A DNA stretch of 64,000 nucleotides from Bacteroidota bacterium. GTDB lineage: Bacteria > Bacteroidota > Bacteroidia > Flavobacteriales > BACL11. A model generated the notes under the pieces. The model did not search any database. It was given only the letters and a program-made list of their open reading frames with translations, and was not told the DNA's origin. The first letter of the stretch is position 1. Each line of letters starts with the position of its first letter. The stretch covers positions 11,913 through 75,912 of the forward strand of contig JAYYZX010000019.1 in the NCBI GenBank assembly GCA_036339955.1. The letters run 5' to 3'. Shown here one piece after another: positions 1 to 64,000 of the stretch. Both the position numbers and the translations under genes were made by a program.

Positions 1-1956
1 GATATCAAAATGCCATTTATCAGAGTTAGTACTATAGGCAAAATTAAGTAATCCTCTTGTCTTTGGCTGTAAAGGCAATTCTTTTTCTATGCCATTAAAT
101 GTAGATACTGTATTATTTATCTTATATCCTAAACGTATTTGAAGTTGGTCAATAATCTTATAGTCTAATCCAAGCTGAATGCTAGTCGCATACGAATTTC
201 CATCTAAATTCTTAAATGAAATCACATCTTTATTTTCAATATTTACTACAATTTGATTATCAAAAACAGTATTGTAAATATCAAAATTAACAGTTCCTTC
301 TTTATTTAAGAAGTAGAAGCAATGCGCAATATTTAATCCATAATTTAATGCAGTTTCTGCTTTTAAGTTTTCTGTAAAAATTATTTCTCTTGAGGATGCT
401 AAATAGTTCATATTTTCTGTAATGAAATTACTAACTCTAAATGCTTCCCCCATAGAGAAACGAATAGCGGTTCTGTCTCCAGGGTTATATTTAATATTCA
501 ATCTTGGAGAATAATATATTTTATCTTCAATATTATAATAGTCAGCTCTAAATCCTGTTATAATATTAATTTTTTCATTTTGATATTGATGCTCTGAAAA
601 TAAACCTGTAACTAGATCTACTCTTTTCTTTAAAAGAAAAGGCTGATTAGTATTCCCTTCAAAACTTTCTGTAAATCTATCAGCAAAATAACTTCCACCA
701 TATTTTACAAGATGCTTATCATTTAGTTGGTTTTGTTCAACAATATTAATTGAGAAACTTTCTTGTATGCCAGTATATATATTATTTCCAAATTTGGCTT
801 TTTGATTATGTAACGTAAAGCTTGTTTGAGATCCAATACTTTTTTTATCACTTTTAATTTTACCTAGCTTAGTATATACTTGAATAATTTGGTTATCAAC
901 ATTAATAAGATAAGGATTTGCTATATTTTGATCAGTTGTAATTTGTCCAGCCACCCTTTCTTCTATTATCCCCCTAAGATTGGTTTGAAGCCTATATTTT
1001 TCAGAACCATAGTATTTCCATCTGTTTAACAAACTAAATTGTTTGATTTTTGGCATATCAAGGAATTTATCTCCTGGGCGATCTGAATGATCTGAATGAT
1101 CATGGTGAGATCCATGATGATCTATTTCTCTATCAAAATATGAGACATGAGTAAACAAGTTGCTTTTCCAATTTCCATTTTTCTTAGTTAGCATTAAATT
1201 ATTTTCTAGTTTCCCTTCAGAATTAGTATATAAATTCCAATTTAATTTATCTCCCGAACCGGCTTCAGGTTTAAAATACTCTAGATTAATTTGGCCCGTA
1301 AAAGATTCAAACCCATTGACTACAGAACCAGCTCCTTGGATTATCTGAATCGACTCTATCCAGCTTCCAGGAATATAACTTAATCCATAAGATCTTTGCA
1401 TACCTCTTATTAAAGGAATCAGTTCATTAGTTATCTGTATATATTTTCCATCTAGGCCAAGCATCTGAATTTTTTTAATTCCAGAAACACCATCTGAATA
1501 ACTAATATCAACTGTGTTATTTGTTTCAAAACATTCTGAAAGGTTACAGCAGGCTGCTTTTTGAATTTCTCCAGCTGAAATTGTTTGGATATTTAGAGGT
1601 TCTATTGTAGATATTTTGGTTGTATTTATTTCTCCAGCTATTTCTACTTCATCTAAATCTATGGATTGAGTCAAATAAAAGATGTATTCGTTATTAACCA
1701 CTTCTTTGGATTCTAGAGTGTGACCAACGTAACTTACATTTAATGTTGCTGGAAGAGAAGGAGGTTCTTTAATAGAATACTCACCATTCACATTTGTAGT
1801 TGTACCAACTAATGTTCCTTCCCAATATACGTTAGCTCCCAATATTGGAGATGTATTTCCATTCTCCAAGATCTCTAGAACTTTCCCTTCTATATTTTGA
1901 GCTGTAGCATTTAAGATACTACAAGATAATAATGTAATTACAATTATATTTTTCAT
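1..1956 (-). CDS. TonB-dependent outer-membrane receptor, first 652 codons (3' end lies beyond window position 1)
   Basis: Absent from the ORF track because it is open at position 1. My translation from ATG 1956-1954 reads MKNIIVITLLSCSILNATAQNIEGKVLEILENGNTSPILGANVYWEGT..., a signal peptide plus carboxypeptidase-regulatory-like N-domain typical of Bacteroidota TBDRs. Spot-checked segments of the frame, including positions 1-60, contain no stop, and no sizeable minus-strand ORF fragments are listed in this region. Contains DHHGSHHDHSDHSD at 1081-1122. Confidence 0.8.
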   Translation of the reverse strand, partial: MKNIIVITLLSCSILNATAQNIEGKVLEILENGNTSPILGANVYWEGTLVGTTTNVNGEYSIKEPPSLPATLNVSYVGHTLESKEVVNNEYIFYLTQSIDLDEVEIAGEINTTKISTIEPLNIQTISAGEIQKAACCNLSECFETNNTVDISYSDGVSGIKKIQMLGLDGKYIQITNELIPLIRGMQRSYGLSYIPGSWIESIQIIQGAGSVVNGFESFTGQINLEYFKPEAGSGDKLNWNLYTNSEGKLENNLMLTKKNGNWKSNLFTHVSYFDREIDHHGSHHDHSDHSDRPGDKFLDMPKIKQFSLLNRWKYYGSEKYRLQTNLRGIIEERVAGQITTDQNIANPYLINVDNQIIQVYTKLGKIKSDKKSIGSQTSFTLHNQKAKFGNNIYTGIQESFSINIVEQNQLNDKHLVKYGGSYFADRFTESFEGNTNQPFLLKKRVDLVTGLFSEHQYQNEKINIITGFRADYYNIEDKIYYSPRLNIKYNPGDRTAIRFSMGEAFRVSNFITENMNYLASSREIIFTENLKAETALNYGLNIAHCFYFLNKEGTVNFDIYNTVFDNQIVVNIENKDVISFKNLDGNSYATSIQLGLDYKIIDQLQIRLGYKINNTVSTFNGIEKELPLQPKTRGLLNFAYSTNSDKWHFDI

Positions 1957-2025
1957 GATTTTTAATTTGAATTAATACTTATGTATTGCGATTAAATCAC
2001 TTTACATATTTTATGTATTAATCTA

Positions 2026-2481
2026 TTAAATTAAGAAGGATTGGATCTTTATATATAAATCCAATTTTAATAATGGAGGAGGTTGTTTCTTACAAGAATA
2101 TATTAAGTGATCGGATATGGCTATTTTATCAAATCCCCAAATAATATTTTGCACAAATAATGTTGTATTCTGAATTAGAACTTTTACTTCTGTAATTGTA
2201 GTCTGAAAATTATATTGAATTAAAACACTTTCTGTTTTACAAGTTGCGATTTTTTCATCATGACAACAGTTTGTTTCTTGTATACTACTACAACAAGAAG
2301 ACGTAATTAGATTATCTATAGAACAGATTTCTTTATCTATTGTACAACTAGGGGATTCTAATCCGATATAAAGACTGCTATTTGTTCCACATTTTAGTTT
2401 AGATACATTTAAACCTATACTAACAAATAGTACAAAACATGCCATTAATAGCGTTGTGATATTTTTCAATATTTTATTCAT
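2026..2481 (-). CDS. Cys-rich membrane-anchored/secreted small protein (HYC_CC_PP-like), 151 aa
   Basis: ORF 2026-2556 trimmed to the internal Met (MNKILKNITTLLMACFVLFVSIG...) because the longer form overlaps the upstream GNAT gene. N-terminal hydrophobic segment, 8 Cys between residues 31-81 (SSCC, NCCHDE), C-terminal QPPP. Sits 69 nt upstream of the TBDR. Confidence 0.6.
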   Translation of the reverse strand: MNKILKNITTLLMACFVLFVSIGLNVSKLKCGTNSSLYIGLESPSCTIDKEICSIDNLITSSCCSSIQETNCCHDEKIATCKTESVLIQYNFQTTITEVKVLIQNTTLFVQNIIWGFDKIAISDHLIYSCKKQPPPLLKLDLYIKIQSFLI

Positions 2482-2507
2482 AACATACCATGCAAAGATA
2501 TAAAAAA

Positions 2508-2978
2508 CTAATAGATCTCTTTTAGTTGTTCTTTTGTCAGCTTCCCATTTAACCATTTGTCACTAATCTCTGCATTATATTTTTTGTAAAAATTGATTGC
2601 TGAGGTATTCCAGTCTAATACTTGCCACATCATACCATTACAATCTAATTGTTTACATACTTTAATTGTCGCTTCAAATAATAAGCTTCCTATACCTTGA
2701 TTCCTATACTGTTTTTTAATTATAAAATCTTCAAGAAATAAAAATTTACCTTTCCATGTGGAATAGCGAATAAAATAAAAGGAGAGCCCAACAATCTCAT
2801 TGCCATTTTCAGCAACTAGAAACGAATAATATGGTTGATCCCCAAAACCGTCATGTTCTAATTCTGTTAATGTGATAGAAACTTCTTCAAGCGCTTTTTC
2901 ATAGTCAGCTAATTCTTGAATTAATTTCAAGACGGAGGCTAAATCTTTTTTTTCACCCTTTCTAATTTTTGTCTTCAT
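2508..2978 (-). CDS. GNAT family N-acetyltransferase (diamine acetyltransferase-like)
   Basis: ORF 2508-3002 contains QYRNQGIGSLLFEATIK, an acetyl-CoA binding Q/RxxGxG/A motif. Start moved to MKTKIRKGEKKDL (2978) because the longer form includes the upstream terminator hairpin. Confidence 0.75.
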   Translation of the reverse strand: MKTKIRKGEKKDLASVLKLIQELADYEKALEEVSITLTELEHDGFGDQPYYSFLVAENGNEIVGLSFYFIRYSTWKGKFLFLEDFIIKKQYRNQGIGSLLFEATIKVCKQLDCNGMMWQVLDWNTSAINFYKKYNAEISDKWLNGKLTKEQLKEIY

Positions 2979-2992
2979 ATTGCTAAAATAAG

Positions 2993-3014
2993 AAAGCCTC
3001 AATATTGAGGCTTT
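2993..3014 (-). terminator. Intrinsic terminator-like palindrome downstream of the porin gene
   Basis: aaagcctcaatattgaggcttt is a near-perfect GC-containing palindrome about 30 nt after the porin stop (3045). On the minus strand it is followed by tcttatttt. Confidence 0.5.
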
Positions 3015-3044
3015 TTCTAGTATTAAAAAATTCTTTTATCTATG

Positions 3045-4178
3045 TTAGAAATCGATTTGCACTCTACATTGTATAGTATTTTCAGTGGTAGCATTATCAC
3101 TACTTCCATCTCCTTCAATTAGTTCAGCCATAACGTAATTAATCATTACTCGCGTATTGGGATTTAAGTACCAGTTTAATCCTACTGTAATATCATTTAA
3201 GGCCCCCATACTAACTTTTGAAAGATCCATTTTTGACATTCTTGCAGCTAATTCTAATGCTCCTTTTCCACTTTTCCCAAAATTGTTTTTAGGTTTTACT
3301 CGGTTGAATCCAGAATATGAGTTTTTGAATTTTCTAGATTCTCCAGTAATGAAATAACTGATTTGGCCATAGTATCCACTTAAACCCATAGAGCTATCCG
3401 CATTTACATTAGTCATTACATATTCTCCTTGTACAGAAAAAGGGCCACCTACATATGCAAATTCAGCACCAATAATTTTAGTTTCTTCTACATTTTCAAA
3501 AGCAGGTGTTAATAATTTAGTTCCTAAATGATTCTCTGGTCTTACAGAGAACCCATATGTTTTTTCATTATTCTTTCTGCTACTCATTGCTCCTCCAAAA
3601 TGTAATAACCCATTATCATTAGTTTTTGTATATGTAATTCTAGCTGTCACATTTGTATTATTTGTTGCTTCTTTATCATCACCATAGCTATCACCTTCTC
3701 TAAAGAATCCTGCTTGTATCCCAATTGTATTGAAATTAAGATGATATAAAACCCCTGTATTCCTTTCTGGTGAGAAGGCAATAGGGAGAGCTCTTTCCAT
3801 AAAAGTCATATACTTGCTTGAGGTCAATGCTTCTAATCTAAGAGGTTCTTTAAAATTTCCAATACGTAATCCTCCGTTTCCTGGCAAGCCGCTTAATTCT
3901 ATCCAAACATCTTTAAAAGAAATCTTACCTTCTGAGTAATCAAGTTGTAATTTATATTTTGTGTTTCCATACAATTCCCCTGAACTATAGAAGCGAACCC
4001 TTCTAAATTCAACACCAGTATTTTTAATAGTGGTATCAGAATCTGTAGTTTCCCATGTTGCCATATCATACATAATTCTACCTCCAAATCTCATCTCTTT
4101 ATCTAAAGACTGGGCTATAGATAAAGTTGTAATAAAAAGTAATATCAAAGGAAGGAAAGCACAAAACTTCTTTTTCAT
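3045..4178 (-). CDS. Phosphate-selective porin O/P family outer-membrane protein
   Basis: ORF 3045-4235 trimmed to MKKKFCAFLPLILLFITTLSIAQ (signal peptide). Beta-barrel-like alternating sequence ending ...QCRVQIDF. Starts 7 nt after the Na/Pi transporter stop. Confidence 0.7.
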   Translation of the reverse strand: MKKKFCAFLPLILLFITTLSIAQSLDKEMRFGGRIMYDMATWETTDSDTTIKNTGVEFRRVRFYSSGELYGNTKYKLQLDYSEGKISFKDVWIELSGLPGNGGLRIGNFKEPLRLEALTSSKYMTFMERALPIAFSPERNTGVLYHLNFNTIGIQAGFFREGDSYGDDKEATNNTNVTARITYTKTNDNGLLHFGGAMSSRKNNEKTYGFSVRPENHLGTKLLTPAFENVEETKIIGAEFAYVGGPFSVQGEYVMTNVNADSSMGLSGYYGQISYFITGESRKFKNSYSGFNRVKPKNNFGKSGKGALELAARMSKMDLSKVSMGALNDITVGLNWYLNPNTRVMINYVMAELIEGDGSSDNATTENTIQCRVQIDF

Positions 4179-4185
4179 TTCTGAT

Positions 4186-5880
4186 TTATTTTTCTGTTGT
4201 AATTGCTTCTGTAACATTAAATACATGGTCACCAATCTTTTCTAATGAATGAACTAAATTAATATATATTACCCCGGGCTCTATCTTAAGTTCATTTCTT
4301 TCTATTCTTTGCAAATAATCTTTTCGTAATGTATTTCTTGTTTTATTGATAAAGATTTCTTTCTCATCGGCATCATGAATACTAACTTGAGTATAATGTG
4401 TATTTAAGTTTTTACACATAACATCAAACGAATTTCTTACTGCAGTTAATATTTTTTCAAGATTTTTGTTTAGTTCTGTATTAAAAGTCACTTTTCTCTC
4501 TCTTTTTCTATCAATCTCGATAGACATTTGATAGCAAATATCACCAATACGTTCCATATCGTTTATTATTGAGATCATGCTTCTAATTTTCTTAGAGGCG
4601 GCATCACTTAACTCACCTTGAGATACTTTAGCAAGATAGTTAGCTATTTCTATTTCTATTCTATCTGTTGTGTCTTCGTATTTTTTTATGCGAGCCATCT
4701 TTTCTCGAAATCCCTTCTCATTAGTTTCCTCTGCAAGGTCTGGAATAAAACTAAAAAGCTTTGCTGTAATTTTTCCAAATTTAGCTACTTCCTTAGTAGC
4801 TTCCATAATTGAAAGCTCTGTTGTACTCATTAATCCAGTACCTATATGTTCTAATTTAAATTCTTCATCTATATCGCCTTTAGATGGCTGTAATTTGACA
4901 ACTATTCTACTTATTAATGGTACAAATCCTACTAAAAATAAAACATTAAGAATATTAAACGAAGTATGAAATATAGAGAGTCCTATTGGTATAGCTACAG
5001 AAACACCAATACTATTTACAGGAGATAATCCCATGTTAGTATTCATATAGTTGTCAATAGTACTAATAAATAAAGGGAGAGCTAATATCATCCATATTAC
5101 ACCAAAAATATTAAATATAAAATGCGCTCTTGCAGATCGTTTAGCATGTACATTTCCAACCATTGCCGCTAAATTAGCCGTAATAGTAGTTCCGATATTT
5201 TCTCCAAGAACCATTGCAGCAGCTAATTCAAAAGGGATATATCCCTCATAACACATTACAAGAGTTAATGCCATTGCAGCACTCGAAGATTGAACTATTA
5301 AAGTTAAGATAGTCCCTACTCCAATGAAAATAATTGTTGAGAGTACTCCCATATTAGCATAGTTTGTCAAGAAGCTCAAAAATTCAGTATTCTCTTTTAG
5401 ATTAGGAACTGAATTTTTTAACTCATCAAGACCCATAAATAGTAATGCAAAACCAATAAATACTTCTGCCCAAGATCTAATATGAGCTTTTGAAGCAAAC
5501 ATCATTGGGAATCCTATAGCAATTATTGGTAAGGCAATAGCCGATATCTTAACTTTAAATCCTAGAATAGAAATTAACCATGCAGTAATAGTAGTCCCAA
5601 TATTTGCTCCCATAATTACTCCTATAGATTCTATTAAAGATAGTAGCCCTGCATTTACAAAGCTTACAATCATTACCGTTGTAGCAGAAGAAGATTGTAA
5701 TAGAGCTGTAATGAGAAAGCCAGTAATCACCCCTAAAAATCTATTTGAGGTCATACTACTTAAAATCTGTCTCATTTTACTTCCAGCTACTTTTTGTATC
5801 CCATCACTCATAACCTTCATACCAAAGATGAAAAACCCAAGAGCTCCTATAATTATGATTAAATTGTAAAAAGAAAACAT
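4186..5880 (-). CDS. Na+/phosphate cotransporter family protein with C-terminal PhoU-like domain
   Basis: 564 aa. N-terminus MFSFYNLIIIIGALGFFIFGMKVMSDGIQKVAG and duplicated QSSSA(T/A) motifs are typical of the NptA/YjbB family. The C-terminal helical region contains ERIGD...EKIGDH repeats like PhoU. Confidence 0.85.
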   Translation of the reverse strand: MFSFYNLIIIIGALGFFIFGMKVMSDGIQKVAGSKMRQILSSMTSNRFLGVITGFLITALLQSSSATTVMIVSFVNAGLLSLIESIGVIMGANIGTTITAWLISILGFKVKISAIALPIIAIGFPMMFASKAHIRSWAEVFIGFALLFMGLDELKNSVPNLKENTEFLSFLTNYANMGVLSTIIFIGVGTILTLIVQSSSAAMALTLVMCYEGYIPFELAAAMVLGENIGTTITANLAAMVGNVHAKRSARAHFIFNIFGVIWMILALPLFISTIDNYMNTNMGLSPVNSIGVSVAIPIGLSIFHTSFNILNVLFLVGFVPLISRIVVKLQPSKGDIDEEFKLEHIGTGLMSTTELSIMEATKEVAKFGKITAKLFSFIPDLAEETNEKGFREKMARIKKYEDTTDRIEIEIANYLAKVSQGELSDAASKKIRSMISIINDMERIGDICYQMSIEIDRKRERKVTFNTELNKNLEKILTAVRNSFDVMCKNLNTHYTQVSIHDADEKEIFINKTRNTLRKDYLQRIERNELKIEPGVIYINLVHSLEKIGDHVFNVTEAITTEK

Positions 5881-5968
5881 ACTATTATTTTATTTTGCAA
5901 ATAAAAAAAATAAAGAGATACAAAACAATTCTGTATAAAATATTTTTTTAGAATTCTCAGATTTTTTA

Positions 5969-6493
5969 TTATTTATAATACTTTTCTAAATCTTTTCTGG
6001 TTTTTTTTATTTTTGGTGAGATTACTAGGTTACAGTAAGGCGCATACTGATTCTTATTATAATAATTCTGATGATATTCCTCAGCAGGATAAAATTCTTC
6101 AAACTTCTTAACTTCAGTTACAATTTCCCCATCAAACATTTCATGATTCATCTTTTCTATATATGATTTTATTATCATACTATCTGTATTTGACATATAG
6201 AGAATTATAGATCGATAATGCATTCCTACGTCATTACCTTGTCTATTTAAGCTGGTCGGATCATGAGATAGAAAAAATATTTTAAGTAAATCTTTTAAAT
6301 TAATCTTCTTAGAGTTATAAATAATTTCACATACTTCAGCATGTTGAGTTAAGCTATTAGAAACTTGTTCATATGAAGGGTTTTTTATTTTTCCTCCAGA
6401 ATAACCACTTATTACTTGGGTTACCCCAATAACATCTTCAAATATTGCTTCTGTACACCAAAAACACCCGCCTCCAAAATATATTTTTTTCAT
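5969..6493 (-). CDS. msrA: Peptide-methionine (S)-S-oxide reductase
   Basis: ORF 5969-6517 trimmed to MKKIYFGGGCFWCTEA, which carries the GCFWC active-site motif. Confidence 0.9.
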   Translation of the reverse strand: MKKIYFGGGCFWCTEAIFEDVIGVTQVISGYSGGKIKNPSYEQVSNSLTQHAEVCEIIYNSKKINLKDLLKIFFLSHDPTSLNRQGNDVGMHYRSIILYMSNTDSMIIKSYIEKMNHEMFDGEIVTEVKKFEEFYPAEEYHQNYYNKNQYAPYCNLVISPKIKKTRKDLEKYYK

Positions 6494-6587
6494 AGATGCT
6501 AAAATAATAAAACACACTCATTTGAGGGGGATTATTCTGCGTCTGCTTCTCGGTCCTGAGTTCTGAATTTTTTAGAAAACTATTGAG

Positions 6588-6595
6588 TAAGTTTG
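6588..6595 (+). promoter_or_regulatory. -7 promoter box TAnnTTTG upstream of the cupin gene
   Basis: taagtttg matches the Bacteroidota sigma-A -7 consensus. Its G is 4 nt before ATG 6600. Confidence 0.4.
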
Positions 6596-6599
6596 CGTC

Positions 6600-6974
6600 A
6601 TGAAGAAAATTGAACCAATTAATATAATGAATAAGTTTTTATTATTTAATGAAGAATGGACTCCTAAAATTATAGGAGAGCTTAATAATCAGTATGTAAA
6701 AATTTGTAAGCTTAAAGATGATTTTGTATGGCATAGTCATGAAAATGAAGATGAACTGTTTATGGTTTTTAAAGGAACACTTTTAATTGATTTTAGAGAT
6801 GGACAAAAAGTTAAAGTAAAGGAAGGTGAGATTTTAATTATTCCAAAAGGGGTAGAGCATAGGCCTCACACTAATGGAGAAATCGTATTTAATCTTCTAT
6901 TTGAACCAAAGACAACCCTACATACTGGTGATGTTGATACTGAAATGACAGTTAAAGAATTAGATTGGATTTAG
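6600..6974 (+). CDS. Cupin domain protein
   Basis: 124 aa. WHSHENEDELFMVFKG...IPKGVEHRP matches the two-motif cupin metal-site pattern. Confidence 0.75.
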   Translation: MKKIEPINIMNKFLLFNEEWTPKIIGELNNQYVKICKLKDDFVWHSHENEDELFMVFKGTLLIDFRDGQKVKVKEGEILIIPKGVEHRPHTNGEIVFNLLFEPKTTLHTGDVDTEMTVKELDWI

Positions 6975-6995
6975 TAAAAGACACTTATTGAAAAA

Positions 6996-7298
6996 CTAAA
7001 GAGCTATAGCTGCTCCAATACCTGCAAAAACAATTAATAGTAGTAGTAGCCCTATTAAAGAAATAACTAATCCCGCAATTGCCATTCCTCTAGGAGCTTT
7101 AAACACCCCTATAAAAGATAGTACAAGGCCTAAAAACCATATAGTCCAACCAACAAGAGGAATCCAGCCTAAGAATAATGCAATTAAAGAAAGAACAAAT
7201 CCAGCAATTCCAATACCATTAGAAGGTGTTTCTTTTTGATTAACAATAATTGTTTGTGCAGGATTTTGTTGTTCTTTGTTTTTAATTTCTTCTGACAT
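6996..7298 (-). CDS. Small membrane protein, DUF4190-like
   Basis: 100 aa. Polar N-terminus followed by Gly/Ile/Leu-rich hydrophobic segments (GIAGFVLSLIALFLGWIPLVGW..., AIAGLVISLIGLLLLLIVFAG). Confidence 0.6.
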   Translation of the reverse strand: MSEEIKNKEQQNPAQTIIVNQKETPSNGIGIAGFVLSLIALFLGWIPLVGWTIWFLGLVLSFIGVFKAPRGMAIAGLVISLIGLLLLLIVFAGIGAAIAL

Positions 7299-7314
7299 AG
7301 GTGTTTATTTTTTG

Positions 7315-7389
7315 TGGGCAATGAGGGACTCGAACCCCCGACTTCCTCCTTGTAAGGGAGGCACTCTGAACCAACTGAGTTAATCGCCC
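7315..7389 (-). tRNA. tRNA-Val (anticodon UAC)
   Basis: The reverse complement GGGCGATTAACTCAGTTGGTTCAGAGTGCCTCCCTTACAAGGAGGAAGTCGGGGGTTCGAGTCCCTCATTGCCCA folds by hand into a cloverleaf. Anticodon stem CCTCC/GGAGG, loop CTTACAA, T-loop TTCGAGT. CCA is not encoded. Confidence 0.9.
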
Positions 7390-7401
7390 TAAGATTTCGA
7401 G

Positions 7402-7409
7402 CAAATATA
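7402..7409 (-). promoter_or_regulatory. -7 promoter box TAnnTTTG upstream of tRNA-Val
   Basis: The minus strand reads tatatttg, 12 nt upstream of the tRNA 5' end. Confidence 0.45.
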
Positions 7410-7447
7410 TAGCATTTCTATTTTGTTACAATAACATATTCAAAAAA

Positions 7448-8659
7448 TTATATAACTTCAGCTACTACAAATGTACTTCCTCCAACAAAAATTAAGTCTT
7501 CTTTTTTTGCATCTTTTTTTGCATTAGATAATGCTTCGTGAACAGTTAGAAAAACTCTTCCTTTAAGTTTAAATTTCTGTGCTTTTACTTTAAGCTCTTT
7601 AGGATCCATACTTCTTGGAATATTTGCTTTACAAAAGTAGTATAAAGCATTTTTAGGAAGTAGATTAAGAATAGTATCAATTTTTTTATCGTTGACTGTT
7701 CCAAATATTATATGCAGTTGATTAAACTTTAGTGAATTAAGTTGTCTTATAATTTCCTTAATTCCACTTTCATTGTGAGCTACATCACAAATAATTTTTG
7801 GTTTCTTTTGAAGAATTTGCCATCTGCCCAACAGGCCTGTATTTGAGACAACATTTTTTAACCCAGATTTTATTTTTTTTATTTTCCACCCTAAATAAAT
7901 TAGTGTTTTTATAGCAGTTACAGAAGTAGCTAAGTTTTCTTTTTGGTAGAATCCTTCTAAATCTGTAGAATAATTATTGCTTATTTCAGATTCAGAAAAA
8001 TATATTGGAGCATTAACGTTATTTGCTTTATTTATGAATATTTGTTTAGACTTGTCATTTGTTTCTCCTATTATAACTGGAGTATTAGACTTTATAATTC
8101 CCGCTTTTTCATTAGTAATCTTTTCTATAGTATTACCTAAAAGATATTCATGATCATAACTTATATTTGTAATAATTGAGATTTCTGGGCAAAGAATATT
8201 TGTACTATCTAATCTCCCCCCTAAACCCGTTTCAATTATTGCAACATCTACTTTTTCTTCAGCAAAATAATCAAAAGCCATTGCTACTGTCATTTCAAAA
8301 AAAGATAAGTCTATATTTTTAAAAAAGAGTTTATTCCTTCTTATGAAATTAACCACACTGGATTTTCCTATTAATTTCCCATTTATCTTAATACGTTCTC
8401 TAAAATCTTTCAGATGAGGAGAGGTGTATAAACCAGTTTTATATCCTGATTCTTGCAAGACTGACGCTATTATATGAGCAACAGAACCTTTACCGTTTGT
8501 CCCAGCAATATGAATGCTTTTAAATTGATTATGTGGATTGTTTATGTAATCACATAATTTCTTAATATTTCCTATATCTTTTTTATATGCAACAGGTCCT
8601 TTTCGTTGATATATTGGGAGTTGATTAAACAGATAATCTAAAGCTTGTTTATATGTCAT
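7448..8659 (-). CDS. folC: Bifunctional folylpolyglutamate synthase / dihydrofolate synthase
   Basis: 403 aa. Mur-ligase P-loop HIAGTNGKGS plus the overall FolC layout. The start overlaps the tonB stop by 1 nt (TAATG). Confidence 0.85.
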   Translation of the reverse strand: MTYKQALDYLFNQLPIYQRKGPVAYKKDIGNIKKLCDYINNPHNQFKSIHIAGTNGKGSVAHIIASVLQESGYKTGLYTSPHLKDFRERIKINGKLIGKSSVVNFIRRNKLFFKNIDLSFFEMTVAMAFDYFAEEKVDVAIIETGLGGRLDSTNILCPEISIITNISYDHEYLLGNTIEKITNEKAGIIKSNTPVIIGETNDKSKQIFINKANNVNAPIYFSESEISNNYSTDLEGFYQKENLATSVTAIKTLIYLGWKIKKIKSGLKNVVSNTGLLGRWQILQKKPKIICDVAHNESGIKEIIRQLNSLKFNQLHIIFGTVNDKKIDTILNLLPKNALYYFCKANIPRSMDPKELKVKAQKFKLKGRVFLTVHEALSNAKKDAKKEDLIFVGGSTFVVAEVI

Positions 8660-9435
8660 TAATTTAAACGGAAATGGTAGATAATTTTTCCCTGCTGATT
8701 CTCAGGTGCATCAGATTTAGGTTTAAATTTAGTTTTTAATGCGGCTTCTTTTGCTTTCTTTAATAAATATTTATTGAATGTTGTAGAACCTTTTATTCCA
8801 GCTAATGCGTGTATTACATTCCCTAATCTATCTACTGTAATGGAAACTACGACCTTCCCTTGTTCTTGTATTTCGTAAATTGGTTTTGGTTGAATGGTTG
8901 CATCTCTACCTCCTAATTCATATGCAATTCCATTATCCCCAATTCCTCCACCATTGTAATTATCAACATTTGGAATCCCTTCTATATTTCCTTGATTACC
9001 AAGATTTTGTTTTTCGCCTTGTGACTTTTGCTTGTTAGGCTTCCTGCTTGTATATAATGCTTTTTTATTTATTTCTTGTTTTTCTTCTATTATTTTCTCA
9101 CTCTCATTATCCAATTCATTATTAGTTTCTTGTTCCTTATCAGGTTCTTCTTCTAATACAGGAGCTTCTTCAATTTTTTGGGTAATAATTTCAGTTTCAT
9201 TTTGCACTTCTTCTATAATTTTCTCTTCGATTAATTTAGCTTCTTCTGAATTGTCTTCTGGTTCTATATTTGTTTCTCCTTCATCTGCATATCCAAAATT
9301 AATACTTATACCTTCTTCTGGAGGAGGAGGGATGTAGTATGTTAAACCCATAAATAAAAAAGCAATAATAAGTAAGCTATGAAAGATTATAGTACTCAAG
9401 ATTCCATTGAGTTTATTTTTTCCTTCTGTATTCAT
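8659..9435 (-). CDS. tonB: Energy transducer TonB
   Basis: 258 aa. N-terminal anchor, long acidic E/K/I-rich linker and a C-terminal TonB-like domain (GKVVVSITVDRLGNV...). Immediately downstream of exbB-exbD. Confidence 0.75.
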   Translation of the reverse strand: MNTEGKNKLNGILSTIIFHSLLIIAFLFMGLTYYIPPPPEEGISINFGYADEGETNIEPEDNSEEAKLIEEKIIEEVQNETEIITQKIEEAPVLEEEPDKEQETNNELDNESEKIIEEKQEINKKALYTSRKPNKQKSQGEKQNLGNQGNIEGIPNVDNYNGGGIGDNGIAYELGGRDATIQPKPIYEIQEQGKVVVSITVDRLGNVIHALAGIKGSTTFNKYLLKKAKEAALKTKFKPKSDAPENQQGKIIYHFRLN

Positions 9436-9440
9436 ATTAT

Positions 9441-9833
9441 TTAATTAGGAGAAGTTGCTAAGACAATTTTATATTTATTTCTATATGCAATATCCATTAC
9501 TTTAACTACATGTTGAATATCTACAGATTGATCAGCATGTAAAATAATACCAGGCTCTATTTGATTACTTAATAAGCGTTTCAATTCATTTTCTAAACTA
9601 GTTTCTAATATTTTTTCTTCGTCCACATAAAAATCAATATTTTTTGTAATTGACACAGATATAGTTTGCTTCTCTAATGTTTTAGCTTTACTACTTGGGA
9701 GAAGTAGTTTTAAGGCATTTGGACTTACTAATGTTGATGTTAACATGAAGAAAATGAGTAGCAAGAAAACAATATCTGTCATAGACGACATGTTAAAATT
9801 TGCACTTACTTTATTTCTACTTCTTAATGCCAT
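9441..9833 (-). CDS. exbD: Biopolymer transporter ExbD/TolR
   Basis: 130 aa. N-terminal TM TDIVFLLLIFFMLTS and family-typical length. Directly abuts exbB (9834). Confidence 0.85.
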   Translation of the reverse strand: MALRSRNKVSANFNMSSMTDIVFLLLIFFMLTSTLVSPNALKLLLPSSKAKTLEKQTISVSITKNIDFYVDEEKILETSLENELKRLLSNQIEPGIILHADQSVDIQHVVKVMDIAYRNKYKIVLATSPN

Positions 9834-10535
9834 TTATTCTATATGATGCAAATAGTCTAGAAATTCAGTTGTTCGAGCCTCCATCTTAAATATTACTTTT
9901 TCTACTTTTGCAACCAAGTAGTTGTATGCTATATAAGCAATAATACCTACTACTAATCCAGCAACAGTAGTTACCATAGCTGTATAAATTCCTTTTGATA
10001 GCATTTCAACATTTATATTCCCCCCTGAACTTGCCATTTCATGAAAAGCGACAATCATACCTATTACTGTACCTAAGAATCCAATCATTGGTGCTGCACC
10101 TGAAATTGTTGCTAAATTGGCTAAATTATTTTCCATCTTATAGATCTCTAATTTTCCTTGATTTTCAATTGCTGCAGAAATATCTGTCATAGGCTGCTCA
10201 ATTCTATCTACTCCTTTTTCAATCATACGTGAGATTGGATTATCTGTTTCTTGACAAAGAGATTTTGCAGAACCAATTTCTTTTTTTTCTACAAATTCTT
10301 TAATCCTATTAAAGAAATTTTCATCTTCTTTACTTGCATTTTTGATTGTAGAATAACGCTCGAATAATATATAAACTGCATAAATAGAGAGAACTCCTAA
10401 TGTTATCATAATAATTGCCCCTCCAGTACCGACACTAGTAATTAAATCCATAACAGATAAAGTCTCTTGCTGTACTATATTATTTATACTATCAGTTATT
10501 TGTATATTTTGTAAGAGTAAGGTAAGGTTTGTCAT
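9834..10535 (-). CDS. exbB: MotA/TolQ/ExbB proton-channel protein
   Basis: 233 aa. APMIGFLGTVIGMI and the C-terminal TM pair are typical of ExbB. Confidence 0.85.
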   Translation of the reverse strand: MTNLTLLLQNIQITDSINNIVQQETLSVMDLITSVGTGGAIIMITLGVLSIYAVYILFERYSTIKNASKEDENFFNRIKEFVEKKEIGSAKSLCQETDNPISRMIEKGVDRIEQPMTDISAAIENQGKLEIYKMENNLANLATISGAAPMIGFLGTVIGMIVAFHEMASSGGNINVEMLSKGIYTAMVTTVAGLVVGIIAYIAYNYLVAKVEKVIFKMEARTTEFLDYLHHIE

Positions 10536-10573
10536 TATATAATCATTTTTTATTAGAACGATAATTTACTTTT

Positions 10574-11863
10574 TTATTGCATTAAAATATAAGTTATAGC
10601 GCCTGCAGCATAGCCAAATAATGCTAATAAAGAGATTCTTTTTACGTACCAAATAAAGTCAACTTTTAATATTCCCATTACAGCAACTCCTGCAGCAGAT
10701 CCAATAATTAAAACACTACCTCCAGTACCAGCACAATAAGCTAGAAATTGCCAAAATTTCCCATCTACTGCAAAATCTCCTAATTCTTGTATTTCATACA
10801 TTCCCATAGCTCCAGCAACCAAAGGTACATTGTCGACTATAGAAGAAAGTAGACCAATAATAATATTAATAGCATAGATATCTCCATCAAAACTTTTATC
10901 TAACATATTTGCTAATATTCCTAAATGTCCTGCAGACTGTAAACTAGCAACCGCCAAAAGAATACCTAAAAAGAAGAAAATAGTAGGAGTGTCTATCTTT
11001 TTCAAAACACTAATTACTGTTAGTTGAGATTTTTGTTCATGATTTTTACTTCTATGTAATATTTCAGTAGTTACCCATAAGATACCTAGGGATAATAACA
11101 TCCCTATATATGGAGGTAAGTGTGTTACAATTTTAAATATAGGGACAAACAATAATCCGCAAACACCCATACAAAAGATTAAATTTCTTTCTAATGATGT
11201 AGTTGGATTTATAGTATGCTCTTTAGCTTTTGTGAATACTGGATCTTCAATTTCACCTTTGAGTCTAAAAGAAAGATAAATTAACGGAGCAACTGCACAT
11301 ACTACACTAGGTATAAATATACTCGTTATAATGCTTCCTGCAGTAACCTGCCCTCCAATCCATAACATAATTGTTGTTACATCTCCAATTGGAGACCATG
11401 CTCCTCCTGCATTTGCAGTAAGAATTACAACACCTGCAAATAGCCAAAGAGTTTCTTTATCTTTTATAAGTTTAGGTAGTAATGCCGCCATTACAATAGA
11501 TGTAGTTAAATTATCTAAAGTAGCAGAAAAGAAGAATGTAATACAACTTAATATCCACATTAATGTCACTTTATTTTTGGTAGTAATGCGATTTGTTATA
11601 ATACTAAATCCTTCATGCGCATCAATTAGCTCTACAATTGTCATTGCTCCTAATAGGAAGAATAAAATTTCTGATATATCTATTAAGTGATGATGCAGTT
11701 CTTCTGAAACATGATGTATGTCTACTCCAGAAAATGAAAATAAAGCCCACCCCAGAGCTCCAATGATTAAAGCGGAGGCAGCTTTATCAATCTTTATAGG
11801 ATGTTCTAATGCAATTGCTAAGTAGCCTAAAATAAAAACTACAAGCATAATTGTAAAAATCAT
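10574..11863 (-). CDS. nhaD: Na+/H+ antiporter, NhaD/ArsB superfamily
   Basis: 429 aa polytopic membrane protein. The N-terminus LGYLAIALEHPIKIDKAASALIIGALGW resembles NhaD. Confidence 0.65.
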   Translation of the reverse strand: MIFTIMLVVFILGYLAIALEHPIKIDKAASALIIGALGWALFSFSGVDIHHVSEELHHHLIDISEILFFLLGAMTIVELIDAHEGFSIITNRITTKNKVTLMWILSCITFFFSATLDNLTTSIVMAALLPKLIKDKETLWLFAGVVILTANAGGAWSPIGDVTTIMLWIGGQVTAGSIITSIFIPSVVCAVAPLIYLSFRLKGEIEDPVFTKAKEHTINPTTSLERNLIFCMGVCGLLFVPIFKIVTHLPPYIGMLLSLGILWVTTEILHRSKNHEQKSQLTVISVLKKIDTPTIFFFLGILLAVASLQSAGHLGILANMLDKSFDGDIYAINIIIGLLSSIVDNVPLVAGAMGMYEIQELGDFAVDGKFWQFLAYCAGTGGSVLIIGSAAGVAVMGILKVDFIWYVKRISLLALFGYAAGAITYILMQ

Positions 11864-11875
11864 AGAATTAAAAGT

Positions 11876-13006
11876 TTAATTATTTTTTTGTAAATATACT
11901 GTTGTAGATGGGAATGCAAAGTCTGAATTATGTTTTTTTACAATACCCATAATTTTATAATTAATATCTTGCCTTACATCAATTAAGTCATCCCATCTTG
12001 GACTATTCACATAATATAAAACAAGGATGTTTAAAGAGCTACTACCAAATTCTTCAAAACGAACTCTTGCTTCTTGACCTTTAGATTTTTCTCCATCTAT
12101 ATTGGTTGTTTTTGGGTGATTGTCAATCATATTTTGGATCTCAATTACTATCTTTTTGATTTGATCTGCTGAAGTTTCATACGTAAGACCTACAGAGAAT
12201 TTGACTCTTCTAACAGGTCGCACCCCTAGATTATCTAATTCTGCATCAATCATTTTTTTGTTAGGGACAGTAACAACGCTTTTGTCAAAAGTTCTAATTC
12301 GTGTACTTCTGAAACCTACTTTTTCAACTATTCCAGTTACAGAACCCACAGTAACCATATCTCCTACTGTAAATGGTCTGTCAAAGAAAATAGTAAAGGA
12401 GCCAAGAAGGTTCTCCAAACTTTCTTTTGAAGCCATTGCTATAGCAATTCCTCCAATACCAAGCCCTGTTGCTAAAGCAGTAATATTAACATTAAAAATA
12501 TTTCCTAATATAATAAACAAACCAAATACAATGGCAATAATTTTAGCAATTTCAATAGCAAATGGAATAAGTTGATCGTCCATTTTATTATCTGTTGCAT
12601 CGGCTTTCTTCATTAATATAATTCCAATATATTCGATTACTCGTAATATTATCCAAAATATAGATATGACATAAATTAGAGAAAAACCTTTTTGAAGAAT
12701 CATTTTAATTCCAAACTTTTCTCCATTTGATAAATCCCAATTTATTGGGATATCAATATGAGAGCTCCCTATAAAAATAATAGATAGCATAATCAAAAAT
12801 CCAATAGGCCTTACTAATAGTTCGTCAAATTTTGTTTTTTGAGACGCATCTCTTTTTTTACTTATTAATTTAAAAATAAGATGACTTAAATATTTTGAAA
12901 TAAGTTTCTTAAATATTAATCCTAATATAATTGCCCCAAAGAACCATGTGTAATCTAACATTGTATTGCCTAAGAAAGAGTTTTGAAAAAAAGTATTTAA
13001 TTCCAT
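11876..13006 (-). CDS. Mechanosensitive ion channel family protein (MscS-like)
   Basis: 376 aa. TM region followed by FTIFFDRPFTVGDMVTVGSVTGIVEKVGFRSTRIRTFDKSVVTVPN, an MscS beta-domain signature. Confidence 0.85.
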   Translation of the reverse strand: MELNTFFQNSFLGNTMLDYTWFFGAIILGLIFKKLISKYLSHLIFKLISKKRDASQKTKFDELLVRPIGFLIMLSIIFIGSSHIDIPINWDLSNGEKFGIKMILQKGFSLIYVISIFWIILRVIEYIGIILMKKADATDNKMDDQLIPFAIEIAKIIAIVFGLFIILGNIFNVNITALATGLGIGGIAIAMASKESLENLLGSFTIFFDRPFTVGDMVTVGSVTGIVEKVGFRSTRIRTFDKSVVTVPNKKMIDAELDNLGVRPVRRVKFSVGLTYETSADQIKKIVIEIQNMIDNHPKTTNIDGEKSKGQEARVRFEEFGSSSLNILVLYYVNSPRWDDLIDVRQDINYKIMGIVKKHNSDFAFPSTTVYLQKNN

Positions 13007-13007
13007 A

Positions 13008-14234
13008 TCATGTCAGTTGTTTTAATGCAATAGAAATTGCTGTTTTTGTAATATTTTTTTTATAGCAGTTGTGTTTATATGTATTCTCAAGAGCTTTTTT
13101 AATAGTATTTGTTACAGCTTCAAATATAACAATATCTCTCATTTCAATGTTTTCTTGCATAAAATATGAAAATGCTCTTGCCATTCCACAATTTGAGATG
13201 AAGTCAGGAATTACACTGATATGCTCATCAGCATATTTTGCAATTGGCCCAAAAAAGATTTCTTTGTCAGCAAATGGAACGTTTGCTCCTGAAGATATTA
13301 CTTCTAGTTTGTTTGCAATCAGTGATTCTATTTGTTTTTTTGTAACAAGTCTTGATGCAGCAGCTGGAATAAAAATTTCTGCATTTATAGACCAAATCTT
13401 CTGATTTATTTCTTTGAAGGGTATTATATCTTCAGATTCTAAGAAGTTAGATGAACGTCTTTCAATTAAGTTTTTTATGTCGTTAAAGCTATATCCTTCT
13501 TTATTTATAACACCGCCATTTTTGTCAATGATACCAACAATAATAGCGCCTTCTTGAGCTAAGTAATAAGCAGCAGCACCCGCTACATTTCCCCAGCCCT
13601 GAATAATGGTTCTTTTATTTTCTAATTTCCCCCCATATATCTTATAATAATGAATTATAGATTGAGCAACTCCAAATCCTGTAATTAGATCTCCTACTGT
13701 ATATTTTCTGTTAGGATCCGGAGTTAGAATTGGATCCGTTACAATTAGAGGGACTCCTTTTGTTAATTGACGTATGAGTTCTAGCTTAGTTTTCTTAGAT
13801 TTATTAAAATGTCCATTTACTACTCCTTCAAGAGGAAATAGAATTCCTAATTCTTCACATATTGGGATCACTTCATCTATTTCATCTACATTCATATCTC
13901 CTCCAGTGCCATAATATTTTTTTAATATTGGTTTTGCAAATTCAAACCATCTTTTCAAAACACCGTGTTTCTCTGGATTCTTTGGGTCAAAGTCAATTCC
14001 TGATTTTCCACCTCCTATTGGTGGGCCGGAAACAGTAAATTTTATTTCCATCGTTTTAGCTAGAGCTAAAACTTCTTCTTCTGTTACTCCAATTCGCATT
14101 CTTGTCCCTCCTGCTGCTGCTCCACCTCTTAAAGAATTAATTACTATCCATCCTTTAGCAGTTGTTTTAGTATCTTCCCATTTAAAAATTAATTCAGGAG
14201 GCTCACTTTCAAATTTCTTTATTAAATCCTGCAT
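13008..14234 (-). CDS. Glu/Leu/Phe/Val dehydrogenase family (glutamate dehydrogenase-like)
   Basis: PIGGGKSGIDFDP catalytic-Lys motif and the NAD(P) fold GWGNVAGAAAYY. The track start (TTG 14255) lies inside a TAnnTTTG box, so I start at ATG 14234 (MQDLIKKF...). Confidence 0.8.
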   Translation of the reverse strand: MQDLIKKFESEPPELIFKWEDTKTTAKGWIVINSLRGGAAAGGTRMRIGVTEEEVLALAKTMEIKFTVSGPPIGGGKSGIDFDPKNPEKHGVLKRWFEFAKPILKKYYGTGGDMNVDEIDEVIPICEELGILFPLEGVVNGHFNKSKKTKLELIRQLTKGVPLIVTDPILTPDPNRKYTVGDLITGFGVAQSIIHYYKIYGGKLENKRTIIQGWGNVAGAAAYYLAQEGAIIVGIIDKNGGVINKEGYSFNDIKNLIERRSSNFLESEDIIPFKEINQKIWSINAEIFIPAAASRLVTKKQIESLIANKLEVISSGANVPFADKEIFFGPIAKYADEHISVIPDFISNCGMARAFSYFMQENIEMRDIVIFEAVTNTIKKALENTYKHNCYKKNITKTAISIALKQLT

Positions 14235-14252
14235 AAACTGATATTTGTCTTG

Positions 14253-14260
14253 CAAAAGTA
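14253..14260 (-). promoter_or_regulatory. -7 promoter box TAnnTTTG upstream of the dehydrogenase-to-folC gene string
   Basis: The minus strand reads tacttttg, 18 nt upstream of ATG 14234. Confidence 0.45.
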
Positions 14261-14296
14261 TAGAATTAAAATCATGTAATTATCTAAAATATATTT

Positions 14297-15349
14297 TCAA
14301 TAATTAAAAATTTTACCACCGGAAGAATCTCTTGATGCTCCTGTAACTGTAGATAAAGAGTTAATCTCATTTCTTAGTCTTAATATTCCTAATAACCCAA
14401 ATATTATTGCTTCCTTAAAATCAACAGTTGTTTTATCTGGTATGATTAATTTAGAATTACTATAAGTTAGGATTTTTTGAATTAAAAAACTATTAAAAGC
14501 CCCACCCCCTGTAATTAAAGTTTCTTTGTTTTTTAAATAGGATCCAATTTGGAAGCCTATATGCTCGCAAAAAGTATGTAAATAATCTGGTACTGAGATA
14601 TTACTATTTATTAATGGGAATATTTTTCTTTCGACCCATTCTCTTGAAAGAGATTTTGGAGTGAATTTTTTATAAAAAGACAAGGAATTTAAATTCCTAA
14701 GTAAATCTGAATTTAGCTTCCCTTCTTTAGCAATATCTCCATTAAAATCAAAATCTTTACCTATTTTATTACTAAAATGATTTAATATAAAATTTACTGG
14801 ACAAATATCATATGCAGTAATGTTATCTTCTGTTTTTACAGATACATTAGCAAACCCCCCTATATTTAAACAGTACTTATACTTTCCAAACAAGAGTAAA
14901 TCTCCGATTGGAACTAGAGGGGCCCCTTGCCCTCCTAATTCAACATCTAAGCTTCTAAAATCTGTTATTGTTGTTTTTTTTGTAAGCTGTGCAATTGTTC
15001 TTCCACATCCGATTTGTAACGTCAGTTTTTTCTTAGGGTTATGAAAAATTGTATGTCCATGTGAGGATATAATTTCAGCATGTAGATTATATTTTTTTAT
15101 AAATTTTGTAATTTCTTCAGCAATAAATTTTCCGTAACTAAAATGTGTTTTTTGTATTTCAGTATTTTTTTTGAGATGCAAGTATTTTAGTGTTTTTTTC
15201 CATCTTTTACTGTATTTAACAGTATATGCTTTTTCAACATAGAATTGCCATTTAGATTTTTTTTCAAACACACACTTTACGATATCCAATCCATCTAATG
15301 ATGTCCCTGACATAACTCCGATGACATGGTATTTTTGCTTGAAATTCAT
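14297..15349 (-). CDS. anmK: Anhydro-N-acetylmuramic acid kinase
   Basis: ORF 14297-15403 trimmed to MNFKQKYHVIGVMSGTSLDGLD, the AnmK N-terminal signature. Confidence 0.85.
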   Translation of the reverse strand: MNFKQKYHVIGVMSGTSLDGLDIVKCVFEKKSKWQFYVEKAYTVKYSKRWKKTLKYLHLKKNTEIQKTHFSYGKFIAEEITKFIKKYNLHAEIISSHGHTIFHNPKKKLTLQIGCGRTIAQLTKKTTITDFRSLDVELGGQGAPLVPIGDLLLFGKYKYCLNIGGFANVSVKTEDNITAYDICPVNFILNHFSNKIGKDFDFNGDIAKEGKLNSDLLRNLNSLSFYKKFTPKSLSREWVERKIFPLINSNISVPDYLHTFCEHIGFQIGSYLKNKETLITGGGAFNSFLIQKILTYSNSKLIIPDKTTVDFKEAIIFGLLGILRLRNEINSLSTVTGASRDSSGGKIFNY

Positions 15350-15355
15350 ACTCTT

Positions 15356-15363
15356 CAAAAATA
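15356..15363 (-). promoter_or_regulatory. -7 promoter box TAnnTTTG upstream of anmK
   Basis: The minus strand reads tatttttg. Its G is 6 nt before ATG 15349. Confidence 0.4.
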
Positions 15364-15376
15364 GGTTAAAAAAGTG

Positions 15377-15384
15377 TACTTTTG
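15377..15384 (+). promoter_or_regulatory. -7 promoter box TAnnTTTG upstream of the acyl-CoA dehydrogenase gene
   Basis: tacttttg lies 22 nt before ATG 15407. The GTG/ATG starts at 15374/15386 lie in or next to the box. Confidence 0.45.
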
Positions 15385-15406
15385 CATGAATCTTCAAATA
15401 CAAGAG

Positions 15407-16546
15407 ATGAATTTTGAGTTAACAGATGAGCATAGAATGATAAGAGATGCTGCAAGAGATTTTGCAAAAACAGAATTGCTCCCTGGAGTTATTGAAAGAG
15501 ATGAGACACAGACGTTTCCAACAGAACAAATTAAAAAGCTAGGAGGGTTAGGCTTTTTAGGGATGATGGTAGATCCCAAATATGGAGGAGCAGGAATGGA
15601 TAGTATATCTTATGTTTTAGCTATGGAAGAGATATCAAAAATTGATTCATCAACTTCAGTTGTGATGTCAGTAAATAATTCTTTAGTATGTTGGGGAATT
15701 GAAACTTTTGGAACTGAAGAACAAAAAGAAAAATATTTAAAACCATTAGCTTCTGGAGAAATAATAGGGGCTTTTTGCCTTTCAGAGCCGGAGGCAGGGA
15801 GTGATGCCACTTCTCAAAAAACAACAGCTATAGAGCAAGACGACTGTTATTTACTGAATGGTACAAAAAATTGGATTACCAATGGTAATACAGCATCTGT
15901 ATACTTAGTTATTGCACAAACTGATATTGATAAAGGACATAAAGGAATTAATGCATTTATTGTTGAAAAAGGGATACAGGGTTTTGAGATTGGTCCTAAA
16001 GAGAATAAACTTGGAATAAGAGGTTCAGACACACATTCTTTAATGTTTAGTGATGTAAAAGTTCCAAAAGAAAACAGAATTGGAGATGATGGTTTTGGAT
16101 TCTTATTTGCAATGAAAACACTTGCTGGAGGCAGAATAGGAATTGCTTCACAAGCATTAGGTATTGCCTCTGGTTCTTATGAATTAGCATTACAGTATTC
16201 GAAAGAGAGAAAAACTTTTGGAAAAGAGATATCAAAGCATCAGGCTATTGCATTTAAATTAGCTGACATGGAGACTGAGATTAGTGCTGCACGTCTTTTA
16301 TGTTTAAAAGCTGCATGGCTAAAAGATAACAACAAGAATTATGATAGAGCTGGAGCAATAGCAAAAGTTTTTGCGTCTGAAACAGCAATGAAAACTACTA
16401 TTGAGGCTGTACAAATCCATGGAGGTTATGGTTTTGTTAAAGAATATCATGTAGAACGCTTAATGAGAGATGCAAAAATTACGCAGATATATGAGGGTAC
16501 TTCTGAAATTCAGCGTATAGTTATCTCTCGTTCTATTTTAAACTAA
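15407..16546 (+). CDS. Acyl-CoA dehydrogenase (short/medium-chain type)
   Basis: MNFELTDEHRMIRDAARDFA..., with CLSEPEAGSDA and QIHGGYGF...IYEGTSEIQR signatures. Start chosen downstream of the promoter box. Confidence 0.9.
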   Translation: MNFELTDEHRMIRDAARDFAKTELLPGVIERDETQTFPTEQIKKLGGLGFLGMMVDPKYGGAGMDSISYVLAMEEISKIDSSTSVVMSVNNSLVCWGIETFGTEEQKEKYLKPLASGEIIGAFCLSEPEAGSDATSQKTTAIEQDDCYLLNGTKNWITNGNTASVYLVIAQTDIDKGHKGINAFIVEKGIQGFEIGPKENKLGIRGSDTHSLMFSDVKVPKENRIGDDGFGFLFAMKTLAGGRIGIASQALGIASGSYELALQYSKERKTFGKEISKHQAIAFKLADMETEISAARLLCLKAAWLKDNNKNYDRAGAIAKVFASETAMKTTIEAVQIHGGYGFVKEYHVERLMRDAKITQIYEGTSEIQRIVISRSILN

Positions 16547-16552
16547 ATTATT

Positions 16553-19063
16553 ATGAGAAAATTTTTATTACTACATATTTTTGTTTGCAGTTTTTTTATT
16601 TCAGCTGGACAGGAAATAATTAAGAAGGTAAAGAAAGACCCATCATATTTAAAGTTCCTTCCGTCTAATATTAATCCAAATAAATTAAATTCTTCCGATA
16701 TTCCTAGTGAACAGGTGTTAAAACAAATGGGACTTAGTGATAGAGAGATTCAAGAAGCTTTACAATTTAAATATAGAAAAGGGAAATACAAACTAGAGAA
16801 TATTAAAAAAGACACAACTAGTATTTCAAAATTTTATTTAAATTTTGCTAGAGATACTATAGATCAAGATTCTGTTTTATTGCCAAAGGCAAAAATATTT
16901 GGGCAAGATATTTTTAGAATAAATAAATTAAATTATTATCAAAAAGCTTTAGATGCCAAAGCCCCTAAAAATTATAAAATTGGACCTGGTGACGAAATCA
17001 GTATTTCTATATGGGGATATAATGATTTTTCAGAAACATTAGAAGTTGATGATAGAGGATATATTCATCCTAGCTCATATGGCAGGATTTATGTTAAAGG
17101 CTTGACATTTAAGAATATGCGAGAAGTTCTGAAAAACAAGTTTAGTAATTTTTTAGACATGAAAAACTCCGAAATAGATGTCACTCTTTCTTATTCTAGA
17201 GTAATTACAGTAAATATTGTTGGAGAAGTTTATTATCCCGGCTCATATACTATTCCTGCAATTAATACTGCATTTAATGCTCTAATTGCTGCAAAAGGGC
17301 CTTCACAGATAGGAACAGTTCGTAATATTTATATTAAAAGAGATGGAAAAACTATAGATTCATTGGATATTTACAAGTTTTTATTTTCTCCTTTGAAAGA
17401 TCAAGATATTTATTTGCAAGATGGTGATTACATTTTTGTCCCTCCTGCAAAGCATATTATTGAGGTTCAAGGAGCGGTTAATAGACCTTATACTTATGAA
17501 GCCAAGACTAAAGAATCAATATCAGAAATTCTAGCTTATGCTGGAGGTTTGAGTCCAAATGCTTTTGCTGATATTATTACTTTAAAAAGAACATATAATG
17601 ATGCGTTGAAAATTCATGATGTATATAAAGATGACATCTCATCTACCACAGTACAAACAGGGGATATAATTGTAGTAAACAAAAAATCAAATATTATCTC
17701 TAATCTTGTTACCGTTACAGGAAATATTGGTGTAGAGGGAGATTACGAATTTAAAAAAGGAGAAAAATTATTAGATCTATTAAAAAAAGCACAATGTATT
17801 AATAAGAACACATTTTTAAATAAAGTATATGTGATTCGATTGAACGATGATAGAACAAAATCTCACCTTAATATCAATTTACAGAATATCATTAATGACC
17901 CTTCAGATAAAGATAATATTTTGCTAAAAGAATATGATATTATTCGTGTTTTATCTAATAAAGATTTCGATGATTTCTTTTCAGTTTCTGTTTTAGGTGC
18001 TGTTCGCCATCCATCAGAGTTCGATTATGGAGAAGGAATGTCATTACAAGATTTATTATTACAAGCAGGAGGTTTAAAACAAGAGGCTGAAGGTAGTAGA
18101 GTTGAGATTTCTAGAATCATGAATTATGACATTAGTTCAAATAAATTAATCCCAAAACGAGCACTTATAAAGACTATCCCAATAGGGGATAACTTACTAT
18201 TGAGTCAAGAAGCAGAAAATTTTATATTGCAGCCATTTGATCAAGTTTTTGTACGTACTAACCCTGAATTTGAGCCCCCTATTAATGTTATCATCTTAGG
18301 AGAAATAAAATATCCCGGTCAATATTCAATGTTAAGAAAGAATGAGAAAATATCATCGCTTATTAAAAGAGCTGGAGGATTAACAAATTACTCTTTCTTA
18401 GATGGAGCTCAAATGTATAGGAGATTCTCAAAGAATATAAATAATGATGACTTGATTAGGATCCCAGAACAATTATTAGATTCTATATTACATGATCCAC
18501 AGTTAAGAGCTATCTATAAGAAAAATATATTACAAGAAGAAAGACAAAGGTTTAATACAGACAAATTATTTAATAGCAATACAGAATATATATATGACGT
18601 AGTATATTTAGACCTTGAAAAAGCACTTAGTTCAATGTCGTCTAAGCATAACCTTGTACTTCATGAAGGTGATAGTATTATTATTCCTAAGACAATGGAT
18701 ATTGTACATATTACTGGTGATTTAAACAATTTAGAAGGTAATTCTATTAGTGCTCCGTATTTTAAAAGAAAAAGAGCAAATTATTACGTAAATAATTTTG
18801 CGGGAGGATTTTCTCAGAACACTAATAAAGCAGCTACAGTTGTTGTGTACCCTAATGGTGTTGCAAAAAAAACAAGAAACTTTGGATTATTTGTCATGTC
18901 CCCTAGAATTAAAAAAGGCTCTACTATAAAAGTATTTCCAAAAGAGAGAGAAATACAAGAAGAAAAAAAGAAAACAGATTGGAATGCAGCTATAGAAAGT
19001 GCTATGATAAAAGCAACAGCAATTCTGACTTTATGGCTTTTAATTGACAAAACCCAAGATTAA
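16553..19063 (+). CDS. Polysaccharide export outer-membrane protein (Wza-like, multiple SLBB domains)
   Basis: 836 aa. Signal peptide, the Poly_export-type motif KIGPGDEISISIWG, and repeated soluble-ligand-binding beta-grasp-like segments (GAVxxPG..., GDxIxVP). Confidence 0.75.
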   Translation: MRKFLLLHIFVCSFFISAGQEIIKKVKKDPSYLKFLPSNINPNKLNSSDIPSEQVLKQMGLSDREIQEALQFKYRKGKYKLENIKKDTTSISKFYLNFARDTIDQDSVLLPKAKIFGQDIFRINKLNYYQKALDAKAPKNYKIGPGDEISISIWGYNDFSETLEVDDRGYIHPSSYGRIYVKGLTFKNMREVLKNKFSNFLDMKNSEIDVTLSYSRVITVNIVGEVYYPGSYTIPAINTAFNALIAAKGPSQIGTVRNIYIKRDGKTIDSLDIYKFLFSPLKDQDIYLQDGDYIFVPPAKHIIEVQGAVNRPYTYEAKTKESISEILAYAGGLSPNAFADIITLKRTYNDALKIHDVYKDDISSTTVQTGDIIVVNKKSNIISNLVTVTGNIGVEGDYEFKKGEKLLDLLKKAQCINKNTFLNKVYVIRLNDDRTKSHLNINLQNIINDPSDKDNILLKEYDIIRVLSNKDFDDFFSVSVLGAVRHPSEFDYGEGMSLQDLLLQAGGLKQEAEGSRVEISRIMNYDISSNKLIPKRALIKTIPIGDNLLLSQEAENFILQPFDQVFVRTNPEFEPPINVIILGEIKYPGQYSMLRKNEKISSLIKRAGGLTNYSFLDGAQMYRRFSKNINNDDLIRIPEQLLDSILHDPQLRAIYKKNILQEERQRFNTDKLFNSNTEYIYDVVYLDLEKALSSMSSKHNLVLHEGDSIIIPKTMDIVHITGDLNNLEGNSISAPYFKRKRANYYVNNFAGGFSQNTNKAATVVVYPNGVAKKTRNFGLFVMSPRIKKGSTIKVFPKEREIQEEKKKTDWNAAIESAMIKATAILTLWLLIDKTQD

Positions 19064-19081
19064 TAAATTAGTTGTGTTTAT

Positions 19082-20116
19082 ATGCAAAACCTTGATGATA
19101 AAATAGAATTAAAGGATGTTCTGATTAAATTTTCAGAATATAAGAATTATATATTATCAAATAAGAAATCAATCCTTATAGGAATTGCAATATTTGTTTT
19201 ATTAGGCTTGTTGATTCCAGCTCTTTCTTCAGATAATTATAAGGCTAAGCTTACTTTTGTTGTTGAAGCCCCTTCTTCAAATCTTCTTTCTTCGTATTCT
19301 GGAATTTCTAGTCAATTAGGGATTGATCTTAGTCTTGGAGAGTCGACCACTTTTACACAGGAAAATATTATTGAAATCATGAAATCTAGAGCTGTTATAG
19401 AAGCTTCTTTAATGCAGAAACAGATTATAGATAATTCTAATAATTGCTTAGCAGATCATTACTTAAAAATCAATAGCAAAGATTGGAAAGATGATAAAAG
19501 AGATCATGATTTTAGTTTTTCTGCAGGATTAGTTTCTTTACAGCACAATAGTATTATTTCGGAGATATGCAATGAAATTAGTAAAGATTATTTAACTATT
19601 GAATTTGAGTCTAAAGATGCAAATATCATTACGCTTACCTGTATTTCTATTAGTGAAGAATTTGCAAAAATATTTGTAGAAACCCTTATTCAAGAGACAG
19701 AGAAATTATATACATCTATCACCTCTAGTAAGGCACGTCAGACAGTAGAGTATGTGCAGGAAAGGGCAGATTCTGTTTTTATTGAACTACAAAGAGCTGA
19801 AAAAGAATATGCTCGTATTAGAGATATTAATGCAAGGATTGTTAAGGAATCAGGTAGGCTTAAAGAATTACAATTTATGCGAGATGTAGAAGTTTTAAAT
19901 ACTATTTATTTAGAACTAACAAAAAATATTGAGATTTCAAAAATTAATTTACTTAATAAGACTCCGATTATCCAAGTTATAGACAAACCTAAGTTCCCTT
20001 TAACACAAAATTCTATTTCATTATTAAATAGTATATATGTTAGTATCTTTCTTGGGTTTTTCTTTTCAGTTTTTCGTTTAATATTTCTTAAAACTATAAA
20101 AGATACATTAGATTAA
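19082..20116 (+). CDS. Wzz-like chain-length determinant protein (no kinase domain)
   Basis: 344 aa. N-terminal TM, coiled-coil periplasmic region, C-terminal TM (ISLLNSIYVSIFLGFFFSVF). Lies next to the Wza-like gene. Confidence 0.6.
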   Translation: MQNLDDKIELKDVLIKFSEYKNYILSNKKSILIGIAIFVLLGLLIPALSSDNYKAKLTFVVEAPSSNLLSSYSGISSQLGIDLSLGESTTFTQENIIEIMKSRAVIEASLMQKQIIDNSNNCLADHYLKINSKDWKDDKRDHDFSFSAGLVSLQHNSIISEICNEISKDYLTIEFESKDANIITLTCISISEEFAKIFVETLIQETEKLYTSITSSKARQTVEYVQERADSVFIELQRAEKEYARIRDINARIVKESGRLKELQFMRDVEVLNTIYLELTKNIEISKINLLNKTPIIQVIDKPKFPLTQNSISLLNSIYVSIFLGFFFSVFRLIFLKTIKDTLD

Positions 20117-20119
20117 GAA

Positions 20120-21376
20120 TTATAGATTAGTTATTAATTCTTCTAATTGTAGCCCTCTGGAACCTTTTAATAATATTGTATGATTCTTAATTGGAGCTTC
20201 TTGTATGTGCTCTATGAATTCTGATTTATCAATAAAGCTCATTTCATCATTAGGTAAATAAAAATTCTCTCCTATAAATATAGTATTTATGTTTTGTTTC
20301 TTTACAAATTGTCTAATAATTTTATGTTCATTTTTAGATGCTTTTCCAAGTTCTAACATATCTCCTAGAATACATAATTTATTTTCATATTGTTGTTTAC
20401 AAAATGACTTCAACATTTCTATCATACTTGATGGATTGGCATTATATGCATCTGCTATAATTAAGTTGTAATCTGTTTTTATTATTTGTGATCGATTATT
20501 TTTAGGAGCATAATTTTGAATAGCTTTTTTTATATCTTTTGTAGGTATTTTAAAATATGAGGATATACATATAGCAAGCATAATATTATAGAATTGGTAG
20601 CTTCCAATTAAATTACTATTTATTATATGTTGTTTATATTTTAGTTGCATAAAAGGAGTGATATTCTCTATCTTACCTAAACAGGCTCCTGTTTTTCCGT
20701 AACTTATTTGTTCTATATGACAATCAATGTTTTTTAATATTTTATCATCATTATTGATAAAACACACTCCATTATTATTATTTAAATAATGATATAATTC
20801 AGCTTTCGCTTTTAAAACGCCTTTGCTCGATTTGAATCCGTCTAAATGAGCTCTTCCTATATTTGTAATTGACCCATGTGTTGGACAGGCAATGTTACAT
20901 AAGAAATCTATTTCCCCGACATGGTTAGCTCCAATTTCAATAACAGCAATATCTGTATTCTCTTTAATTCTTAAAATTGTTAGCGGGACACCAATATGAT
21001 TATTAAAATTTCCTTGTGTAGCAATACAATTATATTTTGTCATTAAAATATGAGCTACTAATTCTTTTGACGTTGTTTTACCATTTGTCCCTGTTAATCC
21101 AATAACTGGAATATTATATTGCTTCCTATGGTATTTAGCTAATTTCTGTAATGTGCTTAACACATCTTTCACCAATATGCAATTTTTATGTTTTATATTT
21201 TTGTCATCTATAATAGCATATCTACATCCCTTTTGTATAGCTGTTTTTGCAAATACATTTCCATTAAATTTAGTTCCTTTTAAAGCAAAAAATATTGCAT
21301 TCTCCTGTACATCTCGGGTGTCAGTACAGATAATAGGGTTTTTTAGATATAATCTATGTATTTCAGTTATATTCAT
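20120..21376 (-). CDS. murF: UDP-N-acetylmuramoyl-tripeptide--D-alanyl-D-alanine ligase
   Basis: 418 aa. Mur-ligase P-loop GLTGTNGKTT and MurF-like N- and C-terminal domains. Confidence 0.85.
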   Translation of the reverse strand: MNITEIHRLYLKNPIICTDTRDVQENAIFFALKGTKFNGNVFAKTAIQKGCRYAIIDDKNIKHKNCILVKDVLSTLQKLAKYHRKQYNIPVIGLTGTNGKTTSKELVAHILMTKYNCIATQGNFNNHIGVPLTILRIKENTDIAVIEIGANHVGEIDFLCNIACPTHGSITNIGRAHLDGFKSSKGVLKAKAELYHYLNNNNGVCFINNDDKILKNIDCHIEQISYGKTGACLGKIENITPFMQLKYKQHIINSNLIGSYQFYNIMLAICISSYFKIPTKDIKKAIQNYAPKNNRSQIIKTDYNLIIADAYNANPSSMIEMLKSFCKQQYENKLCILGDMLELGKASKNEHKIIRQFVKKQNINTIFIGENFYLPNDEMSFIDKSEFIEHIQEAPIKNHTILLKGSRGLQLEELITNL

Positions 21377-21412
21377 AGATATTTGTATGTAGAGGATACA
21401 TGATAAAACAAT

Positions 21413-21438
21413 AAAACCCCAAAAAAAGCAGGGGTTTT
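21413..21438 (-). terminator. Possible intrinsic terminator after gldJ
   Basis: aaaacccc / ggggtttt form an 8-bp stem with a 10-nt loop, 33 nt after the gldJ stop. A T-rich run follows on the minus strand. The loop is larger than ideal. Confidence 0.35.
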
Positions 21439-21470
21439 TATTGTTTTAAGTTATTAGAATATTATAAATT

Positions 21471-23093
21471 TTAGTTATGTTTTTTATTGTAATCAACCTC
21501 TATTCGTTGATTTTCTCTTATCTTACTTGCGGGACTCCCTAAACGATCCATTGCGCATCTAAAGCCAATTGCATCTGTAGCTTGATCTTGATCGAGATAA
21601 CGTCGTGTTCCTGGATTAAGCCAATAAGCACGATCTTTCCAAGATCCACCCTTATAGACTCTTGTTCTATCAGTAATTAGAGAAGAATTTCCATAATCAT
21701 ACATTTCGCTACTATTACCAGTTCTGGTATTATCTTCATATTTTTCAGCCTCTCTGTTCCATTTATCAATACTCACTTTTGATTGATCTTTTGAAGATCT
21801 TTCTTCAAGAAAGTTATTCCAATCGATTCCCATTTGAGATTCAATATCTCCATCTAAGAAATTAATGTTGTCAGCTTTTTTATAATTTCTCCTATATACA
21901 TTGTCTTGTACATTGACAGGCACTTTAATTATTTTCCCTAAACTATCTTTTTCAGCAATTAATCCATCTTCGTCTACAAGTTTTTCTGTAAATTCATTAC
22001 CTCTAAATGGCCTATGATCAGTAGTTGTAGTCTGTTCAGTTACTGGTCTATATACATCCATTACCCATTCAGAAACATTTCCGGCCATGTTATATAAGCC
22101 ATAGTCATTAGTCCAATATGATCGAACAGGAGCGGTTATATCTGCATTGTCATTTAAAGACCCTGAAGTCCCCATATTATCTCCTCGCCCTCTTTTAAAG
22201 TTAGCCATTATTTCACCTTGATTCTTTTTACTATTATTTCTTAAAGATGAGCCATTCCAAGGATAGATTTTTCTTTCAGATATATTCTCTCCTGCTGTGT
22301 TACCAACATATCCAAGTGCAGCAAATTCCCATTCGGCTTCTGTAGGAAGTCTATATTTTGGTAGTAATATCCCATCTTTCATTTGTACTCTTCTTGTTTT
22401 TTCTCCACTATTTGGGTTATAGGTTTTAGGATTTTTTCTTACAATGCCTTCATACTGTCCATGTAGGTATGCTTCGGTACTAAATGTGTTTTCATCTACT
22501 TGTTCAATATCTTCTTTCAATACTCCTTCATCAATCAAAATTCTTTCATTTACTCTGTCTGTTCTCCAGGCACAATAGTCATTTGCTTGGGCCCAGCTTA
22601 CACCAACAACAGGATAGTTTTGATACGCAGGATGTCTTAAATATTGTGTAACATAAGGTTCATTATAACCTAATTTATCTCGCCAAACTAGAGTATCAGG
22701 AAGAGCTTTTGTATATACTTCTGGATAGCTTTGTCCATACACTCTTTTGAGCCAGTATAAATATTCTACATAATCTACGTTTCTTACTTCTGTTTCATCT
22801 ATGTAAAATGAAGCTACAGTTACTCTTCTTGGGACATTATTCCATTCATATCTTACATCTTCTTCAACTCTCCCCATAGAGAAAGTTCCGCCTTCTACTA
22901 AAACTAGCCCTGGGCCAGTAACTTGTTCTTGAAACTTAGTATTTACTTCATATCCGCCACTCTTCTTACTATTATATTTCCAGCCTGTTGTTGAAGATAC
23001 TTTTTTTGACGATTTTGACCCTTGATTACTAGAACACGATCCTAAAACAAAAAGTAAGGATAATGCTAAAATTATTTTATTTGTATTTCTCAT
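21471..23093 (-). CDS. gldJ: Gliding motility lipoprotein GldJ (SUMF1/FGE-like domain)
   Basis: ORF trimmed to MRNTNKIILALSLLFVLGSCSS (lipobox). Sulfatase-modifying-factor-like motifs are present (RVTVASFYIDETEV, YRLPTEAEWEFAA, GNVSEWV). Family-typical size and murF adjacency. Confidence 0.85.
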   Translation of the reverse strand: MRNTNKIILALSLLFVLGSCSSNQGSKSSKKVSSTTGWKYNSKKSGGYEVNTKFQEQVTGPGLVLVEGGTFSMGRVEEDVRYEWNNVPRRVTVASFYIDETEVRNVDYVEYLYWLKRVYGQSYPEVYTKALPDTLVWRDKLGYNEPYVTQYLRHPAYQNYPVVGVSWAQANDYCAWRTDRVNERILIDEGVLKEDIEQVDENTFSTEAYLHGQYEGIVRKNPKTYNPNSGEKTRRVQMKDGILLPKYRLPTEAEWEFAALGYVGNTAGENISERKIYPWNGSSLRNNSKKNQGEIMANFKRGRGDNMGTSGSLNDNADITAPVRSYWTNDYGLYNMAGNVSEWVMDVYRPVTEQTTTTDHRPFRGNEFTEKLVDEDGLIAEKDSLGKIIKVPVNVQDNVYRRNYKKADNINFLDGDIESQMGIDWNNFLEERSSKDQSKVSIDKWNREAEKYEDNTRTGNSSEMYDYGNSSLITDRTRVYKGGSWKDRAYWLNPGTRRYLDQDQATDAIGFRCAMDRLGSPASKIRENQRIEVDYNKKHN

Positions 23094-23119
23094 AATGAAA
23101 ATATTATTAATTATATAAA

Positions 23120-24112
23120 CTAAAATTGAGGACAATTTATTGTATTAAATGATTTAACTTTTGATCTACATGGAAGATACATGCTGAAAGAGACCTCATG
23201 TGCTCCTAATGTATTATCAACTCCCAGATTACTTGCAGTAATATCATAGCTATAACCAAATTTAAATGTTTCTTGAATCAATCCAACAAGAAGAATATAA
23301 GAATCTATATTTTTATCACTATGCCTTGTCCATAGCCCTCCAACAATAGGGCCTCTCGTCACATATAGTCCATAATTAAATTGTTGAAAATCTTGTTGTT
23401 GTTGGTATAAAAAATTTGGTGAAATTGTAGTTTCAACGTTGCTATATTTGAATAAAGGGAATTTCCCTCCTGCATGGAATGTATATTTTGTAGGTAATGG
23501 GCTTTCAGTACCCATAAAACTTTGATTAGGTGTTGCAAGATGATGAGCAGCAAAACCAAAAAAGTAGTTTTCAGAGTAGCCTATGAACCCAGTAGAGAAA
23601 TCGGGATATGATACTCCGTCTTCATAATTATCTATATCTTCCTGAGTATTTTTTACAAAACCATATGTAGGATCAATCATATCTCCAAATTTTAAATTTT
23701 CCCAGCCTACGTTTACCATTCGATAAGAAGCTTCGAATCCGGTATTTATAGCAAATGAATTATTTACTGGTAAATGATATGAATACAAAAGAGAAGCTTG
23801 TTGTATTCTAAAGCTTCCTGCACCACTACGGTCATCTGAAATTAACACTCCAAATCCCCCTTCAATTGCATCAATAGCTTGATCATATGAAGCAGATGTT
23901 GTCATATATGCTCTTATTCCTGGCCACTGATCTCTAAAATTTAAATTAACTCTAGGACAGCCCTTCATAGAAGTACCAGTAAATGCTGGATTTAGATATA
24001 ATGGATTTGCATAGAATTGACTAAAAGCAGGGTCCTGCGCATTTGCTTCTGGAGCTATTAAAAACATAGAAATAAAACCTAAAAAACAAAACCTTAATCT
24101 TTTAACCATCAT
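23120..24112 (-). CDS. Type IX secretion system membrane protein, PorP/SprF family
   Basis: Signal peptide followed by QDPAFSQFYANPLYLNPAFTG, the hallmark PorP/SprF N-terminus. Start set at the MMVKRLRF Met pair. Confidence 0.85.
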   Translation of the reverse strand: MMVKRLRFCFLGFISMFLIAPEANAQDPAFSQFYANPLYLNPAFTGTSMKGCPRVNLNFRDQWPGIRAYMTTSASYDQAIDAIEGGFGVLISDDRSGAGSFRIQQASLLYSYHLPVNNSFAINTGFEASYRMVNVGWENLKFGDMIDPTYGFVKNTQEDIDNYEDGVSYPDFSTGFIGYSENYFFGFAAHHLATPNQSFMGTESPLPTKYTFHAGGKFPLFKYSNVETTISPNFLYQQQQDFQQFNYGLYVTRGPIVGGLWTRHSDKNIDSYILLVGLIQETFKFGYSYDITASNLGVDNTLGAHEVSFSMYLPCRSKVKSFNTINCPQF

Positions 24113-24135
24113 CTTCTTTTTTGCAATTATCTTCA

Positions 24136-24143
24136 CAAAAATA
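24136..24143 (-). promoter_or_regulatory. -7 promoter box TAnnTTTG upstream of the porP-like/gldJ genes
   Basis: The minus strand reads tatttttg, about 24 nt upstream of ATG 24112. Confidence 0.4.
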
Positions 24144-24261
24144 AACAATTTATTTGTTTTCCTGTTTTAAACTAGTAATTTTATAAAATAAAACATTTAC
24201 TTTTTGCGTTATATGCTTGTTAAAATACCAGTTTAAGGCAAAGCTAATATTGATTTAAGTA

Positions 24262-27200
24262 ATGAAATTTCATTATATATTTTTATATACTCTAGTTTGG
24301 TTTTTTCTAACCATTAATGCTTTTTCTCAATCAGCATCTGTATTATCAACAGGAGATTGGTATAAGATTAGTGTAGTTCAAGATGGTGTGCATAAAATTA
24401 GTTATGCAGACTTGCAGCAATTAGGAGTAAATACTTCAAATTTATCTATATCTAGTATTGGGTTGTTCGGAAATGGAGGAGGTATGCTTCCTAAATTAAA
24501 TTCAGATTTCCGTTACAATGATATTCAAGAAAATGCTATTCAGATTATTGATGAAAATGGAAATGGACTTTTTGAGAATGGAGATTATATTTTATTTTTC
24601 GGTCAATCTCCAGATAGATGGCAATGGAATGAATCTACTCAATTATTTCAGTTTGATAAGCATTTGTATAGTAGTAAAACATATTACTTCCTAACAACCA
24701 GCATGTCTTCATCCCCTAAAAGAATTGCACAAAAACCCATTGAATCAACTTATTCATACACAACTTCTACATTTAATAATTATAAGGTTCATGAAAATGA
24801 GAACATTAATTTAATTGGATCAGGCTCTATTTGGTACGGAGAAGTATTTGAAATTGAAAAGAGTCATTCTATACCCTTTAATTTTTATAATCCAGATTTC
24901 AATAGTCTTGCTTATATTTCATGTTCAGTAGCTGCTAGGTCACTTAATCCATCTACATTTACAATTAATATTAATGGACAGATTTTGCAACAAATTAATA
25001 TTAGTAACATAGTAAATACTTATGCTACAGCATATGCAAAGACTGGTTTTGGGAGCACATCATTTTCATTACCATCTTCTAATTTTGATATAGATATAAA
25101 TCATAATACAACTACTAATAATTCAACAGGTTGGTTAGATTATATTGAGATTAATTTAAGGAGTCATCTAAGCATGCATAATAATCATATATTATTTCGA
25201 GATATAAATACTACATCATTTTTGTCATCAAAATTCTCTATATCAGCAGCAGATAATTTAATAATATGGGATGTTACAGATCCAATTAATGTAGAATCAA
25301 TACATGCAGAATTCTCAAATAATCAAGTTACATTTATTGATGAGACTAGTACATTAAAAGAATATGTAGCATTTTATCCAAATTATTATGTTACACCTAC
25401 AATGGAGGGAAGTATTGTTAATCAAAATCTACATGCTTCTTCAAATATTGAATATGTTATTATATCTCACCCCTCCTTTTTAGATGCAGCCAATAGATTA
25501 GCAGAGATATATACACAAGGAGCTTATAAACAATTTGATTGGCTAACATCTGTCGTTGTTACTACAGATCAGATATATAATGAGTTTTCTTCAGGATCTC
25601 AAGATATATCAGCTATTAGAGATTTTCTAAGAATGTTACATAAAGAGGATGATTCAGTATTGAAATATGTTTTGTTATTTGGAGATGGATCATATGATCC
25701 AAAAGATAGAATACAAAACAATACAAATTACATACCAACATTTCAATCTTTAAATTCAACTAACCCCACAATAACATATGTAACAGATGACTTTTTTGCT
25801 TTATTAGATGACGATGAGGGATTATTTCATGATGATTTGGTTGATATTGGTATAGGAAGAATGCCAGTACAAAGTTTAACAGAGGCACATCAAATGGTTG
25901 ATAAGATTGAAGCGTATTATAGTTCTGATTCATTTGGGGATTGGCGTAATGTAATCACTTTTATTGCAGATGATGGCGATGCTAATGATGGAAATGTACA
26001 TATGTGGCAAGCTGACAGTCTAGCAAATATCGTAGATGCAAAATATAATAGTATTAATATTAAAAAATTGTATTTAGATAATTTTGAGCAAATTTCTACT
26101 CCAGGAGGTCCTAGAAGTCCAGCAATGCAAACAGCAATTAATCGACAAATCAAAAAAGGATCATTATTGATTAATTATACTGGCCATGGGGGAGAGCTTG
26201 GTTGGACTCAAGAAAGAATTTTAGAAGTCGATCAAATAAATCAGTGGGATAATATAAATAGACTTCCTCTTTTTATGACAGCTACATGTAAATTCAGTAG
26301 ATTTGATGATCCTGAAAAAACATCTGCAGGAGAGAAAGTATTATTAAATCCTGAAGGAGGTGCTATAGCTTTATTAACTACAACTCGACTAGTATATTCA
26401 TCGCCAAATTATAATTTAAACACTAAATTTATTAATACTTTGTTTAATGAAGGAAGCACAACAGCTTATAGATTAGGAGATATATTTAAGCAGACAAAAC
26501 GTTTTAGTGGAACTAGTGTAAATAATAGAAACTTTACATTATTAGGGGATCCTGCTCTTAAATTAGCAAATCCTTATTATAGGATTCATACCACAAATAT
26601 TAAAGATACGATCAGGGCATTAGAAGAAGTTTTTGTTCAGGGAATAATTACAGATACTGCAGGGAATATAGTTTCAGACTTTAATGGTACAGTTTTTCCA
26701 TCTGTTTTTGATAATGAAATTATAGCAACTACTTTAGGGCAAGAGTCTTCTACACCTATGCCTTACAAATCACAGGAAAATGTTATTTATAAAGGAGCTG
26801 CCACTGTATCTAATGGAGTATTTAGTTTTTCATTTATTATACCCAAAGATATTTTGTATGATTACGCTAATGGAAGAATTAGTTATTATGCTGTTTCAGA
26901 TGATGAATTATTTGATGCTAGTGGTTATAATGAAGATTTTATTATAGGAGGTGTTTCTTTAGCAGCTGTATATGATAATGAAGATCCAGAAATCAGCTTA
27001 TTCATGAATAATACTAATTTTGTTTCTGGAGGCATAACTGATGAAAATCCATCTTTACTGGCTTTTGTTAGTGATTTTAGCGGTATTAATACTGTAGGGA
27101 ATGGGATAGGTCATGACATTACAGCTATTTTAGATTATGAAAGTAGTAATCCAATTATTTTAAATGATTATTATGTAGCAGATAGAGATAATTACCAAAA

Positions 27201-27639
27201 CGGAACAATTACTTTCCCATTTGAAGATTTACAGTTAGGAGAGCATACATTAACTGTTAAAATATGGGATGTCTTTAATAATTCTGCAGAATCTACAATT
27301 TCTTTCAAAGTAGTTGATGATGATGATATTACAATCTCAAATTTTTTAAATTATCCTAATCCATTTCATAATTCTACAGATTTTTATTTTGAAGTCAATA
27401 AACCGGATGAAGTTTTGGATATTTCATTAAATATATATTCTATTTCAGGAGTTTTAATTAGCACTGTTTCTACAAACATTGTTAATACTGGTTATCGAGT
27501 TGGTCCATTTCATTGGAATGGAGAAAACAGATTTGGCGAAAGAATAGAATCTGGACTGTATATTGCTAATTTAAATATAAAGTTCAAAAGTGGGGATTTT
27601 ATTTCAAAATCAAATCGTGTTATAATATTACCTAAATAA
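24262..27639 (+). CDS. porU: Type IX secretion system sortase PorU (C25/gingipain-like peptidase)
   Basis: 1125 aa. Signal peptide, a central caspase/gingipain-like region (YVLLFGDGSYDPK, INYTGHGGELGW, TATCKFSRFDD), a C-terminal YPNPF... beta-sandwich tail, and porV immediately downstream. Confidence 0.85.
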   Translation: MKFHYIFLYTLVWFFLTINAFSQSASVLSTGDWYKISVVQDGVHKISYADLQQLGVNTSNLSISSIGLFGNGGGMLPKLNSDFRYNDIQENAIQIIDENGNGLFENGDYILFFGQSPDRWQWNESTQLFQFDKHLYSSKTYYFLTTSMSSSPKRIAQKPIESTYSYTTSTFNNYKVHENENINLIGSGSIWYGEVFEIEKSHSIPFNFYNPDFNSLAYISCSVAARSLNPSTFTININGQILQQINISNIVNTYATAYAKTGFGSTSFSLPSSNFDIDINHNTTTNNSTGWLDYIEINLRSHLSMHNNHILFRDINTTSFLSSKFSISAADNLIIWDVTDPINVESIHAEFSNNQVTFIDETSTLKEYVAFYPNYYVTPTMEGSIVNQNLHASSNIEYVIISHPSFLDAANRLAEIYTQGAYKQFDWLTSVVVTTDQIYNEFSSGSQDISAIRDFLRMLHKEDDSVLKYVLLFGDGSYDPKDRIQNNTNYIPTFQSLNSTNPTITYVTDDFFALLDDDEGLFHDDLVDIGIGRMPVQSLTEAHQMVDKIEAYYSSDSFGDWRNVITFIADDGDANDGNVHMWQADSLANIVDAKYNSINIKKLYLDNFEQISTPGGPRSPAMQTAINRQIKKGSLLINYTGHGGELGWTQERILEVDQINQWDNINRLPLFMTATCKFSRFDDPEKTSAGEKVLLNPEGGAIALLTTTRLVYSSPNYNLNTKFINTLFNEGSTTAYRLGDIFKQTKRFSGTSVNNRNFTLLGDPALKLANPYYRIHTTNIKDTIRALEEVFVQGIITDTAGNIVSDFNGTVFPSVFDNEIIATTLGQESSTPMPYKSQENVIYKGAATVSNGVFSFSFIIPKDILYDYANGRISYYAVSDDELFDASGYNEDFIIGGVSLAAVYDNEDPEISLFMNNTNFVSGGITDENPSLLAFVSDFSGINTVGNGIGHDITAILDYESSNPIILNDYYVADRDNYQNGTITFPFEDLQLGEHTLTVKIWDVFNNSAESTISFKVVDDDDITISNFLNYPNPFHNSTDFYFEVNKPDEVLDISLNIYSISGVLISTVSTNIVNTGYRVGPFHWNGENRFGERIESGLYIANLNIKFKSGDFISKSNRVIILPK

Positions 27640-27672
27640 TTCCGTTATTCAGTAGCTAGAATAAAAAACAAT

Positions 27673-27680
27673 TATATTTG
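27673..27680 (+). promoter_or_regulatory. -7 promoter box TAnnTTTG upstream of porV
   Basis: tatatttg. Its G is 6 nt before ATG 27687. The TTG start given in the track (27678) is part of the box. Confidence 0.35.
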
Positions 27681-27686
27681 CAAACC

Positions 27687-28931
27687 ATGACAAAAAGATA
27701 TCTTATATTAATTTTTTTATTAATTTCTAAAACACTATCTGCTCAATATTTAACCTGGGAGGAATATCTTGATAATGCTTTAGGAGGACTTAATACTATT
27801 ACTACTGCTGTTCCTTTTTTACAAATAGCTCCTGATTCAAGAGCAGGAGCCATGGGAGATCTTGGGGTAGCAACATCTCCAGATGTTAATTCTTTCCATT
27901 GGAATCCTGCCAAATATGCATTTATAGAAGATCAAGTAGGCGCAGCAGTATCTTATGTTCCTTGGTTAAGAGCCCTTGGCATTAGTGATATCAATCTTGG
28001 ATATTTAACAGGATATTATAGGCTTAATGATTTTGAAACTGTTGCTGCAGAACTTCGATATTTTAATCTTGGGGAGATTATTTTTACAAACAGAGATGCT
28101 GAAGTAATCGGTCAATATAATCCTCATGAGTTAGCTTTTGCAGCAGCATATGCTAGAAAATTATCAGATAATTTTTCAATGGGGCTTGCAGGGCGCTACA
28201 TATATTCAAATTTAACTGGAGGAGCAATGGCGGGTGAAGTTGCCACTGTTGCAGGTCAATCTATTGCTGCTGATTTGTCGGCATACTATACTTCTTCTTT
28301 AGATGAAATGACAGATATATCATTAGGAATTAATATTTCTAATATGGGGGATAAATTAAGTTATACGGATATTTATAATGAAACAGGAGCAGATTTTATA
28401 CCTATTAATCTTCGTTTGGGTACTTGTATTGGGTTACAATTAGATGATTATAATAGGATGAGTATTGGTGTAGATATGAATAAATTATTAGTACCTACTC
28501 CTCCAATTATAGATAACAGAAAAACGATTGATTCTGCAGGAGTAATTGTTAATAATCCTAATCAAGGTCAAATTATTGCAGGAGAGGATCCTAATGTCTC
28601 GGTGGTTTCTGGAATGATACAATCATTTTATGATGCGCCAGATGGCTTTAAGGAAGAATTACGTGAAATCAATTATTCTGCAGGATTGGAATATTGGTAT
28701 AATGAGCAATTTGCATTAAGAACAGGGTATTTCTTCGAACATAATACTAAAGGGGGACGAAAATTTTATACTATTGGAGCTGGCATGAGATATACTGTTT
28801 TTGAAATAGATATTTCATATTTAATTAATGCTAATAGAGCTGTTTCTGGGGCAGGCAATAACCCTCTAGCTAATACTATGCGATTTTCATTAGCTTTTGA
28901 TATTGGAGCAATACAAGCCGATGGATTTTAG
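27687..28931 (+). CDS. porV: Type IX secretion system outer-membrane protein PorV/LptO
   Basis: MTKRYLILIFLLISKTLSAQ signal peptide, then FLQIAPDSRAGAMGDLGVATSPDVNSFHWNPAKYAF, a PorV/FadL-like N-terminal signature. Lies downstream of porU. Confidence 0.85.
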   Translation: MTKRYLILIFLLISKTLSAQYLTWEEYLDNALGGLNTITTAVPFLQIAPDSRAGAMGDLGVATSPDVNSFHWNPAKYAFIEDQVGAAVSYVPWLRALGISDINLGYLTGYYRLNDFETVAAELRYFNLGEIIFTNRDAEVIGQYNPHELAFAAAYARKLSDNFSMGLAGRYIYSNLTGGAMAGEVATVAGQSIAADLSAYYTSSLDEMTDISLGINISNMGDKLSYTDIYNETGADFIPINLRLGTCIGLQLDDYNRMSIGVDMNKLLVPTPPIIDNRKTIDSAGVIVNNPNQGQIIAGEDPNVSVVSGMIQSFYDAPDGFKEELREINYSAGLEYWYNEQFALRTGYFFEHNTKGGRKFYTIGAGMRYTVFEIDISYLINANRAVSGAGNNPLANTMRFSLAFDIGAIQADGF

Positions 28932-29400
28932 AATTGGTTTCGGATTTGATTTACATAAATTAGAAGAGAAGGCTGATTTTTCTTTAGGAGGTATAAATAT
29001 TCCTCATGATAAGGGAGCCATTGGTCATTCAGATGCAGATGTTCTTATACATGCAATATGTGATGCGATTTTAGGTGCAGTAAATTTAGGCGATATTGGT
29101 ATGCATTTTCCGGATACGTCAAATGCTTATAAAAATATTGATAGCAAGCTTTTATTGAAAGAGGTTATTAATAAATTAATAGCTAAAGATTATAAAATCC
29201 ACAATATTGATTCAACTATTTGTTTAGAAAATCCAAAGATTAATCCATTTATATCTAGAATGAAACAAAGTTTATCAGAATGTATTAATATTTCTGTTGA
29301 TGACATATCAATTAAGGCTACAACTCATGAAAAAAAAGGAGTTATTGGTAGGGAAGAAGCTGTTTCCGCATATGCTGTAGTTCTAGTAAAAAAAATATAG
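28921..29400 (+). CDS. ispF: 2-C-methyl-D-erythritol 2,4-cyclodiphosphate synthase
   Basis: MDFRIGFGFDLHKL...GHSDADVLIHAICDAILGA are IspF signatures. ATG 28921 overlaps the porV 3' end by 11 nt. Confidence 0.9.
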   Translation: MDFRIGFGFDLHKLEEKADFSLGGINIPHDKGAIGHSDADVLIHAICDAILGAVNLGDIGMHFPDTSNAYKNIDSKLLLKEVINKLIAKDYKIHNIDSTICLENPKINPFISRMKQSLSECINISVDDISIKATTHEKKGVIGREEAVSAYAVVLVKKI

Positions 29401-29428
29401 TTATTTATATTTAAGAATTATTATTACT

Positions 29429-29457
29429 ATCAGAAAAACATATTTCTGATCATTTTT
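29429..29457 (+). terminator. Intrinsic terminator after ispF
   Basis: atcagaaa-aacata-tttctgat is a perfect 8-bp stem with a 6-nt loop, followed by cattttt. Begins 29 nt after the ispF stop. Confidence 0.55.
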
Positions 29458-29507
29458 GCTATCACCTCTTAATTTTATATTTTTACATATTGTAAAATTT
29501 ATATTGT

Positions 29508-30119
29508 ATGAAAAATTATATTACAGAATTTATAGGAACTTTCTTTTTAGTACTTGCTATTGGTTTTAGTGGGGATCCTTTTATAATTGGGGTTATGCTT
29601 ATGGTTATGGTTTATATGGGGGGACACATATCTGGAGCTCATTATAATCCAGCAGTTAGTATTGCCATGATCATTCGAGGGATGCTCACAAAAGTAGAAG
29701 CAATAAGATATATTCTAGCTCAATTATTAGGAGCTTTTTTTGCAGTGATTTTTAACTATTGGGTGACTGGTAATATTATGGAGGTAAATCCAAGTGAGAT
29801 TGCACCACTATTACATGTCTTAGTTATTGAAATCCTTTTTACTTTTATTTTAGTCTTAGTTATTTTAAATGTCGCAACAAATTCGAAAACTGAAGGTAAT
29901 TCATATTATGGTATTGCGATAGGATCTACTGTTATGGTTGGAGCTTATATTGGAGGGCCTATATCAGGAGGGGCATATAATCCAGCTGTAGGCATTGGTC
30001 CAATATTTGTTGATATTATATTTGGGAATGGATTTTCACTTAGTAATATGATGTTATATTTTCTTGCTCCTATTATAGGAGGAGTGTTGGCTGCATTTTT
30101 ATATAGAAAGCTTAATTAA
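29508..30119 (+). CDS. MIP/aquaporin family channel
   Basis: 203 aa with two NPA boxes (SGAHYNPAV and SGGAYNPAV). Confidence 0.85.
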   Translation: MKNYITEFIGTFFLVLAIGFSGDPFIIGVMLMVMVYMGGHISGAHYNPAVSIAMIIRGMLTKVEAIRYILAQLLGAFFAVIFNYWVTGNIMEVNPSEIAPLLHVLVIEILFTFILVLVILNVATNSKTEGNSYYGIAIGSTVMVGAYIGGPISGGAYNPAVGIGPIFVDIIFGNGFSLSNMMLYFLAPIIGGVLAAFLYRKLN

Positions 30120-30128
30120 TATATTATA

Positions 30129-30821
30129 TTAAACATGAATTGTTGCTAAACCTATTGCAATAATAATAAACAATATTTTTGCTGATACCATTTTGTGATT
30201 ATCATAGCTTTCAAACAATATAGTTGTTGAGATATATAAGAAAACACCTATTACTATTGCTATTATTTCATTATGGAGGTCAGCTAATATTTGAAAAGTT
30301 TCAGCAGCATAAGCCCCTATAGGCGTCATAGCTCCAAATATTATAAGTAAAAGATATATTTTTCGAATTTTCATTCTGTTTTGTAAAAAAACAGTTAAAA
30401 GAACAATTGAAACAGGTATTTTATGAACTATGATGCCAAGTAATAATGATTGATTTGTTTCTAGGCTTAGATGTCCCCCTAACGGGATTCCTTCTAAAAG
30501 AGCATGAATACATAGGCTAACGATCATTGATATACTTAAAGTTTTATTATTTTGAGCATGCCCGTGCTCTACTCCTTCTGAGAAATATTCTAAAATAATT
30601 TGAATAACAAAACCTAGCAATATAAACATACCAATATTATGCTTTGGATGATGCTCAAAAAGCTCTGGAATGAGATGTAAACAAGTTATAGATAAAAGAT
30701 ATGCGCCACTAAATGTAAGCAGGAGACTAATATTTCGTTTATTATTTAATCGTAATGATTTTACAATAATTATAGCAATCAAAACAGGAGAAAACAATGC
30801 GGTATATGTAAATAAATTCAT
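30129..30821 (-). CDS. ZIP family metal (Zn/Fe) transporter
   Basis: 230 aa polytopic protein. HALLEGIPLG and HKIPVS motifs and a His-containing loop (EGVEHGHAQ) are typical of ZupT/ZIP. Confidence 0.7.
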   Translation of the reverse strand: MNLFTYTALFSPVLIAIIIVKSLRLNNKRNISLLLTFSGAYLLSITCLHLIPELFEHHPKHNIGMFILLGFVIQIILEYFSEGVEHGHAQNNKTLSISMIVSLCIHALLEGIPLGGHLSLETNQSLLLGIIVHKIPVSIVLLTVFLQNRMKIRKIYLLLIIFGAMTPIGAYAAETFQILADLHNEIIAIVIGVFLYISTTILFESYDNHKMVSAKILFIIIAIGLATIHV

Positions 30822-31540
30822 TTTCTTGCAATTATTATTAATCTTTCTGAATCAATTTCGTTAAACTGTTCAAGCTGGTAACTACCAAAAATATCAATTA
30901 TTTCTAGATTCTCATTTTTAAAAAAGAATAAAAAATCTTTTAAAGTTAAGGCCTCAACAGATTCTTTAAAATTTAATACTGTTTGTTCATCTATAATTTG
31001 TATTGATTTTTCAATACGATTACCTATAATATTACGTCTGATTTTAAATATGATATTATCAATATTTTTCTTTTCTTCTGAGATCATATTATCTTTAATT
31101 TTTGTAGCATTTAAAAAATCGATAATTAAAATACCATCATGTTTTAATGTTTCTGTCATTGCATGTATGCTCTTTTGATGTTCTATTGTGGAATTAAAGT
31201 AACCAAAAGAGGTAAATAAATTTACACATATATTGAATTTATTTTTTTTAAATATTTCTCGCATGTCATGGATATAGAATTTTAGATTCTCTTGTTCTCT
31301 TTTCTTGGCTGACAAGATATTTTCTTTTGAAAGATCAATACCGGTAACATCAAATCCAAGTTCATTGAAAAAAATGGAATGTCTTCCTTTACCACATCCA
31401 ATATCAATGATTTTAGCTTCTGAGTCTATTTTTAAATATTTTACTAAATTTTTAATAAATAATTCAGCTTCCTTTACATTTCTATTTTTATAGAGAATAT
31501 GATAGTAAGGGGAATTGAACCAATTAATAAACCAGGTCAT
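30818..31540 (-). CDS. Class I SAM-dependent methyltransferase
   Basis: 240 aa. Motif I IIDIGCGKGRHS and an acidic post-I residue (VTGIDLS). The stop overlaps the ZIP start by 4 nt. Confidence 0.75.
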   Translation of the reverse strand: MTWFINWFNSPYYHILYKNRNVKEAELFIKNLVKYLKIDSEAKIIDIGCGKGRHSIFFNELGFDVTGIDLSKENILSAKKREQENLKFYIHDMREIFKKNKFNICVNLFTSFGYFNSTIEHQKSIHAMTETLKHDGILIIDFLNATKIKDNMISEEKKNIDNIIFKIRRNIIGNRIEKSIQIIDEQTVLNFKESVEALTLKDFLFFFKNENLEIIDIFGSYQLEQFNEIDSERLIIIARK

Positions 31541-31611
31541 AATTATTTTTTAATTCAAAAGACAAGCCTTCGGTGACTGTTTTGAAACTTAAACAATATC
31601 CTCTAAAATTA

Positions 31612-32358
31612 TTAAAAGTCATTTCTCTGATGTATAGCTTGATATAAAATAACGCCAGCAGCTACAGAAACATTCAATGATTTAGTTTCACCTATCATGG
31701 GTATTCTAACTTCTTCATCACTCATCATTAGATACTCTTTAGCAACACCATCTTTTTCAGAACCTAGTATAATTGCACTAGGTTTAGTATAATTAGCTTT
31801 ATATATGTCATTTTCTGCTTTTTCAGTACAGGTAATTAATTGTATTCCGCTATTTTGTAAAAACTCTAAACTAAGTTTTAAATTCCATGTTCTACAAATC
31901 TTTATCTTATATAGAGCTCCTGCTGAAGTTTTCATTGCATCCGCATTTATTGCGGCGGCATTCTGCTCAGGAATTAAGATAGCATCCACTCCGGTACATT
32001 CTGCTGTTCTTGTAATAGCACCAAAATTTCTGACATCCGTTATTCTGTCTAAAACCAAAATCAGAGGAATTTTCCCTAATTCATATAACTCAGGAATCAA
32101 ATTTTCAATAGCATAGAAATCAATAGGGGATATAAAAGCAAATACTCCTTGATGGTTTTTTTTAGTTAAGCGATTAATTTTTCCAATCGGAACGTGTTTA
32201 TAATTGATACGTTTAAAACGCACCAGTTTCCAGAGTTCAGCAAATAAATCATTATGCAATCCTCTTTGTATAAAAAGTTTATCGATGGTTTTTCCAGAAT
32301 TAATAGCTTCAATTATTGGTCTAATACCAAAAATAAAATCGGATTCTTGCTTATTCAT
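31612..32358 (-). CDS. rlmB: 23S rRNA (guanosine-2'-O)-methyltransferase RlmB (SpoU/TrmH family)
   Basis: 248 aa. SpoU motifs LDRITDVRNFGAITRTA, ILGSEKDGV and IPMIGETKSLNVSVAAG. Confidence 0.8.
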   Translation of the reverse strand: MNKQESDFIFGIRPIIEAINSGKTIDKLFIQRGLHNDLFAELWKLVRFKRINYKHVPIGKINRLTKKNHQGVFAFISPIDFYAIENLIPELYELGKIPLILVLDRITDVRNFGAITRTAECTGVDAILIPEQNAAAINADAMKTSAGALYKIKICRTWNLKLSLEFLQNSGIQLITCTEKAENDIYKANYTKPSAIILGSEKDGVAKEYLMMSDEEVRIPMIGETKSLNVSVAAGVILYQAIHQRNDF

Positions 32359-33475
32359 CTAATTGTGGTCTGTCTATAATCTCTGCATCAAAATTAATTT
32401 TATCAGGTTTATTAGAAATTTTGAGTATATCCTTATTTATTTTTTTAAATTCCTGTGAAGAATGATTATAATGATTAACAACCGTACTGATCGTGTTACC
32501 TAATTTTTGATGATATGTTTGATAAGAATTTAGGTGATTAGATAATTTTTGCACATTTGTTAAAATATCTTGTATAGATTTTTCAACTTTTAGGTTATGC
32601 AGGGCTTTTACTGTGATTTGTAACATTGGGAAAAGACTCATAGGAGAAACAATCATTACTTTTTTTGTGTATGCATATGACACTAAATCTTGTGAATTTA
32701 TCTGAAGAGATCCTACCCTACTATTTAACAAATCCTGATATAACCCATCTGCTGGAATAAACATGTATGAATAATCTGTTGTCTTTTCTTCGGGCCTAAT
32801 GTATTTTGATGTTTCATCTATTCGTTTTTTGATATCATCTTTAAATTTTTTCTCAAGAGTATTGATTGCTTGTTTATCCTCATTTTCAATTAAGCTATTA
32901 TAATTATCTAGTGAGAATTTTGCATCAACAGGTATAATAAGCTCGCCTACCTTGACAATTGCATCAACTGTCTCACCATTTTTAAAGTTATATTGCATTT
33001 GGAATAACGAAGGGGGAAGAACATTGGAAAGCAGATTTTCCAACTGTATTTCTCCAAAAATACCTCTCTGTTTTTGATTGCCTAATATTTTTTCTAAAGT
33101 TTTCATTTGGTTTGCAAAAGAGAGAACTTGTTTATTTGTTCCTTTTATTTTTTCTAACTCTTGTGTGACCTCTGTGATAATTTTATTAGAATTTGAGAAT
33201 TGTTTTTGTATATCTTCTTTTGAAGATTTATGAAAGAGATTAATTTCTTTGTTAATATCTTGTAACTTAACATCAATTTCTGTTCTACCTTTTTCAGCAT
33301 TTTTTGAAACTTCTTTACGTATATTTTGAATTTCTGTTCTTAGAGACTCATTTAATTTAATTAATAAGTCTTGCTCGTTATTAGTTCCTTTTTTATTGTA
33401 TAGTAAGAAGATTCCAACACAAACTACACTCGTTAAAATCAATAAGATTATTGTAATAGTTGTATTTATCACCAT
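32351..33475 (-). CDS. rmuC: DNA recombination protein RmuC
   Basis: 374 aa. N-terminal TM, long coiled coil, and a C-terminal RmuC nuclease-like region (VDAKFSLDNY..., MFIPADGLY). Confidence 0.75.
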   Translation of the reverse strand: MVINTTITIILLILTSVVCVGIFLLYNKKGTNNEQDLLIKLNESLRTEIQNIRKEVSKNAEKGRTEIDVKLQDINKEINLFHKSSKEDIQKQFSNSNKIITEVTQELEKIKGTNKQVLSFANQMKTLEKILGNQKQRGIFGEIQLENLLSNVLPPSLFQMQYNFKNGETVDAIVKVGELIIPVDAKFSLDNYNSLIENEDKQAINTLEKKFKDDIKKRIDETSKYIRPEEKTTDYSYMFIPADGLYQDLLNSRVGSLQINSQDLVSYAYTKKVMIVSPMSLFPMLQITVKALHNLKVEKSIQDILTNVQKLSNHLNSYQTYHQKLGNTISTVVNHYNHSSQEFKKINKDILKISNKPDKINFDAEIIDRPQLDE

Positions 33476-33488
33476 AAATAATATTGGT

Positions 33489-34142
33489 TTATAAAATTAG
33501 AACCAAAGTACCTATTTTTATTTTATCATACAATTCAATAATATCTTTATTTGTCATCCTAATGCATCCGTGAGAAGCGGGACTCCCTATTAAGCCCTCT
33601 TCGGATGTACCATGTATATAAATATATCTTTCGTATGAATCAATATTAGATCCCTTATTGACTCCTTTTTCTAGGCCTTCTAACCACATAATTCTAGTTG
33701 TAATATCATCAGTTTCTGATTTTGTAGTGTCAGAGAATATAGCAGCAATATCTCCATAGAATTTACGGCCTATAAATTTTCCATAAATAGGAACTTTTTC
33801 TCCAATTTTATTTCTAATCAAGTGTAGCCCAATAGGAGTTTTATTACTGTTCTCTTGATTTCCAATACCATATTTTGATGATGAAACATTATATATTTTA
33901 ACAAGTTCTTTTTTATAGATGTTATATAATTTTTGATCTTTTATTGAAATAAACAAGAAGCTCTCAGATTGAGTTATATTTCTGTTTTCTAAATATTTTG
34001 CACTCATTTCCTGCACTTTATTTTGAGCATAAGTTGTTGTTAATACTAGTGTGCAAATAATAATGGATACTATATTTCCCAAGTTATTTCTTTTTTTCCT
34101 TTTGATCTTAAAAAGGCATTTGTTTTTGAAAAATGTTGGCAT
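33489..34142 (-). CDS. L,D-transpeptidase (YkuD) domain protein
   Basis: C-terminal IYIHGTSEEGLIGSPASHGCIRM catalytic motif. The start is uncertain. ATG 34142 overlaps ung by 73 nt. A TTG at 34082 just before the signal-like segment IVSIIICTLVLTTTYAQ is an alternative. Confidence 0.75.
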   Translation of the reverse strand: MPTFFKNKCLFKIKRKKRNNLGNIVSIIICTLVLTTTYAQNKVQEMSAKYLENRNITQSESFLFISIKDQKLYNIYKKELVKIYNVSSSKYGIGNQENSNKTPIGLHLIRNKIGEKVPIYGKFIGRKFYGDIAAIFSDTTKSETDDITTRIMWLEGLEKGVNKGSNIDSYERYIYIHGTSEEGLIGSPASHGCIRMTNKDIIELYDKIKIGTLVLIL

Positions 34143-34747
34143 CCAAAGAATCCACTATGTGCGGAAAATGGGGATGGATGTGGAGCAGTAAGAACATGAT
34201 GTTTGTTTTGATTAATTAAATTTAATTTATCTTGAGCAAATCTTCCCCAAAGTATAAATACAAGTTCTTCTTTTTTTTCAGATAACTCCCTAATTATTCT
34301 ATTAGTAAATTGTTCCCATCCTTTGTTTTGATGAGAACCAGCTTGTTTTGCACGTACAGTTAAAGTTGCATTTAATAATAGGACACCCTCTTTTGCCCAA
34401 CTTATTAGATTTCCTGTTTTTGGATTTTGAATACTAACATCTGCCACTACTTCTTTAAAGATATTTCTAAGAGAAGGAGGTGGAACAACGCCATCTGATA
34501 CAGAAAAAGAGAGCCCATGAGCTTGTTTTTCTCCATGATATGGGTCTTGCCCGATAATGACTACCTTAACTTTATTAAATGGAGTATACTTGAAAGCATT
34601 AAAAATATCTGTTCCTTTTGGATATACCCTGTATTTAAGCCTTTCTTCTATAAGGAAAGATTTCAGATTTAAAAAATAAGATTTTTGAAATTCATCTTTT
34701 ATAACTTTTTCCCAACTTTCTTCTATTTTAGGCTTAATTTTAAGCAT
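34070..34747 (-). CDS. ung: Uracil-DNA glycosylase
   Basis: 225 aa. GQDPYHG and HPSPFSA motifs. Confidence 0.9.
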   Translation of the reverse strand: MLKIKPKIEESWEKVIKDEFQKSYFLNLKSFLIEERLKYRVYPKGTDIFNAFKYTPFNKVKVVIIGQDPYHGEKQAHGLSFSVSDGVVPPPSLRNIFKEVVADVSIQNPKTGNLISWAKEGVLLLNATLTVRAKQAGSHQNKGWEQFTNRIIRELSEKKEELVFILWGRFAQDKLNLINQNKHHVLTAPHPSPFSAHSGFFGCQHFSKTNAFLRSKGKKEITWEI

Positions 34748-34770
34748 GAAATTATTAATAATAGGTTGTT

Positions 34771-34778
34771 CAAATATA
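34771..34778 (-). promoter_or_regulatory. -7 promoter box TAnnTTTG upstream of ung
   Basis: The minus strand reads tatatttg, 23 nt upstream of ATG 34747. Confidence 0.4.
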
Positions 34779-34824
34779 AATAAACTATATTATTAATTCG
34801 TACAGATAATACACGATAAATACA

Positions 34825-34832
34825 TATTTTTG
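34825..34832 (+). promoter_or_regulatory. -7 promoter box TAnnTTTG upstream of the small lipoprotein ORF and lipA
   Basis: tatttttg, 14 nt upstream of ATG 34847. Confidence 0.45.
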
Positions 34833-34846
34833 TAAAAAATCAAAGT

Positions 34847-34972
34847 ATGAAAAAGTTGTTCTTGTATATTTTAATTATTAGTGCAACATCTCTTTTGGCT
34901 GCTTGTGGAGTTTATGGAGAGCAATGTGAAGGTGTGGCATCTCATTCAGATAAAATCTCCAAAGGAGTTTAA
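34847..34972 (+). CDS. Small putative lipoprotein, 41 aa (below the ORF-track cutoff)
   Basis: My translation is MKKLFLYILIISATSLLAACGVYGEQCEGVASHSDKISKGV*. It has a basic n-region, a hydrophobic core and a lipobox LAAC. A promoter box lies 14 nt upstream. The stop is 6 nt before the lipA TTG start. Confidence 0.55.
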   Translation: MKKLFLYILIISATSLLAACGVYGEQCEGVASHSDKISKGV

Positions 34973-34978
34973 TTCTTT

Positions 34979-35833
34979 TTGTCTCAGATTAAATCAAATA
35001 GAAAGCCTAAATGGCTAAAGGTAAAGTTACCTACAGGAGAAGCATATAAAAAAATACGTAGTGTTACAAAATCTCGTTCACTACATACTATTTGTGAGAG
35101 TGGCAATTGCCCTAATATGGGTGAGTGCTGGGGAGCAGGCACAGCTACCTTTATGATCTTGGGTAATATATGCACACGTTCTTGTGGTTTCTGCAATGTA
35201 AAAACCGGAAGGCCTCTTCCAGTAGATATATTAGAACCAGAAAAAGTTGCGCAATCAATTAAATTAATGGGGATAAAACATGCAGTAATTACATCTGTAG
35301 ATCGAGATGAGCTAAAAGATGGAGGCTCTTCTATCTGGGCAGAAACCATTAAAGCAGTTAGAAAAATAAATCCAGAAACAACTATGGAGACTCTTATTCC
35401 TGATTTTAAAGGAAAAGAAGAAGATATACAAAGGATTATAGATGTTGCTCCTGAGGTTGTTTCTCACAATATGGAAACAGTTCGTCGTCTTACTAAAAAA
35501 GTTAGAATTCAAGCTCAATATGATCGAAGTTTAAAAACACTTAAGATCTTAAAGCAAGGAGGCATGCGTACCAAGTCAGGTATTATGTTAGGCCTTGGAG
35601 AAAAAGAGCAAGAGGTAATAGAAACAATGGAAGATTTACGTTCAGTTGGAGTTTCTATTTTTACTATGGGACAATATTTACAGCCTTCAAGCAAGCATCT
35701 TGAAGTGATTAGTTTTATTCATCCTGATCAATTTAAAGCATTAAAAGAAAAAGCTTTTTCTTTTGGTTTTTCTCATGTTGAGAGCGGGCCATTGGTACGT
35801 TCTTCCTATCATGCAGAAAGACATCTAAGTTGA
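34979..35833 (+). CDS. lipA: Lipoyl synthase
   Basis: 284 aa. [12 protein letters not shown] and the radical-SAM motif [10 protein letters not shown]. The only in-frame start before the conserved KPKWL is TTG 34979. Confidence 0.9.
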
Positions 35834-35881
35834 CTGATATGTTTTGTTTTGTATTTTCAATCAAATTATCAGAAATATAAT

Positions 35882-35889
35882 TATATTTG
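35882..35889 (+). promoter_or_regulatory. -7 promoter box TAnnTTTG upstream of the M43 protease gene
   Basis: tatatttg, 35 nt upstream of ATG 35925. Confidence 0.4.
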
Positions 35890-35924
35890 TTTCCTTGAAA
35901 ATTATAAAATATAGTTAGTAGATT

Positions 35925-38900
35925 ATGAAGAAACACATCTTATCATTTTTCATCTTACTTTTTGCTTTTAGTATTTCTTTTGGGCAAGGTCAAGAAGTGT
36001 GTGGTTCATATCAAGGGTATTTAGATGATGACAAGAAAAAGTATCCAGAGTTTTATAATAATTTACATGAGAAAGAATTAAAGTTACAGAAAGAGTACAC
36101 AAAAGCATTAGAGAGCATTTCTACAGCCAATACCAGTTCATTATATGAGCGAAAATCTACAAAGAATTCTATTCAGGCTAAATCTGATGTAATAACAGGT
36201 TCTTGTATATCACCTATTAATCCTATTACAGATGGTATTACACCAAATCAAGCCACATTACATTGGGAATCTTCTTCCACTCCTTCTTATGGCTATAGAG
36301 TAGTTTATAGAAAAATAGGTGAGTGGTATGGCTCGTATCCTTGGATGACTGATACTATAAAGTTTAAAAAAGATGGGCAAGGAAATCTAGTAGAAGAAGA
36401 TTCTTTAGTTATTACAAGGTTAACTCCAGACCACACATATGAGTGGCAAGTACGTTCTATGTGTGATTCAATTTGGGAATGGGTGATTTTTACAGACAGT
36501 ATGGCAATTGAATGGCAAGATCCTATTAATGGATATATTACCTATTATTCAGAAGATACTTCTGGGGCTTTTGTACTTACAGGATCTTACCAAATAGTGG
36601 TTGACACTCTATCTTCAGATACTTCTATTGTAACAATTATGGATACTATTGGTCTAACTAATCTTGCAGATTTTATAAGTACGGATCCATTCTTAAGCAC
36701 CTTAAAGAACCCTCCAGGCACGACTTTTCTTGGTATTGATGAGTCTGCATGGACCTCTATAAGATCATTTAAAACAGATAAAAGAACTATTCCTGTTGTT
36801 GTACATATTATTCATGATTTAGGGCAAGAGAATGTTTCTGATGAAGAAGTATATATGGCCATTGAAACATTAAATAAAAATATTAATGGGCAAGGATATA
36901 ATTTTGAGGCAAGAACCCCACCAGTTTTTGCTGCTTTAAGGGGTGTTGCAGGGGTTGAATTTAAACTAGCTCAAAAAGATCCTGAAGGGAATCCAACAAC
37001 AGGAATATTACGTGTTCAATCCCCATTAACTTTTGAGCCTGTTCCTGGAAATAGCGTAAAAACTTTAAGTTATTGGAATAGTTATGAATATTATAATATT
37101 TGGGTATTAAGAAAGTTTGCACCTCAGGATGACGGAAATACATTATTAGGTTATGCTCAGTTTCCTGGCCAAAATATGTTAACAGATGGAGTTGTTTTAA
37201 TCTACAGTGAATTTAACGACCCAACTTCTGCAACATTAACACATGAGACAGGTCATTGGCTAGGCCTTTGCCATCCTTGGGATTGTGGTTCCGGAACATG
37301 TGGTGATGATAATATTTTTGACACACCTCCGGCAAGACAAGCAAATTTTGGAGTATCATTTAATGATTTCCCTTATCATGTAGGTCTACAAAATCAAGGT
37401 TGTATTGCAGATTCTATGAACTGGGCAGGAGAGATGTTTATGAATTATATGGATTATACACCAGATCAATACACTACAATGTTTTCTAAAGATCAAGTCT
37501 CAAAAATGCATGAAATACTTGATGGGGCAGATGCGAACATTAACATAGGATATCGAGAATATCTTTGGTCTCCTAAAAATATAGTTAGTGCAGGGATTGA
37601 GAATAGTTCAGGTGTTCAAAGCGCATCTGCAGATATTTTAACTTGGTGTAAAAGAAATGTAGATTTTAAAGAAAGACGAGGGGACTTCTCTATATGTGAA
37701 GGGGAGGAGAATTGGCTTGAATCAAATAAAAGTATTTTTGGGAACACCATCGATTCTTGTTCTTGGACTTTAGGAGGGAATACTACTATTTCAGGAGGGA
37801 GTCTTGATGATCCTGGTTTTTTACTTTTTGAATATGATTCTGTAGGTTCATATGACGTTTCTATATTTATAAGATATAACGAGGAACTAACTAGAGAGTC
37901 AAATAATTTAAGAGGCTTTTTCCCTGATAGTGTTGATGGAGTGTATCTTAATATTGATGATTCTATAATTTCCTTGATGGAATCTGATATAATTACACAA
38001 GGATCATTAAGTAATTCTTATCTTACTAATTTGTTTGATTCTTTAGCTTCTCTTGGATTGATTGATGCACTTGATTCTTCTATTATCCCAACATCTATTA
38101 GTATGAATATTGATCAGAATATAGCCCAATCTCATAGTGCATTTACTACAGAGACATTCTCTACTATTGGAGCTACACCAACAGATACGTTTAGTATTGA
38201 TAATCTTGGAATATATTGGGGCATTAATGGTATGACATATCATCGAGGATTAGTTAACGACACAAATTATATAGCTTACTATAATGGGGTTTGCACTTCT
38301 TATAAAGAAGAAAAAGATTTCATTATTGTATATCCAGGAACTGTAGGAGACACATTAGAAAGTAAAATATATACTTTTGATGATGCAGCAAATTTTAGCA
38401 AACATGGAGATCCTAATACTACAAATAGCATAAAAGATTGGATTGGGTACAGCAATAATGATATGGATTCATTAGAGTTGTATTGGTCTATTACAGGTGA
38501 AGGAGGAACTACTATTGATCATAATTCAAAGACTTGGGAATGGGTTACTTGGACAAGCAGTGATATATCTCAGTCTAGTTTAATGATGAATGGTTATAAT
38601 AATATAAGCTTGGGGACAGACGAGCTAATTTCTAAATCATATAATCTAAGTGCTCTTGATACGCCAGCTATTAGATTTAATTGGGCTGGAGCTCATTTTG
38701 ACGAGTTCCCAGTTAATGAATTAAATATTTATTATTCTGATAACTGTGGTGAAGATTGGAAAAACGTAAAAGATCTTTCTAATTTAAATCCTAATCCTTT
38801 CGAAATTTCGCCAGCAGATTTAGCAAGTAGTGGCTATATTCCTAACACTTTCTTCCCTAGTGTAGATGATTGGGAAGAGATATTAATTGTTGACACTATA

Positions 38901-39317
38901 GGTCTAAATAGTTTAAAAAAGGATAATATTCGTTTTAAATTTGAATATATCACTAATTCATCTTATACAAATCGTTTTTACATTGATAATATTGAAATTG
39001 GAGAGAAAGCAGATTTATTAGCTGTTAATCAAAATCAAGACAAAATGAGTGCACGATTATCTACGTATCCAAATCCTTATGATCCAGATTTTGGGTTAAA
39101 TGTGAGACTAGATAATCTAAAGGATCAAAAAGTTAAAGTTCAATTAATTAACATCTTAGGTAAAGAAATAGGATTACTTTATAGTGGCACAGTATTATCA
39201 GATTCATATGTAATTGATAAAATAAATTTAAATGAATTCCCAAGGGGAATATATTTTATTACTATAATTACAGATAGCAAAACTATTTTAACAGATAAAC
39301 TTATTTTAAATAAGTAA
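35925..39317 (+). CDS. Secreted zinc metalloprotease, M43 (pappalysin/cytophagalysin-like), multi-domain, with T9SS C-terminal sorting domain
   Basis: 1130 aa. Signal peptide, an FN3-like segment (ATLHWESSSTPSYGYRVVYRK), the extended zinc motif HETGHWLGLCHPWD (HExxHxxGxxH), about 550 aa of unassigned sequence, and a C-terminal ...LSTYPNPYDP...GIYFITIITD... tail typical of T9SS CTDs. Confidence 0.8.
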   Translation: MKKHILSFFILLFAFSISFGQGQEVCGSYQGYLDDDKKKYPEFYNNLHEKELKLQKEYTKALESISTANTSSLYERKSTKNSIQAKSDVITGSCISPINPITDGITPNQATLHWESSSTPSYGYRVVYRKIGEWYGSYPWMTDTIKFKKDGQGNLVEEDSLVITRLTPDHTYEWQVRSMCDSIWEWVIFTDSMAIEWQDPINGYITYYSEDTSGAFVLTGSYQIVVDTLSSDTSIVTIMDTIGLTNLADFISTDPFLSTLKNPPGTTFLGIDESAWTSIRSFKTDKRTIPVVVHIIHDLGQENVSDEEVYMAIETLNKNINGQGYNFEARTPPVFAALRGVAGVEFKLAQKDPEGNPTTGILRVQSPLTFEPVPGNSVKTLSYWNSYEYYNIWVLRKFAPQDDGNTLLGYAQFPGQNMLTDGVVLIYSEFNDPTSATLTHETGHWLGLCHPWDCGSGTCGDDNIFDTPPARQANFGVSFNDFPYHVGLQNQGCIADSMNWAGEMFMNYMDYTPDQYTTMFSKDQVSKMHEILDGADANINIGYREYLWSPKNIVSAGIENSSGVQSASADILTWCKRNVDFKERRGDFSICEGEENWLESNKSIFGNTIDSCSWTLGGNTTISGGSLDDPGFLLFEYDSVGSYDVSIFIRYNEELTRESNNLRGFFPDSVDGVYLNIDDSIISLMESDIITQGSLSNSYLTNLFDSLASLGLIDALDSSIIPTSISMNIDQNIAQSHSAFTTETFSTIGATPTDTFSIDNLGIYWGINGMTYHRGLVNDTNYIAYYNGVCTSYKEEKDFIIVYPGTVGDTLESKIYTFDDAANFSKHGDPNTTNSIKDWIGYSNNDMDSLELYWSITGEGGTTIDHNSKTWEWVTWTSSDISQSSLMMNGYNNISLGTDELISKSYNLSALDTPAIRFNWAGAHFDEFPVNELNIYYSDNCGEDWKNVKDLSNLNPNPFEISPADLASSGYIPNTFFPSVDDWEEILIVDTIGLNSLKKDNIRFKFEYITNSSYTNRFYIDNIEIGEKADLLAVNQNQDKMSARLSTYPNPYDPDFGLNVRLDNLKDQKVKVQLINILGKEIGLLYSGTVLSDSYVIDKINLNEFPRGIYFITIITDSKTILTDKLILNK

Positions 39318-39329
39318 GAGAATTTGTAT

Positions 39330-40073
39330 CTAAAATTTTTCTAGATTTAATTTCTTCCCATCAAATACTGCATAGCTAAAATGATTAATCCAATCTCCGG
39401 TATTAATATAATAGCTGTCTTGATCAATAGGTATTTTTAGAGGCAAATGTCGATGTCCAAATATGTAGTAGTCTACTCGTTCTTTTTGTTGTTGTTTCTT
39501 ACAGTATCCAACTAGTAATTCTTCTTGCTCACTTTTAAATTCGGGATTCTTTTTTCTAGAAGCATTTTTCTCTGACCAATATTTTGCTAATGAAACAGAA
39601 AAATCTGGATGAAGACGTTGAAATAACCATTGACATATTTTTGAAGTAAATACTTTCTTTAGTAATTTATATAAGTAATCTCCATCCCCTAATCCATCAC
39701 CATGACCAATAAATATTTTTTTATCAGATTCTTCTAAAATCAAATTATTATAATGAATCGTAGCATCAATTTGTTCTGAAAAATAATCTTTCATCCACAA
39801 ATCATGATTCCCTACTACAAAGTGAATCTTGATCCCTCTGTCAGAAAGTTCAGCTAAAGAACCTAAGAGACGAACAAATCCTTTAGGAACTACTTGCTTA
39901 TATTCAAACCAAAAGTCAAAAATATCCCCTATGAGATAAATACTTTTTGCATCTTTTTTTATTTCGTTGAGCCAACTTACAATTTTCTTTTCTCTTTTAA
40001 GATTTTCTTTAACACTGGAATTCCCTAGATGAAAATCTGAAGCAAAGTATATTTTTTTATTTTCAGATATCAT
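39330..40073 (-). CDS. lpxH: UDP-2,3-diacylglucosamine diphosphatase
   Basis: 247 aa. Calcineurin-like metallophosphoesterase motifs YFASDFHLG, GDIFDFW, GNHD, GHGD and GHRH. Confidence 0.85.
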   Translation of the reverse strand: MISENKKIYFASDFHLGNSSVKENLKREKKIVSWLNEIKKDAKSIYLIGDIFDFWFEYKQVVPKGFVRLLGSLAELSDRGIKIHFVVGNHDLWMKDYFSEQIDATIHYNNLILEESDKKIFIGHGDGLGDGDYLYKLLKKVFTSKICQWLFQRLHPDFSVSLAKYWSEKNASRKKNPEFKSEQEELLVGYCKKQQQKERVDYYIFGHRHLPLKIPIDQDSYYINTGDWINHFSYAVFDGKKLNLEKF

Positions 40074-41518
40074 TTTTCTAATTCCTTTCTTAGTATTTCA
40101 TTTGTTAATTTTGGATCTGCTTTTCCTTTTGATAATTTCATAATTTCACCCATGAATAATCCAATTAAACCTTTTTTCCCATTTTTATATTCTAGCACTT
40201 TATCAGGATATTGTTTTATTATTTGATTTACATATTCATATAATGTACTATCATTACTTTCTTGGATCCAATTATTTTTTACAGCAATTTCTTCTGCAGA
40301 TATTTGTTTTTTTAGCATCTCAGGAAATATTTTTTTTGTCGCAATAGAATGACTTATTTTATTTGACTCTATAAGAGTAATTAGTTCTGCTAATTGTTGT
40401 GTAGTTAAAGGAAATTCTTGAATTGTTTTTGCATTTTCATTTAAATATGATTTGACTTCTCCATTGATTAAATTTGCCGCAGCTTTATAATTTTTTGTTT
40501 TATTACATAATTCATCAAAGTAGAAAGCAATGTCTTTATCTTCAATTATTATTGAAGCATCGTAATCTGATAAATTGTAATTTTTTATAAAACGATTTAA
40601 CAATTCTCTTGGTAAGGGAGGTAGATTCTCCTTGATATCCTTAATATATTTCTCGCTAATAATAACTGGCTGAATATCTGGTTCAGGGAAATATCGATAA
40701 TCATGGGCATCTTCTTTACTTCGCATAGAAACAGTTGACCCAGTAAGATCATTAAAACTTCTTGTTTCTTGAATAACTTTTTCTCCTTTTTCTAGAATTT
40801 GTATTTGTCGCTGAATCTCAAACTCAATAGCTTTTCTTACGTTTCTTGTAGAGTTCATATTTTTTACTTCTACTTTTGTCCCAAGCTTTACATCTTTTAT
40901 ATTCGCTACAGATATATTTGCATCACATCTCAAACTTCCTTCTTCCATATTACCATCACAAATCTCTAGATATTTCATAAGCTTACGAACTTCATTAATA
41001 TAGGAGCTAGCTTCTTTTGCAGAATTTATTTCTGGCTCTGAAACAATTTCTATTAAAGGAACTCCGGCTCTATTTAAATCTATTAAGCTATTAAAAGGAT
41101 CTAAATTATGAATGCTTTTCCCAGCATCTTCTTCCATATGAATACGTGTTAATTGAATTTTTTTAAAAGATCCATCTTTTGCTTTAATTTCTATGTACCC
41201 TCCTGTACAGATTGGTGTTGTGTCTTGCGTTATTTGATATCCTTTAGGTAAATCAGCATAAAAATAATTTTTTCTAGCATATTCATTTCTTATTGTAATA
41301 TTAGCATTGACAGCCAACCCCATTTTTATAGCATACTCTATCACTTTTTTATTAATCATCGGAAGAGTACCAGGATGCCCTAGTGTTATTGGTGATGTTT
41401 TAGTATTCGGTTTTGCCCCATAAATATTTTCTTCAGCAGAGTATGCTTTTGTATGAGTCCGTAATTGAGCATGTATCTCAAGACCTATAGTGGGCTTATA
41501 TGTTGCTTGTTTACTCAT
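40070..41518 (-). CDS. gatB: Asp/Glu-tRNA amidotransferase subunit B
   Basis: 482 aa. N-terminus YKPTIGLEIHAQL, plus RCDANISV and the C-terminal YqeY-like domain. Confidence 0.9.
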   Translation of the reverse strand: MSKQATYKPTIGLEIHAQLRTHTKAYSAEENIYGAKPNTKTSPITLGHPGTLPMINKKVIEYAIKMGLAVNANITIRNEYARKNYFYADLPKGYQITQDTTPICTGGYIEIKAKDGSFKKIQLTRIHMEEDAGKSIHNLDPFNSLIDLNRAGVPLIEIVSEPEINSAKEASSYINEVRKLMKYLEICDGNMEEGSLRCDANISVANIKDVKLGTKVEVKNMNSTRNVRKAIEFEIQRQIQILEKGEKVIQETRSFNDLTGSTVSMRSKEDAHDYRYFPEPDIQPVIISEKYIKDIKENLPPLPRELLNRFIKNYNLSDYDASIIIEDKDIAFYFDELCNKTKNYKAAANLINGEVKSYLNENAKTIQEFPLTTQQLAELITLIESNKISHSIATKKIFPEMLKKQISAEEIAVKNNWIQESNDSTLYEYVNQIIKQYPDKVLEYKNGKKGLIGLFMGEIMKLSKGKADPKLTNEILRKELEK

Positions 41519-42894
41519 TTAGTCAAATATAATTTTCCTGTAGATGAAATCCCTTTATAATCAATTACTTTGTAAATATAAATACCCGAAGTTATGCTTG
41601 AAGGGAGATATATTATATTTTCTTTTATATACTCTAGCTCTAAAACAGACTCCCCAAATAGATTATACAGATTTAATGACTTTGTTTTATATTTATTAAT
41701 ATATAAGTATTTGCTTGATGGGTTTGGGTATATTAAAATATTTTTGATATGTTCTTGTTGAGTAGATGTTTGAGTATTGTGACATTTTAAAACATATAAG
41801 CCAGTTTGCATATCAGAAACTAATATATTTCCAGATTTTAAATAAGGATATACACCCCAGGATCCCCTGTAAGAAATATGATCTGTTGGTAAATATGTGT
41901 CATAGTAATTGACTTGTATTGGATTTACTGGATTACTTATATCAAAAACTCTTAATCCATCATGATAATATGCTACATAAAGATAATCGCCTTTTATAAT
42001 TCCGTTATGTGCCATTGAGTTTGTGTCAACACCTGAATTGATAACAGATAATACTTGAATATTATTAAAATCACTTACATCAAATATTTTTATATCATAC
42101 CCATGATTTTCGTCTTGCATTGCATAAATTGTTCCATCATCATTTAGCCATCCTGAGTGATTATATCCCCCATCTGGATAAGATATAATTGGAAGTGAGG
42201 CTAATTCTGTTGGACTAACAGGAGTTGTGGTTCCTATTGTAGAAAAATCAACAATTCTTAAACCATCATATCCGCAATTAAGATATGCTGTATCATTTCG
42301 TACATAGGAATCATGTACATGTCCGACATTATTGTAAGTATATAGAAGAACAGGATTTACAGGGTTTGCTAATGAATAGATTTCCATTGCGGATGAGAAA
42401 TTATTTGGGTTTGTATGTTTTACTGCACATACATATAATTTAGCAGTTGCAGTATCAATGAATATATTATGAGCATTCGTGAATAAATTATTAGAGTCAA
42501 AAACGGTGTTAACTGAGCTTGGCAAATTGGATATATCTACAATTTTTAGTGTACTACTACTCCCTTCATCACATACAATATATAAATACCCTGCATAATC
42601 ATGATAATCTCTATGGATTACTCCTCCTCCAGTAAATGATCCGGGTATGAATGCTGACTCATAACTACTACTTGTATTTGTAATATCAAATATATGTGTT
42701 CCGGAAGTAGATCCTATAACTGCAAATTCATTTCCATTTACTTCTAGTCCCCATATTTCATTGTATATATTATTATATGCAAAAGACCCTATCAGAGATG
42801 TGTCCTGCCAATGATATTCTAGTGTAGTATTTAACTGACAAAAAGATACTTTAATAAACAAAAAATAAAATATAAGTATAATATCTTTCTTCAT
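41515..42894 (-). CDS. LVIVD-repeat / beta-propeller protein with T9SS C-terminal sorting domain
   Basis: 459 aa. Signal peptide, repeated (L/Y)xIxD(I/V)S... blades (LKIVDISN, LRIVDFST, IKIFDVSD, LRVFDISN), and the C-terminal tail LIYPNPSSKYLYI...GIYIYKV... Confidence 0.75.
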   Translation of the reverse strand: MKKDIILIFYFLFIKVSFCQLNTTLEYHWQDTSLIGSFAYNNIYNEIWGLEVNGNEFAVIGSTSGTHIFDITNTSSSYESAFIPGSFTGGGVIHRDYHDYAGYLYIVCDEGSSSTLKIVDISNLPSSVNTVFDSNNLFTNAHNIFIDTATAKLYVCAVKHTNPNNFSSAMEIYSLANPVNPVLLYTYNNVGHVHDSYVRNDTAYLNCGYDGLRIVDFSTIGTTTPVSPTELASLPIISYPDGGYNHSGWLNDDGTIYAMQDENHGYDIKIFDVSDFNNIQVLSVINSGVDTNSMAHNGIIKGDYLYVAYYHDGLRVFDISNPVNPIQVNYYDTYLPTDHISYRGSWGVYPYLKSGNILVSDMQTGLYVLKCHNTQTSTQQEHIKNILIYPNPSSKYLYINKYKTKSLNLYNLFGESVLELEYIKENIIYLPSSITSGIYIYKVIDYKGISSTGKLYLTK

Positions 42895-42897
42895 TTA

Positions 42898-43707
42898 TTA
42901 TATATCTTTAATTAATTGTTTAATGATAAGAGTAAGTTTTGGTTCTGCAATTTCTGCAACAGCCTGCACATCTTCATGTGTGACTTTTTTTATTTTCCCA
43001 GCAACTCCCAAATCAGTAATTACAGAAATAGCAAAACAAGGTATTTGCATATGTCGCGCTACAATTACTTCAGGGACAGTAGACATTCCTACTGCATCTC
43101 CACCAATAATTCTAATAAATTTATACTCTGCTGGTGTTTCTAAGCAGGGCCCCGTTACTGCTACATATATGCCTTTTTGTAAATTAATATTATTTTCATT
43201 TCCAATTCTTTCAGCAATCTTTATTAATCTAGAATCATATGCATCACTCATATCAGGGAATCTAGTCCCTAGTGTCTTTAAATTTGGACCAATTAAAGGG
43301 TTAGGAATTAAGTTGATATGATCAGTTAGAATCATTAAGTCTCCAATTTTAAAATCAGGATTTACTCCTCCACTTGCATTTGAAACAATTAGTTTTTCTA
43401 TACCCATCATATACATAATTCTCACAGGTAATGTAACTTCTTGCATATTATATCCTTCATAAAAATGAAATCTTCCTTGCATTACCATTACATTCTTTCC
43501 TGATAAAACTCCAAAAATCATACGTCCAGAATGTCCTTCTACTGTTGATATTGGAAAATTTGGAATATCTTGATAATCAATAGTATGATTAATTTTTATT
43601 TCTGATATTAATCCTCCAAGTCCAGTACCTAATATTATTCCAATTTCTGGTTGAGTATTTGTCTTTTTTAGTAAAAAATCACTAATTTTTGTTATTTGTT
43701 TTAACAT
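42898..43707 (-). CDS. Purine nucleoside phosphorylase (trimeric PNP family)
   Basis: 269 aa. GIILGTGLGG, STVEGHSGRMIFG, VSNASGG and GMSTVPEV motifs. Confidence 0.85.
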   Translation of the reverse strand: MLKQITKISDFLLKKTNTQPEIGIILGTGLGGLISEIKINHTIDYQDIPNFPISTVEGHSGRMIFGVLSGKNVMVMQGRFHFYEGYNMQEVTLPVRIMYMMGIEKLIVSNASGGVNPDFKIGDLMILTDHINLIPNPLIGPNLKTLGTRFPDMSDAYDSRLIKIAERIGNENNINLQKGIYVAVTGPCLETPAEYKFIRIIGGDAVGMSTVPEVIVARHMQIPCFAISVITDLGVAGKIKKVTHEDVQAVAEIAEPKLTLIIKQLIKDI

Positions 43708-44725
43708 AACTTATAATTTGGTTTTTAAACATCTCTTCATTTTTACATTTTATTTCGATTGGCATAGAATAAACAGGTATATTCTTAAATAATGTTTTAA
43801 ATCTTTTTAATCGTACAGCATCTTTTTCGGTGGTTAAGATAAGTGTTTTGAAGCTTTTTTCAGAATTATATTTCTCTAAAATCTTTAAAATATTTTCTTT
43901 TTTGAATTCATGATGGTCATTATACTCTATATGTTCAACTAGAAAGCCTTGTTTTTCAAGTGAATGCTTTATATTTTTCGCATATACAATACCAGTAATT
44001 AATATTATTTTCTTGAATGAGCTCAATATGTTATCATTATCTACATACCTAAATATTGGATTCCATTTAGAGTATTTTATATAAGAAAAGAAGATGTCTT
44101 GTTTCTTTAGAGGAACTAATTTCTTAATTATACTCTCTTTTTCTATATTATTAATATCTTTTGGACATTTACTCATAATTATTATATCTGCTCTTTTTTT
44201 AGCATAATTTCCTTCTCTTAGTGTTCCTGCAGGTAAAACATTATTTTTATAAAAAGGGATTTGATATGAAGTAATGAGAATATTAAGTCCTGGATTTACC
44301 CATCTATGTTGGAATGCATCGTCCAGAATAATTACATCAACATCTGTATATTCAGACAAAATTTGATTAATTCCTTTCTTTCTGGATTCACATACAGCAA
44401 TAAGACAATCCGGAAATTTATTTTTAAGCTGTAATGGTTCGTCACCAACTTTCTTGTAATCATCCAGTATATTTACAGCAATAAAGCCATTAGTATTTCT
44501 TCCATAACCTCTACTTAAAACCGCTATTTTATATTTATTTTGCAGAATATTTATTATATATTCTACATGTGGAGTCTTCCCTTCACCTCCCATAGATAAG
44601 TTCCCAACTGATATTATAGGGATTTTAAATGATGTTGAAGGGAAAATCCCAATATCAAAACAAATATTACGTATATAAGTAATTAAGCTATATATCCACG
44701 AGAAGGGAAGTAATAAAAAACGCAT
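43682..44725 (-). CDS. lpxK: Tetraacyldisaccharide 4'-kinase
   Basis: 347 aa. P-loop VGNLSMGGEGKTP and LSRGYGR. The 3' end overlaps the pnp start by 26 nt. Confidence 0.85.
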   Translation of the reverse strand: MRFLLLPFSWIYSLITYIRNICFDIGIFPSTSFKIPIISVGNLSMGGEGKTPHVEYIINILQNKYKIAVLSRGYGRNTNGFIAVNILDDYKKVGDEPLQLKNKFPDCLIAVCESRKKGINQILSEYTDVDVIILDDAFQHRWVNPGLNILITSYQIPFYKNNVLPAGTLREGNYAKKRADIIIMSKCPKDINNIEKESIIKKLVPLKKQDIFFSYIKYSKWNPIFRYVDNDNILSSFKKIILITGIVYAKNIKHSLEKQGFLVEHIEYNDHHEFKKENILKILEKYNSEKSFKTLILTTEKDAVRLKRFKTLFKNIPVYSMPIEIKCKNEEMFKNQIISYVKTNNKN

Positions 44726-44729
44726 GCTG

Positions 44730-44737
44730 CAAAGATA
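44730..44737 (-). promoter_or_regulatory. -7 promoter box TAnnTTTG upstream of lpxK
   Basis: The minus strand reads tatctttg. Its G is 4 nt before ATG 44725. Confidence 0.4.
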
Positions 44738-44772
44738 GTTAATACTTAACTCTTATTTATCTTTCAATTTCT

Positions 44773-44780
44773 TACTTTTG
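44773..44780 (+). promoter_or_regulatory. -7 promoter box TAnnTTTG upstream of the Nif3-like gene
   Basis: tacttttg. Its G is 4 nt before ATG 44785. Confidence 0.4.
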
Positions 44781-44784
44781 GGGC

Positions 44785-45879
44785 ATGAAAATAAAAAATA
44801 TTATTACTTATTTAGAGGAAGTCGCTCCATTATATTATCAAGAATCATATGATAATTCTGGACTGTTATTAGGGAATAGTGAATTAGAAGTCACATCAGC
44901 TCTAATTGCATTGGATTGTACAGAAAGTATTATTGAAGAAGCAATTCAAAATAAATGCAATTTGATTATTACGCATCACCCTCTTATTTTTTCTAAATTA
45001 AGTAAAATAACAGGATCCGACTATATACAACGAATTATTATTAAAGCAATTAAACATGACATTGCTATTTATGCGATACATACTAACTTAGATAATATAT
45101 ATCATGGAGTTAATCATAGAATTTCAGAGAAATTAGGGTTAGTAAATACAGCAATACTATCTCCCAAGGATAATCTAATTATGCAGCTTGTAGTATATTG
45201 TCCTAAAAAATATACGAAAAAGATTCAAAAAGCTTTATTTGATTCTGGTGCTGGGAATATTGGTAATTATAATGAATGTAGTTTTATTTCACAAGGTATT
45301 GGCACTTTTCAGCCACTACAAGAAGCACAACCTAAAATTGGGTCCATAGGAGAAAGGTATTCAGGAAATGAAGAAAGAATTTCTGTAGTTTTTCCAAAAC
45401 ATTTAAGATTTCAGATTATTAAAGCGATGGAACGTGCTCATCCATATGAGGAAGTTGCATATCAGATTCATACAATAGATAATCTTAATCAACATGTAGG
45501 TTCTGGAATGATAGGGGAGTTACTTCAGCCTGTATCTGCAACTAAATTTTTACAATATGTTAAGAAGAAAATGCAAGCAACAAATATACGTTACAGCAAT
45601 ATAGTAAAAAAACAAATTAAAAAAGTTGCAGTTTGTGGAGGTAGTGGGAGTTTTTTAATTCAAGAAGCTAAATGTCTAGAAGCAGATATTTTTATAACTA
45701 GTGATATTAAATATCATGATTTCTTTCTTGCAGATAACAGAATAATTCTTGCAGATATTGGACATTATGAAAGCGAACAATTTACAAAGGAATTAATTTC
45801 GGATTTGCTTATTAAAAAATTTCCTAAATTTGCGGTCCTATTATCAAAGATCAGAACTAATCCTATAAATTATTTATAA
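44785..45879 (+). CDS. Nif3-like dinuclear metal centre protein (GTP cyclohydrolase 1 type 2 homologue)
   Basis: 364 aa. YDNSGLLLG, ITHHPLIF, AIHTNLD and GHYESE motifs with an inserted PII-like domain. Confidence 0.85.
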   Translation: MKIKNIITYLEEVAPLYYQESYDNSGLLLGNSELEVTSALIALDCTESIIEEAIQNKCNLIITHHPLIFSKLSKITGSDYIQRIIIKAIKHDIAIYAIHTNLDNIYHGVNHRISEKLGLVNTAILSPKDNLIMQLVVYCPKKYTKKIQKALFDSGAGNIGNYNECSFISQGIGTFQPLQEAQPKIGSIGERYSGNEERISVVFPKHLRFQIIKAMERAHPYEEVAYQIHTIDNLNQHVGSGMIGELLQPVSATKFLQYVKKKMQATNIRYSNIVKKQIKKVAVCGGSGSFLIQEAKCLEADIFITSDIKYHDFFLADNRIILADIGHYESEQFTKELISDLLIKKFPKFAVLLSKIRTNPINYL

Positions 45880-45881
45880 TA

Positions 45882-46637
45882 ATGGCTAAAACGACAAAGA
45901 CAAAAAAGAAAGTTTCAACTTCTGCAAAAGATAAATTACAGTTCCTATACAAACTCCAATTAATTGATTCAGGTATTGATAGTGTGCGTATTGTCAGAGG
46001 AGAATTACCAATAGAAATACAGCAATTAGAGGATCAGATTACTCATTTAGATACTAAAGTTCAAAACGGCAATAATGAGTTAACCGCTATTGAAGAAGAG
46101 CAAATATCTTATAAAGAGACTATTAAAAACGCAAAAGCATTAGTAAAAAAATATAAAAAACAACTTGAGAATATAAAAAATAATCGTGAGTTTATATCCT
46201 TAACTAAGGAGGTTGAATTTCAAACTTTAGAAATTGAACTTTCTGAGAAAAAAATAAAAGAGGCAGATGCTAAGTTGAGTATTAAGAATGACACAGTGAA
46301 AATAATCAAGTCTGAAAAAAAAGATAAGAATACAGAATTAAAAATAAAAACAGAAGAGCTAGATTCTATTGTTAAAGAGACAGAAAAAGATGAGAAATCG
46401 TTACTAAGAAAATCAACTAATGCACAAAAGAATATAGATGAAGGCTTATTAAATCTATATCATAGAATCCGAGAGAAGGTTACCAATGGATTAGCTGTAG
46501 TTTCTATAGAAAGAAATGCATGCGGAGGATGTTTTAACACTATACCTCCACAAAAACAATTAGATATTGGCATACATAAAGAAATTGTTTTCTGTGAACA
46601 TTGTGGTAGAATATTAGTAGACTCAGAGACTTTGTAA
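45882..46637 (+). CDS. Coiled-coil protein with C-terminal C4 zinc ribbon (DUF164-like)
   Basis: 251 aa. Long coiled coil followed by CGGC...CEHCGR. This is the usual partner downstream of Nif3 genes. Confidence 0.75.
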   Translation: MAKTTKTKKKVSTSAKDKLQFLYKLQLIDSGIDSVRIVRGELPIEIQQLEDQITHLDTKVQNGNNELTAIEEEQISYKETIKNAKALVKKYKKQLENIKNNREFISLTKEVEFQTLEIELSEKKIKEADAKLSIKNDTVKIIKSEKKDKNTELKIKTEELDSIVKETEKDEKSLLRKSTNAQKNIDEGLLNLYHRIREKVTNGLAVVSIERNACGGCFNTIPPQKQLDIGIHKEIVFCEHCGRILVDSETL

Positions 46638-46689
46638 TAATTTGTAGTTATTACAGAATTCAGCCATTCTTGTTAATTTTTATCAATTT

Positions 46690-48177
46690 ATGCGGTATTT
46701 TCTAATATTATTTTTTTTAGCTTCTTCCTTTCAATTAGAAGCAAAGTTTGAAGTTAATGATAATATGAAGAATGCATATTCTTATATTATTAATCTTGAT
46801 ATTGAAAATGCTAAAAATTTATTAAGTAAAGAAAGACAGATTAACCCTAATAATGGTATAGTTGATTTATATGAGAATTATATTGATTTTCTACATTTAT
46901 TAACAAGTGGTGAAGATGAAGTTTTATTTCAAGAATTAAACAAAAACAAATTAAAAAGAATAAGAAATATTAAACGTAATGATAATATTTCTCCATACTA
47001 TTTATATAGCCAAGCCGAAATTCATTTACAATGGGCATTTACAAGAATAAAATTTGGTGAATATGTCACGGGAGCTTATGAGATCCAGAAAGCATATTTT
47101 TTACTAAAGAAGAATGAAAGAATTTTCCCTAATTTTTATTTAAACAATAAAAATCTAGCAGTATTATATGCTCTTATTGGATCTATTCCAAAACAATATC
47201 AATGGTTAACTGGTTTAATCGGAATGGAGGGGGATATACATAAGGGGCTTAGTGAGTTAAATAATTTCTTTTATTTAACTCAGACAGATCCAGAGTATGA
47301 ACAATATAACATAGAAACGATTCTTTTACTTTCTTTTTTACAGATGAATATTAGTAATGAAAATAAAGATTATGAAGAATTACTATCCACTATACATGAT
47401 AAGTATAAAACAAATAAATTATTAAAACTTTGTGCAGCGCGACTAGCTCACAAGTTAGGTGACAATAAATTAAGTTTACAGATATTAAATCACATTCCCC
47501 CAGAAGACAAAACATTACCTATTTATTATTTTGATTATTTGTTAGGAATGTCAGAGTTGTATAACTTAAATTATGAAATTGCATCACGATATTTCAAAAG
47601 ATTTTTACAAAATTCTAGAGGGAGAAAGCACTATATTAAATCTAGTTATCATAAGTTAGCTCTAATATCTTTTCTGTTAGGGAATGATCAATCTATGAGC
47701 CATTACTTCAATTTAATTCTCTTAAATGGAGATATATTTATTGATGAAGATAAAAAAGCACAATTAGATGCAGAAAGAAAGAAGATATATCACCAATCAT
47801 TGTTAAAATCTCAATTATTGTATGATGGGGGATACTATAAACAGTCATTATTAGAATTGGAGAAAAGTTCTAAATCACTATTTAATCAAAATGATATTTC
47901 AGAATATTGGTATCGAAAAGGAAGAATTGCACAACGAATGCATGAGCCACCATCTAAAATTATTGAATATTTTTCTCAGTCATATAATAAGGGTCAGGGC
48001 TTGAAAGCATATTTCCCTCCTATGTCTTCCTTGCAAATTGGTTATGAATATGAGAAGCTAGGGAATATAAGTAAGGCTAGAGCATTTTATAAAAAATGTT
48101 TATTATTCTCTAATTTTGATTATGAGAGAGGTATTCATCAAAAGGCAAAAGTTGCACTTACAAGATTAAATCGCTAA
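46690..48177 (+). CDS. Secreted all-helical TPR-like protein (possibly DUF3808 / TTC39-Iml2-like)
   Basis: 495 aa. Signal peptide MRYFLILFFLASSFQLEA and helical-repeat character. LTGLIGMEGDIHKGLSELN resembles, from memory, the conserved G-D-x-x-x-G-L motif of the TTC39/Iml2 family. Confidence 0.35.
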   Translation: MRYFLILFFLASSFQLEAKFEVNDNMKNAYSYIINLDIENAKNLLSKERQINPNNGIVDLYENYIDFLHLLTSGEDEVLFQELNKNKLKRIRNIKRNDNISPYYLYSQAEIHLQWAFTRIKFGEYVTGAYEIQKAYFLLKKNERIFPNFYLNNKNLAVLYALIGSIPKQYQWLTGLIGMEGDIHKGLSELNNFFYLTQTDPEYEQYNIETILLLSFLQMNISNENKDYEELLSTIHDKYKTNKLLKLCAARLAHKLGDNKLSLQILNHIPPEDKTLPIYYFDYLLGMSELYNLNYEIASRYFKRFLQNSRGRKHYIKSSYHKLALISFLLGNDQSMSHYFNLILLNGDIFIDEDKKAQLDAERKKIYHQSLLKSQLLYDGGYYKQSLLELEKSSKSLFNQNDISEYWYRKGRIAQRMHEPPSKIIEYFSQSYNKGQGLKAYFPPMSSLQIGYEYEKLGNISKARAFYKKCLLFSNFDYERGIHQKAKVALTRLNR

Positions 48178-49616
48178 TATTTAAATCGAGCAGTTACAAC
48201 AAAATTATGATTTGTTTCTACTATTGGGGAGACAGCTTCATTATACATTTCATATTCACTGCTATTCTTAGATAGAACGTATGCTCCATCTATAGAGAAA
48301 TTACCATTTGTTATACCAAGGCCATAGGTGAAGTTCTCTTTTGAGTAATTTTCATTCTTTGAAACATAAGGATTCCCAAATAATGCATACCCAGCTCTAA
48401 ATGAGATAAACTTTAATCTTATTTCTCCTCCAACTCGCAAATTTTGAGCACGTGTATATGTATCTTTTATATTCTGATTGATATTATTTTCTTGTTCCGG
48501 AAAATTTTTAAAATTAAATTTTGAGAATGAATAATCAATTAATTCGTAATCTATATTTATTAAAATTCTTTTTGTAATATTACCTCCTGCAGATATAATT
48601 GTTTTCCATGGACTTAACATTTGATATTCAAATACAGGAGTAGTATATGCTGAAGAGGTGATATTTGTCGTGATTTCTGTATTGAAAAGTCGACGCATAC
48701 TATATATACTTGGAGAATGGAGGGCTAGACCAAGTTTTACTCTTTTATTTAACCTCCCAATTATACCAAGCTTTAAGTTTAATCCATACCCATATATAGA
48801 TAATTCATCTTTATATGTAAATTCGTTGATAGATCCTAATGTATCTAATATTGTAGCTGTCATGGTTTCTGAAAATTCTTTTTCAACATGCGTATTAAAT
48901 CGATAATAATTGATATTTGGGATTCCTATTGTTGCTCCTATGTAAATTTTTTCTTTATATGATGTAGCTAATGAAAAGTTTAATTCTCCACGATAACCAC
49001 TAGATTCTACTTGTCTTATAGTTCTTTTATTAGTACTTGTTATAATATTTGGTGTATATGTTGTGTTACTCACTGGGTTGTCAATGAGGTAAGTCTCCCA
49101 TGCCAGGAGTTCGGCTATACCGAGCTCATCTACTGTAAGACCATTAGAATTTTTAATCAGATTATTTACTAATGAGGTTTTATTTTGATATCCATCTATA
49201 TATACAGAGCGGTTATAATTAGCAAATTGATTCCATCCAATTGCTAAATTGATTCGTTTCCATTTTTTATTGTTAGAAACTCCTGACCATACTAATCCAA
49301 AATTTGAAATTCCAACTCCCATTTTTTGATCTTCATTTTTATTATTAAAATAACTTGTTGCGGTATTATTATGAAATGAAGGACTAATAGATAATTCATT
49401 GAATTGATACATGCCAATACCTGCAGGATTATATTTTGCAGATGAAAAATCTGCTCCCAAAATACCAAATCCTCCTCCTACACCAACAGATCTAGCACTT
49501 CCAATAATATCTTCATTAGCATAATACAGAGCTCTTGTTTCCCAGTTATATGGAGCTACTTGAGCATGAGTTGTTGCATGTATAAGGAGGAAAATAATAA
49601 GTAATACCTTTTTCAT
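48174..49616 (-). CDS. Outer-membrane beta-barrel protein, FadL/OmpP1/TodX-like
   Basis: 480 aa. Signal peptide, then GSARSVGVGGGFGILGADFSSAKYNPAGIG, a FadL-type N-terminal hatch pattern. Alternating beta-strand sequence with the C-terminal ...VVTARFKY. Confidence 0.55.
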   Translation of the reverse strand: MKKVLLIIFLLIHATTHAQVAPYNWETRALYYANEDIIGSARSVGVGGGFGILGADFSSAKYNPAGIGMYQFNELSISPSFHNNTATSYFNNKNEDQKMGVGISNFGLVWSGVSNNKKWKRINLAIGWNQFANYNRSVYIDGYQNKTSLVNNLIKNSNGLTVDELGIAELLAWETYLIDNPVSNTTYTPNIITSTNKRTIRQVESSGYRGELNFSLATSYKEKIYIGATIGIPNINYYRFNTHVEKEFSETMTATILDTLGSINEFTYKDELSIYGYGLNLKLGIIGRLNKRVKLGLALHSPSIYSMRRLFNTEITTNITSSAYTTPVFEYQMLSPWKTIISAGGNITKRILINIDYELIDYSFSKFNFKNFPEQENNINQNIKDTYTRAQNLRVGGEIRLKFISFRAGYALFGNPYVSKNENYSKENFTYGLGITNGNFSIDGAYVLSKNSSEYEMYNEAVSPIVETNHNFVVTARFKY

Positions 49617-49617
49617 G

Positions 49618-50463
49618 TTATTTTCTAGGTTTTCTGTTGTTCTTTTTTAAATTCTGTTTTTTTGTAGAACTTGAATTTCTTTGTTGATTATAATTATTTT
49701 TTGTTGACCTGGATTTTGAATATTTTGTAGAATTTTTAGTGTTATATGAACGAGAATTATTAGGATCTTTTTGCGGGCTGTTCTTTATATTGGTTTTTAT
49801 ATTCTCTCTACTATATGTTCGTTTAGTACTTTTATTTTTTGATTCTATTAAATTCTTATATTTTTTCTTGAGTGTTGTATTTACATAACTACGCTTTCCA
49901 GTATTACGGTAGTTGGATGATAAAGAGCCAACAAAACCATGATATATATTGTTATTTGTACTACCATAATTATGATTATGATGATTATAATAATAAGAGT
50001 AATAGGGATTTGCATAATATATCGAATTATGGTAAGGGTAGTAAATCCCTGACCAATAGTGATAAGGCCATTCCCAATTATAACTCAAATATATGCTGTT
50101 CCCCCAATACCAAGGGTCATATGTATACCAATAATAATCTGTAAAAAAACCGCCATAATAGTCAGTATAATAGATTGAAGGATTATAAAATCTCTTTATT
50201 CGAGCAGCATAACTAAAATCATGATACCTATTATAGTCATCCATAGTATGATTATAGTTTTGAATAGTATTTTCTGTAGAGTCTATTATATCAGTATTTT
50301 GTTTCTGATTGTATGATGAGATTTCTTCGTATGAAACAAACTCATCAGCTTGTAAATAATTAGGGTCATTATAGCGTGTATGATAAGTTGTCTCACATGA
50401 TGAAAATATTAATATTACAATTAATAATTTTGAGTAAACTCTTTTTATTTTTTTGAGATCCAT
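49618..50463 (-). CDS. Lipoprotein with extreme Tyr/Trp/Asn-rich core and polybasic Ser/Asn/Lys tail (no family recognised)
   Basis: 281 aa. Lipobox LIFSSC. Residues about 98-167 contain 24 Tyr, 6 Trp and 2 Phe by my count. The last roughly 95 residues are K/R/S/N/T-rich. The stop is 1 nt before the barrel gene start. Confidence 0.6.
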   Translation of the reverse strand: MDLKKIKRVYSKLLIVILIFSSCETTYHTRYNDPNYLQADEFVSYEEISSYNQKQNTDIIDSTENTIQNYNHTMDDYNRYHDFSYAARIKRFYNPSIYYTDYYGGFFTDYYWYTYDPWYWGNSIYLSYNWEWPYHYWSGIYYPYHNSIYYANPYYSYYYNHHNHNYGSTNNNIYHGFVGSLSSNYRNTGKRSYVNTTLKKKYKNLIESKNKSTKRTYSRENIKTNIKNSPQKDPNNSRSYNTKNSTKYSKSRSTKNNYNQQRNSSSTKKQNLKKNNRKPRK

Positions 50464-50549
50464 ATTATTAATTTGTTAACTTTGTTTCTCTTACTTCTTA
50501 GAATTAGAAACGTAAATTATACAACAAAATTACAATATTTATCTAAAAA

Positions 50550-52022
50550 ATGGGAAAAACTTTAACATCTAGAGAAGAAGATTACTCAAAGTGGTATAAC
50601 GATATTGTCCAGAAAGCTGACTTAGCAGAAAATTCTGGTGTTCGTGGCTGTATGGTAATTAAACCTTATGGATTTGCTATATGGGAAAAAATGCAAAATG
50701 AATTAGATAAAATGTTTAAAGCTACTGGCCATGTTAATGCCTACTTTCCATTATTTATTCCAAAATCTTTTTTTAGTAAAGAAGCTGATCATGTTAAGGG
50801 TTTTGCAAAAGAATGTGCTGTTGTAACACATTATAGATTGAAAGATTCTCCTGATGGGGATGGTATTATTGTAGATGAGGATTCTAAGTTAGAAGAAGAG
50901 CTTATTATTCGGCCAACTTCAGAAACAATTATTTGGGACACCTATCGTAAATGGATACAATCGTATAGAGATCTACCATTATTAATTAATCAATGGGCAA
51001 ATGTTGTTAGATGGGAGATGCGCACCCGTCTTTTTCTAAGAACAGCAGAGTTCTTATGGCAGGAAGGGCATACTGCTCATGCTACTCGTGATGAAGCAAT
51101 TGAAGAAACAGAAAAGATGATAAATATTTATGCGGACTTTGCAGAGAGATTCATGGCAATGCCAGTAATAAAAGGATTAAAATCAGAGGCTGAGCGTTTC
51201 TCTGGAGCTTTAGAAACGTATTCTATTGAAGCTCTTATGCAAGATGGGAAAGCATTACAAGCAGGAACTTCTCATTTTTTAGGACAGAACTTTGCTAAAG
51301 CATTTGATGTGAAATTTACCAATAAAGAAGGGAAACAGGATTTTGTATGGGCAACATCTTGGGGCGTTTCGACGCGTTTAATGGGAGCTCTTATTATGAC
51401 ACATTCTGATGATAATGGATTAGTTTTACCACCTAAATTAGCTCCTTTTCAGGTGGTGATTGTTCCTGTATATAAAAATAAGGAAGAGTTTAAAAGCATT
51501 TCAGAACAAGTAAGCTTAATACAAACTAAGTTAGAAGAAAAAGGTATTTCGGTTAAGTATGACAATAGAGATACACATAAACCTGGATGGAAATTCGCAG
51601 AGTATGAATTAAAAGGAGTCCCTATACGTTTAACTTTAGGCCCAAAAGATTTAGCAAATAGTACTGTAGAGGTTGCTCGTAGAGATACATTAGAAAAAGA
51701 AATATTGAAAATTTCTGACATTGAGATTAAACTAGAGAACTTACTTAATAAAATTCAAGATAATTTATACAAGAAGGCAGCTACATTTCGAGAAGAAAAA
51801 ACATATGTTGCCAATAATTTAGATGAGTTCAAAAAATATATTAAAGAAGGTGGTTTTGTATACGCTCATTGGGATGGCACTTCTGATACTGAAGAAAACA
51901 TCAAAAAAGAAACAAAAGCTACCATACGATGCATTCCGTTAAGCAATAAACAAGAAGAAGGAGAATGTGTATTTTCAGGAAACCCTTCTGAAAGACGTGT
52001 TTTATTTGCAAAATCATATTAG
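50550..52022 (+). CDS. proS: Proline--tRNA ligase (archaeal/eukaryote-like type)
   Basis: 490 aa. Class II motifs ([30 protein letters not shown]) and a C-terminal Zn-binding-like domain ending in ...AKSY. Confidence 0.9.
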
Positions 52023-52077
52023 AAATACGGGTTTAACAATATCATGCTTAGATTTTTGTCAATTTTTGAAAAAATCA

Positions 52078-52085
52078 TAGATTTG
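52078..52085 (+). promoter_or_regulatory. -7 promoter box TAnnTTTG upstream of tRNA-Glu and rpsT
   Basis: tagatttg, 27 nt upstream of the tRNA 5' end. TTG-containing sequence lies about 20 nt further upstream. Confidence 0.45.
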
Positions 52086-52112
52086 CAATCTCGTTCTGAC
52101 GAGAGGCAATCT

Positions 52113-52184
52113 GGCCCGGTCGTCTAGTGGTTAGGACGCCAGGTTTTCATCCTGGTAACCGGGGTTCGATTCCCCGTCGGGCTA
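52113..52184 (+). tRNA. tRNA-Glu (anticodon UUC)
   Basis: GGCCCGGTCGTCTAGTGGTTAGGACGCCAGGTTTTCATCCTGGTAACCGGGGTTCGATTCCCCGTCGGGCTA folds by hand into a cloverleaf. Anticodon stem CCAGG/CCTGG, loop TTTTCAT, T-loop TTCGATT. CCA is not encoded. Confidence 0.9.
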
Positions 52185-52198
52185 CAAAAAATAAAATT

Positions 52199-52453
52199 AT
52201 GGCAAATCATAAATCGGCAATAAAGAGAATTAGACAAACTGCAACAAAAAATGCTTCTAATAAATATCAGCATAAAACAGCACGAAATTCTGTTCGTAAA
52301 TTAAAAGCAACAACTAAAAAGAAAGAAGCTAAAGTGTTGTTCCCAAAAGTTGTAGGAATCTTAGATAAGCTTGCAAAGAATAATATTATACATAAAAATA
52401 AGGCGGCAAATATCAAATCTCAGTTAGCTAAACACGTTAATACTCTAAAATAG
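52199..52453 (+). CDS. rpsT: 30S ribosomal protein S20
   Basis: ORF 52127-52453 trimmed to MANHKSAIKRIRQ, the canonical S20 N-terminus. The upstream part of the ORF is the tRNA-Glu gene read as protein. Confidence 0.9.
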   Translation: MANHKSAIKRIRQTATKNASNKYQHKTARNSVRKLKATTKKKEAKVLFPKVVGILDKLAKNNIIHKNKAANIKSQLAKHVNTLK

Positions 52454-52487
52454 TATTATAACATTAATATTTCATTATTTTTATAAA

Positions 52488-53141
52488 ATGGAAGTTTATA
52501 ACATAGGAGAACAAAATACTCTCTTAAGTAATTTTATTTCAGAAATTCGTGAGATTAATATTCAACAAGATTCTTTACGATTTAGAAGAAACTTGGAGCG
52601 TGTAGGAGAAATTCTTGCATATGAAATTAGTAAAACATTACAATATACTTCTAAAAACATTAAAACGCCACTTGGAATATCTAAAGAAAATGTAATATTT
52701 AATACGCCAGTTTTAGCTACTATATTAAGAGCAGGATTACCTTTACATCAAGGATTTCTTAATTATTTTGACAAAGGAGAGAATACTTTTATTTCTGCGT
52801 ATAGAGATGAAAAAGAGAATGGCACTTTTGATGTTAAAGTGGAGTATATGTCTTCTCCATCTTTAGAATCTAAAACAATTATTTTATGTGATCCAATGCT
52901 TGCTAGTGGTTCATCGATGGTTTTAGCACTTGAAGCATTACTTACTAAAGGAACTCCAGCTCATATTCATATTGCTGTAGTTATTGCCAGTAATCAGGGA
53001 ATAGAATATTTATCTAAAAACTTACCATTTAAAAATTGCACATTTTGGGTTGCTGCTATTGATAATGAGATGACGCCTAATTCATATATAGTACCAGGAC
53101 TAGGTGATGCTGGAGATTTAGCATTCGGAAAAAAAATATAG
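52488..53141 (+). CDS. upp: Uracil phosphoribosyltransferase
   Basis: 217 aa. PRPP-binding loop ILCDPMLASGSS and the C-terminal YIVPGLGDAGD. Confidence 0.85.
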   Translation: MEVYNIGEQNTLLSNFISEIREINIQQDSLRFRRNLERVGEILAYEISKTLQYTSKNIKTPLGISKENVIFNTPVLATILRAGLPLHQGFLNYFDKGENTFISAYRDEKENGTFDVKVEYMSSPSLESKTIILCDPMLASGSSMVLALEALLTKGTPAHIHIAVVIASNQGIEYLSKNLPFKNCTFWVAAIDNEMTPNSYIVPGLGDAGDLAFGKKI

Positions 53142-53837
53142 ATGAGATTTCAGCATATTTTTTTTGATTTAGATCGGACATTGTGGGATTTCGAATCAAA
53201 TTCTTTTGACACATTAGTTGAGTTATTTCAAAAATTTGATTTAGAGAAAAGAGGTATCATTTCTGCAAAATGGTTTATTGAGAAATATAGGCTAAATAAT
53301 GAGAACCTATGGAATAAGTATAGAAAAGGAAAAATAACAAAAGATTATTTAAGAGATGTAAGGTTTTCTATGACTTTAGAGGAGTTTGGAATTTTTGATC
53401 AAGATCTATCTTCAAAATTAGGGAATGCTTATGTAGTGAATTCTCCAAAAAAAACTAAGTTATTCCCACATACACTTTCTATTCTGAAATATCTCACTAA
53501 GAAAGGCTATCATTTGCATATTATTACAAATGGATTTCAAGAAGTACAGATAATCAAATTAGAACATTCGTCATTAATATCATTTTTTAAACAGATCATT
53601 ACTTCAGAAGAAGCTGGCGTCAAGAAGCCTAATCCAATTATTTTTAAATATGCTTTAGAACATGCTAATTCTATATTAGAGAATAGTATCATGATAGGAG
53701 ATGATTTAGAAGTTGATATTATTGGAGCCAAGAATTTTGGAATATCACAAATTTATTTTAATCGAAATCAATTGACACATAATGAAGAAATTGATTATGA
53801 GATTAGATGTTTAAGTCAGTTACGGGAGATATTTTAA
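53142..53837 (+). CDS. HAD-superfamily hydrolase, YjjG-like nucleotidase
   Basis: 231 aa. Motif I FFDLDRTLWDF, motif II ITNG, and KKPNP...IGDD. Confidence 0.75.
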   Translation: MRFQHIFFDLDRTLWDFESNSFDTLVELFQKFDLEKRGIISAKWFIEKYRLNNENLWNKYRKGKITKDYLRDVRFSMTLEEFGIFDQDLSSKLGNAYVVNSPKKTKLFPHTLSILKYLTKKGYHLHIITNGFQEVQIIKLEHSSLISFFKQIITSEEAGVKKPNPIIFKYALEHANSILENSIMIGDDLEVDIIGAKNFGISQIYFNRNQLTHNEEIDYEIRCLSQLREIF

Positions 53838-55032
53838 ATCCTACTTTCTTTAAATCACTCCAGAAATTAGGATATGATTTTTTTACTACATCTATATTAT
53901 TTATTATAACGACAGGAAATACTAGTGCCAACGGGGCAATGCTCATAGCTATTCTATGATCGTTATAAGTATTAAAAATTTGTTTTGGAACTCTTACATC
54001 TGAAGATTGAATTGAAATTTCACCTTGCTTCTCGTCAAGGAATGTTCCATATTTCAACATTTCTATTTTTAATGCTTTAATTCTATTAGATTCTTTAATA
54101 GCTAATGTTTCTAATCCATTAAACCTAGATTTGTTTTGTGTTATGGATAGAGTTATAATTAATGGTATAGCAAGGTCTGGAACTTCAACACAATTTATTA
54201 TTTTTTTAAATTCTATATGCTTATTTTTTTTTATTTGCATGCCAGAATGATATTTTTTAAAATTGATATCTCTAAATAAGTTTACACCTTTTCTATCTCC
54301 TTGAATAGATTCAAAATTTAGATTTCTTAGTTTTAAATTTGTTTCTTTTGATAGTGTTGCAATTTCACACCAAAAAGAAACTGCACTCCAATCTTGTTCA
54401 ATCGTAATATCTTTTGCAATATATTTTTGTGGCGGTATTGTGATTGTATTATCAGACCATGAATATAAAATTCCAAAATAACTCATTAGTTTAAGAGTCA
54501 TATTAATATATGGTTTAGAGACAATACGATTTTTTAGATTTAGAACTAACCCTTTTCTCAATGTTGGAGCAATTAATAATAACGAAGAAATAAATTGACT
54601 ACTAATTTTAGCATCTATATCAATTTCACCACCCATTAAACTTTTTCCATGTATTTCTAATGGCGGGAATCCAGTTTTCTTTAAATATTGTATCTCTGCC
54701 CCTAATTTTCTCAAACTATCTACAAGTATTCCTATAGGCCTTTTTTGCATATACTCACTACCAGTAATATTATATTGAGTTTCTTTGATTGAAAGTAATG
54801 CTGTTAAGAAACGCATTGAGGTGCCAGAATCGTTTATATTGATTTTTTCTGGGTAATTTGACAAGGCATAATTCAGTACTTTTGTATCATTAGATTCAGA
54901 AAGATTTTTAATTCTAAATTCCTGTTTACATAACGCTCTAATAATAAGAACGCGATTACTTATACTTTTTGATGCTGGAATAGTAATTGTCCCATCAATT
55001 ATTCCATCAAGGTGACTGATCCTATAATTCAT
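53803..55032 (-). CDS. aroA: 3-phosphoshikimate 1-carboxyvinyltransferase
   Basis: 409 aa. PASKSISNRVLI, DSGTSMRFL and NDHRIAMS motifs. Confidence 0.9.
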   Translation of the reverse strand: MNYRISHLDGIIDGTITIPASKSISNRVLIIRALCKQEFRIKNLSESNDTKVLNYALSNYPEKININDSGTSMRFLTALLSIKETQYNITGSEYMQKRPIGILVDSLRKLGAEIQYLKKTGFPPLEIHGKSLMGGEIDIDAKISSQFISSLLLIAPTLRKGLVLNLKNRIVSKPYINMTLKLMSYFGILYSWSDNTITIPPQKYIAKDITIEQDWSAVSFWCEIATLSKETNLKLRNLNFESIQGDRKGVNLFRDINFKKYHSGMQIKKNKHIEFKKIINCVEVPDLAIPLIITLSITQNKSRFNGLETLAIKESNRIKALKIEMLKYGTFLDEKQGEISIQSSDVRVPKQIFNTYNDHRIAMSIAPLALVFPVVIINNIDVVKKSYPNFWSDLKKVGFKISPVTDLNI

Positions 55033-56017
55033 TCCAACTTTTATAGTTATTTATACGGCATTCTCCAATTTTCTTTAATAATGTAAAATTGATTTTATTA
55101 TCTATATTTTTTTTATCATGTATTAGCCATTTTTTTAGTTCTGAAATATCCGGAGTTTTTGGGATGTTAAATGTTTTTATAATGAAACTTTTGATGATTT
55201 CGTATTCAGATATTTTAGAAAGTTTTGTCTCTAAAATTATTCCTAGAGCTAAAGCTTCTCCATGAAGCACAGTTTCCGATCTTTCTAAATAATAACTTTC
55301 TATTGCATGTCCAAGAGTATGCCCAAAGTTCAGTTTTTTTCTCTCATTATTTTCCAAAGGATCATTCATCACTATTTTGTTTTTTATTTCAATAGATCGA
55401 ATAATTATATCCTCCCAATCAAGATTTTTAAATGGAGTTTTAGTAAGCAAGTTCCAATATTTTTCATCAGCAATCAACGCATGTTTTATGACCTCTGCAA
55501 ATCCTGACATCAATTCATTTGTCGGTAATGTTTTTAAAAATTCAACATTAATTAGTACTTTTTGTGGATTATTAAATAGCCCAATTTGATTCTTATTATT
55601 TAAAAAGTTTATACCTAATTTAGAACCTATTGATGCATCTGACATTGCTAGTAAGGTGGTAGGGATTTGGATAAATTGTATACCTCTTTTGAATGTTGAA
55701 GCCGCAAATCCTCCAATATCTCCAATGACACCGCCCCCTAGGTTTATAAGTAGAGAATCTCTATTAAAGTTGTATTTTAAAAGAAAATTCCAGATAACCT
55801 TGCATGTATTTATATTTTTATTTTCTTCTCCAGATTTAATTTCAATAATAGGAACTCCTTTTAAGAAAAAACATTTCTCTAATAAAATAGGGAGACAAAG
55901 TCGCTTTACATTCTCATCAACTAATATTGCAACTTTTTCAAATTTTTTACAATTAAGATTTGAGAAATCTCCTATTTCAAGAAAAATTGAATATCCTTTA
56001 GAATCTATTCTTTTCAT
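55022..56017 (-). CDS. aroB: 3-dehydroquinate synthase
   Basis: 331 aa. GGGVIGDIGGFAAS, FGHTLGHAIE and the metal-ligand His pattern. Confidence 0.85.
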   Translation of the reverse strand: MKRIDSKGYSIFLEIGDFSNLNCKKFEKVAILVDENVKRLCLPILLEKCFFLKGVPIIEIKSGEENKNINTCKVIWNFLLKYNFNRDSLLINLGGGVIGDIGGFAASTFKRGIQFIQIPTTLLAMSDASIGSKLGINFLNNKNQIGLFNNPQKVLINVEFLKTLPTNELMSGFAEVIKHALIADEKYWNLLTKTPFKNLDWEDIIIRSIEIKNKIVMNDPLENNERKKLNFGHTLGHAIESYYLERSETVLHGEALALGIILETKLSKISEYEIIKSFIIKTFNIPKTPDISELKKWLIHDKKNIDNKINFTLLKKIGECRINNYKSWNEL

Positions 56018-57684
56018 TCAGTAATCTCAATAATTGGACTCCCAGTACATCCATTAGGAAATGAGATACCAAGTATTGTACTAATTGTAGGAGCTATATC
56101 CTGTATATGTGTTAATTTATTGCTTTTTCCATGTTTAATATTCCTTCCCCAAAATATTAAAGGTACATGTGTGTCATAGCTATAAGCAGTGCCATGTGTT
56201 GTTCCTCCTTTCTCCCAGCCTTTTGAAATCCATCCTGTTTCAAGAGCGATTAATACATCGCCAGATCTCTTTTGACTATATCCCTTTTGAATAAGAGATC
56301 TAAATCCGTATCTATATTCATGTTCATGCATTTGTGTAGCTGTATAAGTATTTTTAATACCCTCAATATTTATTAAGAACCTAGCACATGATTCTTGAAT
56401 GGATCTAATATTCATATTTTTTGATATTATTAAATCATGATTCAAAAAGATTTGATTGTTTGAAAATGATTTTACCCATTCTCCATCACCATATTTTTTA
56501 TTTAAGTGATTTTTTAATTGTGTATTACAATTATCTTTATCCCAGTATCCAGCAGGTATTTTTCTTTCAATCAGTTTTTTTGGTTCAGAGACAACTCCAT
56601 GATCTGCAGTAAGAAAAACAATAACATTCTTTGAGCCTACATTTTCAGAGATTGTTTTAAGAAGTTTAGCAATATCCTTATCCAAGGAAATATATGTGTC
56701 TTTTATTTCTTTTGCATGTGGACCATATTGATGCCCAATATAATCAGTAGAAGAAAAGCTTATAGATAGGAAATCTGTTGAATTAGATTGCCCTAATGCT
56801 TCTTGTTTTATTATTTCAATTCCTAATTCATTTAAGATTGTATTACCATATGGGGTATTTTTAATAGCAGAAGGTCCTTTTGATTTTAACATATTATCTA
56901 GATTGTGACTATTTCCGCCTTCAATTTCCCACTCGCCAGTTAAATAATTTTCTGCTGGATTCTTTTCCTGGAACTGAATTAACCATTCGGGAAGCACATC
57001 CATATAATAACTACTAGATATCCATCTTCCATCTTGATCCATCCAGTATGCAGCTGTTGCTGAATGTCCAGCTGGCAATATAGCACCCCTATCTTTTAAA
57101 GAAATTGCAATTGTTTTCGCATCTTCATTAAATAGTTTCATTTCATCACTTATTGTAGTGGTTAACATATGGCGTGGAGACATTTTACCATCTTCAGCTA
57201 TCACATCAGTTGAAAGATTCTCACAATTACATATAGTTTCAACAGTTGCATCACCAGTACAGTATATATATTTTTTGTTATACTTATCGTACCAATTATT
57301 TGCTATAATTCCATGTACTGAAGGAGTTGTCCCTGTATATATGCTTGCATGTCCAGGTCCTGTAAAGGTAGGAGTATAACTAAAATTAGCATTACCAAAT
57401 GAGAACCCCTCTTTGATTAAACGTTTTAACCCATCTTTCCCAAAATCATCCCAAAATCTATCTATATAATCATATCTCATCTGATCTACTACTATTCCAA
57501 CAATTAGTTTTGGCTCGTTTTTTTTCGTTAAAGTATTAGTTGATTTCCCCCCAAAAGTATTGGTTGATTTCGCTTGTTTTTTTAGCCAACTTACTGCATC
57601 CTTTATTTCTTTTGGCATTTCTTGAGTATATACTGTAGAAATACTGAAGGTCAAACATAATATGATTATTGTGATTTTTTTCAT
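56014..57684 (-). CDS. pafA: PafA-type alkaline phosphatase (nucleotide pyrophosphatase/phosphodiesterase superfamily)
   Basis: 556 aa. Signal peptide, VVDQMRYDY, the nucleophile region PTFTGPGHAS, plus DYIGHQYGP and TADHG metal-site motifs. Confidence 0.75.
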   Translation of the reverse strand: MKKITIIILCLTFSISTVYTQEMPKEIKDAVSWLKKQAKSTNTFGGKSTNTLTKKNEPKLIVGIVVDQMRYDYIDRFWDDFGKDGLKRLIKEGFSFGNANFSYTPTFTGPGHASIYTGTTPSVHGIIANNWYDKYNKKYIYCTGDATVETICNCENLSTDVIAEDGKMSPRHMLTTTISDEMKLFNEDAKTIAISLKDRGAILPAGHSATAAYWMDQDGRWISSSYYMDVLPEWLIQFQEKNPAENYLTGEWEIEGGNSHNLDNMLKSKGPSAIKNTPYGNTILNELGIEIIKQEALGQSNSTDFLSISFSSTDYIGHQYGPHAKEIKDTYISLDKDIAKLLKTISENVGSKNVIVFLTADHGVVSEPKKLIERKIPAGYWDKDNCNTQLKNHLNKKYGDGEWVKSFSNNQIFLNHDLIISKNMNIRSIQESCARFLINIEGIKNTYTATQMHEHEYRYGFRSLIQKGYSQKRSGDVLIALETGWISKGWEKGGTTHGTAYSYDTHVPLIFWGRNIKHGKSNKLTHIQDIAPTISTILGISFPNGCTGSPIIEITE

Positions 57685-57830
57685 GTCAAATATTTTTTCA
57701 ATTGATATGCTAATATAGATAATCCTACCGCAACTAATACATCAGCTATAGGAGGAACATTAGGCCATCCATAGTTCCATATACAAACTAACAAAAGCCA
57801 AATAAACCAAGTCTTGTTAAATAGCTTCAT
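57681..57830 (-). CDS. Small two-helix membrane protein, 49 aa (below the ORF-track cutoff)
   Basis: My translation is MKLFNKTWFIWLLLVCIWNYGWPNVPPIADVLVAVGLSILAYQLKKYLT*. The ATG overlaps the PAP2 3' end by 14 nt. The stop forms ATGA with the pafA start. It fills what would otherwise be the only gap in this gene string. Confidence 0.55.
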   Translation of the reverse strand: MKLFNKTWFIWLLLVCIWNYGWPNVPPIADVLVAVGLSILAYQLKKYLT

Positions 57831-58362
57831 CTAGTTTAAATTTTAATAATATATATACAAATACACTAACTATAAAACCCCAACATATTCCACCTAATAT
57901 ATCTGATGGAAAATGCACTCCTAAGTATATCCTACTTATCCCAATCATGAAGGACCATACTGTAAGCCATAAAAAGAGTTGCTTATTTTTAAATAAAAAA
58001 TGTAGAAAAAAAGTTAGCGCAAATGTATTTGAGGCATGTGATGAAATAAAGCCATATAATCCGCCACAATTTTCTACAATTCTAACATTTTCTAATTGAT
58101 AGCACGGCCTTAATCTCTCAAAAACATTTTTAAATAGATGGACACTGCCTTGATCAGCAATTAATATTAAAAGTATTAGTGAAATTAATATCCATATGAA
58201 CTTATTTGAAAATTTCTTGTAAATCAAATAAAGAAGATAAATATAAAGAGGTATCCAAGCCCATTTAGACGATATTAGAATCATTATAGGATCTAGGAAC
58301 TTACCTCCATTTGAGTTGATTAATTCAAATAGATATAAATCGATATTAAGTATCCATTCCAT
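57817..58362 (-). CDS. PAP2-family phosphatase (phosphatidic acid / undecaprenyl-diphosphate phosphatase-like)
   Basis: 181 aa membrane protein with the tripartite PAP2 motif ERLRPC, FISSHAS and SRIYLGVHFPSD. Confidence 0.8.
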   Translation of the reverse strand: MEWILNIDLYLFELINSNGGKFLDPIMILISSKWAWIPLYIYLLYLIYKKFSNKFIWILISLILLILIADQGSVHLFKNVFERLRPCYQLENVRIVENCGGLYGFISSHASNTFALTFFLHFLFKNKQLFLWLTVWSFMIGISRIYLGVHFPSDILGGICWGFIVSVFVYILLKFKLDEAI

Positions 58363-58364
58363 TT

Positions 58365-59363
58365 TTAACTATTTATTTTTTTCCAGATCTCATCTTTTAA
58401 CTCAGTTATGCCTTCTTGAGATACTGAGGATATAAAAATAGCAGATATATGTTTAGGTAACTGTTTTTTTATTTCATCTTTTAATTCATTATCTAAAAGA
58501 TCAGATTTACTTATTGCTAGAATTCTTTCTTTATCTAAAAGTTCTGGATTATACTTTTTTAGTTCTTCAAGTAATATTTTGTATTCTTTCTCAATATTAT
58601 CACTATCTCCAGGAACTAAGAATAAAAGTGTAGAATTTCTTTCAATATGTTTTAAGAACCGAGTCCCTAAACCTTTCCCTTCAGCTGCTCCTTCAATAAT
58701 TCCTGGGATATCTGCCATAATGAAAGATTTATGATCACGATATTCTACAATGCCTAAATTTGGCACTAATGTTGTAAAAGCATAATCTCCTATCTCAGGT
58801 TTTGCTGCAGAAACTGTGGAAAGTAAAGTAGATTTACCTGCATTAGGAAATCCAACTAATCCAACATCAGCTAATACTTTGAGCTCTAATATATGCCATC
58901 CTTCTTCTCCTTTCATTCCAGGCTGCGCATAGCGTGGAGTTTGATTGGTAGAGGATTTAAAATGAGAATTACCACGACCTCCCATACCTCCTTTTATTAG
59001 TATTTTTTCTTCTTGATCTTCTGTAATCTCAAAGATAATTTTCTCTGTCTCTGCATTTTTTGCTACTGTTCCTAAGGGGACATCTAAGATTTGACTTTCT
59101 CCATCTTTCCCATATTTGTTATTACTACCTCCATCACTCCCATTTTTTGCAAAAATATGTTTCTTGTATTTAAGATGTAACAAGGTCCACATCTGTTCAT
59201 TTCCCCTGAGAATAATATGCCCACCGTGTCCCCCATCACCACCATCAGGACCTCCTTTAGCAGTTGTTCTGTCTCTATGTAGATGTGTAGATCCAGCCCC
59301 TCCTTTACCAGAGCGAAACAAGATTTTTACATAATCAATAAAGTTAGAATTTTTGACTTTCAT
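58365..59363 (-). CDS. obg: GTPase Obg/CgtA
   Basis: 332 aa. Gly-rich Obg fold ([23 protein letters not shown]) and G-domain motifs [15 protein letters not shown] and SKSD. Confidence 0.9.
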
Positions 59364-59936
59364 TTAGAGTGTATCAATTACTTCATTTAGGTTTTCTGCG
59401 ATAGTATTGATTGAGCCTTCTCCAGGTACTTCTCTTAATTTATTTTGTTCTGCATAATATTCTTTTAGAGGAGCAGTTTTGTTGTTATATTCTTGAATTC
59501 TATTTGCAATAATGTCTTTATTTTGATCATCTGCTCTTCCGGATGATTCTCCTCTCTCTAATAATCTACGTATAAGTTCTTCATCTTCTACTTGTAAAGA
59601 AAGCATAGCTGAAATAGATGTTCCTTTTTTTGCTAATAATTTATCTAATTCTTCTGCTTGTGCTGTTGTCCTTGGGAAGCCATCAAATATAAATCCGTTA
59701 GCCTCTGGATTGCCATCTAATTTTACAGACATCATTCCGATTACAACTTTGTCTGGCACTAAAAGACCTTGATCCATTAACTTTTTTGCTTCCATCCCTA
59801 AGGCTGTTCCTACAGATATCTCACTCCTTAAAATATCTCCAGTAGAAAGATGTACTAATTTATACTTTTCTATTAATAAGTTAGACTGAGTCCCTTTGCC
59901 TGCTCCTGGAGGTCCAAATAATACTAAATTTAACAT
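59364..59936 (-). CDS. adk: Adenylate kinase
   Basis: 190 aa. P-loop GPPGAGKGTQ and FDGFPRT. Short lid, no Zn finger. Confidence 0.9.
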   Translation of the reverse strand: MLNLVLFGPPGAGKGTQSNLLIEKYKLVHLSTGDILRSEISVGTALGMEAKKLMDQGLLVPDKVVIGMMSVKLDGNPEANGFIFDGFPRTTAQAEELDKLLAKKGTSISAMLSLQVEDEELIRRLLERGESSGRADDQNKDIIANRIQEYNNKTAPLKEYYAEQNKLREVPGEGSINTIAENLNEVIDTL

Positions 59937-59939
59937 TGA

Positions 59940-60476
59940 TTATTCTTTTAATTTATAAATGTGTGGCAAATTACGGCCAAATTCATCATAATCCAAGCCA
60001 TATCCTACTACAAAATTATTAGGGATCTCTTTACCTATGTAATCAATCTGAATTTCTTTTTTATAGGCTTTAGGCTTAAAAAGGAGAGTAGCAATTTTCA
60101 GACTTTGGATATTTTTATTTTCTAACATTGATACAATTTTTTCTAAAGTGCTTCCTGTATCAATGATGTCTTCTAATATAATTACATTTCTTCCACCAAT
60201 ATTATCACTAAGACCTATCAATTCTTGAATGTTCCCAGTACTTTTTGTTCCTTCATATGAAGCTAGCTTAATAAAAGAAATTTCAGAATCTTTTAGTACA
60301 ATTTGCCTCATGATATCTGCTGCAAATAAAAAAGCTCCATTCATAACAGCAATAAAAAGAGGCTTTTCAGTGTCTGTAGCATTTATTTTATTTGCTATTT
60401 CTGAAACAATATCGCTTATCTCTTCTTTTGAGATATATTGTTGAAATGTTTTATCATGAAGCGTAATACTATTCAT
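59940..60476 (-). CDS. hpt: Hypoxanthine phosphoribosyltransferase
   Basis: 178 aa. PRPP loop VIILEDIIDTGSTL and the C-terminal VGYGLDY. Confidence 0.85.
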   Translation of the reverse strand: MNSITLHDKTFQQYISKEEISDIVSEIANKINATDTEKPLFIAVMNGAFLFAADIMRQIVLKDSEISFIKLASYEGTKSTGNIQELIGLSDNIGGRNVIILEDIIDTGSTLEKIVSMLENKNIQSLKIATLLFKPKAYKKEIQIDYIGKEIPNNFVVGYGLDYDEFGRNLPHIYKLKE

Positions 60477-60486
60477 AGTTTCTTCA

Positions 60487-60678
60487 TTATTTTTTCCAGG
60501 TTGATGAGTTTAAATTTATTTGTGTTGTGGCTTCTGCTATTATTTTTATGGATTTATAGTTTGTCCCATGCTTTTCATTATACTCCCTATGCGCATTATC
60601 GCAAAAGGGCAGTAGCTGACTGAATCCACATGAACAGATGCTATACTTTCTTCCTTTATGTAATTTTACTTTTTTCAT
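60487..60678 (-). CDS. CDGSH-type iron-sulfur domain protein (single domain)
   Basis: 63 aa. CSCGFSQLLPFCDNAH fits C-x-C-x2-S-x3-P-x-C-D-x-A-H, with Asn in place of the usual Gly. Confidence 0.7.
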   Translation of the reverse strand: MKKVKLHKGRKYSICSCGFSQLLPFCDNAHREYNEKHGTNYKSIKIIAEATTQINLNSSTWKK

Positions 60679-60679
60679 T

Positions 60680-62383
60680 TTAGCTAAGCCATTTTTTTCT
60701 TAATGATAATTGTTCTTGATTAGCATTCTCATCTTTTTCAAATATTAATAATTTATAGCAATTACTAATAGGCAATGTAATTTCTTTTTCTGAAAACTTC
60801 TTTTTTATTATAAAGTTAACCTTGTCCTTACAATCTTTTAAATAATCTTTCAGGCCATCTCTTTTCTTTCCATCAATGAGTGTAATTTCATCTCCTACAG
60901 CAATATTGTTTTGATCTGCTACAGAGTTAGGTTCTACTAATCTAATTATTATTTTACTATTTTCTTTTATCGCTACAAACCCAAAATATTGTGCAGAAAG
61001 ATTAGGATTCTTCTTTGGTTCTAATGTTAACCCAATAAATTCTAAAGCTTTTTTTAATGATGGAATGTAATCTTTTGTATCATAGATATGATTGTTAAAA
61101 ATATTCTCTATCTCATTCCCGCCATAATGAGCACATATATCACGAAAATCTTTTTCTGTATACCCTTTGTTTTGCAGCGCAAACTTTTCATACATGTCCT
61201 TCATAACCGAGTGTAGAGAATCTTGTCCATTTGTATTTTTAATAATATGTAGATCAATCATCAACATGCAAAGAGCACCATCTGGATATATTGAATTTTT
61301 CCTATTAGGTATTCCTAACTTATAGCCATCTAACCAATTATCAAAACCACTATCAGCAACAGATAAATTCTTTCTGCCATAGTTCATAAGATGTCTTTCT
61401 AAATTCTGATTTTGTGTTTTAATAAATTGATCCCAGTCAAAAACTCCAGAGTTATAAAGCATAACATCTCCCATATATGTTGTTACTCCTTCAGCTACAT
61501 ATCCTGTTCTAAAATAATTTTCTTTAGTATAATCATAAGGGTACATTTCTACTGGTCGTATAGCTTTTATATTCCAGCTATGATACAGTTCATGTGAGCT
61601 TACTCCCAATAATTCTTCATATCTATCTTCGTTAATTTTATCTGCTGGTCCTAATAGTATAACAGTATTATTAGTATGCTCTACACCATGGTAGGATTTA
61701 TATGGAGTTATTTGAAATAAAAAGTGATATTCTTTTGTTGGGAAATCTCCAAAATGTTTTATCTGACTCTCTGTGAAAGCTTGAAAATCTTTTAGTATCA
61801 CTTCCCATTTAGGAGTACATGGTCCTTGCATCCAAATATTAAAAGGAACCCCGCCAATCTCATAACTATTATGTTGTATATTATTAGAAGCTATCATTGG
61901 GCACTCGGCAAGCTCATCAAAACAATTTGCTTTTAGAATATGTTTGTCTAGCTTTTCTAAACCACATGCAATTATATAGTTTTGTGGAATATCAAATTTT
62001 ATATGATATTCTTCTTGTTCCCTTCCAACTATATAGTAGCAGCAATTTACAGGGTTTAGATATAATTGACTTTCGTCTAAATAACTAGCTCCCGCGTCTA
62101 ATTGATTTGCATAGTATGTATAACGAATGGTTATTGTATTTGTATTCTGTGTTTGTACCTCCCATAGATCTTTCGTTAATTTTTGGAATGAAAGATTTTC
62201 TCCATTTTCGTTGAAAGCATCCCACTTTTGAATGTTTTGCGCATAATTGGCAAGTTCATATCTTCCGGGACGCCATGCAGGAAGCTGCAGTAGCATGCTC
62301 TTTTGACCATTTGTATTTGTAGAAAATTCAAAGTCGATAAAATGCCTATGAGGGTTATTATATGAAATATTATAATGAATCAT
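60680..62383 (-). CDS. M61 family metallopeptidase (glycyl-aminopeptidase-like) with C-terminal PDZ domain
   Basis: 567 aa. HELYHSWN zinc motif. The N-terminus YNNPHRHFIDFEF is typical of M61. PDZ-like segment GDEITLIDGKK. Confidence 0.75.
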   Translation of the reverse strand: MIHYNISYNNPHRHFIDFEFSTNTNGQKSMLLQLPAWRPGRYELANYAQNIQKWDAFNENGENLSFQKLTKDLWEVQTQNTNTITIRYTYYANQLDAGASYLDESQLYLNPVNCCYYIVGREQEEYHIKFDIPQNYIIACGLEKLDKHILKANCFDELAECPMIASNNIQHNSYEIGGVPFNIWMQGPCTPKWEVILKDFQAFTESQIKHFGDFPTKEYHFLFQITPYKSYHGVEHTNNTVILLGPADKINEDRYEELLGVSSHELYHSWNIKAIRPVEMYPYDYTKENYFRTGYVAEGVTTYMGDVMLYNSGVFDWDQFIKTQNQNLERHLMNYGRKNLSVADSGFDNWLDGYKLGIPNRKNSIYPDGALCMLMIDLHIIKNTNGQDSLHSVMKDMYEKFALQNKGYTEKDFRDICAHYGGNEIENIFNNHIYDTKDYIPSLKKALEFIGLTLEPKKNPNLSAQYFGFVAIKENSKIIIRLVEPNSVADQNNIAVGDEITLIDGKKRDGLKDYLKDCKDKVNFIIKKKFSEKEITLPISNCYKLLIFEKDENANQEQLSLRKKWLS

Positions 62384-62390
62384 TGTGGAG

Positions 62391-62398
62391 CAAAAATA
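62391..62398 (-). promoter_or_regulatory. -7 promoter box TAnnTTTG upstream of the M61-to-aroA gene string
   Basis: The minus strand reads tatttttg. Its G is 7 nt before ATG 62383. Confidence 0.4.
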
Positions 62399-62425
62399 CA
62401 GTATTTTTAAGGATGTAAAATTTCT

Positions 62426-62433
62426 TACATTTG
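62426..62433 (+). promoter_or_regulatory. -7 promoter box TAnnTTTG upstream of the GT9 gene
   Basis: tacatttg, 22 nt upstream of ATG 62456. Confidence 0.4.
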
Positions 62434-62455
62434 CTATCTTGAGAAAACATTAATA

Positions 62456-63679
62456 ATGAAACTAGAAGATTTAAAGTTTGATTGCAAACATTTCCTGGGT
62501 CATATACCTTGTAAGCCTAATAAATCACATGATGTATCCTGTAATCAATGTACATATTACGAATCTTTAGAGACTCCAAAAGAGATATTGAACTCCTCTA
62601 CTGATTTAATAAAAGATATTTTCCGTATTTGTGAATTTGATTTTCAAAGTATAGAAAAGGTTAGTGAATCTCATGCTGATACCGCTGCAACAAAGAAAGT
62701 ATTATTTATAAAACTTGGGGCTATTGGTGATGTTATTAGAACTACGCCACTACTTACCAGATTTAAGAAAGAATATGGTGATTGTCATTTTACATGGGTC
62801 ACACATACTCCACAAGTATTACCATTAGATAAGGTAGATAAGATATATAAATGGGAAGCTTCATCGGTGGCTACTATTGCAGATCAAGAGTATGATATTG
62901 CGATTAATTTAGATAAAGATGAAGAAGCCTGTATGTTATTAGCTGCAATTGAGGCTAAAGAGAAGTATGGTTTTACTTGGAATGGAAATCATATTGATAT
63001 TGCTACACCTAAAGCAGAGCACAAATTAATTACTGGACTCTTTGATCATATCTCAAAGAAGAATACTCTAAACTATTTAGAAGAGATTTTTGATATCTGT
63101 CATTTTGATTTTCAGAAAGAAGAGTATATGATTAATTTAAATCATGATTTGAGTGAAAAATGGGATAACGTATTTTCTCAATTAGCTGGAGATAAGACAA
63201 TAGTTGGACTTAATACCGGATGTGGGGAGAGGTGGCAAACGAGGCTTTGGCCAAAAAAATATTGGGTAGATCTTATTGCTAAATTACAAAGGAAAGGATA
63301 TTTCTGTTTACTAATGGGAGGACCACAGGAGCATGATATGAATCGGTATTATTCTAAAAAGACAGGAGCTACATATTTAGGGTATTTTTCTTTAGAAGAA
63401 TTTATTGCTATCACAGACAATGTAGATATTGTTGTGACTCCGGTGAGTATGATGATGCATATTGCCTTGGCATTAAAAAAACAATTAATGTTATTCCATA
63501 ACATCTTTAATGTACACGAGTTTGAATTGTATAATAGGGGAATTATTATAGAGCCAACTTCTGGATGTGACTGTTATTTTGGAAATACTTGTGCTAGAAA
63601 AAAAAGTTGCATGTTTGATATCTCCGTACAAGATGTTTTGAGTAATATTGTACAATTAAATAAGAACCTAAATAATTAA
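62456..63679 (+). CDS. Glycosyltransferase family 9 (heptosyltransferase-like) with about 80-aa Cys/His-containing N-terminal extension
   Basis: 407 aa. GT9 core starts at VLFIKLGAIGDVIRTTPLL, followed by GLNTGCGERW...LMGGPQE and the C-terminal Cys motif SGCDCYFGNTCARKKSCM. The N-terminus reads FDCKHFLGHIPCKPNKSHDVSCNQCTYY. Confidence 0.7.
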   Translation: MKLEDLKFDCKHFLGHIPCKPNKSHDVSCNQCTYYESLETPKEILNSSTDLIKDIFRICEFDFQSIEKVSESHADTAATKKVLFIKLGAIGDVIRTTPLLTRFKKEYGDCHFTWVTHTPQVLPLDKVDKIYKWEASSVATIADQEYDIAINLDKDEEACMLLAAIEAKEKYGFTWNGNHIDIATPKAEHKLITGLFDHISKKNTLNYLEEIFDICHFDFQKEEYMINLNHDLSEKWDNVFSQLAGDKTIVGLNTGCGERWQTRLWPKKYWVDLIAKLQRKGYFCLLMGGPQEHDMNRYYSKKTGATYLGYFSLEEFIAITDNVDIVVTPVSMMMHIALALKKQLMLFHNIFNVHEFELYNRGIIIEPTSGCDCYFGNTCARKKSCMFDISVQDVLSNIVQLNKNLNN

Positions 63680-63682
63680 TTT

Positions 63683-64000
63683 ATGAATTTTGATGTAATT
63701 GTTATTGGTAGTGGTCCAGGTGGCTATGTAACCGCTATTCGTGCTTCACAATTGGGACTAAAAACAGCTATTGTTGAAAAAGAAAGTCTTGGTGGAGTTT
63801 GTCTGAATTGGGGATGTATCCCTACTAAAGCTTTATTAAAAAGCGCTCAAGTTTTTGAGTATATGAACCATGCAGATGATTATGGCATAAAAGTAAAAGG
63901 TGTTGAAGCAGATTTCTCTGCAATTATTAGCAGAAGTCGTGATGTAGCTAATAATATGAGTGGGGGGATTTCTTATTTAATGAAAAAAAATAAAATTAAA
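63683..64000 (+). CDS. lpd: Dihydrolipoyl dehydrogenase, N-terminal 106 codons (continues beyond the window end)
   Basis: Absent from the ORF track because it is open at 64000. My translation reads MNFDVIVIGSGPGGYVTAIRASQLGLKTAIVEKESLGGVCLNWGCIPTKALL..., with the FAD-binding GxGxxG and the redox-active CLNWGC disulfide. Confidence 0.85.
   Translation, partial: MNFDVIVIGSGPGGYVTAIRASQLGLKTAIVEKESLGGVCLNWGCIPTKALLKSAQVFEYMNHADDYGIKVKGVEADFSAIISRSRDVANNMSGGISYLMKKNKIK

Follow-up and report, generated by a model that had tools for sequence, protein, structure and literature searches.

What does a Tyr- and Trp-rich lipoprotein do beside an outer-membrane barrel, and do the two genes form a genuine unit? 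The question is raised by two genes read from the minus strand of a 64,000-nucleotide stretch of Bacteroidota DNA (the window), which a first-pass annotation had described as a two-gene outer-membrane module (Table 1). Re-reading of the open reading frames returned the coordinates, lengths and spacing it had claimed: the TAA stop codon of gene 1 is followed by a single base, C, and then by the ATG of gene 2, leaving a gap of 1 nt. The -7 promoter consensus of Bacteroidota is TAnnTTTG, and a match to it, TAATTTTG, lies about 62 nt 5' of the gene 1 ATG, inside the 86-nt gap shared with the divergent proS gene.

Table 1. Coordinates of the gene pair and its features in the window.
Feature	Position	Strand	Basis
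Gene 1, lipoprotein precursor, 281 aa	49618..50463	-	ORF
Signal peptide and lipobox LIFSSC, Cys23	50395..50463	-	sequence reading
N-proximal conserved motif YHTRYNDPNYLQADEFVSY, residues 27-45	50329..50385	-	family alignments
Basic conserved motif YHDFSYAARIKRFYNP, residues 80-95	50179..50226	-	family alignment, motif scan
Tyr/Trp-rich core, residues 98-167	49963..50172	-	counts, outlier test, orthologue composition
GFVGSLSS motif, residues 176-183, closing the aromatic region	49915..49938	-	family alignments
Polybasic K/R/S/N/T tail, residues 187-281	49621..49905	-	composition
Gene 2, FadL-fold outer-membrane barrel, 480 aa	48174..49616	-	ORF
Mature N-terminal tail and hatch, residues 19-73	49398..49562	-	conservation, alignment, comparison by eye
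Invariant NPA motif N63-P64-A65	49422-49430	-	alignment of 74 sequences
TAATTTTG, matching the Bacteroidota -7 promoter consensus	50525..50532	-	pattern match only, sequence reading

The composition of gene 1 is far beyond chance for its host genome. A recount reproduced the lipobox, core and tail described earlier: the 70-residue core holds 24 Tyr, 6 Trp and 2 Phe (46% aromatic), and the last 95 residues comprise 21 Lys, 18 Asn, 14 Ser, 10 Thr and 8 Arg (75%), with a net charge of about +26 to +27 and a conserved C-terminus, RKPRK. Background values came from the 51 remaining ORFs of 150 amino acids or more in the same DNA (aromatic content 10.5%, Tyr 4.4%). The richest 70-residue stretch of gene 1 holds 33 aromatics versus 17 in the next-best ORF, and its tail reaches 71/95 K/R/S/N/T and a charge of +26 versus 45 and +17 in the best other ORFs (binomial P ~1e-13). 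At the DNA level the region is not a tandem repeat. The AF2 model, built from 71 sequences, predicts a disordered protein (pLDDT 52, pTM 0.21), in which the sole helix outside the signal peptide, H80-90, is of low confidence and lies over YHDFSYAARIKRFYNP.

Despite this predicted disorder, short motifs of the protein are invariant in family alignments. The counterpart of YHTRYNDPNYLQADEFVSY in other orders is Y-x-D-D-(I/V)-Y-Y-S, found 7-11 residues past the Cys in many family members, and D33 and Y36 are invariant or nearly so. At YHDFSYAARIKRFYNP the family consensus is DDYYDYxYAxRIRRFHxP, with Y80, R91 and F92 invariant, and the motif [RKN][ILVM][RKS]RF is present in most of 80 loci. Equivalents of GFVGSLSS are RGSLSS in Flavobacteriales and YYGPR in other orders.

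Searches of gene 1 against Pfam, NCBIfam and the PDB gave no match, in line with the earlier view that it has no characterised family. As a single-sequence query it recovered only 4 homologues; a profile search recovered 4,184 cluster representatives (E<=1e-3; 631 of them at E<=1e-30), called "hypothetical" wherever named. Gene 1 is here the founding member of a Bacteroidota-wide, unannotated, predicted-disordered family. In about 70 of the 80 Bacteroidota genomes examined, an orthologue sharing the hallmarks of lipobox, Tyr-rich core, RIRRF motif and basic tail lies directly 5' of the barrel orthologue, mostly with gaps of 2-130 nt. These lineages span Flavobacteriales, Bacteroidales, Chitinophagales, Saprospiraceae and Hymenobacter, and the order of the pair is also kept in Hymenobacter and in a 4.5-Mb genome. 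The initial concern that gene 1 might be absent or poorly conserved beside the barrel in relatives is clearly contradicted by these counts. Among 56 orthologues from loci of 26-50% GC, Tyr accounts for 8.5-17% of mature-protein residues and the last 100 residues carry a net charge of +5 to +27; Lys gives way to Arg in the tail as GC rises (r = -0.69), and the C-termini read KPRK, RPR or GRR. Charge, not sequence, is what the tail conserves.

Gene 2 was modelled with confidence (AF2 pLDDT 87.6, pTM 0.84) and adopts a predicted FadL/BamG fold. The three best Foldseek matches were BamG chains from three species (9n2d_B, 9hiv_F, 9hjm_F), followed by FadL, TodX and TbuX (E 1e-15 to 1e-11; E ~1e-13 for FadL, TodX, TbuX and CymD), and PorV (8gl6_F) matched at E 3e-5 with a TM of 0.38 versus 0.55-0.57 for BamG/FadL. 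At the sequence level, gene 2 did not match the NCBIfam BamG equivalog (best relative 21 bits, cut-off 250), its C-terminal PorV_fam match of 34 bits (E 2e-8) fell below the cut-off of 90, gene 2 itself had no Pfam match, and profile comparison with E. coli FadL was not significant. The Pfam FadL model PF03349 was reached by 4 of 12 relatives, and the name OmpP1/FadL family transporter is attached to some relatives. Identity is 13% with F. johnsoniae BamG and about 32% across orders within its own family, for which 170 homologues were found and which occurs in at least 561 genomes. Since its sequence falls short of the cut-offs for BamG, PorV and Pfam FadL, gene 2 counts, on its modelled fold, as an unnamed paralogue of these three barrels.

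The assignment of gene 2 to the FadL/PorV superfamily with a hatch motif (GADFSSAKYNPAGIG, residues 54-68) was upheld by Foldseek and by the invariant NPA. The N-terminal tail and hatch form its most conserved segment: an alignment of 74 sequences shows no variation at N63 and P64 and at least 90% conservation of Q19, the +1 Gln that follows the signal peptide. Counted by eye, the stretch from mature N-terminus to NPA exceeds that of E. coli FadL by 7 residues in the family consensus and by 12 in gene 2.

The surroundings of the pair are also conserved. The proS gene lies divergently upstream in 71/80 loci and a Zn-ribbon gene nearby in 38/80; in the wider flanks, where read, NIF3 and LpxK follow the Zn-ribbon gene, and the gene for a periplasmic TPR-like protein is syntenic with the pair, as is LpxK. 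The two-gene outer-membrane module is real and conserved, as first proposed. The conserved neighbourhood, made up only of proS, NIF3, the Zn-ribbon gene and LpxK, contained no lipid or aromatic catabolic genes and no T9SS genes, and Pfam found no T9SS C-terminal domain on gene 1. The genome of the window carries T9SS cargo and a C25 (PorU-like) peptidase.

As for localisation, the first six residues past the lipid Cys include 0-1 acidic ones in 55/56 and 56/57 members. With so few acidic residues there, the Bacteroidota lipoprotein surface-export signal is absent; the rule is statistical, and its absence is no proof of periplasmic location. The surface adhesive, matrix or eDNA-binding role that had been envisaged for gene 1 loses ground with the signal absent in 55/56 orthologues.

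We tentatively favour, at somewhat less than even confidence, a housekeeping outer-membrane complex in which the barrel would serve as the platform of a disordered protein that faces the periplasm and uses its basic tail as a tether. From tight conserved adjacency only, we infer that both proteins form a physical complex. The conserved pair would be a constitutively needed Bacteroidota module, and the barrel, like its Bacteroidota paralogues, probably a membrane platform that holds its partner, not a free-standing nutrient channel. The gene 1 product, disordered and usually lipid-anchored, would stay at the periplasmic face of the outer membrane and dock to the barrel by its motifs YxDD(I/V)YYS / YNDPNYL and RIRRFHxP and by the first part of the Tyr/Trp-rich core. 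The remainder, a variable Y/G/N/P-rich stretch and a long Pro/Ser/Thr/Asn/Lys/Arg tail, would reach into the periplasm, where the tail with its conserved basic C-terminus may act as a flexible cationic tether to an anionic part of the envelope, be it peptidoglycan or the head groups of phospholipids. An Lpp-like attachment, in which a terminal Lys is joined covalently to peptidoglycan, is unlikely, since the last residue of many orthologues is Arg, not Lys.

Protein docking has precedents among the FadL paralogues of Bacteroidota: the lipoprotein BamH is anchored by BamG, and T9SS cargo is bound by PorV (PMC12611786, PMC12578637). A conserved N-extension sets BamG apart from transporters (PMC12578637), and the longer conserved N-terminal tail of gene 2 resembles it. 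Most orthologues have a lipobox; at least 6 members, counted by eye, carry a signal-peptidase-I type signal instead, and their mature N-terminus falls at, or a few residues from, the DD(I/V)YY motif. The lipid anchor is therefore dispensable in some members, which fits retention by protein docking. There are counterpoints. Hatch and NPA conservation is equally expected of a working FadL-type channel; the tips HSPT and TPWK, conserved in segments that we assigned as extracellular loops, could mean an outside ligand or partner; and the Tyr/Gly/Asn-rich disordered loop of Bacteroidota BamA is extracellular (PMC12578637).

Canonical FadL-type uptake is unlikely but deserves first mention among the alternatives: the barrel would import hydrophobics such as long-chain fatty acids or aromatics, and the aromatic-rich lipoprotein, as an accessory, would capture the substrate or pass it on at the periplasmic face. 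The co-transcription of a fadL homologue and the gene for the lipoprotein VolA in Vibrio cholerae counts for this reading, as do the strong FadL, TodX, TbuX and CymD matches, the invariant NPA in the most conserved segment, the relatives reaching PF03349 or named transporters, and a Tyr/Trp-rich surface that could stack on hydrophobic ligands. Against it stand a conserved neighbourhood devoid of lipid or aromatic catabolic genes, phylum-wide retention beside a housekeeping gene, which is not the pattern of substrate-specific uptake loci, a partner predicted to have no folded binding domain, and an extended N-tail that is BamG-like, not transporter-like (PMC12578637).

Somewhat less probable still is surface display, with gene 1 carried to or threaded through the barrel to build an adhesive or amyloid-like polyanion-binding layer. 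The extreme conserved Y/N/G-rich and polybasic composition, the predicted disorder and the conserved loop tips (on our topology assignment) agree with it, and Bacteroidota FadL paralogues do hold surface proteins, namely BamH and T9SS cargo (PMC12611786); the missing export signal, the lack of a T9SS C-terminal domain and the housekeeping locus speak against it.

We consider doubtful a role as accessory to outer-membrane biogenesis, in which the barrel would be a BamG-like subunit docked on BamA or another Omp85/TamA-type protein and gene 1 would act on nascent barrels or lipoproteins. BamG chains are the three best structural matches, the disordered BamA loop is alike in composition to the gene 1 core (PMC12578637), and LpxK and the TPR-like protein are syntenic. 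A second operon, BamG2-BamH2, occurs in Bacteroides (PMC12578637), so paralogous barrel-lipoprotein modules exist. In P. gingivalis the FadL-like PG_0448 adjoins the TPR protein PG_0449, reported as Tn-seq-essential (PMC1887533, PMC10653852), a pairing that would also favour biogenesis if PG_0448 were an orthologue of gene 2. However, the BamG scores and 13% identity are low, and gene 1 is not DUF4270/BamH. The gene 2 protein is also unreported among purified BAM subunits, which are BamA/D/G/H/M/P in F. johnsoniae (PMC12611786) and BamA/D/G-K in B. thetaiotaomicron and P. gingivalis (PMC12578637).

An accessory of type 9 secretion or gliding, with the barrel as a PorV/PorQ-like shuttle for a dedicated partner, is improbable. 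The PorV_fam and 8gl6_F matches and the T9SS cargo and C25 peptidase of the genome point that way, but 34 bits against 90, a fold match far weaker than to BamG/FadL, a neighbourhood without T9SS genes and a partner without the C-terminal domain weaken the PorV-like shuttle put forward initially. Finally, that gene 1 is a fast-evolving filler or spurious ORF, as a genome of about 30% GC (favouring Y, N and K codons) and 4 single-sequence homologues might suggest, is ruled out by architecture, motifs and position conserved in about 70/80 genomes of 26-50% GC and by thousands of profile relatives.

Neither gene belongs to a characterised subfamily, and the housekeeping complex that we favour can be set beside several known systems. 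PorV/PorQ, the shuttle and anchor barrels of the T9SS, share the superfamily, the weak C-terminal HMM match and the binding of partner proteins, and differ in score, fold match and the C-terminal domain that gene 1 lacks. FadL/TodX/TbuX (PF03349) share the fold and the N-terminal hatch with invariant NPA, and some gene 2 family members reach their Pfam model; gene 2 itself differs by its sequence scores, its longer N-tail, a conserved co-encoded disordered partner and the lack of catabolic context. In E. coli, a disordered linker of the lipoprotein RcsF is held by OmpA/C/F. Similarly, the BamP loop sits inside BamA (PMC12611786). In both, a barrel holds an unstructured lipoprotein segment through short conserved contacts in a variable chain, as may be the case here; no sequence relationship exists, and threading in the gene pair is purely hypothetical. 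BamA EL3 of Bacteroidota, a 38-residue Tyr/Gly/Asn-rich extracellular loop (PMC12578637), shares with gene 1 its unusual composition, disorder, outer-membrane location and phylum, whereas the gene 1 region spans 70 to >150 residues and belongs to a separate protein without the surface-export signal. BamG-BamH differs in that gene 2 misses the equivalog model, shares 13% identity and is about 70-90 residues longer, and that gene 1 is predicted to be disordered and has no export signal while BamH is a folded, surface-exposed DUF4270 protein. The likeness lies in a FadL-fold barrel as lipoprotein platform, with BamG chains as best structural matches, in a conserved N-terminal tail of the barrel, extended by eye count, and in the operon formed by the paralogous barrel and lipoprotein genes of Bacteroides, BamG2-BamH2 (Bt1785-Bt1786) (PMC12578637).

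The two open reading frames were recovered where the first-pass annotation had placed them, with a single nucleotide between them: the TAA stop of gene 1 is followed by one C and then by the ATG of gene 2. The signal peptide and lipobox of gene 1 read KLLIVILIFSSC, as in a signal peptidase II lipoprotein, with LIFSSC ending the signal peptide at Cys23. The aromatic core reported earlier (residues 98–167) was found again with the same sequence and with 24 Tyr, 6 Trp and 2 Phe, and the tail, said to consist almost only of K, R, S, N and T, does hold 71 such residues in the final 95 (21 K, 18 N, 14 S, 10 T and 8 R). Since the GC content of the window, about 30%, favours Tyr, Asn and Lys codons, the composition of gene 1 was compared with that of the other 51 window ORFs of at least 150 aa, whose aromatic background is 10.5%. 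The richest 70-residue stretch of gene 1 contains 33 aromatic residues, against 17 in the best of the other ORFs, and none of these comes close to the composition of its tail or to its net charge of +26 per 95 residues. An origin of the low-complexity regions in DNA tandem repeats was rejected, as the region is not a tandem repeat. Scans for sigma-70 promoters and terminators are uninformative for Bacteroidota.

Features of the window discussed in the text. Positions are those of the window.
Feature	Position	Strand	Description
Type 9 secretion ORF	24262-27639	+	1125-aa Peptidase_C25 protein (PorU-like)
Type 9 secretion ORF	35925-39317	+	1130-aa M43 peptidase
Type 9 secretion ORF	41515-42894	-	459-aa LVIVD-repeat protein
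Housekeeping block, one side of the pair	43682-46637		LpxK, NIF3/DUF34, Zn_ribbon_9 protein
TPR-like gene	46690-48177	+	495-aa signal-peptide protein, weak TPR matches, convergent with gene 2
Gene 2	48174-49616	-	480-aa barrel
Gene 1	49618-50463	-	281-aa lipoprotein precursor
Housekeeping block, other side of the pair	50550-53837		ProRS, ribosomal protein S20, UPRTase, HAD hydrolase

A single-sequence search returned four relatives of gene 1 only. However, every long contig carrying a barrel homologue also carried, directly upstream of it, an ORF of 276–454 aa, and alignment of these ORFs revealed a common architecture. The lipobox is followed by an N-proximal motif, which reads YNDPNYL..DEF in Flavobacteriales and YxDD(I/V)YYS in the other members, and then by an acidic linker and the motif DDYYDYxYAxRIRRFHxP. 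An aromatic block (YYTDYYWYxYDPWYWGxSIYLGYNW) comes next, and after it a variable stretch rich in Y, G, N, P and H. RGSLSS or YYGPR precedes a long basic low-complexity tail, whose C-terminus is also basic (KPRK, RPR or GRR). A profile built from the conserved half matched 189 proteins, all from Bacteroidota and without any Pfam domain; where named they are hypothetical, save for one protein labelled automatically as ‘Ni/Co efflux regulator RcnB’ and one with a partial ‘TolA’ label. An exhaustive search of 1.84 billion cluster representatives with the gene 1 HMM gave 4,184 matches at E≤1e-3, of which 631 also pass E≤1e-30; the ten of the 4,184 that were looked up are unnamed or hypothetical. 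The earlier view that gene 1 belongs to no characterised family therefore stands: there is no Pfam match among gene 1 and 70 relatives (71 members), PDB sequence searches with profiles of the gene 1 family, the barrel family and the TPR neighbour gave nothing meaningful, neither Pfam nor NCBIfam has an entry for the family, and full-text searching found no description of it. The Tyr content of this type of protein is about 13%. The closest relatives, at 58–60% identity, come from ENA metagenome contigs. One orthologue (L011, 4718-5977) carries about ten tandem QPRNE-type pentapeptide repeats in its tail and a (GY)n run in its aromatic region, which shows that in some lineages the disordered parts evolve by repeat expansion.

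A locus scan with the barrel alignment as query, using one genome per species, found a barrel relative in at least 561 genomes. The best 80 loci of these came from Flavobacteriales/Cryomorphaceae, Weeksellaceae, Bacteroidales, Lentimicrobiaceae, Prolixibacteraceae, Chitinophagales and Saprospiraceae. About 70 of the 80 have an upstream ORF with lipobox, Tyr-rich region, RRF motif and basic tail, so that the conservation of gene 1 beside the barrel, which the first-pass annotation had named as a check, was borne out. Five loci lack the ORF, in three of which the contig ends too close to the barrel, and in a few more it is present as fragments only. The ProRS gene proS lies divergently upstream in 71 of the 80 loci, a Zn-ribbon (PF02591) gene is found nearby in 38, and no lipid or aromatic catabolic genes occur in the conserved neighbourhood. 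The order proS, gene 1, gene 2 was also seen in Hymenobacter gelipurpurascens and in one 4.5-Mb genome. Relatives whose barrel protein is only about 40% identical keep a near-identical housekeeping gene order. Downstream, the convergent TPR-like gene is syntenic in 33 of the 80 loci, including Lentimicrobium and other Bacteroidales, and its product has no NCBIfam or PDB match. Its stop codon overlaps that of gene 2 in a shared CTAA, and the same 4-nt convergent overlap occurs in four loci of distant Flavobacteriales relatives (L001, L002, L004 and L006).

The AlphaFold2 model of the gene 1 protein, built with 71 sequences, was confident for the signal peptide alone (pLDDT 52, pTM 0.21), with a weak helix over YHDFSYAARIK, and the protein is best described from this model as intrinsically disordered with conserved short linear motifs. 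Tail and Tyr statistics were calculated on 56 cleanly parsed orthologues, whose loci span 26–50% GC. Tyr makes up 8.5–17% of the mature protein throughout, the net charge of the last 100 residues is positive in all 56 (+5 to +27), and Lys gives way to Arg with increasing locus GC (r = -0.69). The tail thus conserves a property (cationic, polar, disordered) and not a sequence, which is the mark of a disordered region under selection and rules out an artefact of composition. Tyr-rich and cationic character apart, a covalent peptidoglycan tether of the Lpp type was considered and rejected, because the terminal Lys is not conserved: gene 1 ends in K, and many orthologues end in R (GRR, RPR, PRR).

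Surface export of Bacteroidota lipoproteins is associated with at least two acidic residues within the six residues that follow the lipidated Cys (rule as cited in PMC12578637). Gene 1, with CETTYHT, has one, 55 of 56 syntenic orthologues have none in these six positions, and 56 of 57 family members have 0–1 acidic residues after the Cys. Most relatives carry a lipobox. At least six, as judged by eye, have instead a signal-peptidase-I type signal, which indicates that lipidation is dispensable. In these members the predicted mature N-terminus, a Gln, falls at or a few residues from the DD(I/V)YY motif (also by eye), which makes the N-proximal motif a likely docking element.

No Pfam family matched the window barrel at E≤1, and its score stayed below the gathering score of PF03349 (Toluene_X), which 4 of 12 barrel relatives match (best E 4.5e-8); some relatives carry the name OmpP1/FadL transporter. 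Profile comparison with E. coli FadL using hhalign was not significant. The AlphaFold2 model obtained with a 74-sequence alignment reached pLDDT 87.6 and pTM 0.84, and the three best Foldseek matches in the PDB were all BamG, the FadL-fold barrel of the Bacteroidota BAM machine, from F. johnsoniae (9n2d_B), B. thetaiotaomicron (9hiv_F) and P. gingivalis (9hjm_F), with E 3.5e-15 to 1.2e-13, target TM 0.63–0.69 and identity 12–14%. FadL, TodX, TbuX and CymD followed (E about 1e-13 to 1e-11, TM 0.5–0.6), and PorV (8gl6_F) was far behind (E 3e-5, TM 0.38/0.47). The model and these matches support the earlier proposal of a FadL-like barrel, with the N-terminal hatch predicted to sit in the lumen. 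The NCBIfam BamG equivalog NF053685 (cut-off 250 bits) did not match the window barrel and gave 21 bits with the best relative, P0116, while the PorV family model NF033709 gave 34 bits over the C-terminal part only, against a cut-off of 90. Cross-order orthologues are about 32% identical to the window barrel, compared with 12–14% for BamG; together with the failure of the BamG equivalog, this makes gene 2 a distinct paralogue within the FadL superfamily.

The most conserved parts of the barrel are the hatch and the N-terminal tail (consensus QNExDALRYS). Among 74 sequences, the NPA motif of the hatch has invariant N63 and P64, and A65 is kept in at least 90%; by eye, the motif aligns with N33-P34-A35 of E. 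coli FadL. The segment from the mature N-terminus to NPA is longer than in E. coli FadL, by 7 residues in the family consensus and by 12 in the window barrel (by eye), and a conserved N-terminal extension is used in work on BAM to separate BamG from transporting FadL channels (PMC12578637, PMC12611786). Gln at +1 of the mature protein is shared by at least 90% of the 74 sequences and fits the Q-rule of Bacteroidota (PMC10653852). Read from DSSP strings only, the model has 16–18 strand segments, compared with the 14 strands of FadL; one long strand (119-144) is interrupted at 134-135, and this break could be the strand-3 kink that gives FadL its lateral opening. Two lineage-specific insertions of the window barrel, absent from 70 of 73 aligned homologues, recur in its closest relative, P0006 (72% identity). 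One adds about 5 residues to the N-terminal tail (VAPYNW, residues 20-25) and the other about 10 residues around 249-258, in a loop labelled L3 that AlphaFold2 modelled with low confidence. The best barrel match in the genome collection is 42% identical, and an identical protein (P0005) lies on a 9.5-kb Logan contig.

Taken together, the gene pair is real, non-random, conserved and unannotated, and we infer a function for it as follows. Our tentative preference, held with slightly less than even confidence, is a housekeeping outer-membrane complex of the two gene products. The barrel would be the platform, holding its partner by analogy as BamG holds BamH or PorV holds T9SS cargo; the gene 1 protein would be kept on the periplasmic face, and its tail, flexible and cationic, would serve as a tether to some anionic component of the envelope. 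A more specific reading, which we regard as rather doubtful, is a phylum-wide outer-membrane machine whose barrel would add a fourth functional class to FadL, PorV/PorQ and BamG. The conserved linear motifs of a disordered Tyr/Trp-rich protein would be docked in or threaded through this barrel, and the cationic tail of that protein would connect the outer membrane with peptidoglycan or the inner membrane. Lpp is, to our knowledge, absent from the phylum, and such a machine, if it exists, would be a solution specific to Bacteroidota for tethering the envelope or for outer-membrane homeostasis.

A working FadL-type channel with an accessory protein is the best of the other explanations and still an unlikely one: the hatch is conserved, but the gene context and a partner predicted to be unfolded speak against it. 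We find it harder to believe in a surface adhesive or amyloid-like protein, a role that the aromatic composition had suggested, because the gene 1 protein has neither the export signal nor a T9SS C-terminal domain. Somewhat less probable again is a module associated with BAM or TAM. The similarity of the barrel to BamG, the synteny with the TPR-like gene and LpxK, and the Tyr/Gly/Asn-rich character of loop EL3 of BamA (PMC12578637) are in its favour, whereas the BamG model failed and the proteins are absent from purified BAM complexes. An accessory role in type 9 secretion, for which the barrel would have to resemble PorV more than it does, is very improbable. The window genome does possess a T9SS, with the three ORFs of the table; Por_Secre_tail is present on the M43 peptidase and on the LVIVD-repeat protein. 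That gene 1 is a spurious ORF is refuted by its conservation and can practically be dismissed.

Bacteroidota are dominant bacteria of gut, mouth and ocean, and their outer membrane is built unlike that of E. coli. Type 9 secretion has the FadL-fold barrel PorV as a core component, and in 2025 two groups showed the FadL paralogue BamG to be a core part of the Bacteroidota BAM machine (PMC12578637, PMC12611786). The present locus points to another conserved FadL paralogue with a partner of an unexpected kind, predicted to be disordered and bearing a cationic tail, in a module fixed beside proS in genomes of several orders. Should it be an envelope tether or biogenesis factor, it would supply a missing component of the Bacteroidota envelope inventory and be a tractable example of how a conserved disordered protein acts at a membrane. 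The pair, two genes divergent from proS, is testable in any cultured member, and a named orthologue in a model organism could reveal existing phenotypic data.

Among literature leads, PG_0448 of P. gingivalis is a FadL-like protein of 14 strands that adjoins PG_0449, an O-glycosylated TPR protein of the periplasm that is reported to be Tn-seq-essential (PMC1887533, PMC10653852 supplement, PMC8729774), and PG_1626 is a second FadL-like protein of this species. PG_0448/PG_0449 and PG_1625/PG_1626 were considered as candidate orthologues from descriptions only; by size, PG_0448 fits PgBamG better. A FadL-like gene beside a TPR gene occurs both there and at the window locus, a candidate parallel. 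PosF and FadL of Riemerella gave no link to the pair, and the abstract on pep25/lbp26 of Flavobacterium collinsii deals with spreading and glycosylation genes and describes no FadL-like barrel or Tyr-rich lipoprotein. The known arrangement most alike in its proposed working is BamG-BamH, or BamG2-BamH2, of which the pair is not a member, since the barrel does not match the BamG model and its partner is not a DUF4270 lipoprotein. With FadL the barrel shares the fold and the NPA motif, yet it falls below the Pfam model. The pair is of a known kind, a FadL-paralogue barrel with a partner lipoprotein, in which the partner belongs to an uncharacterised family of unusual type.
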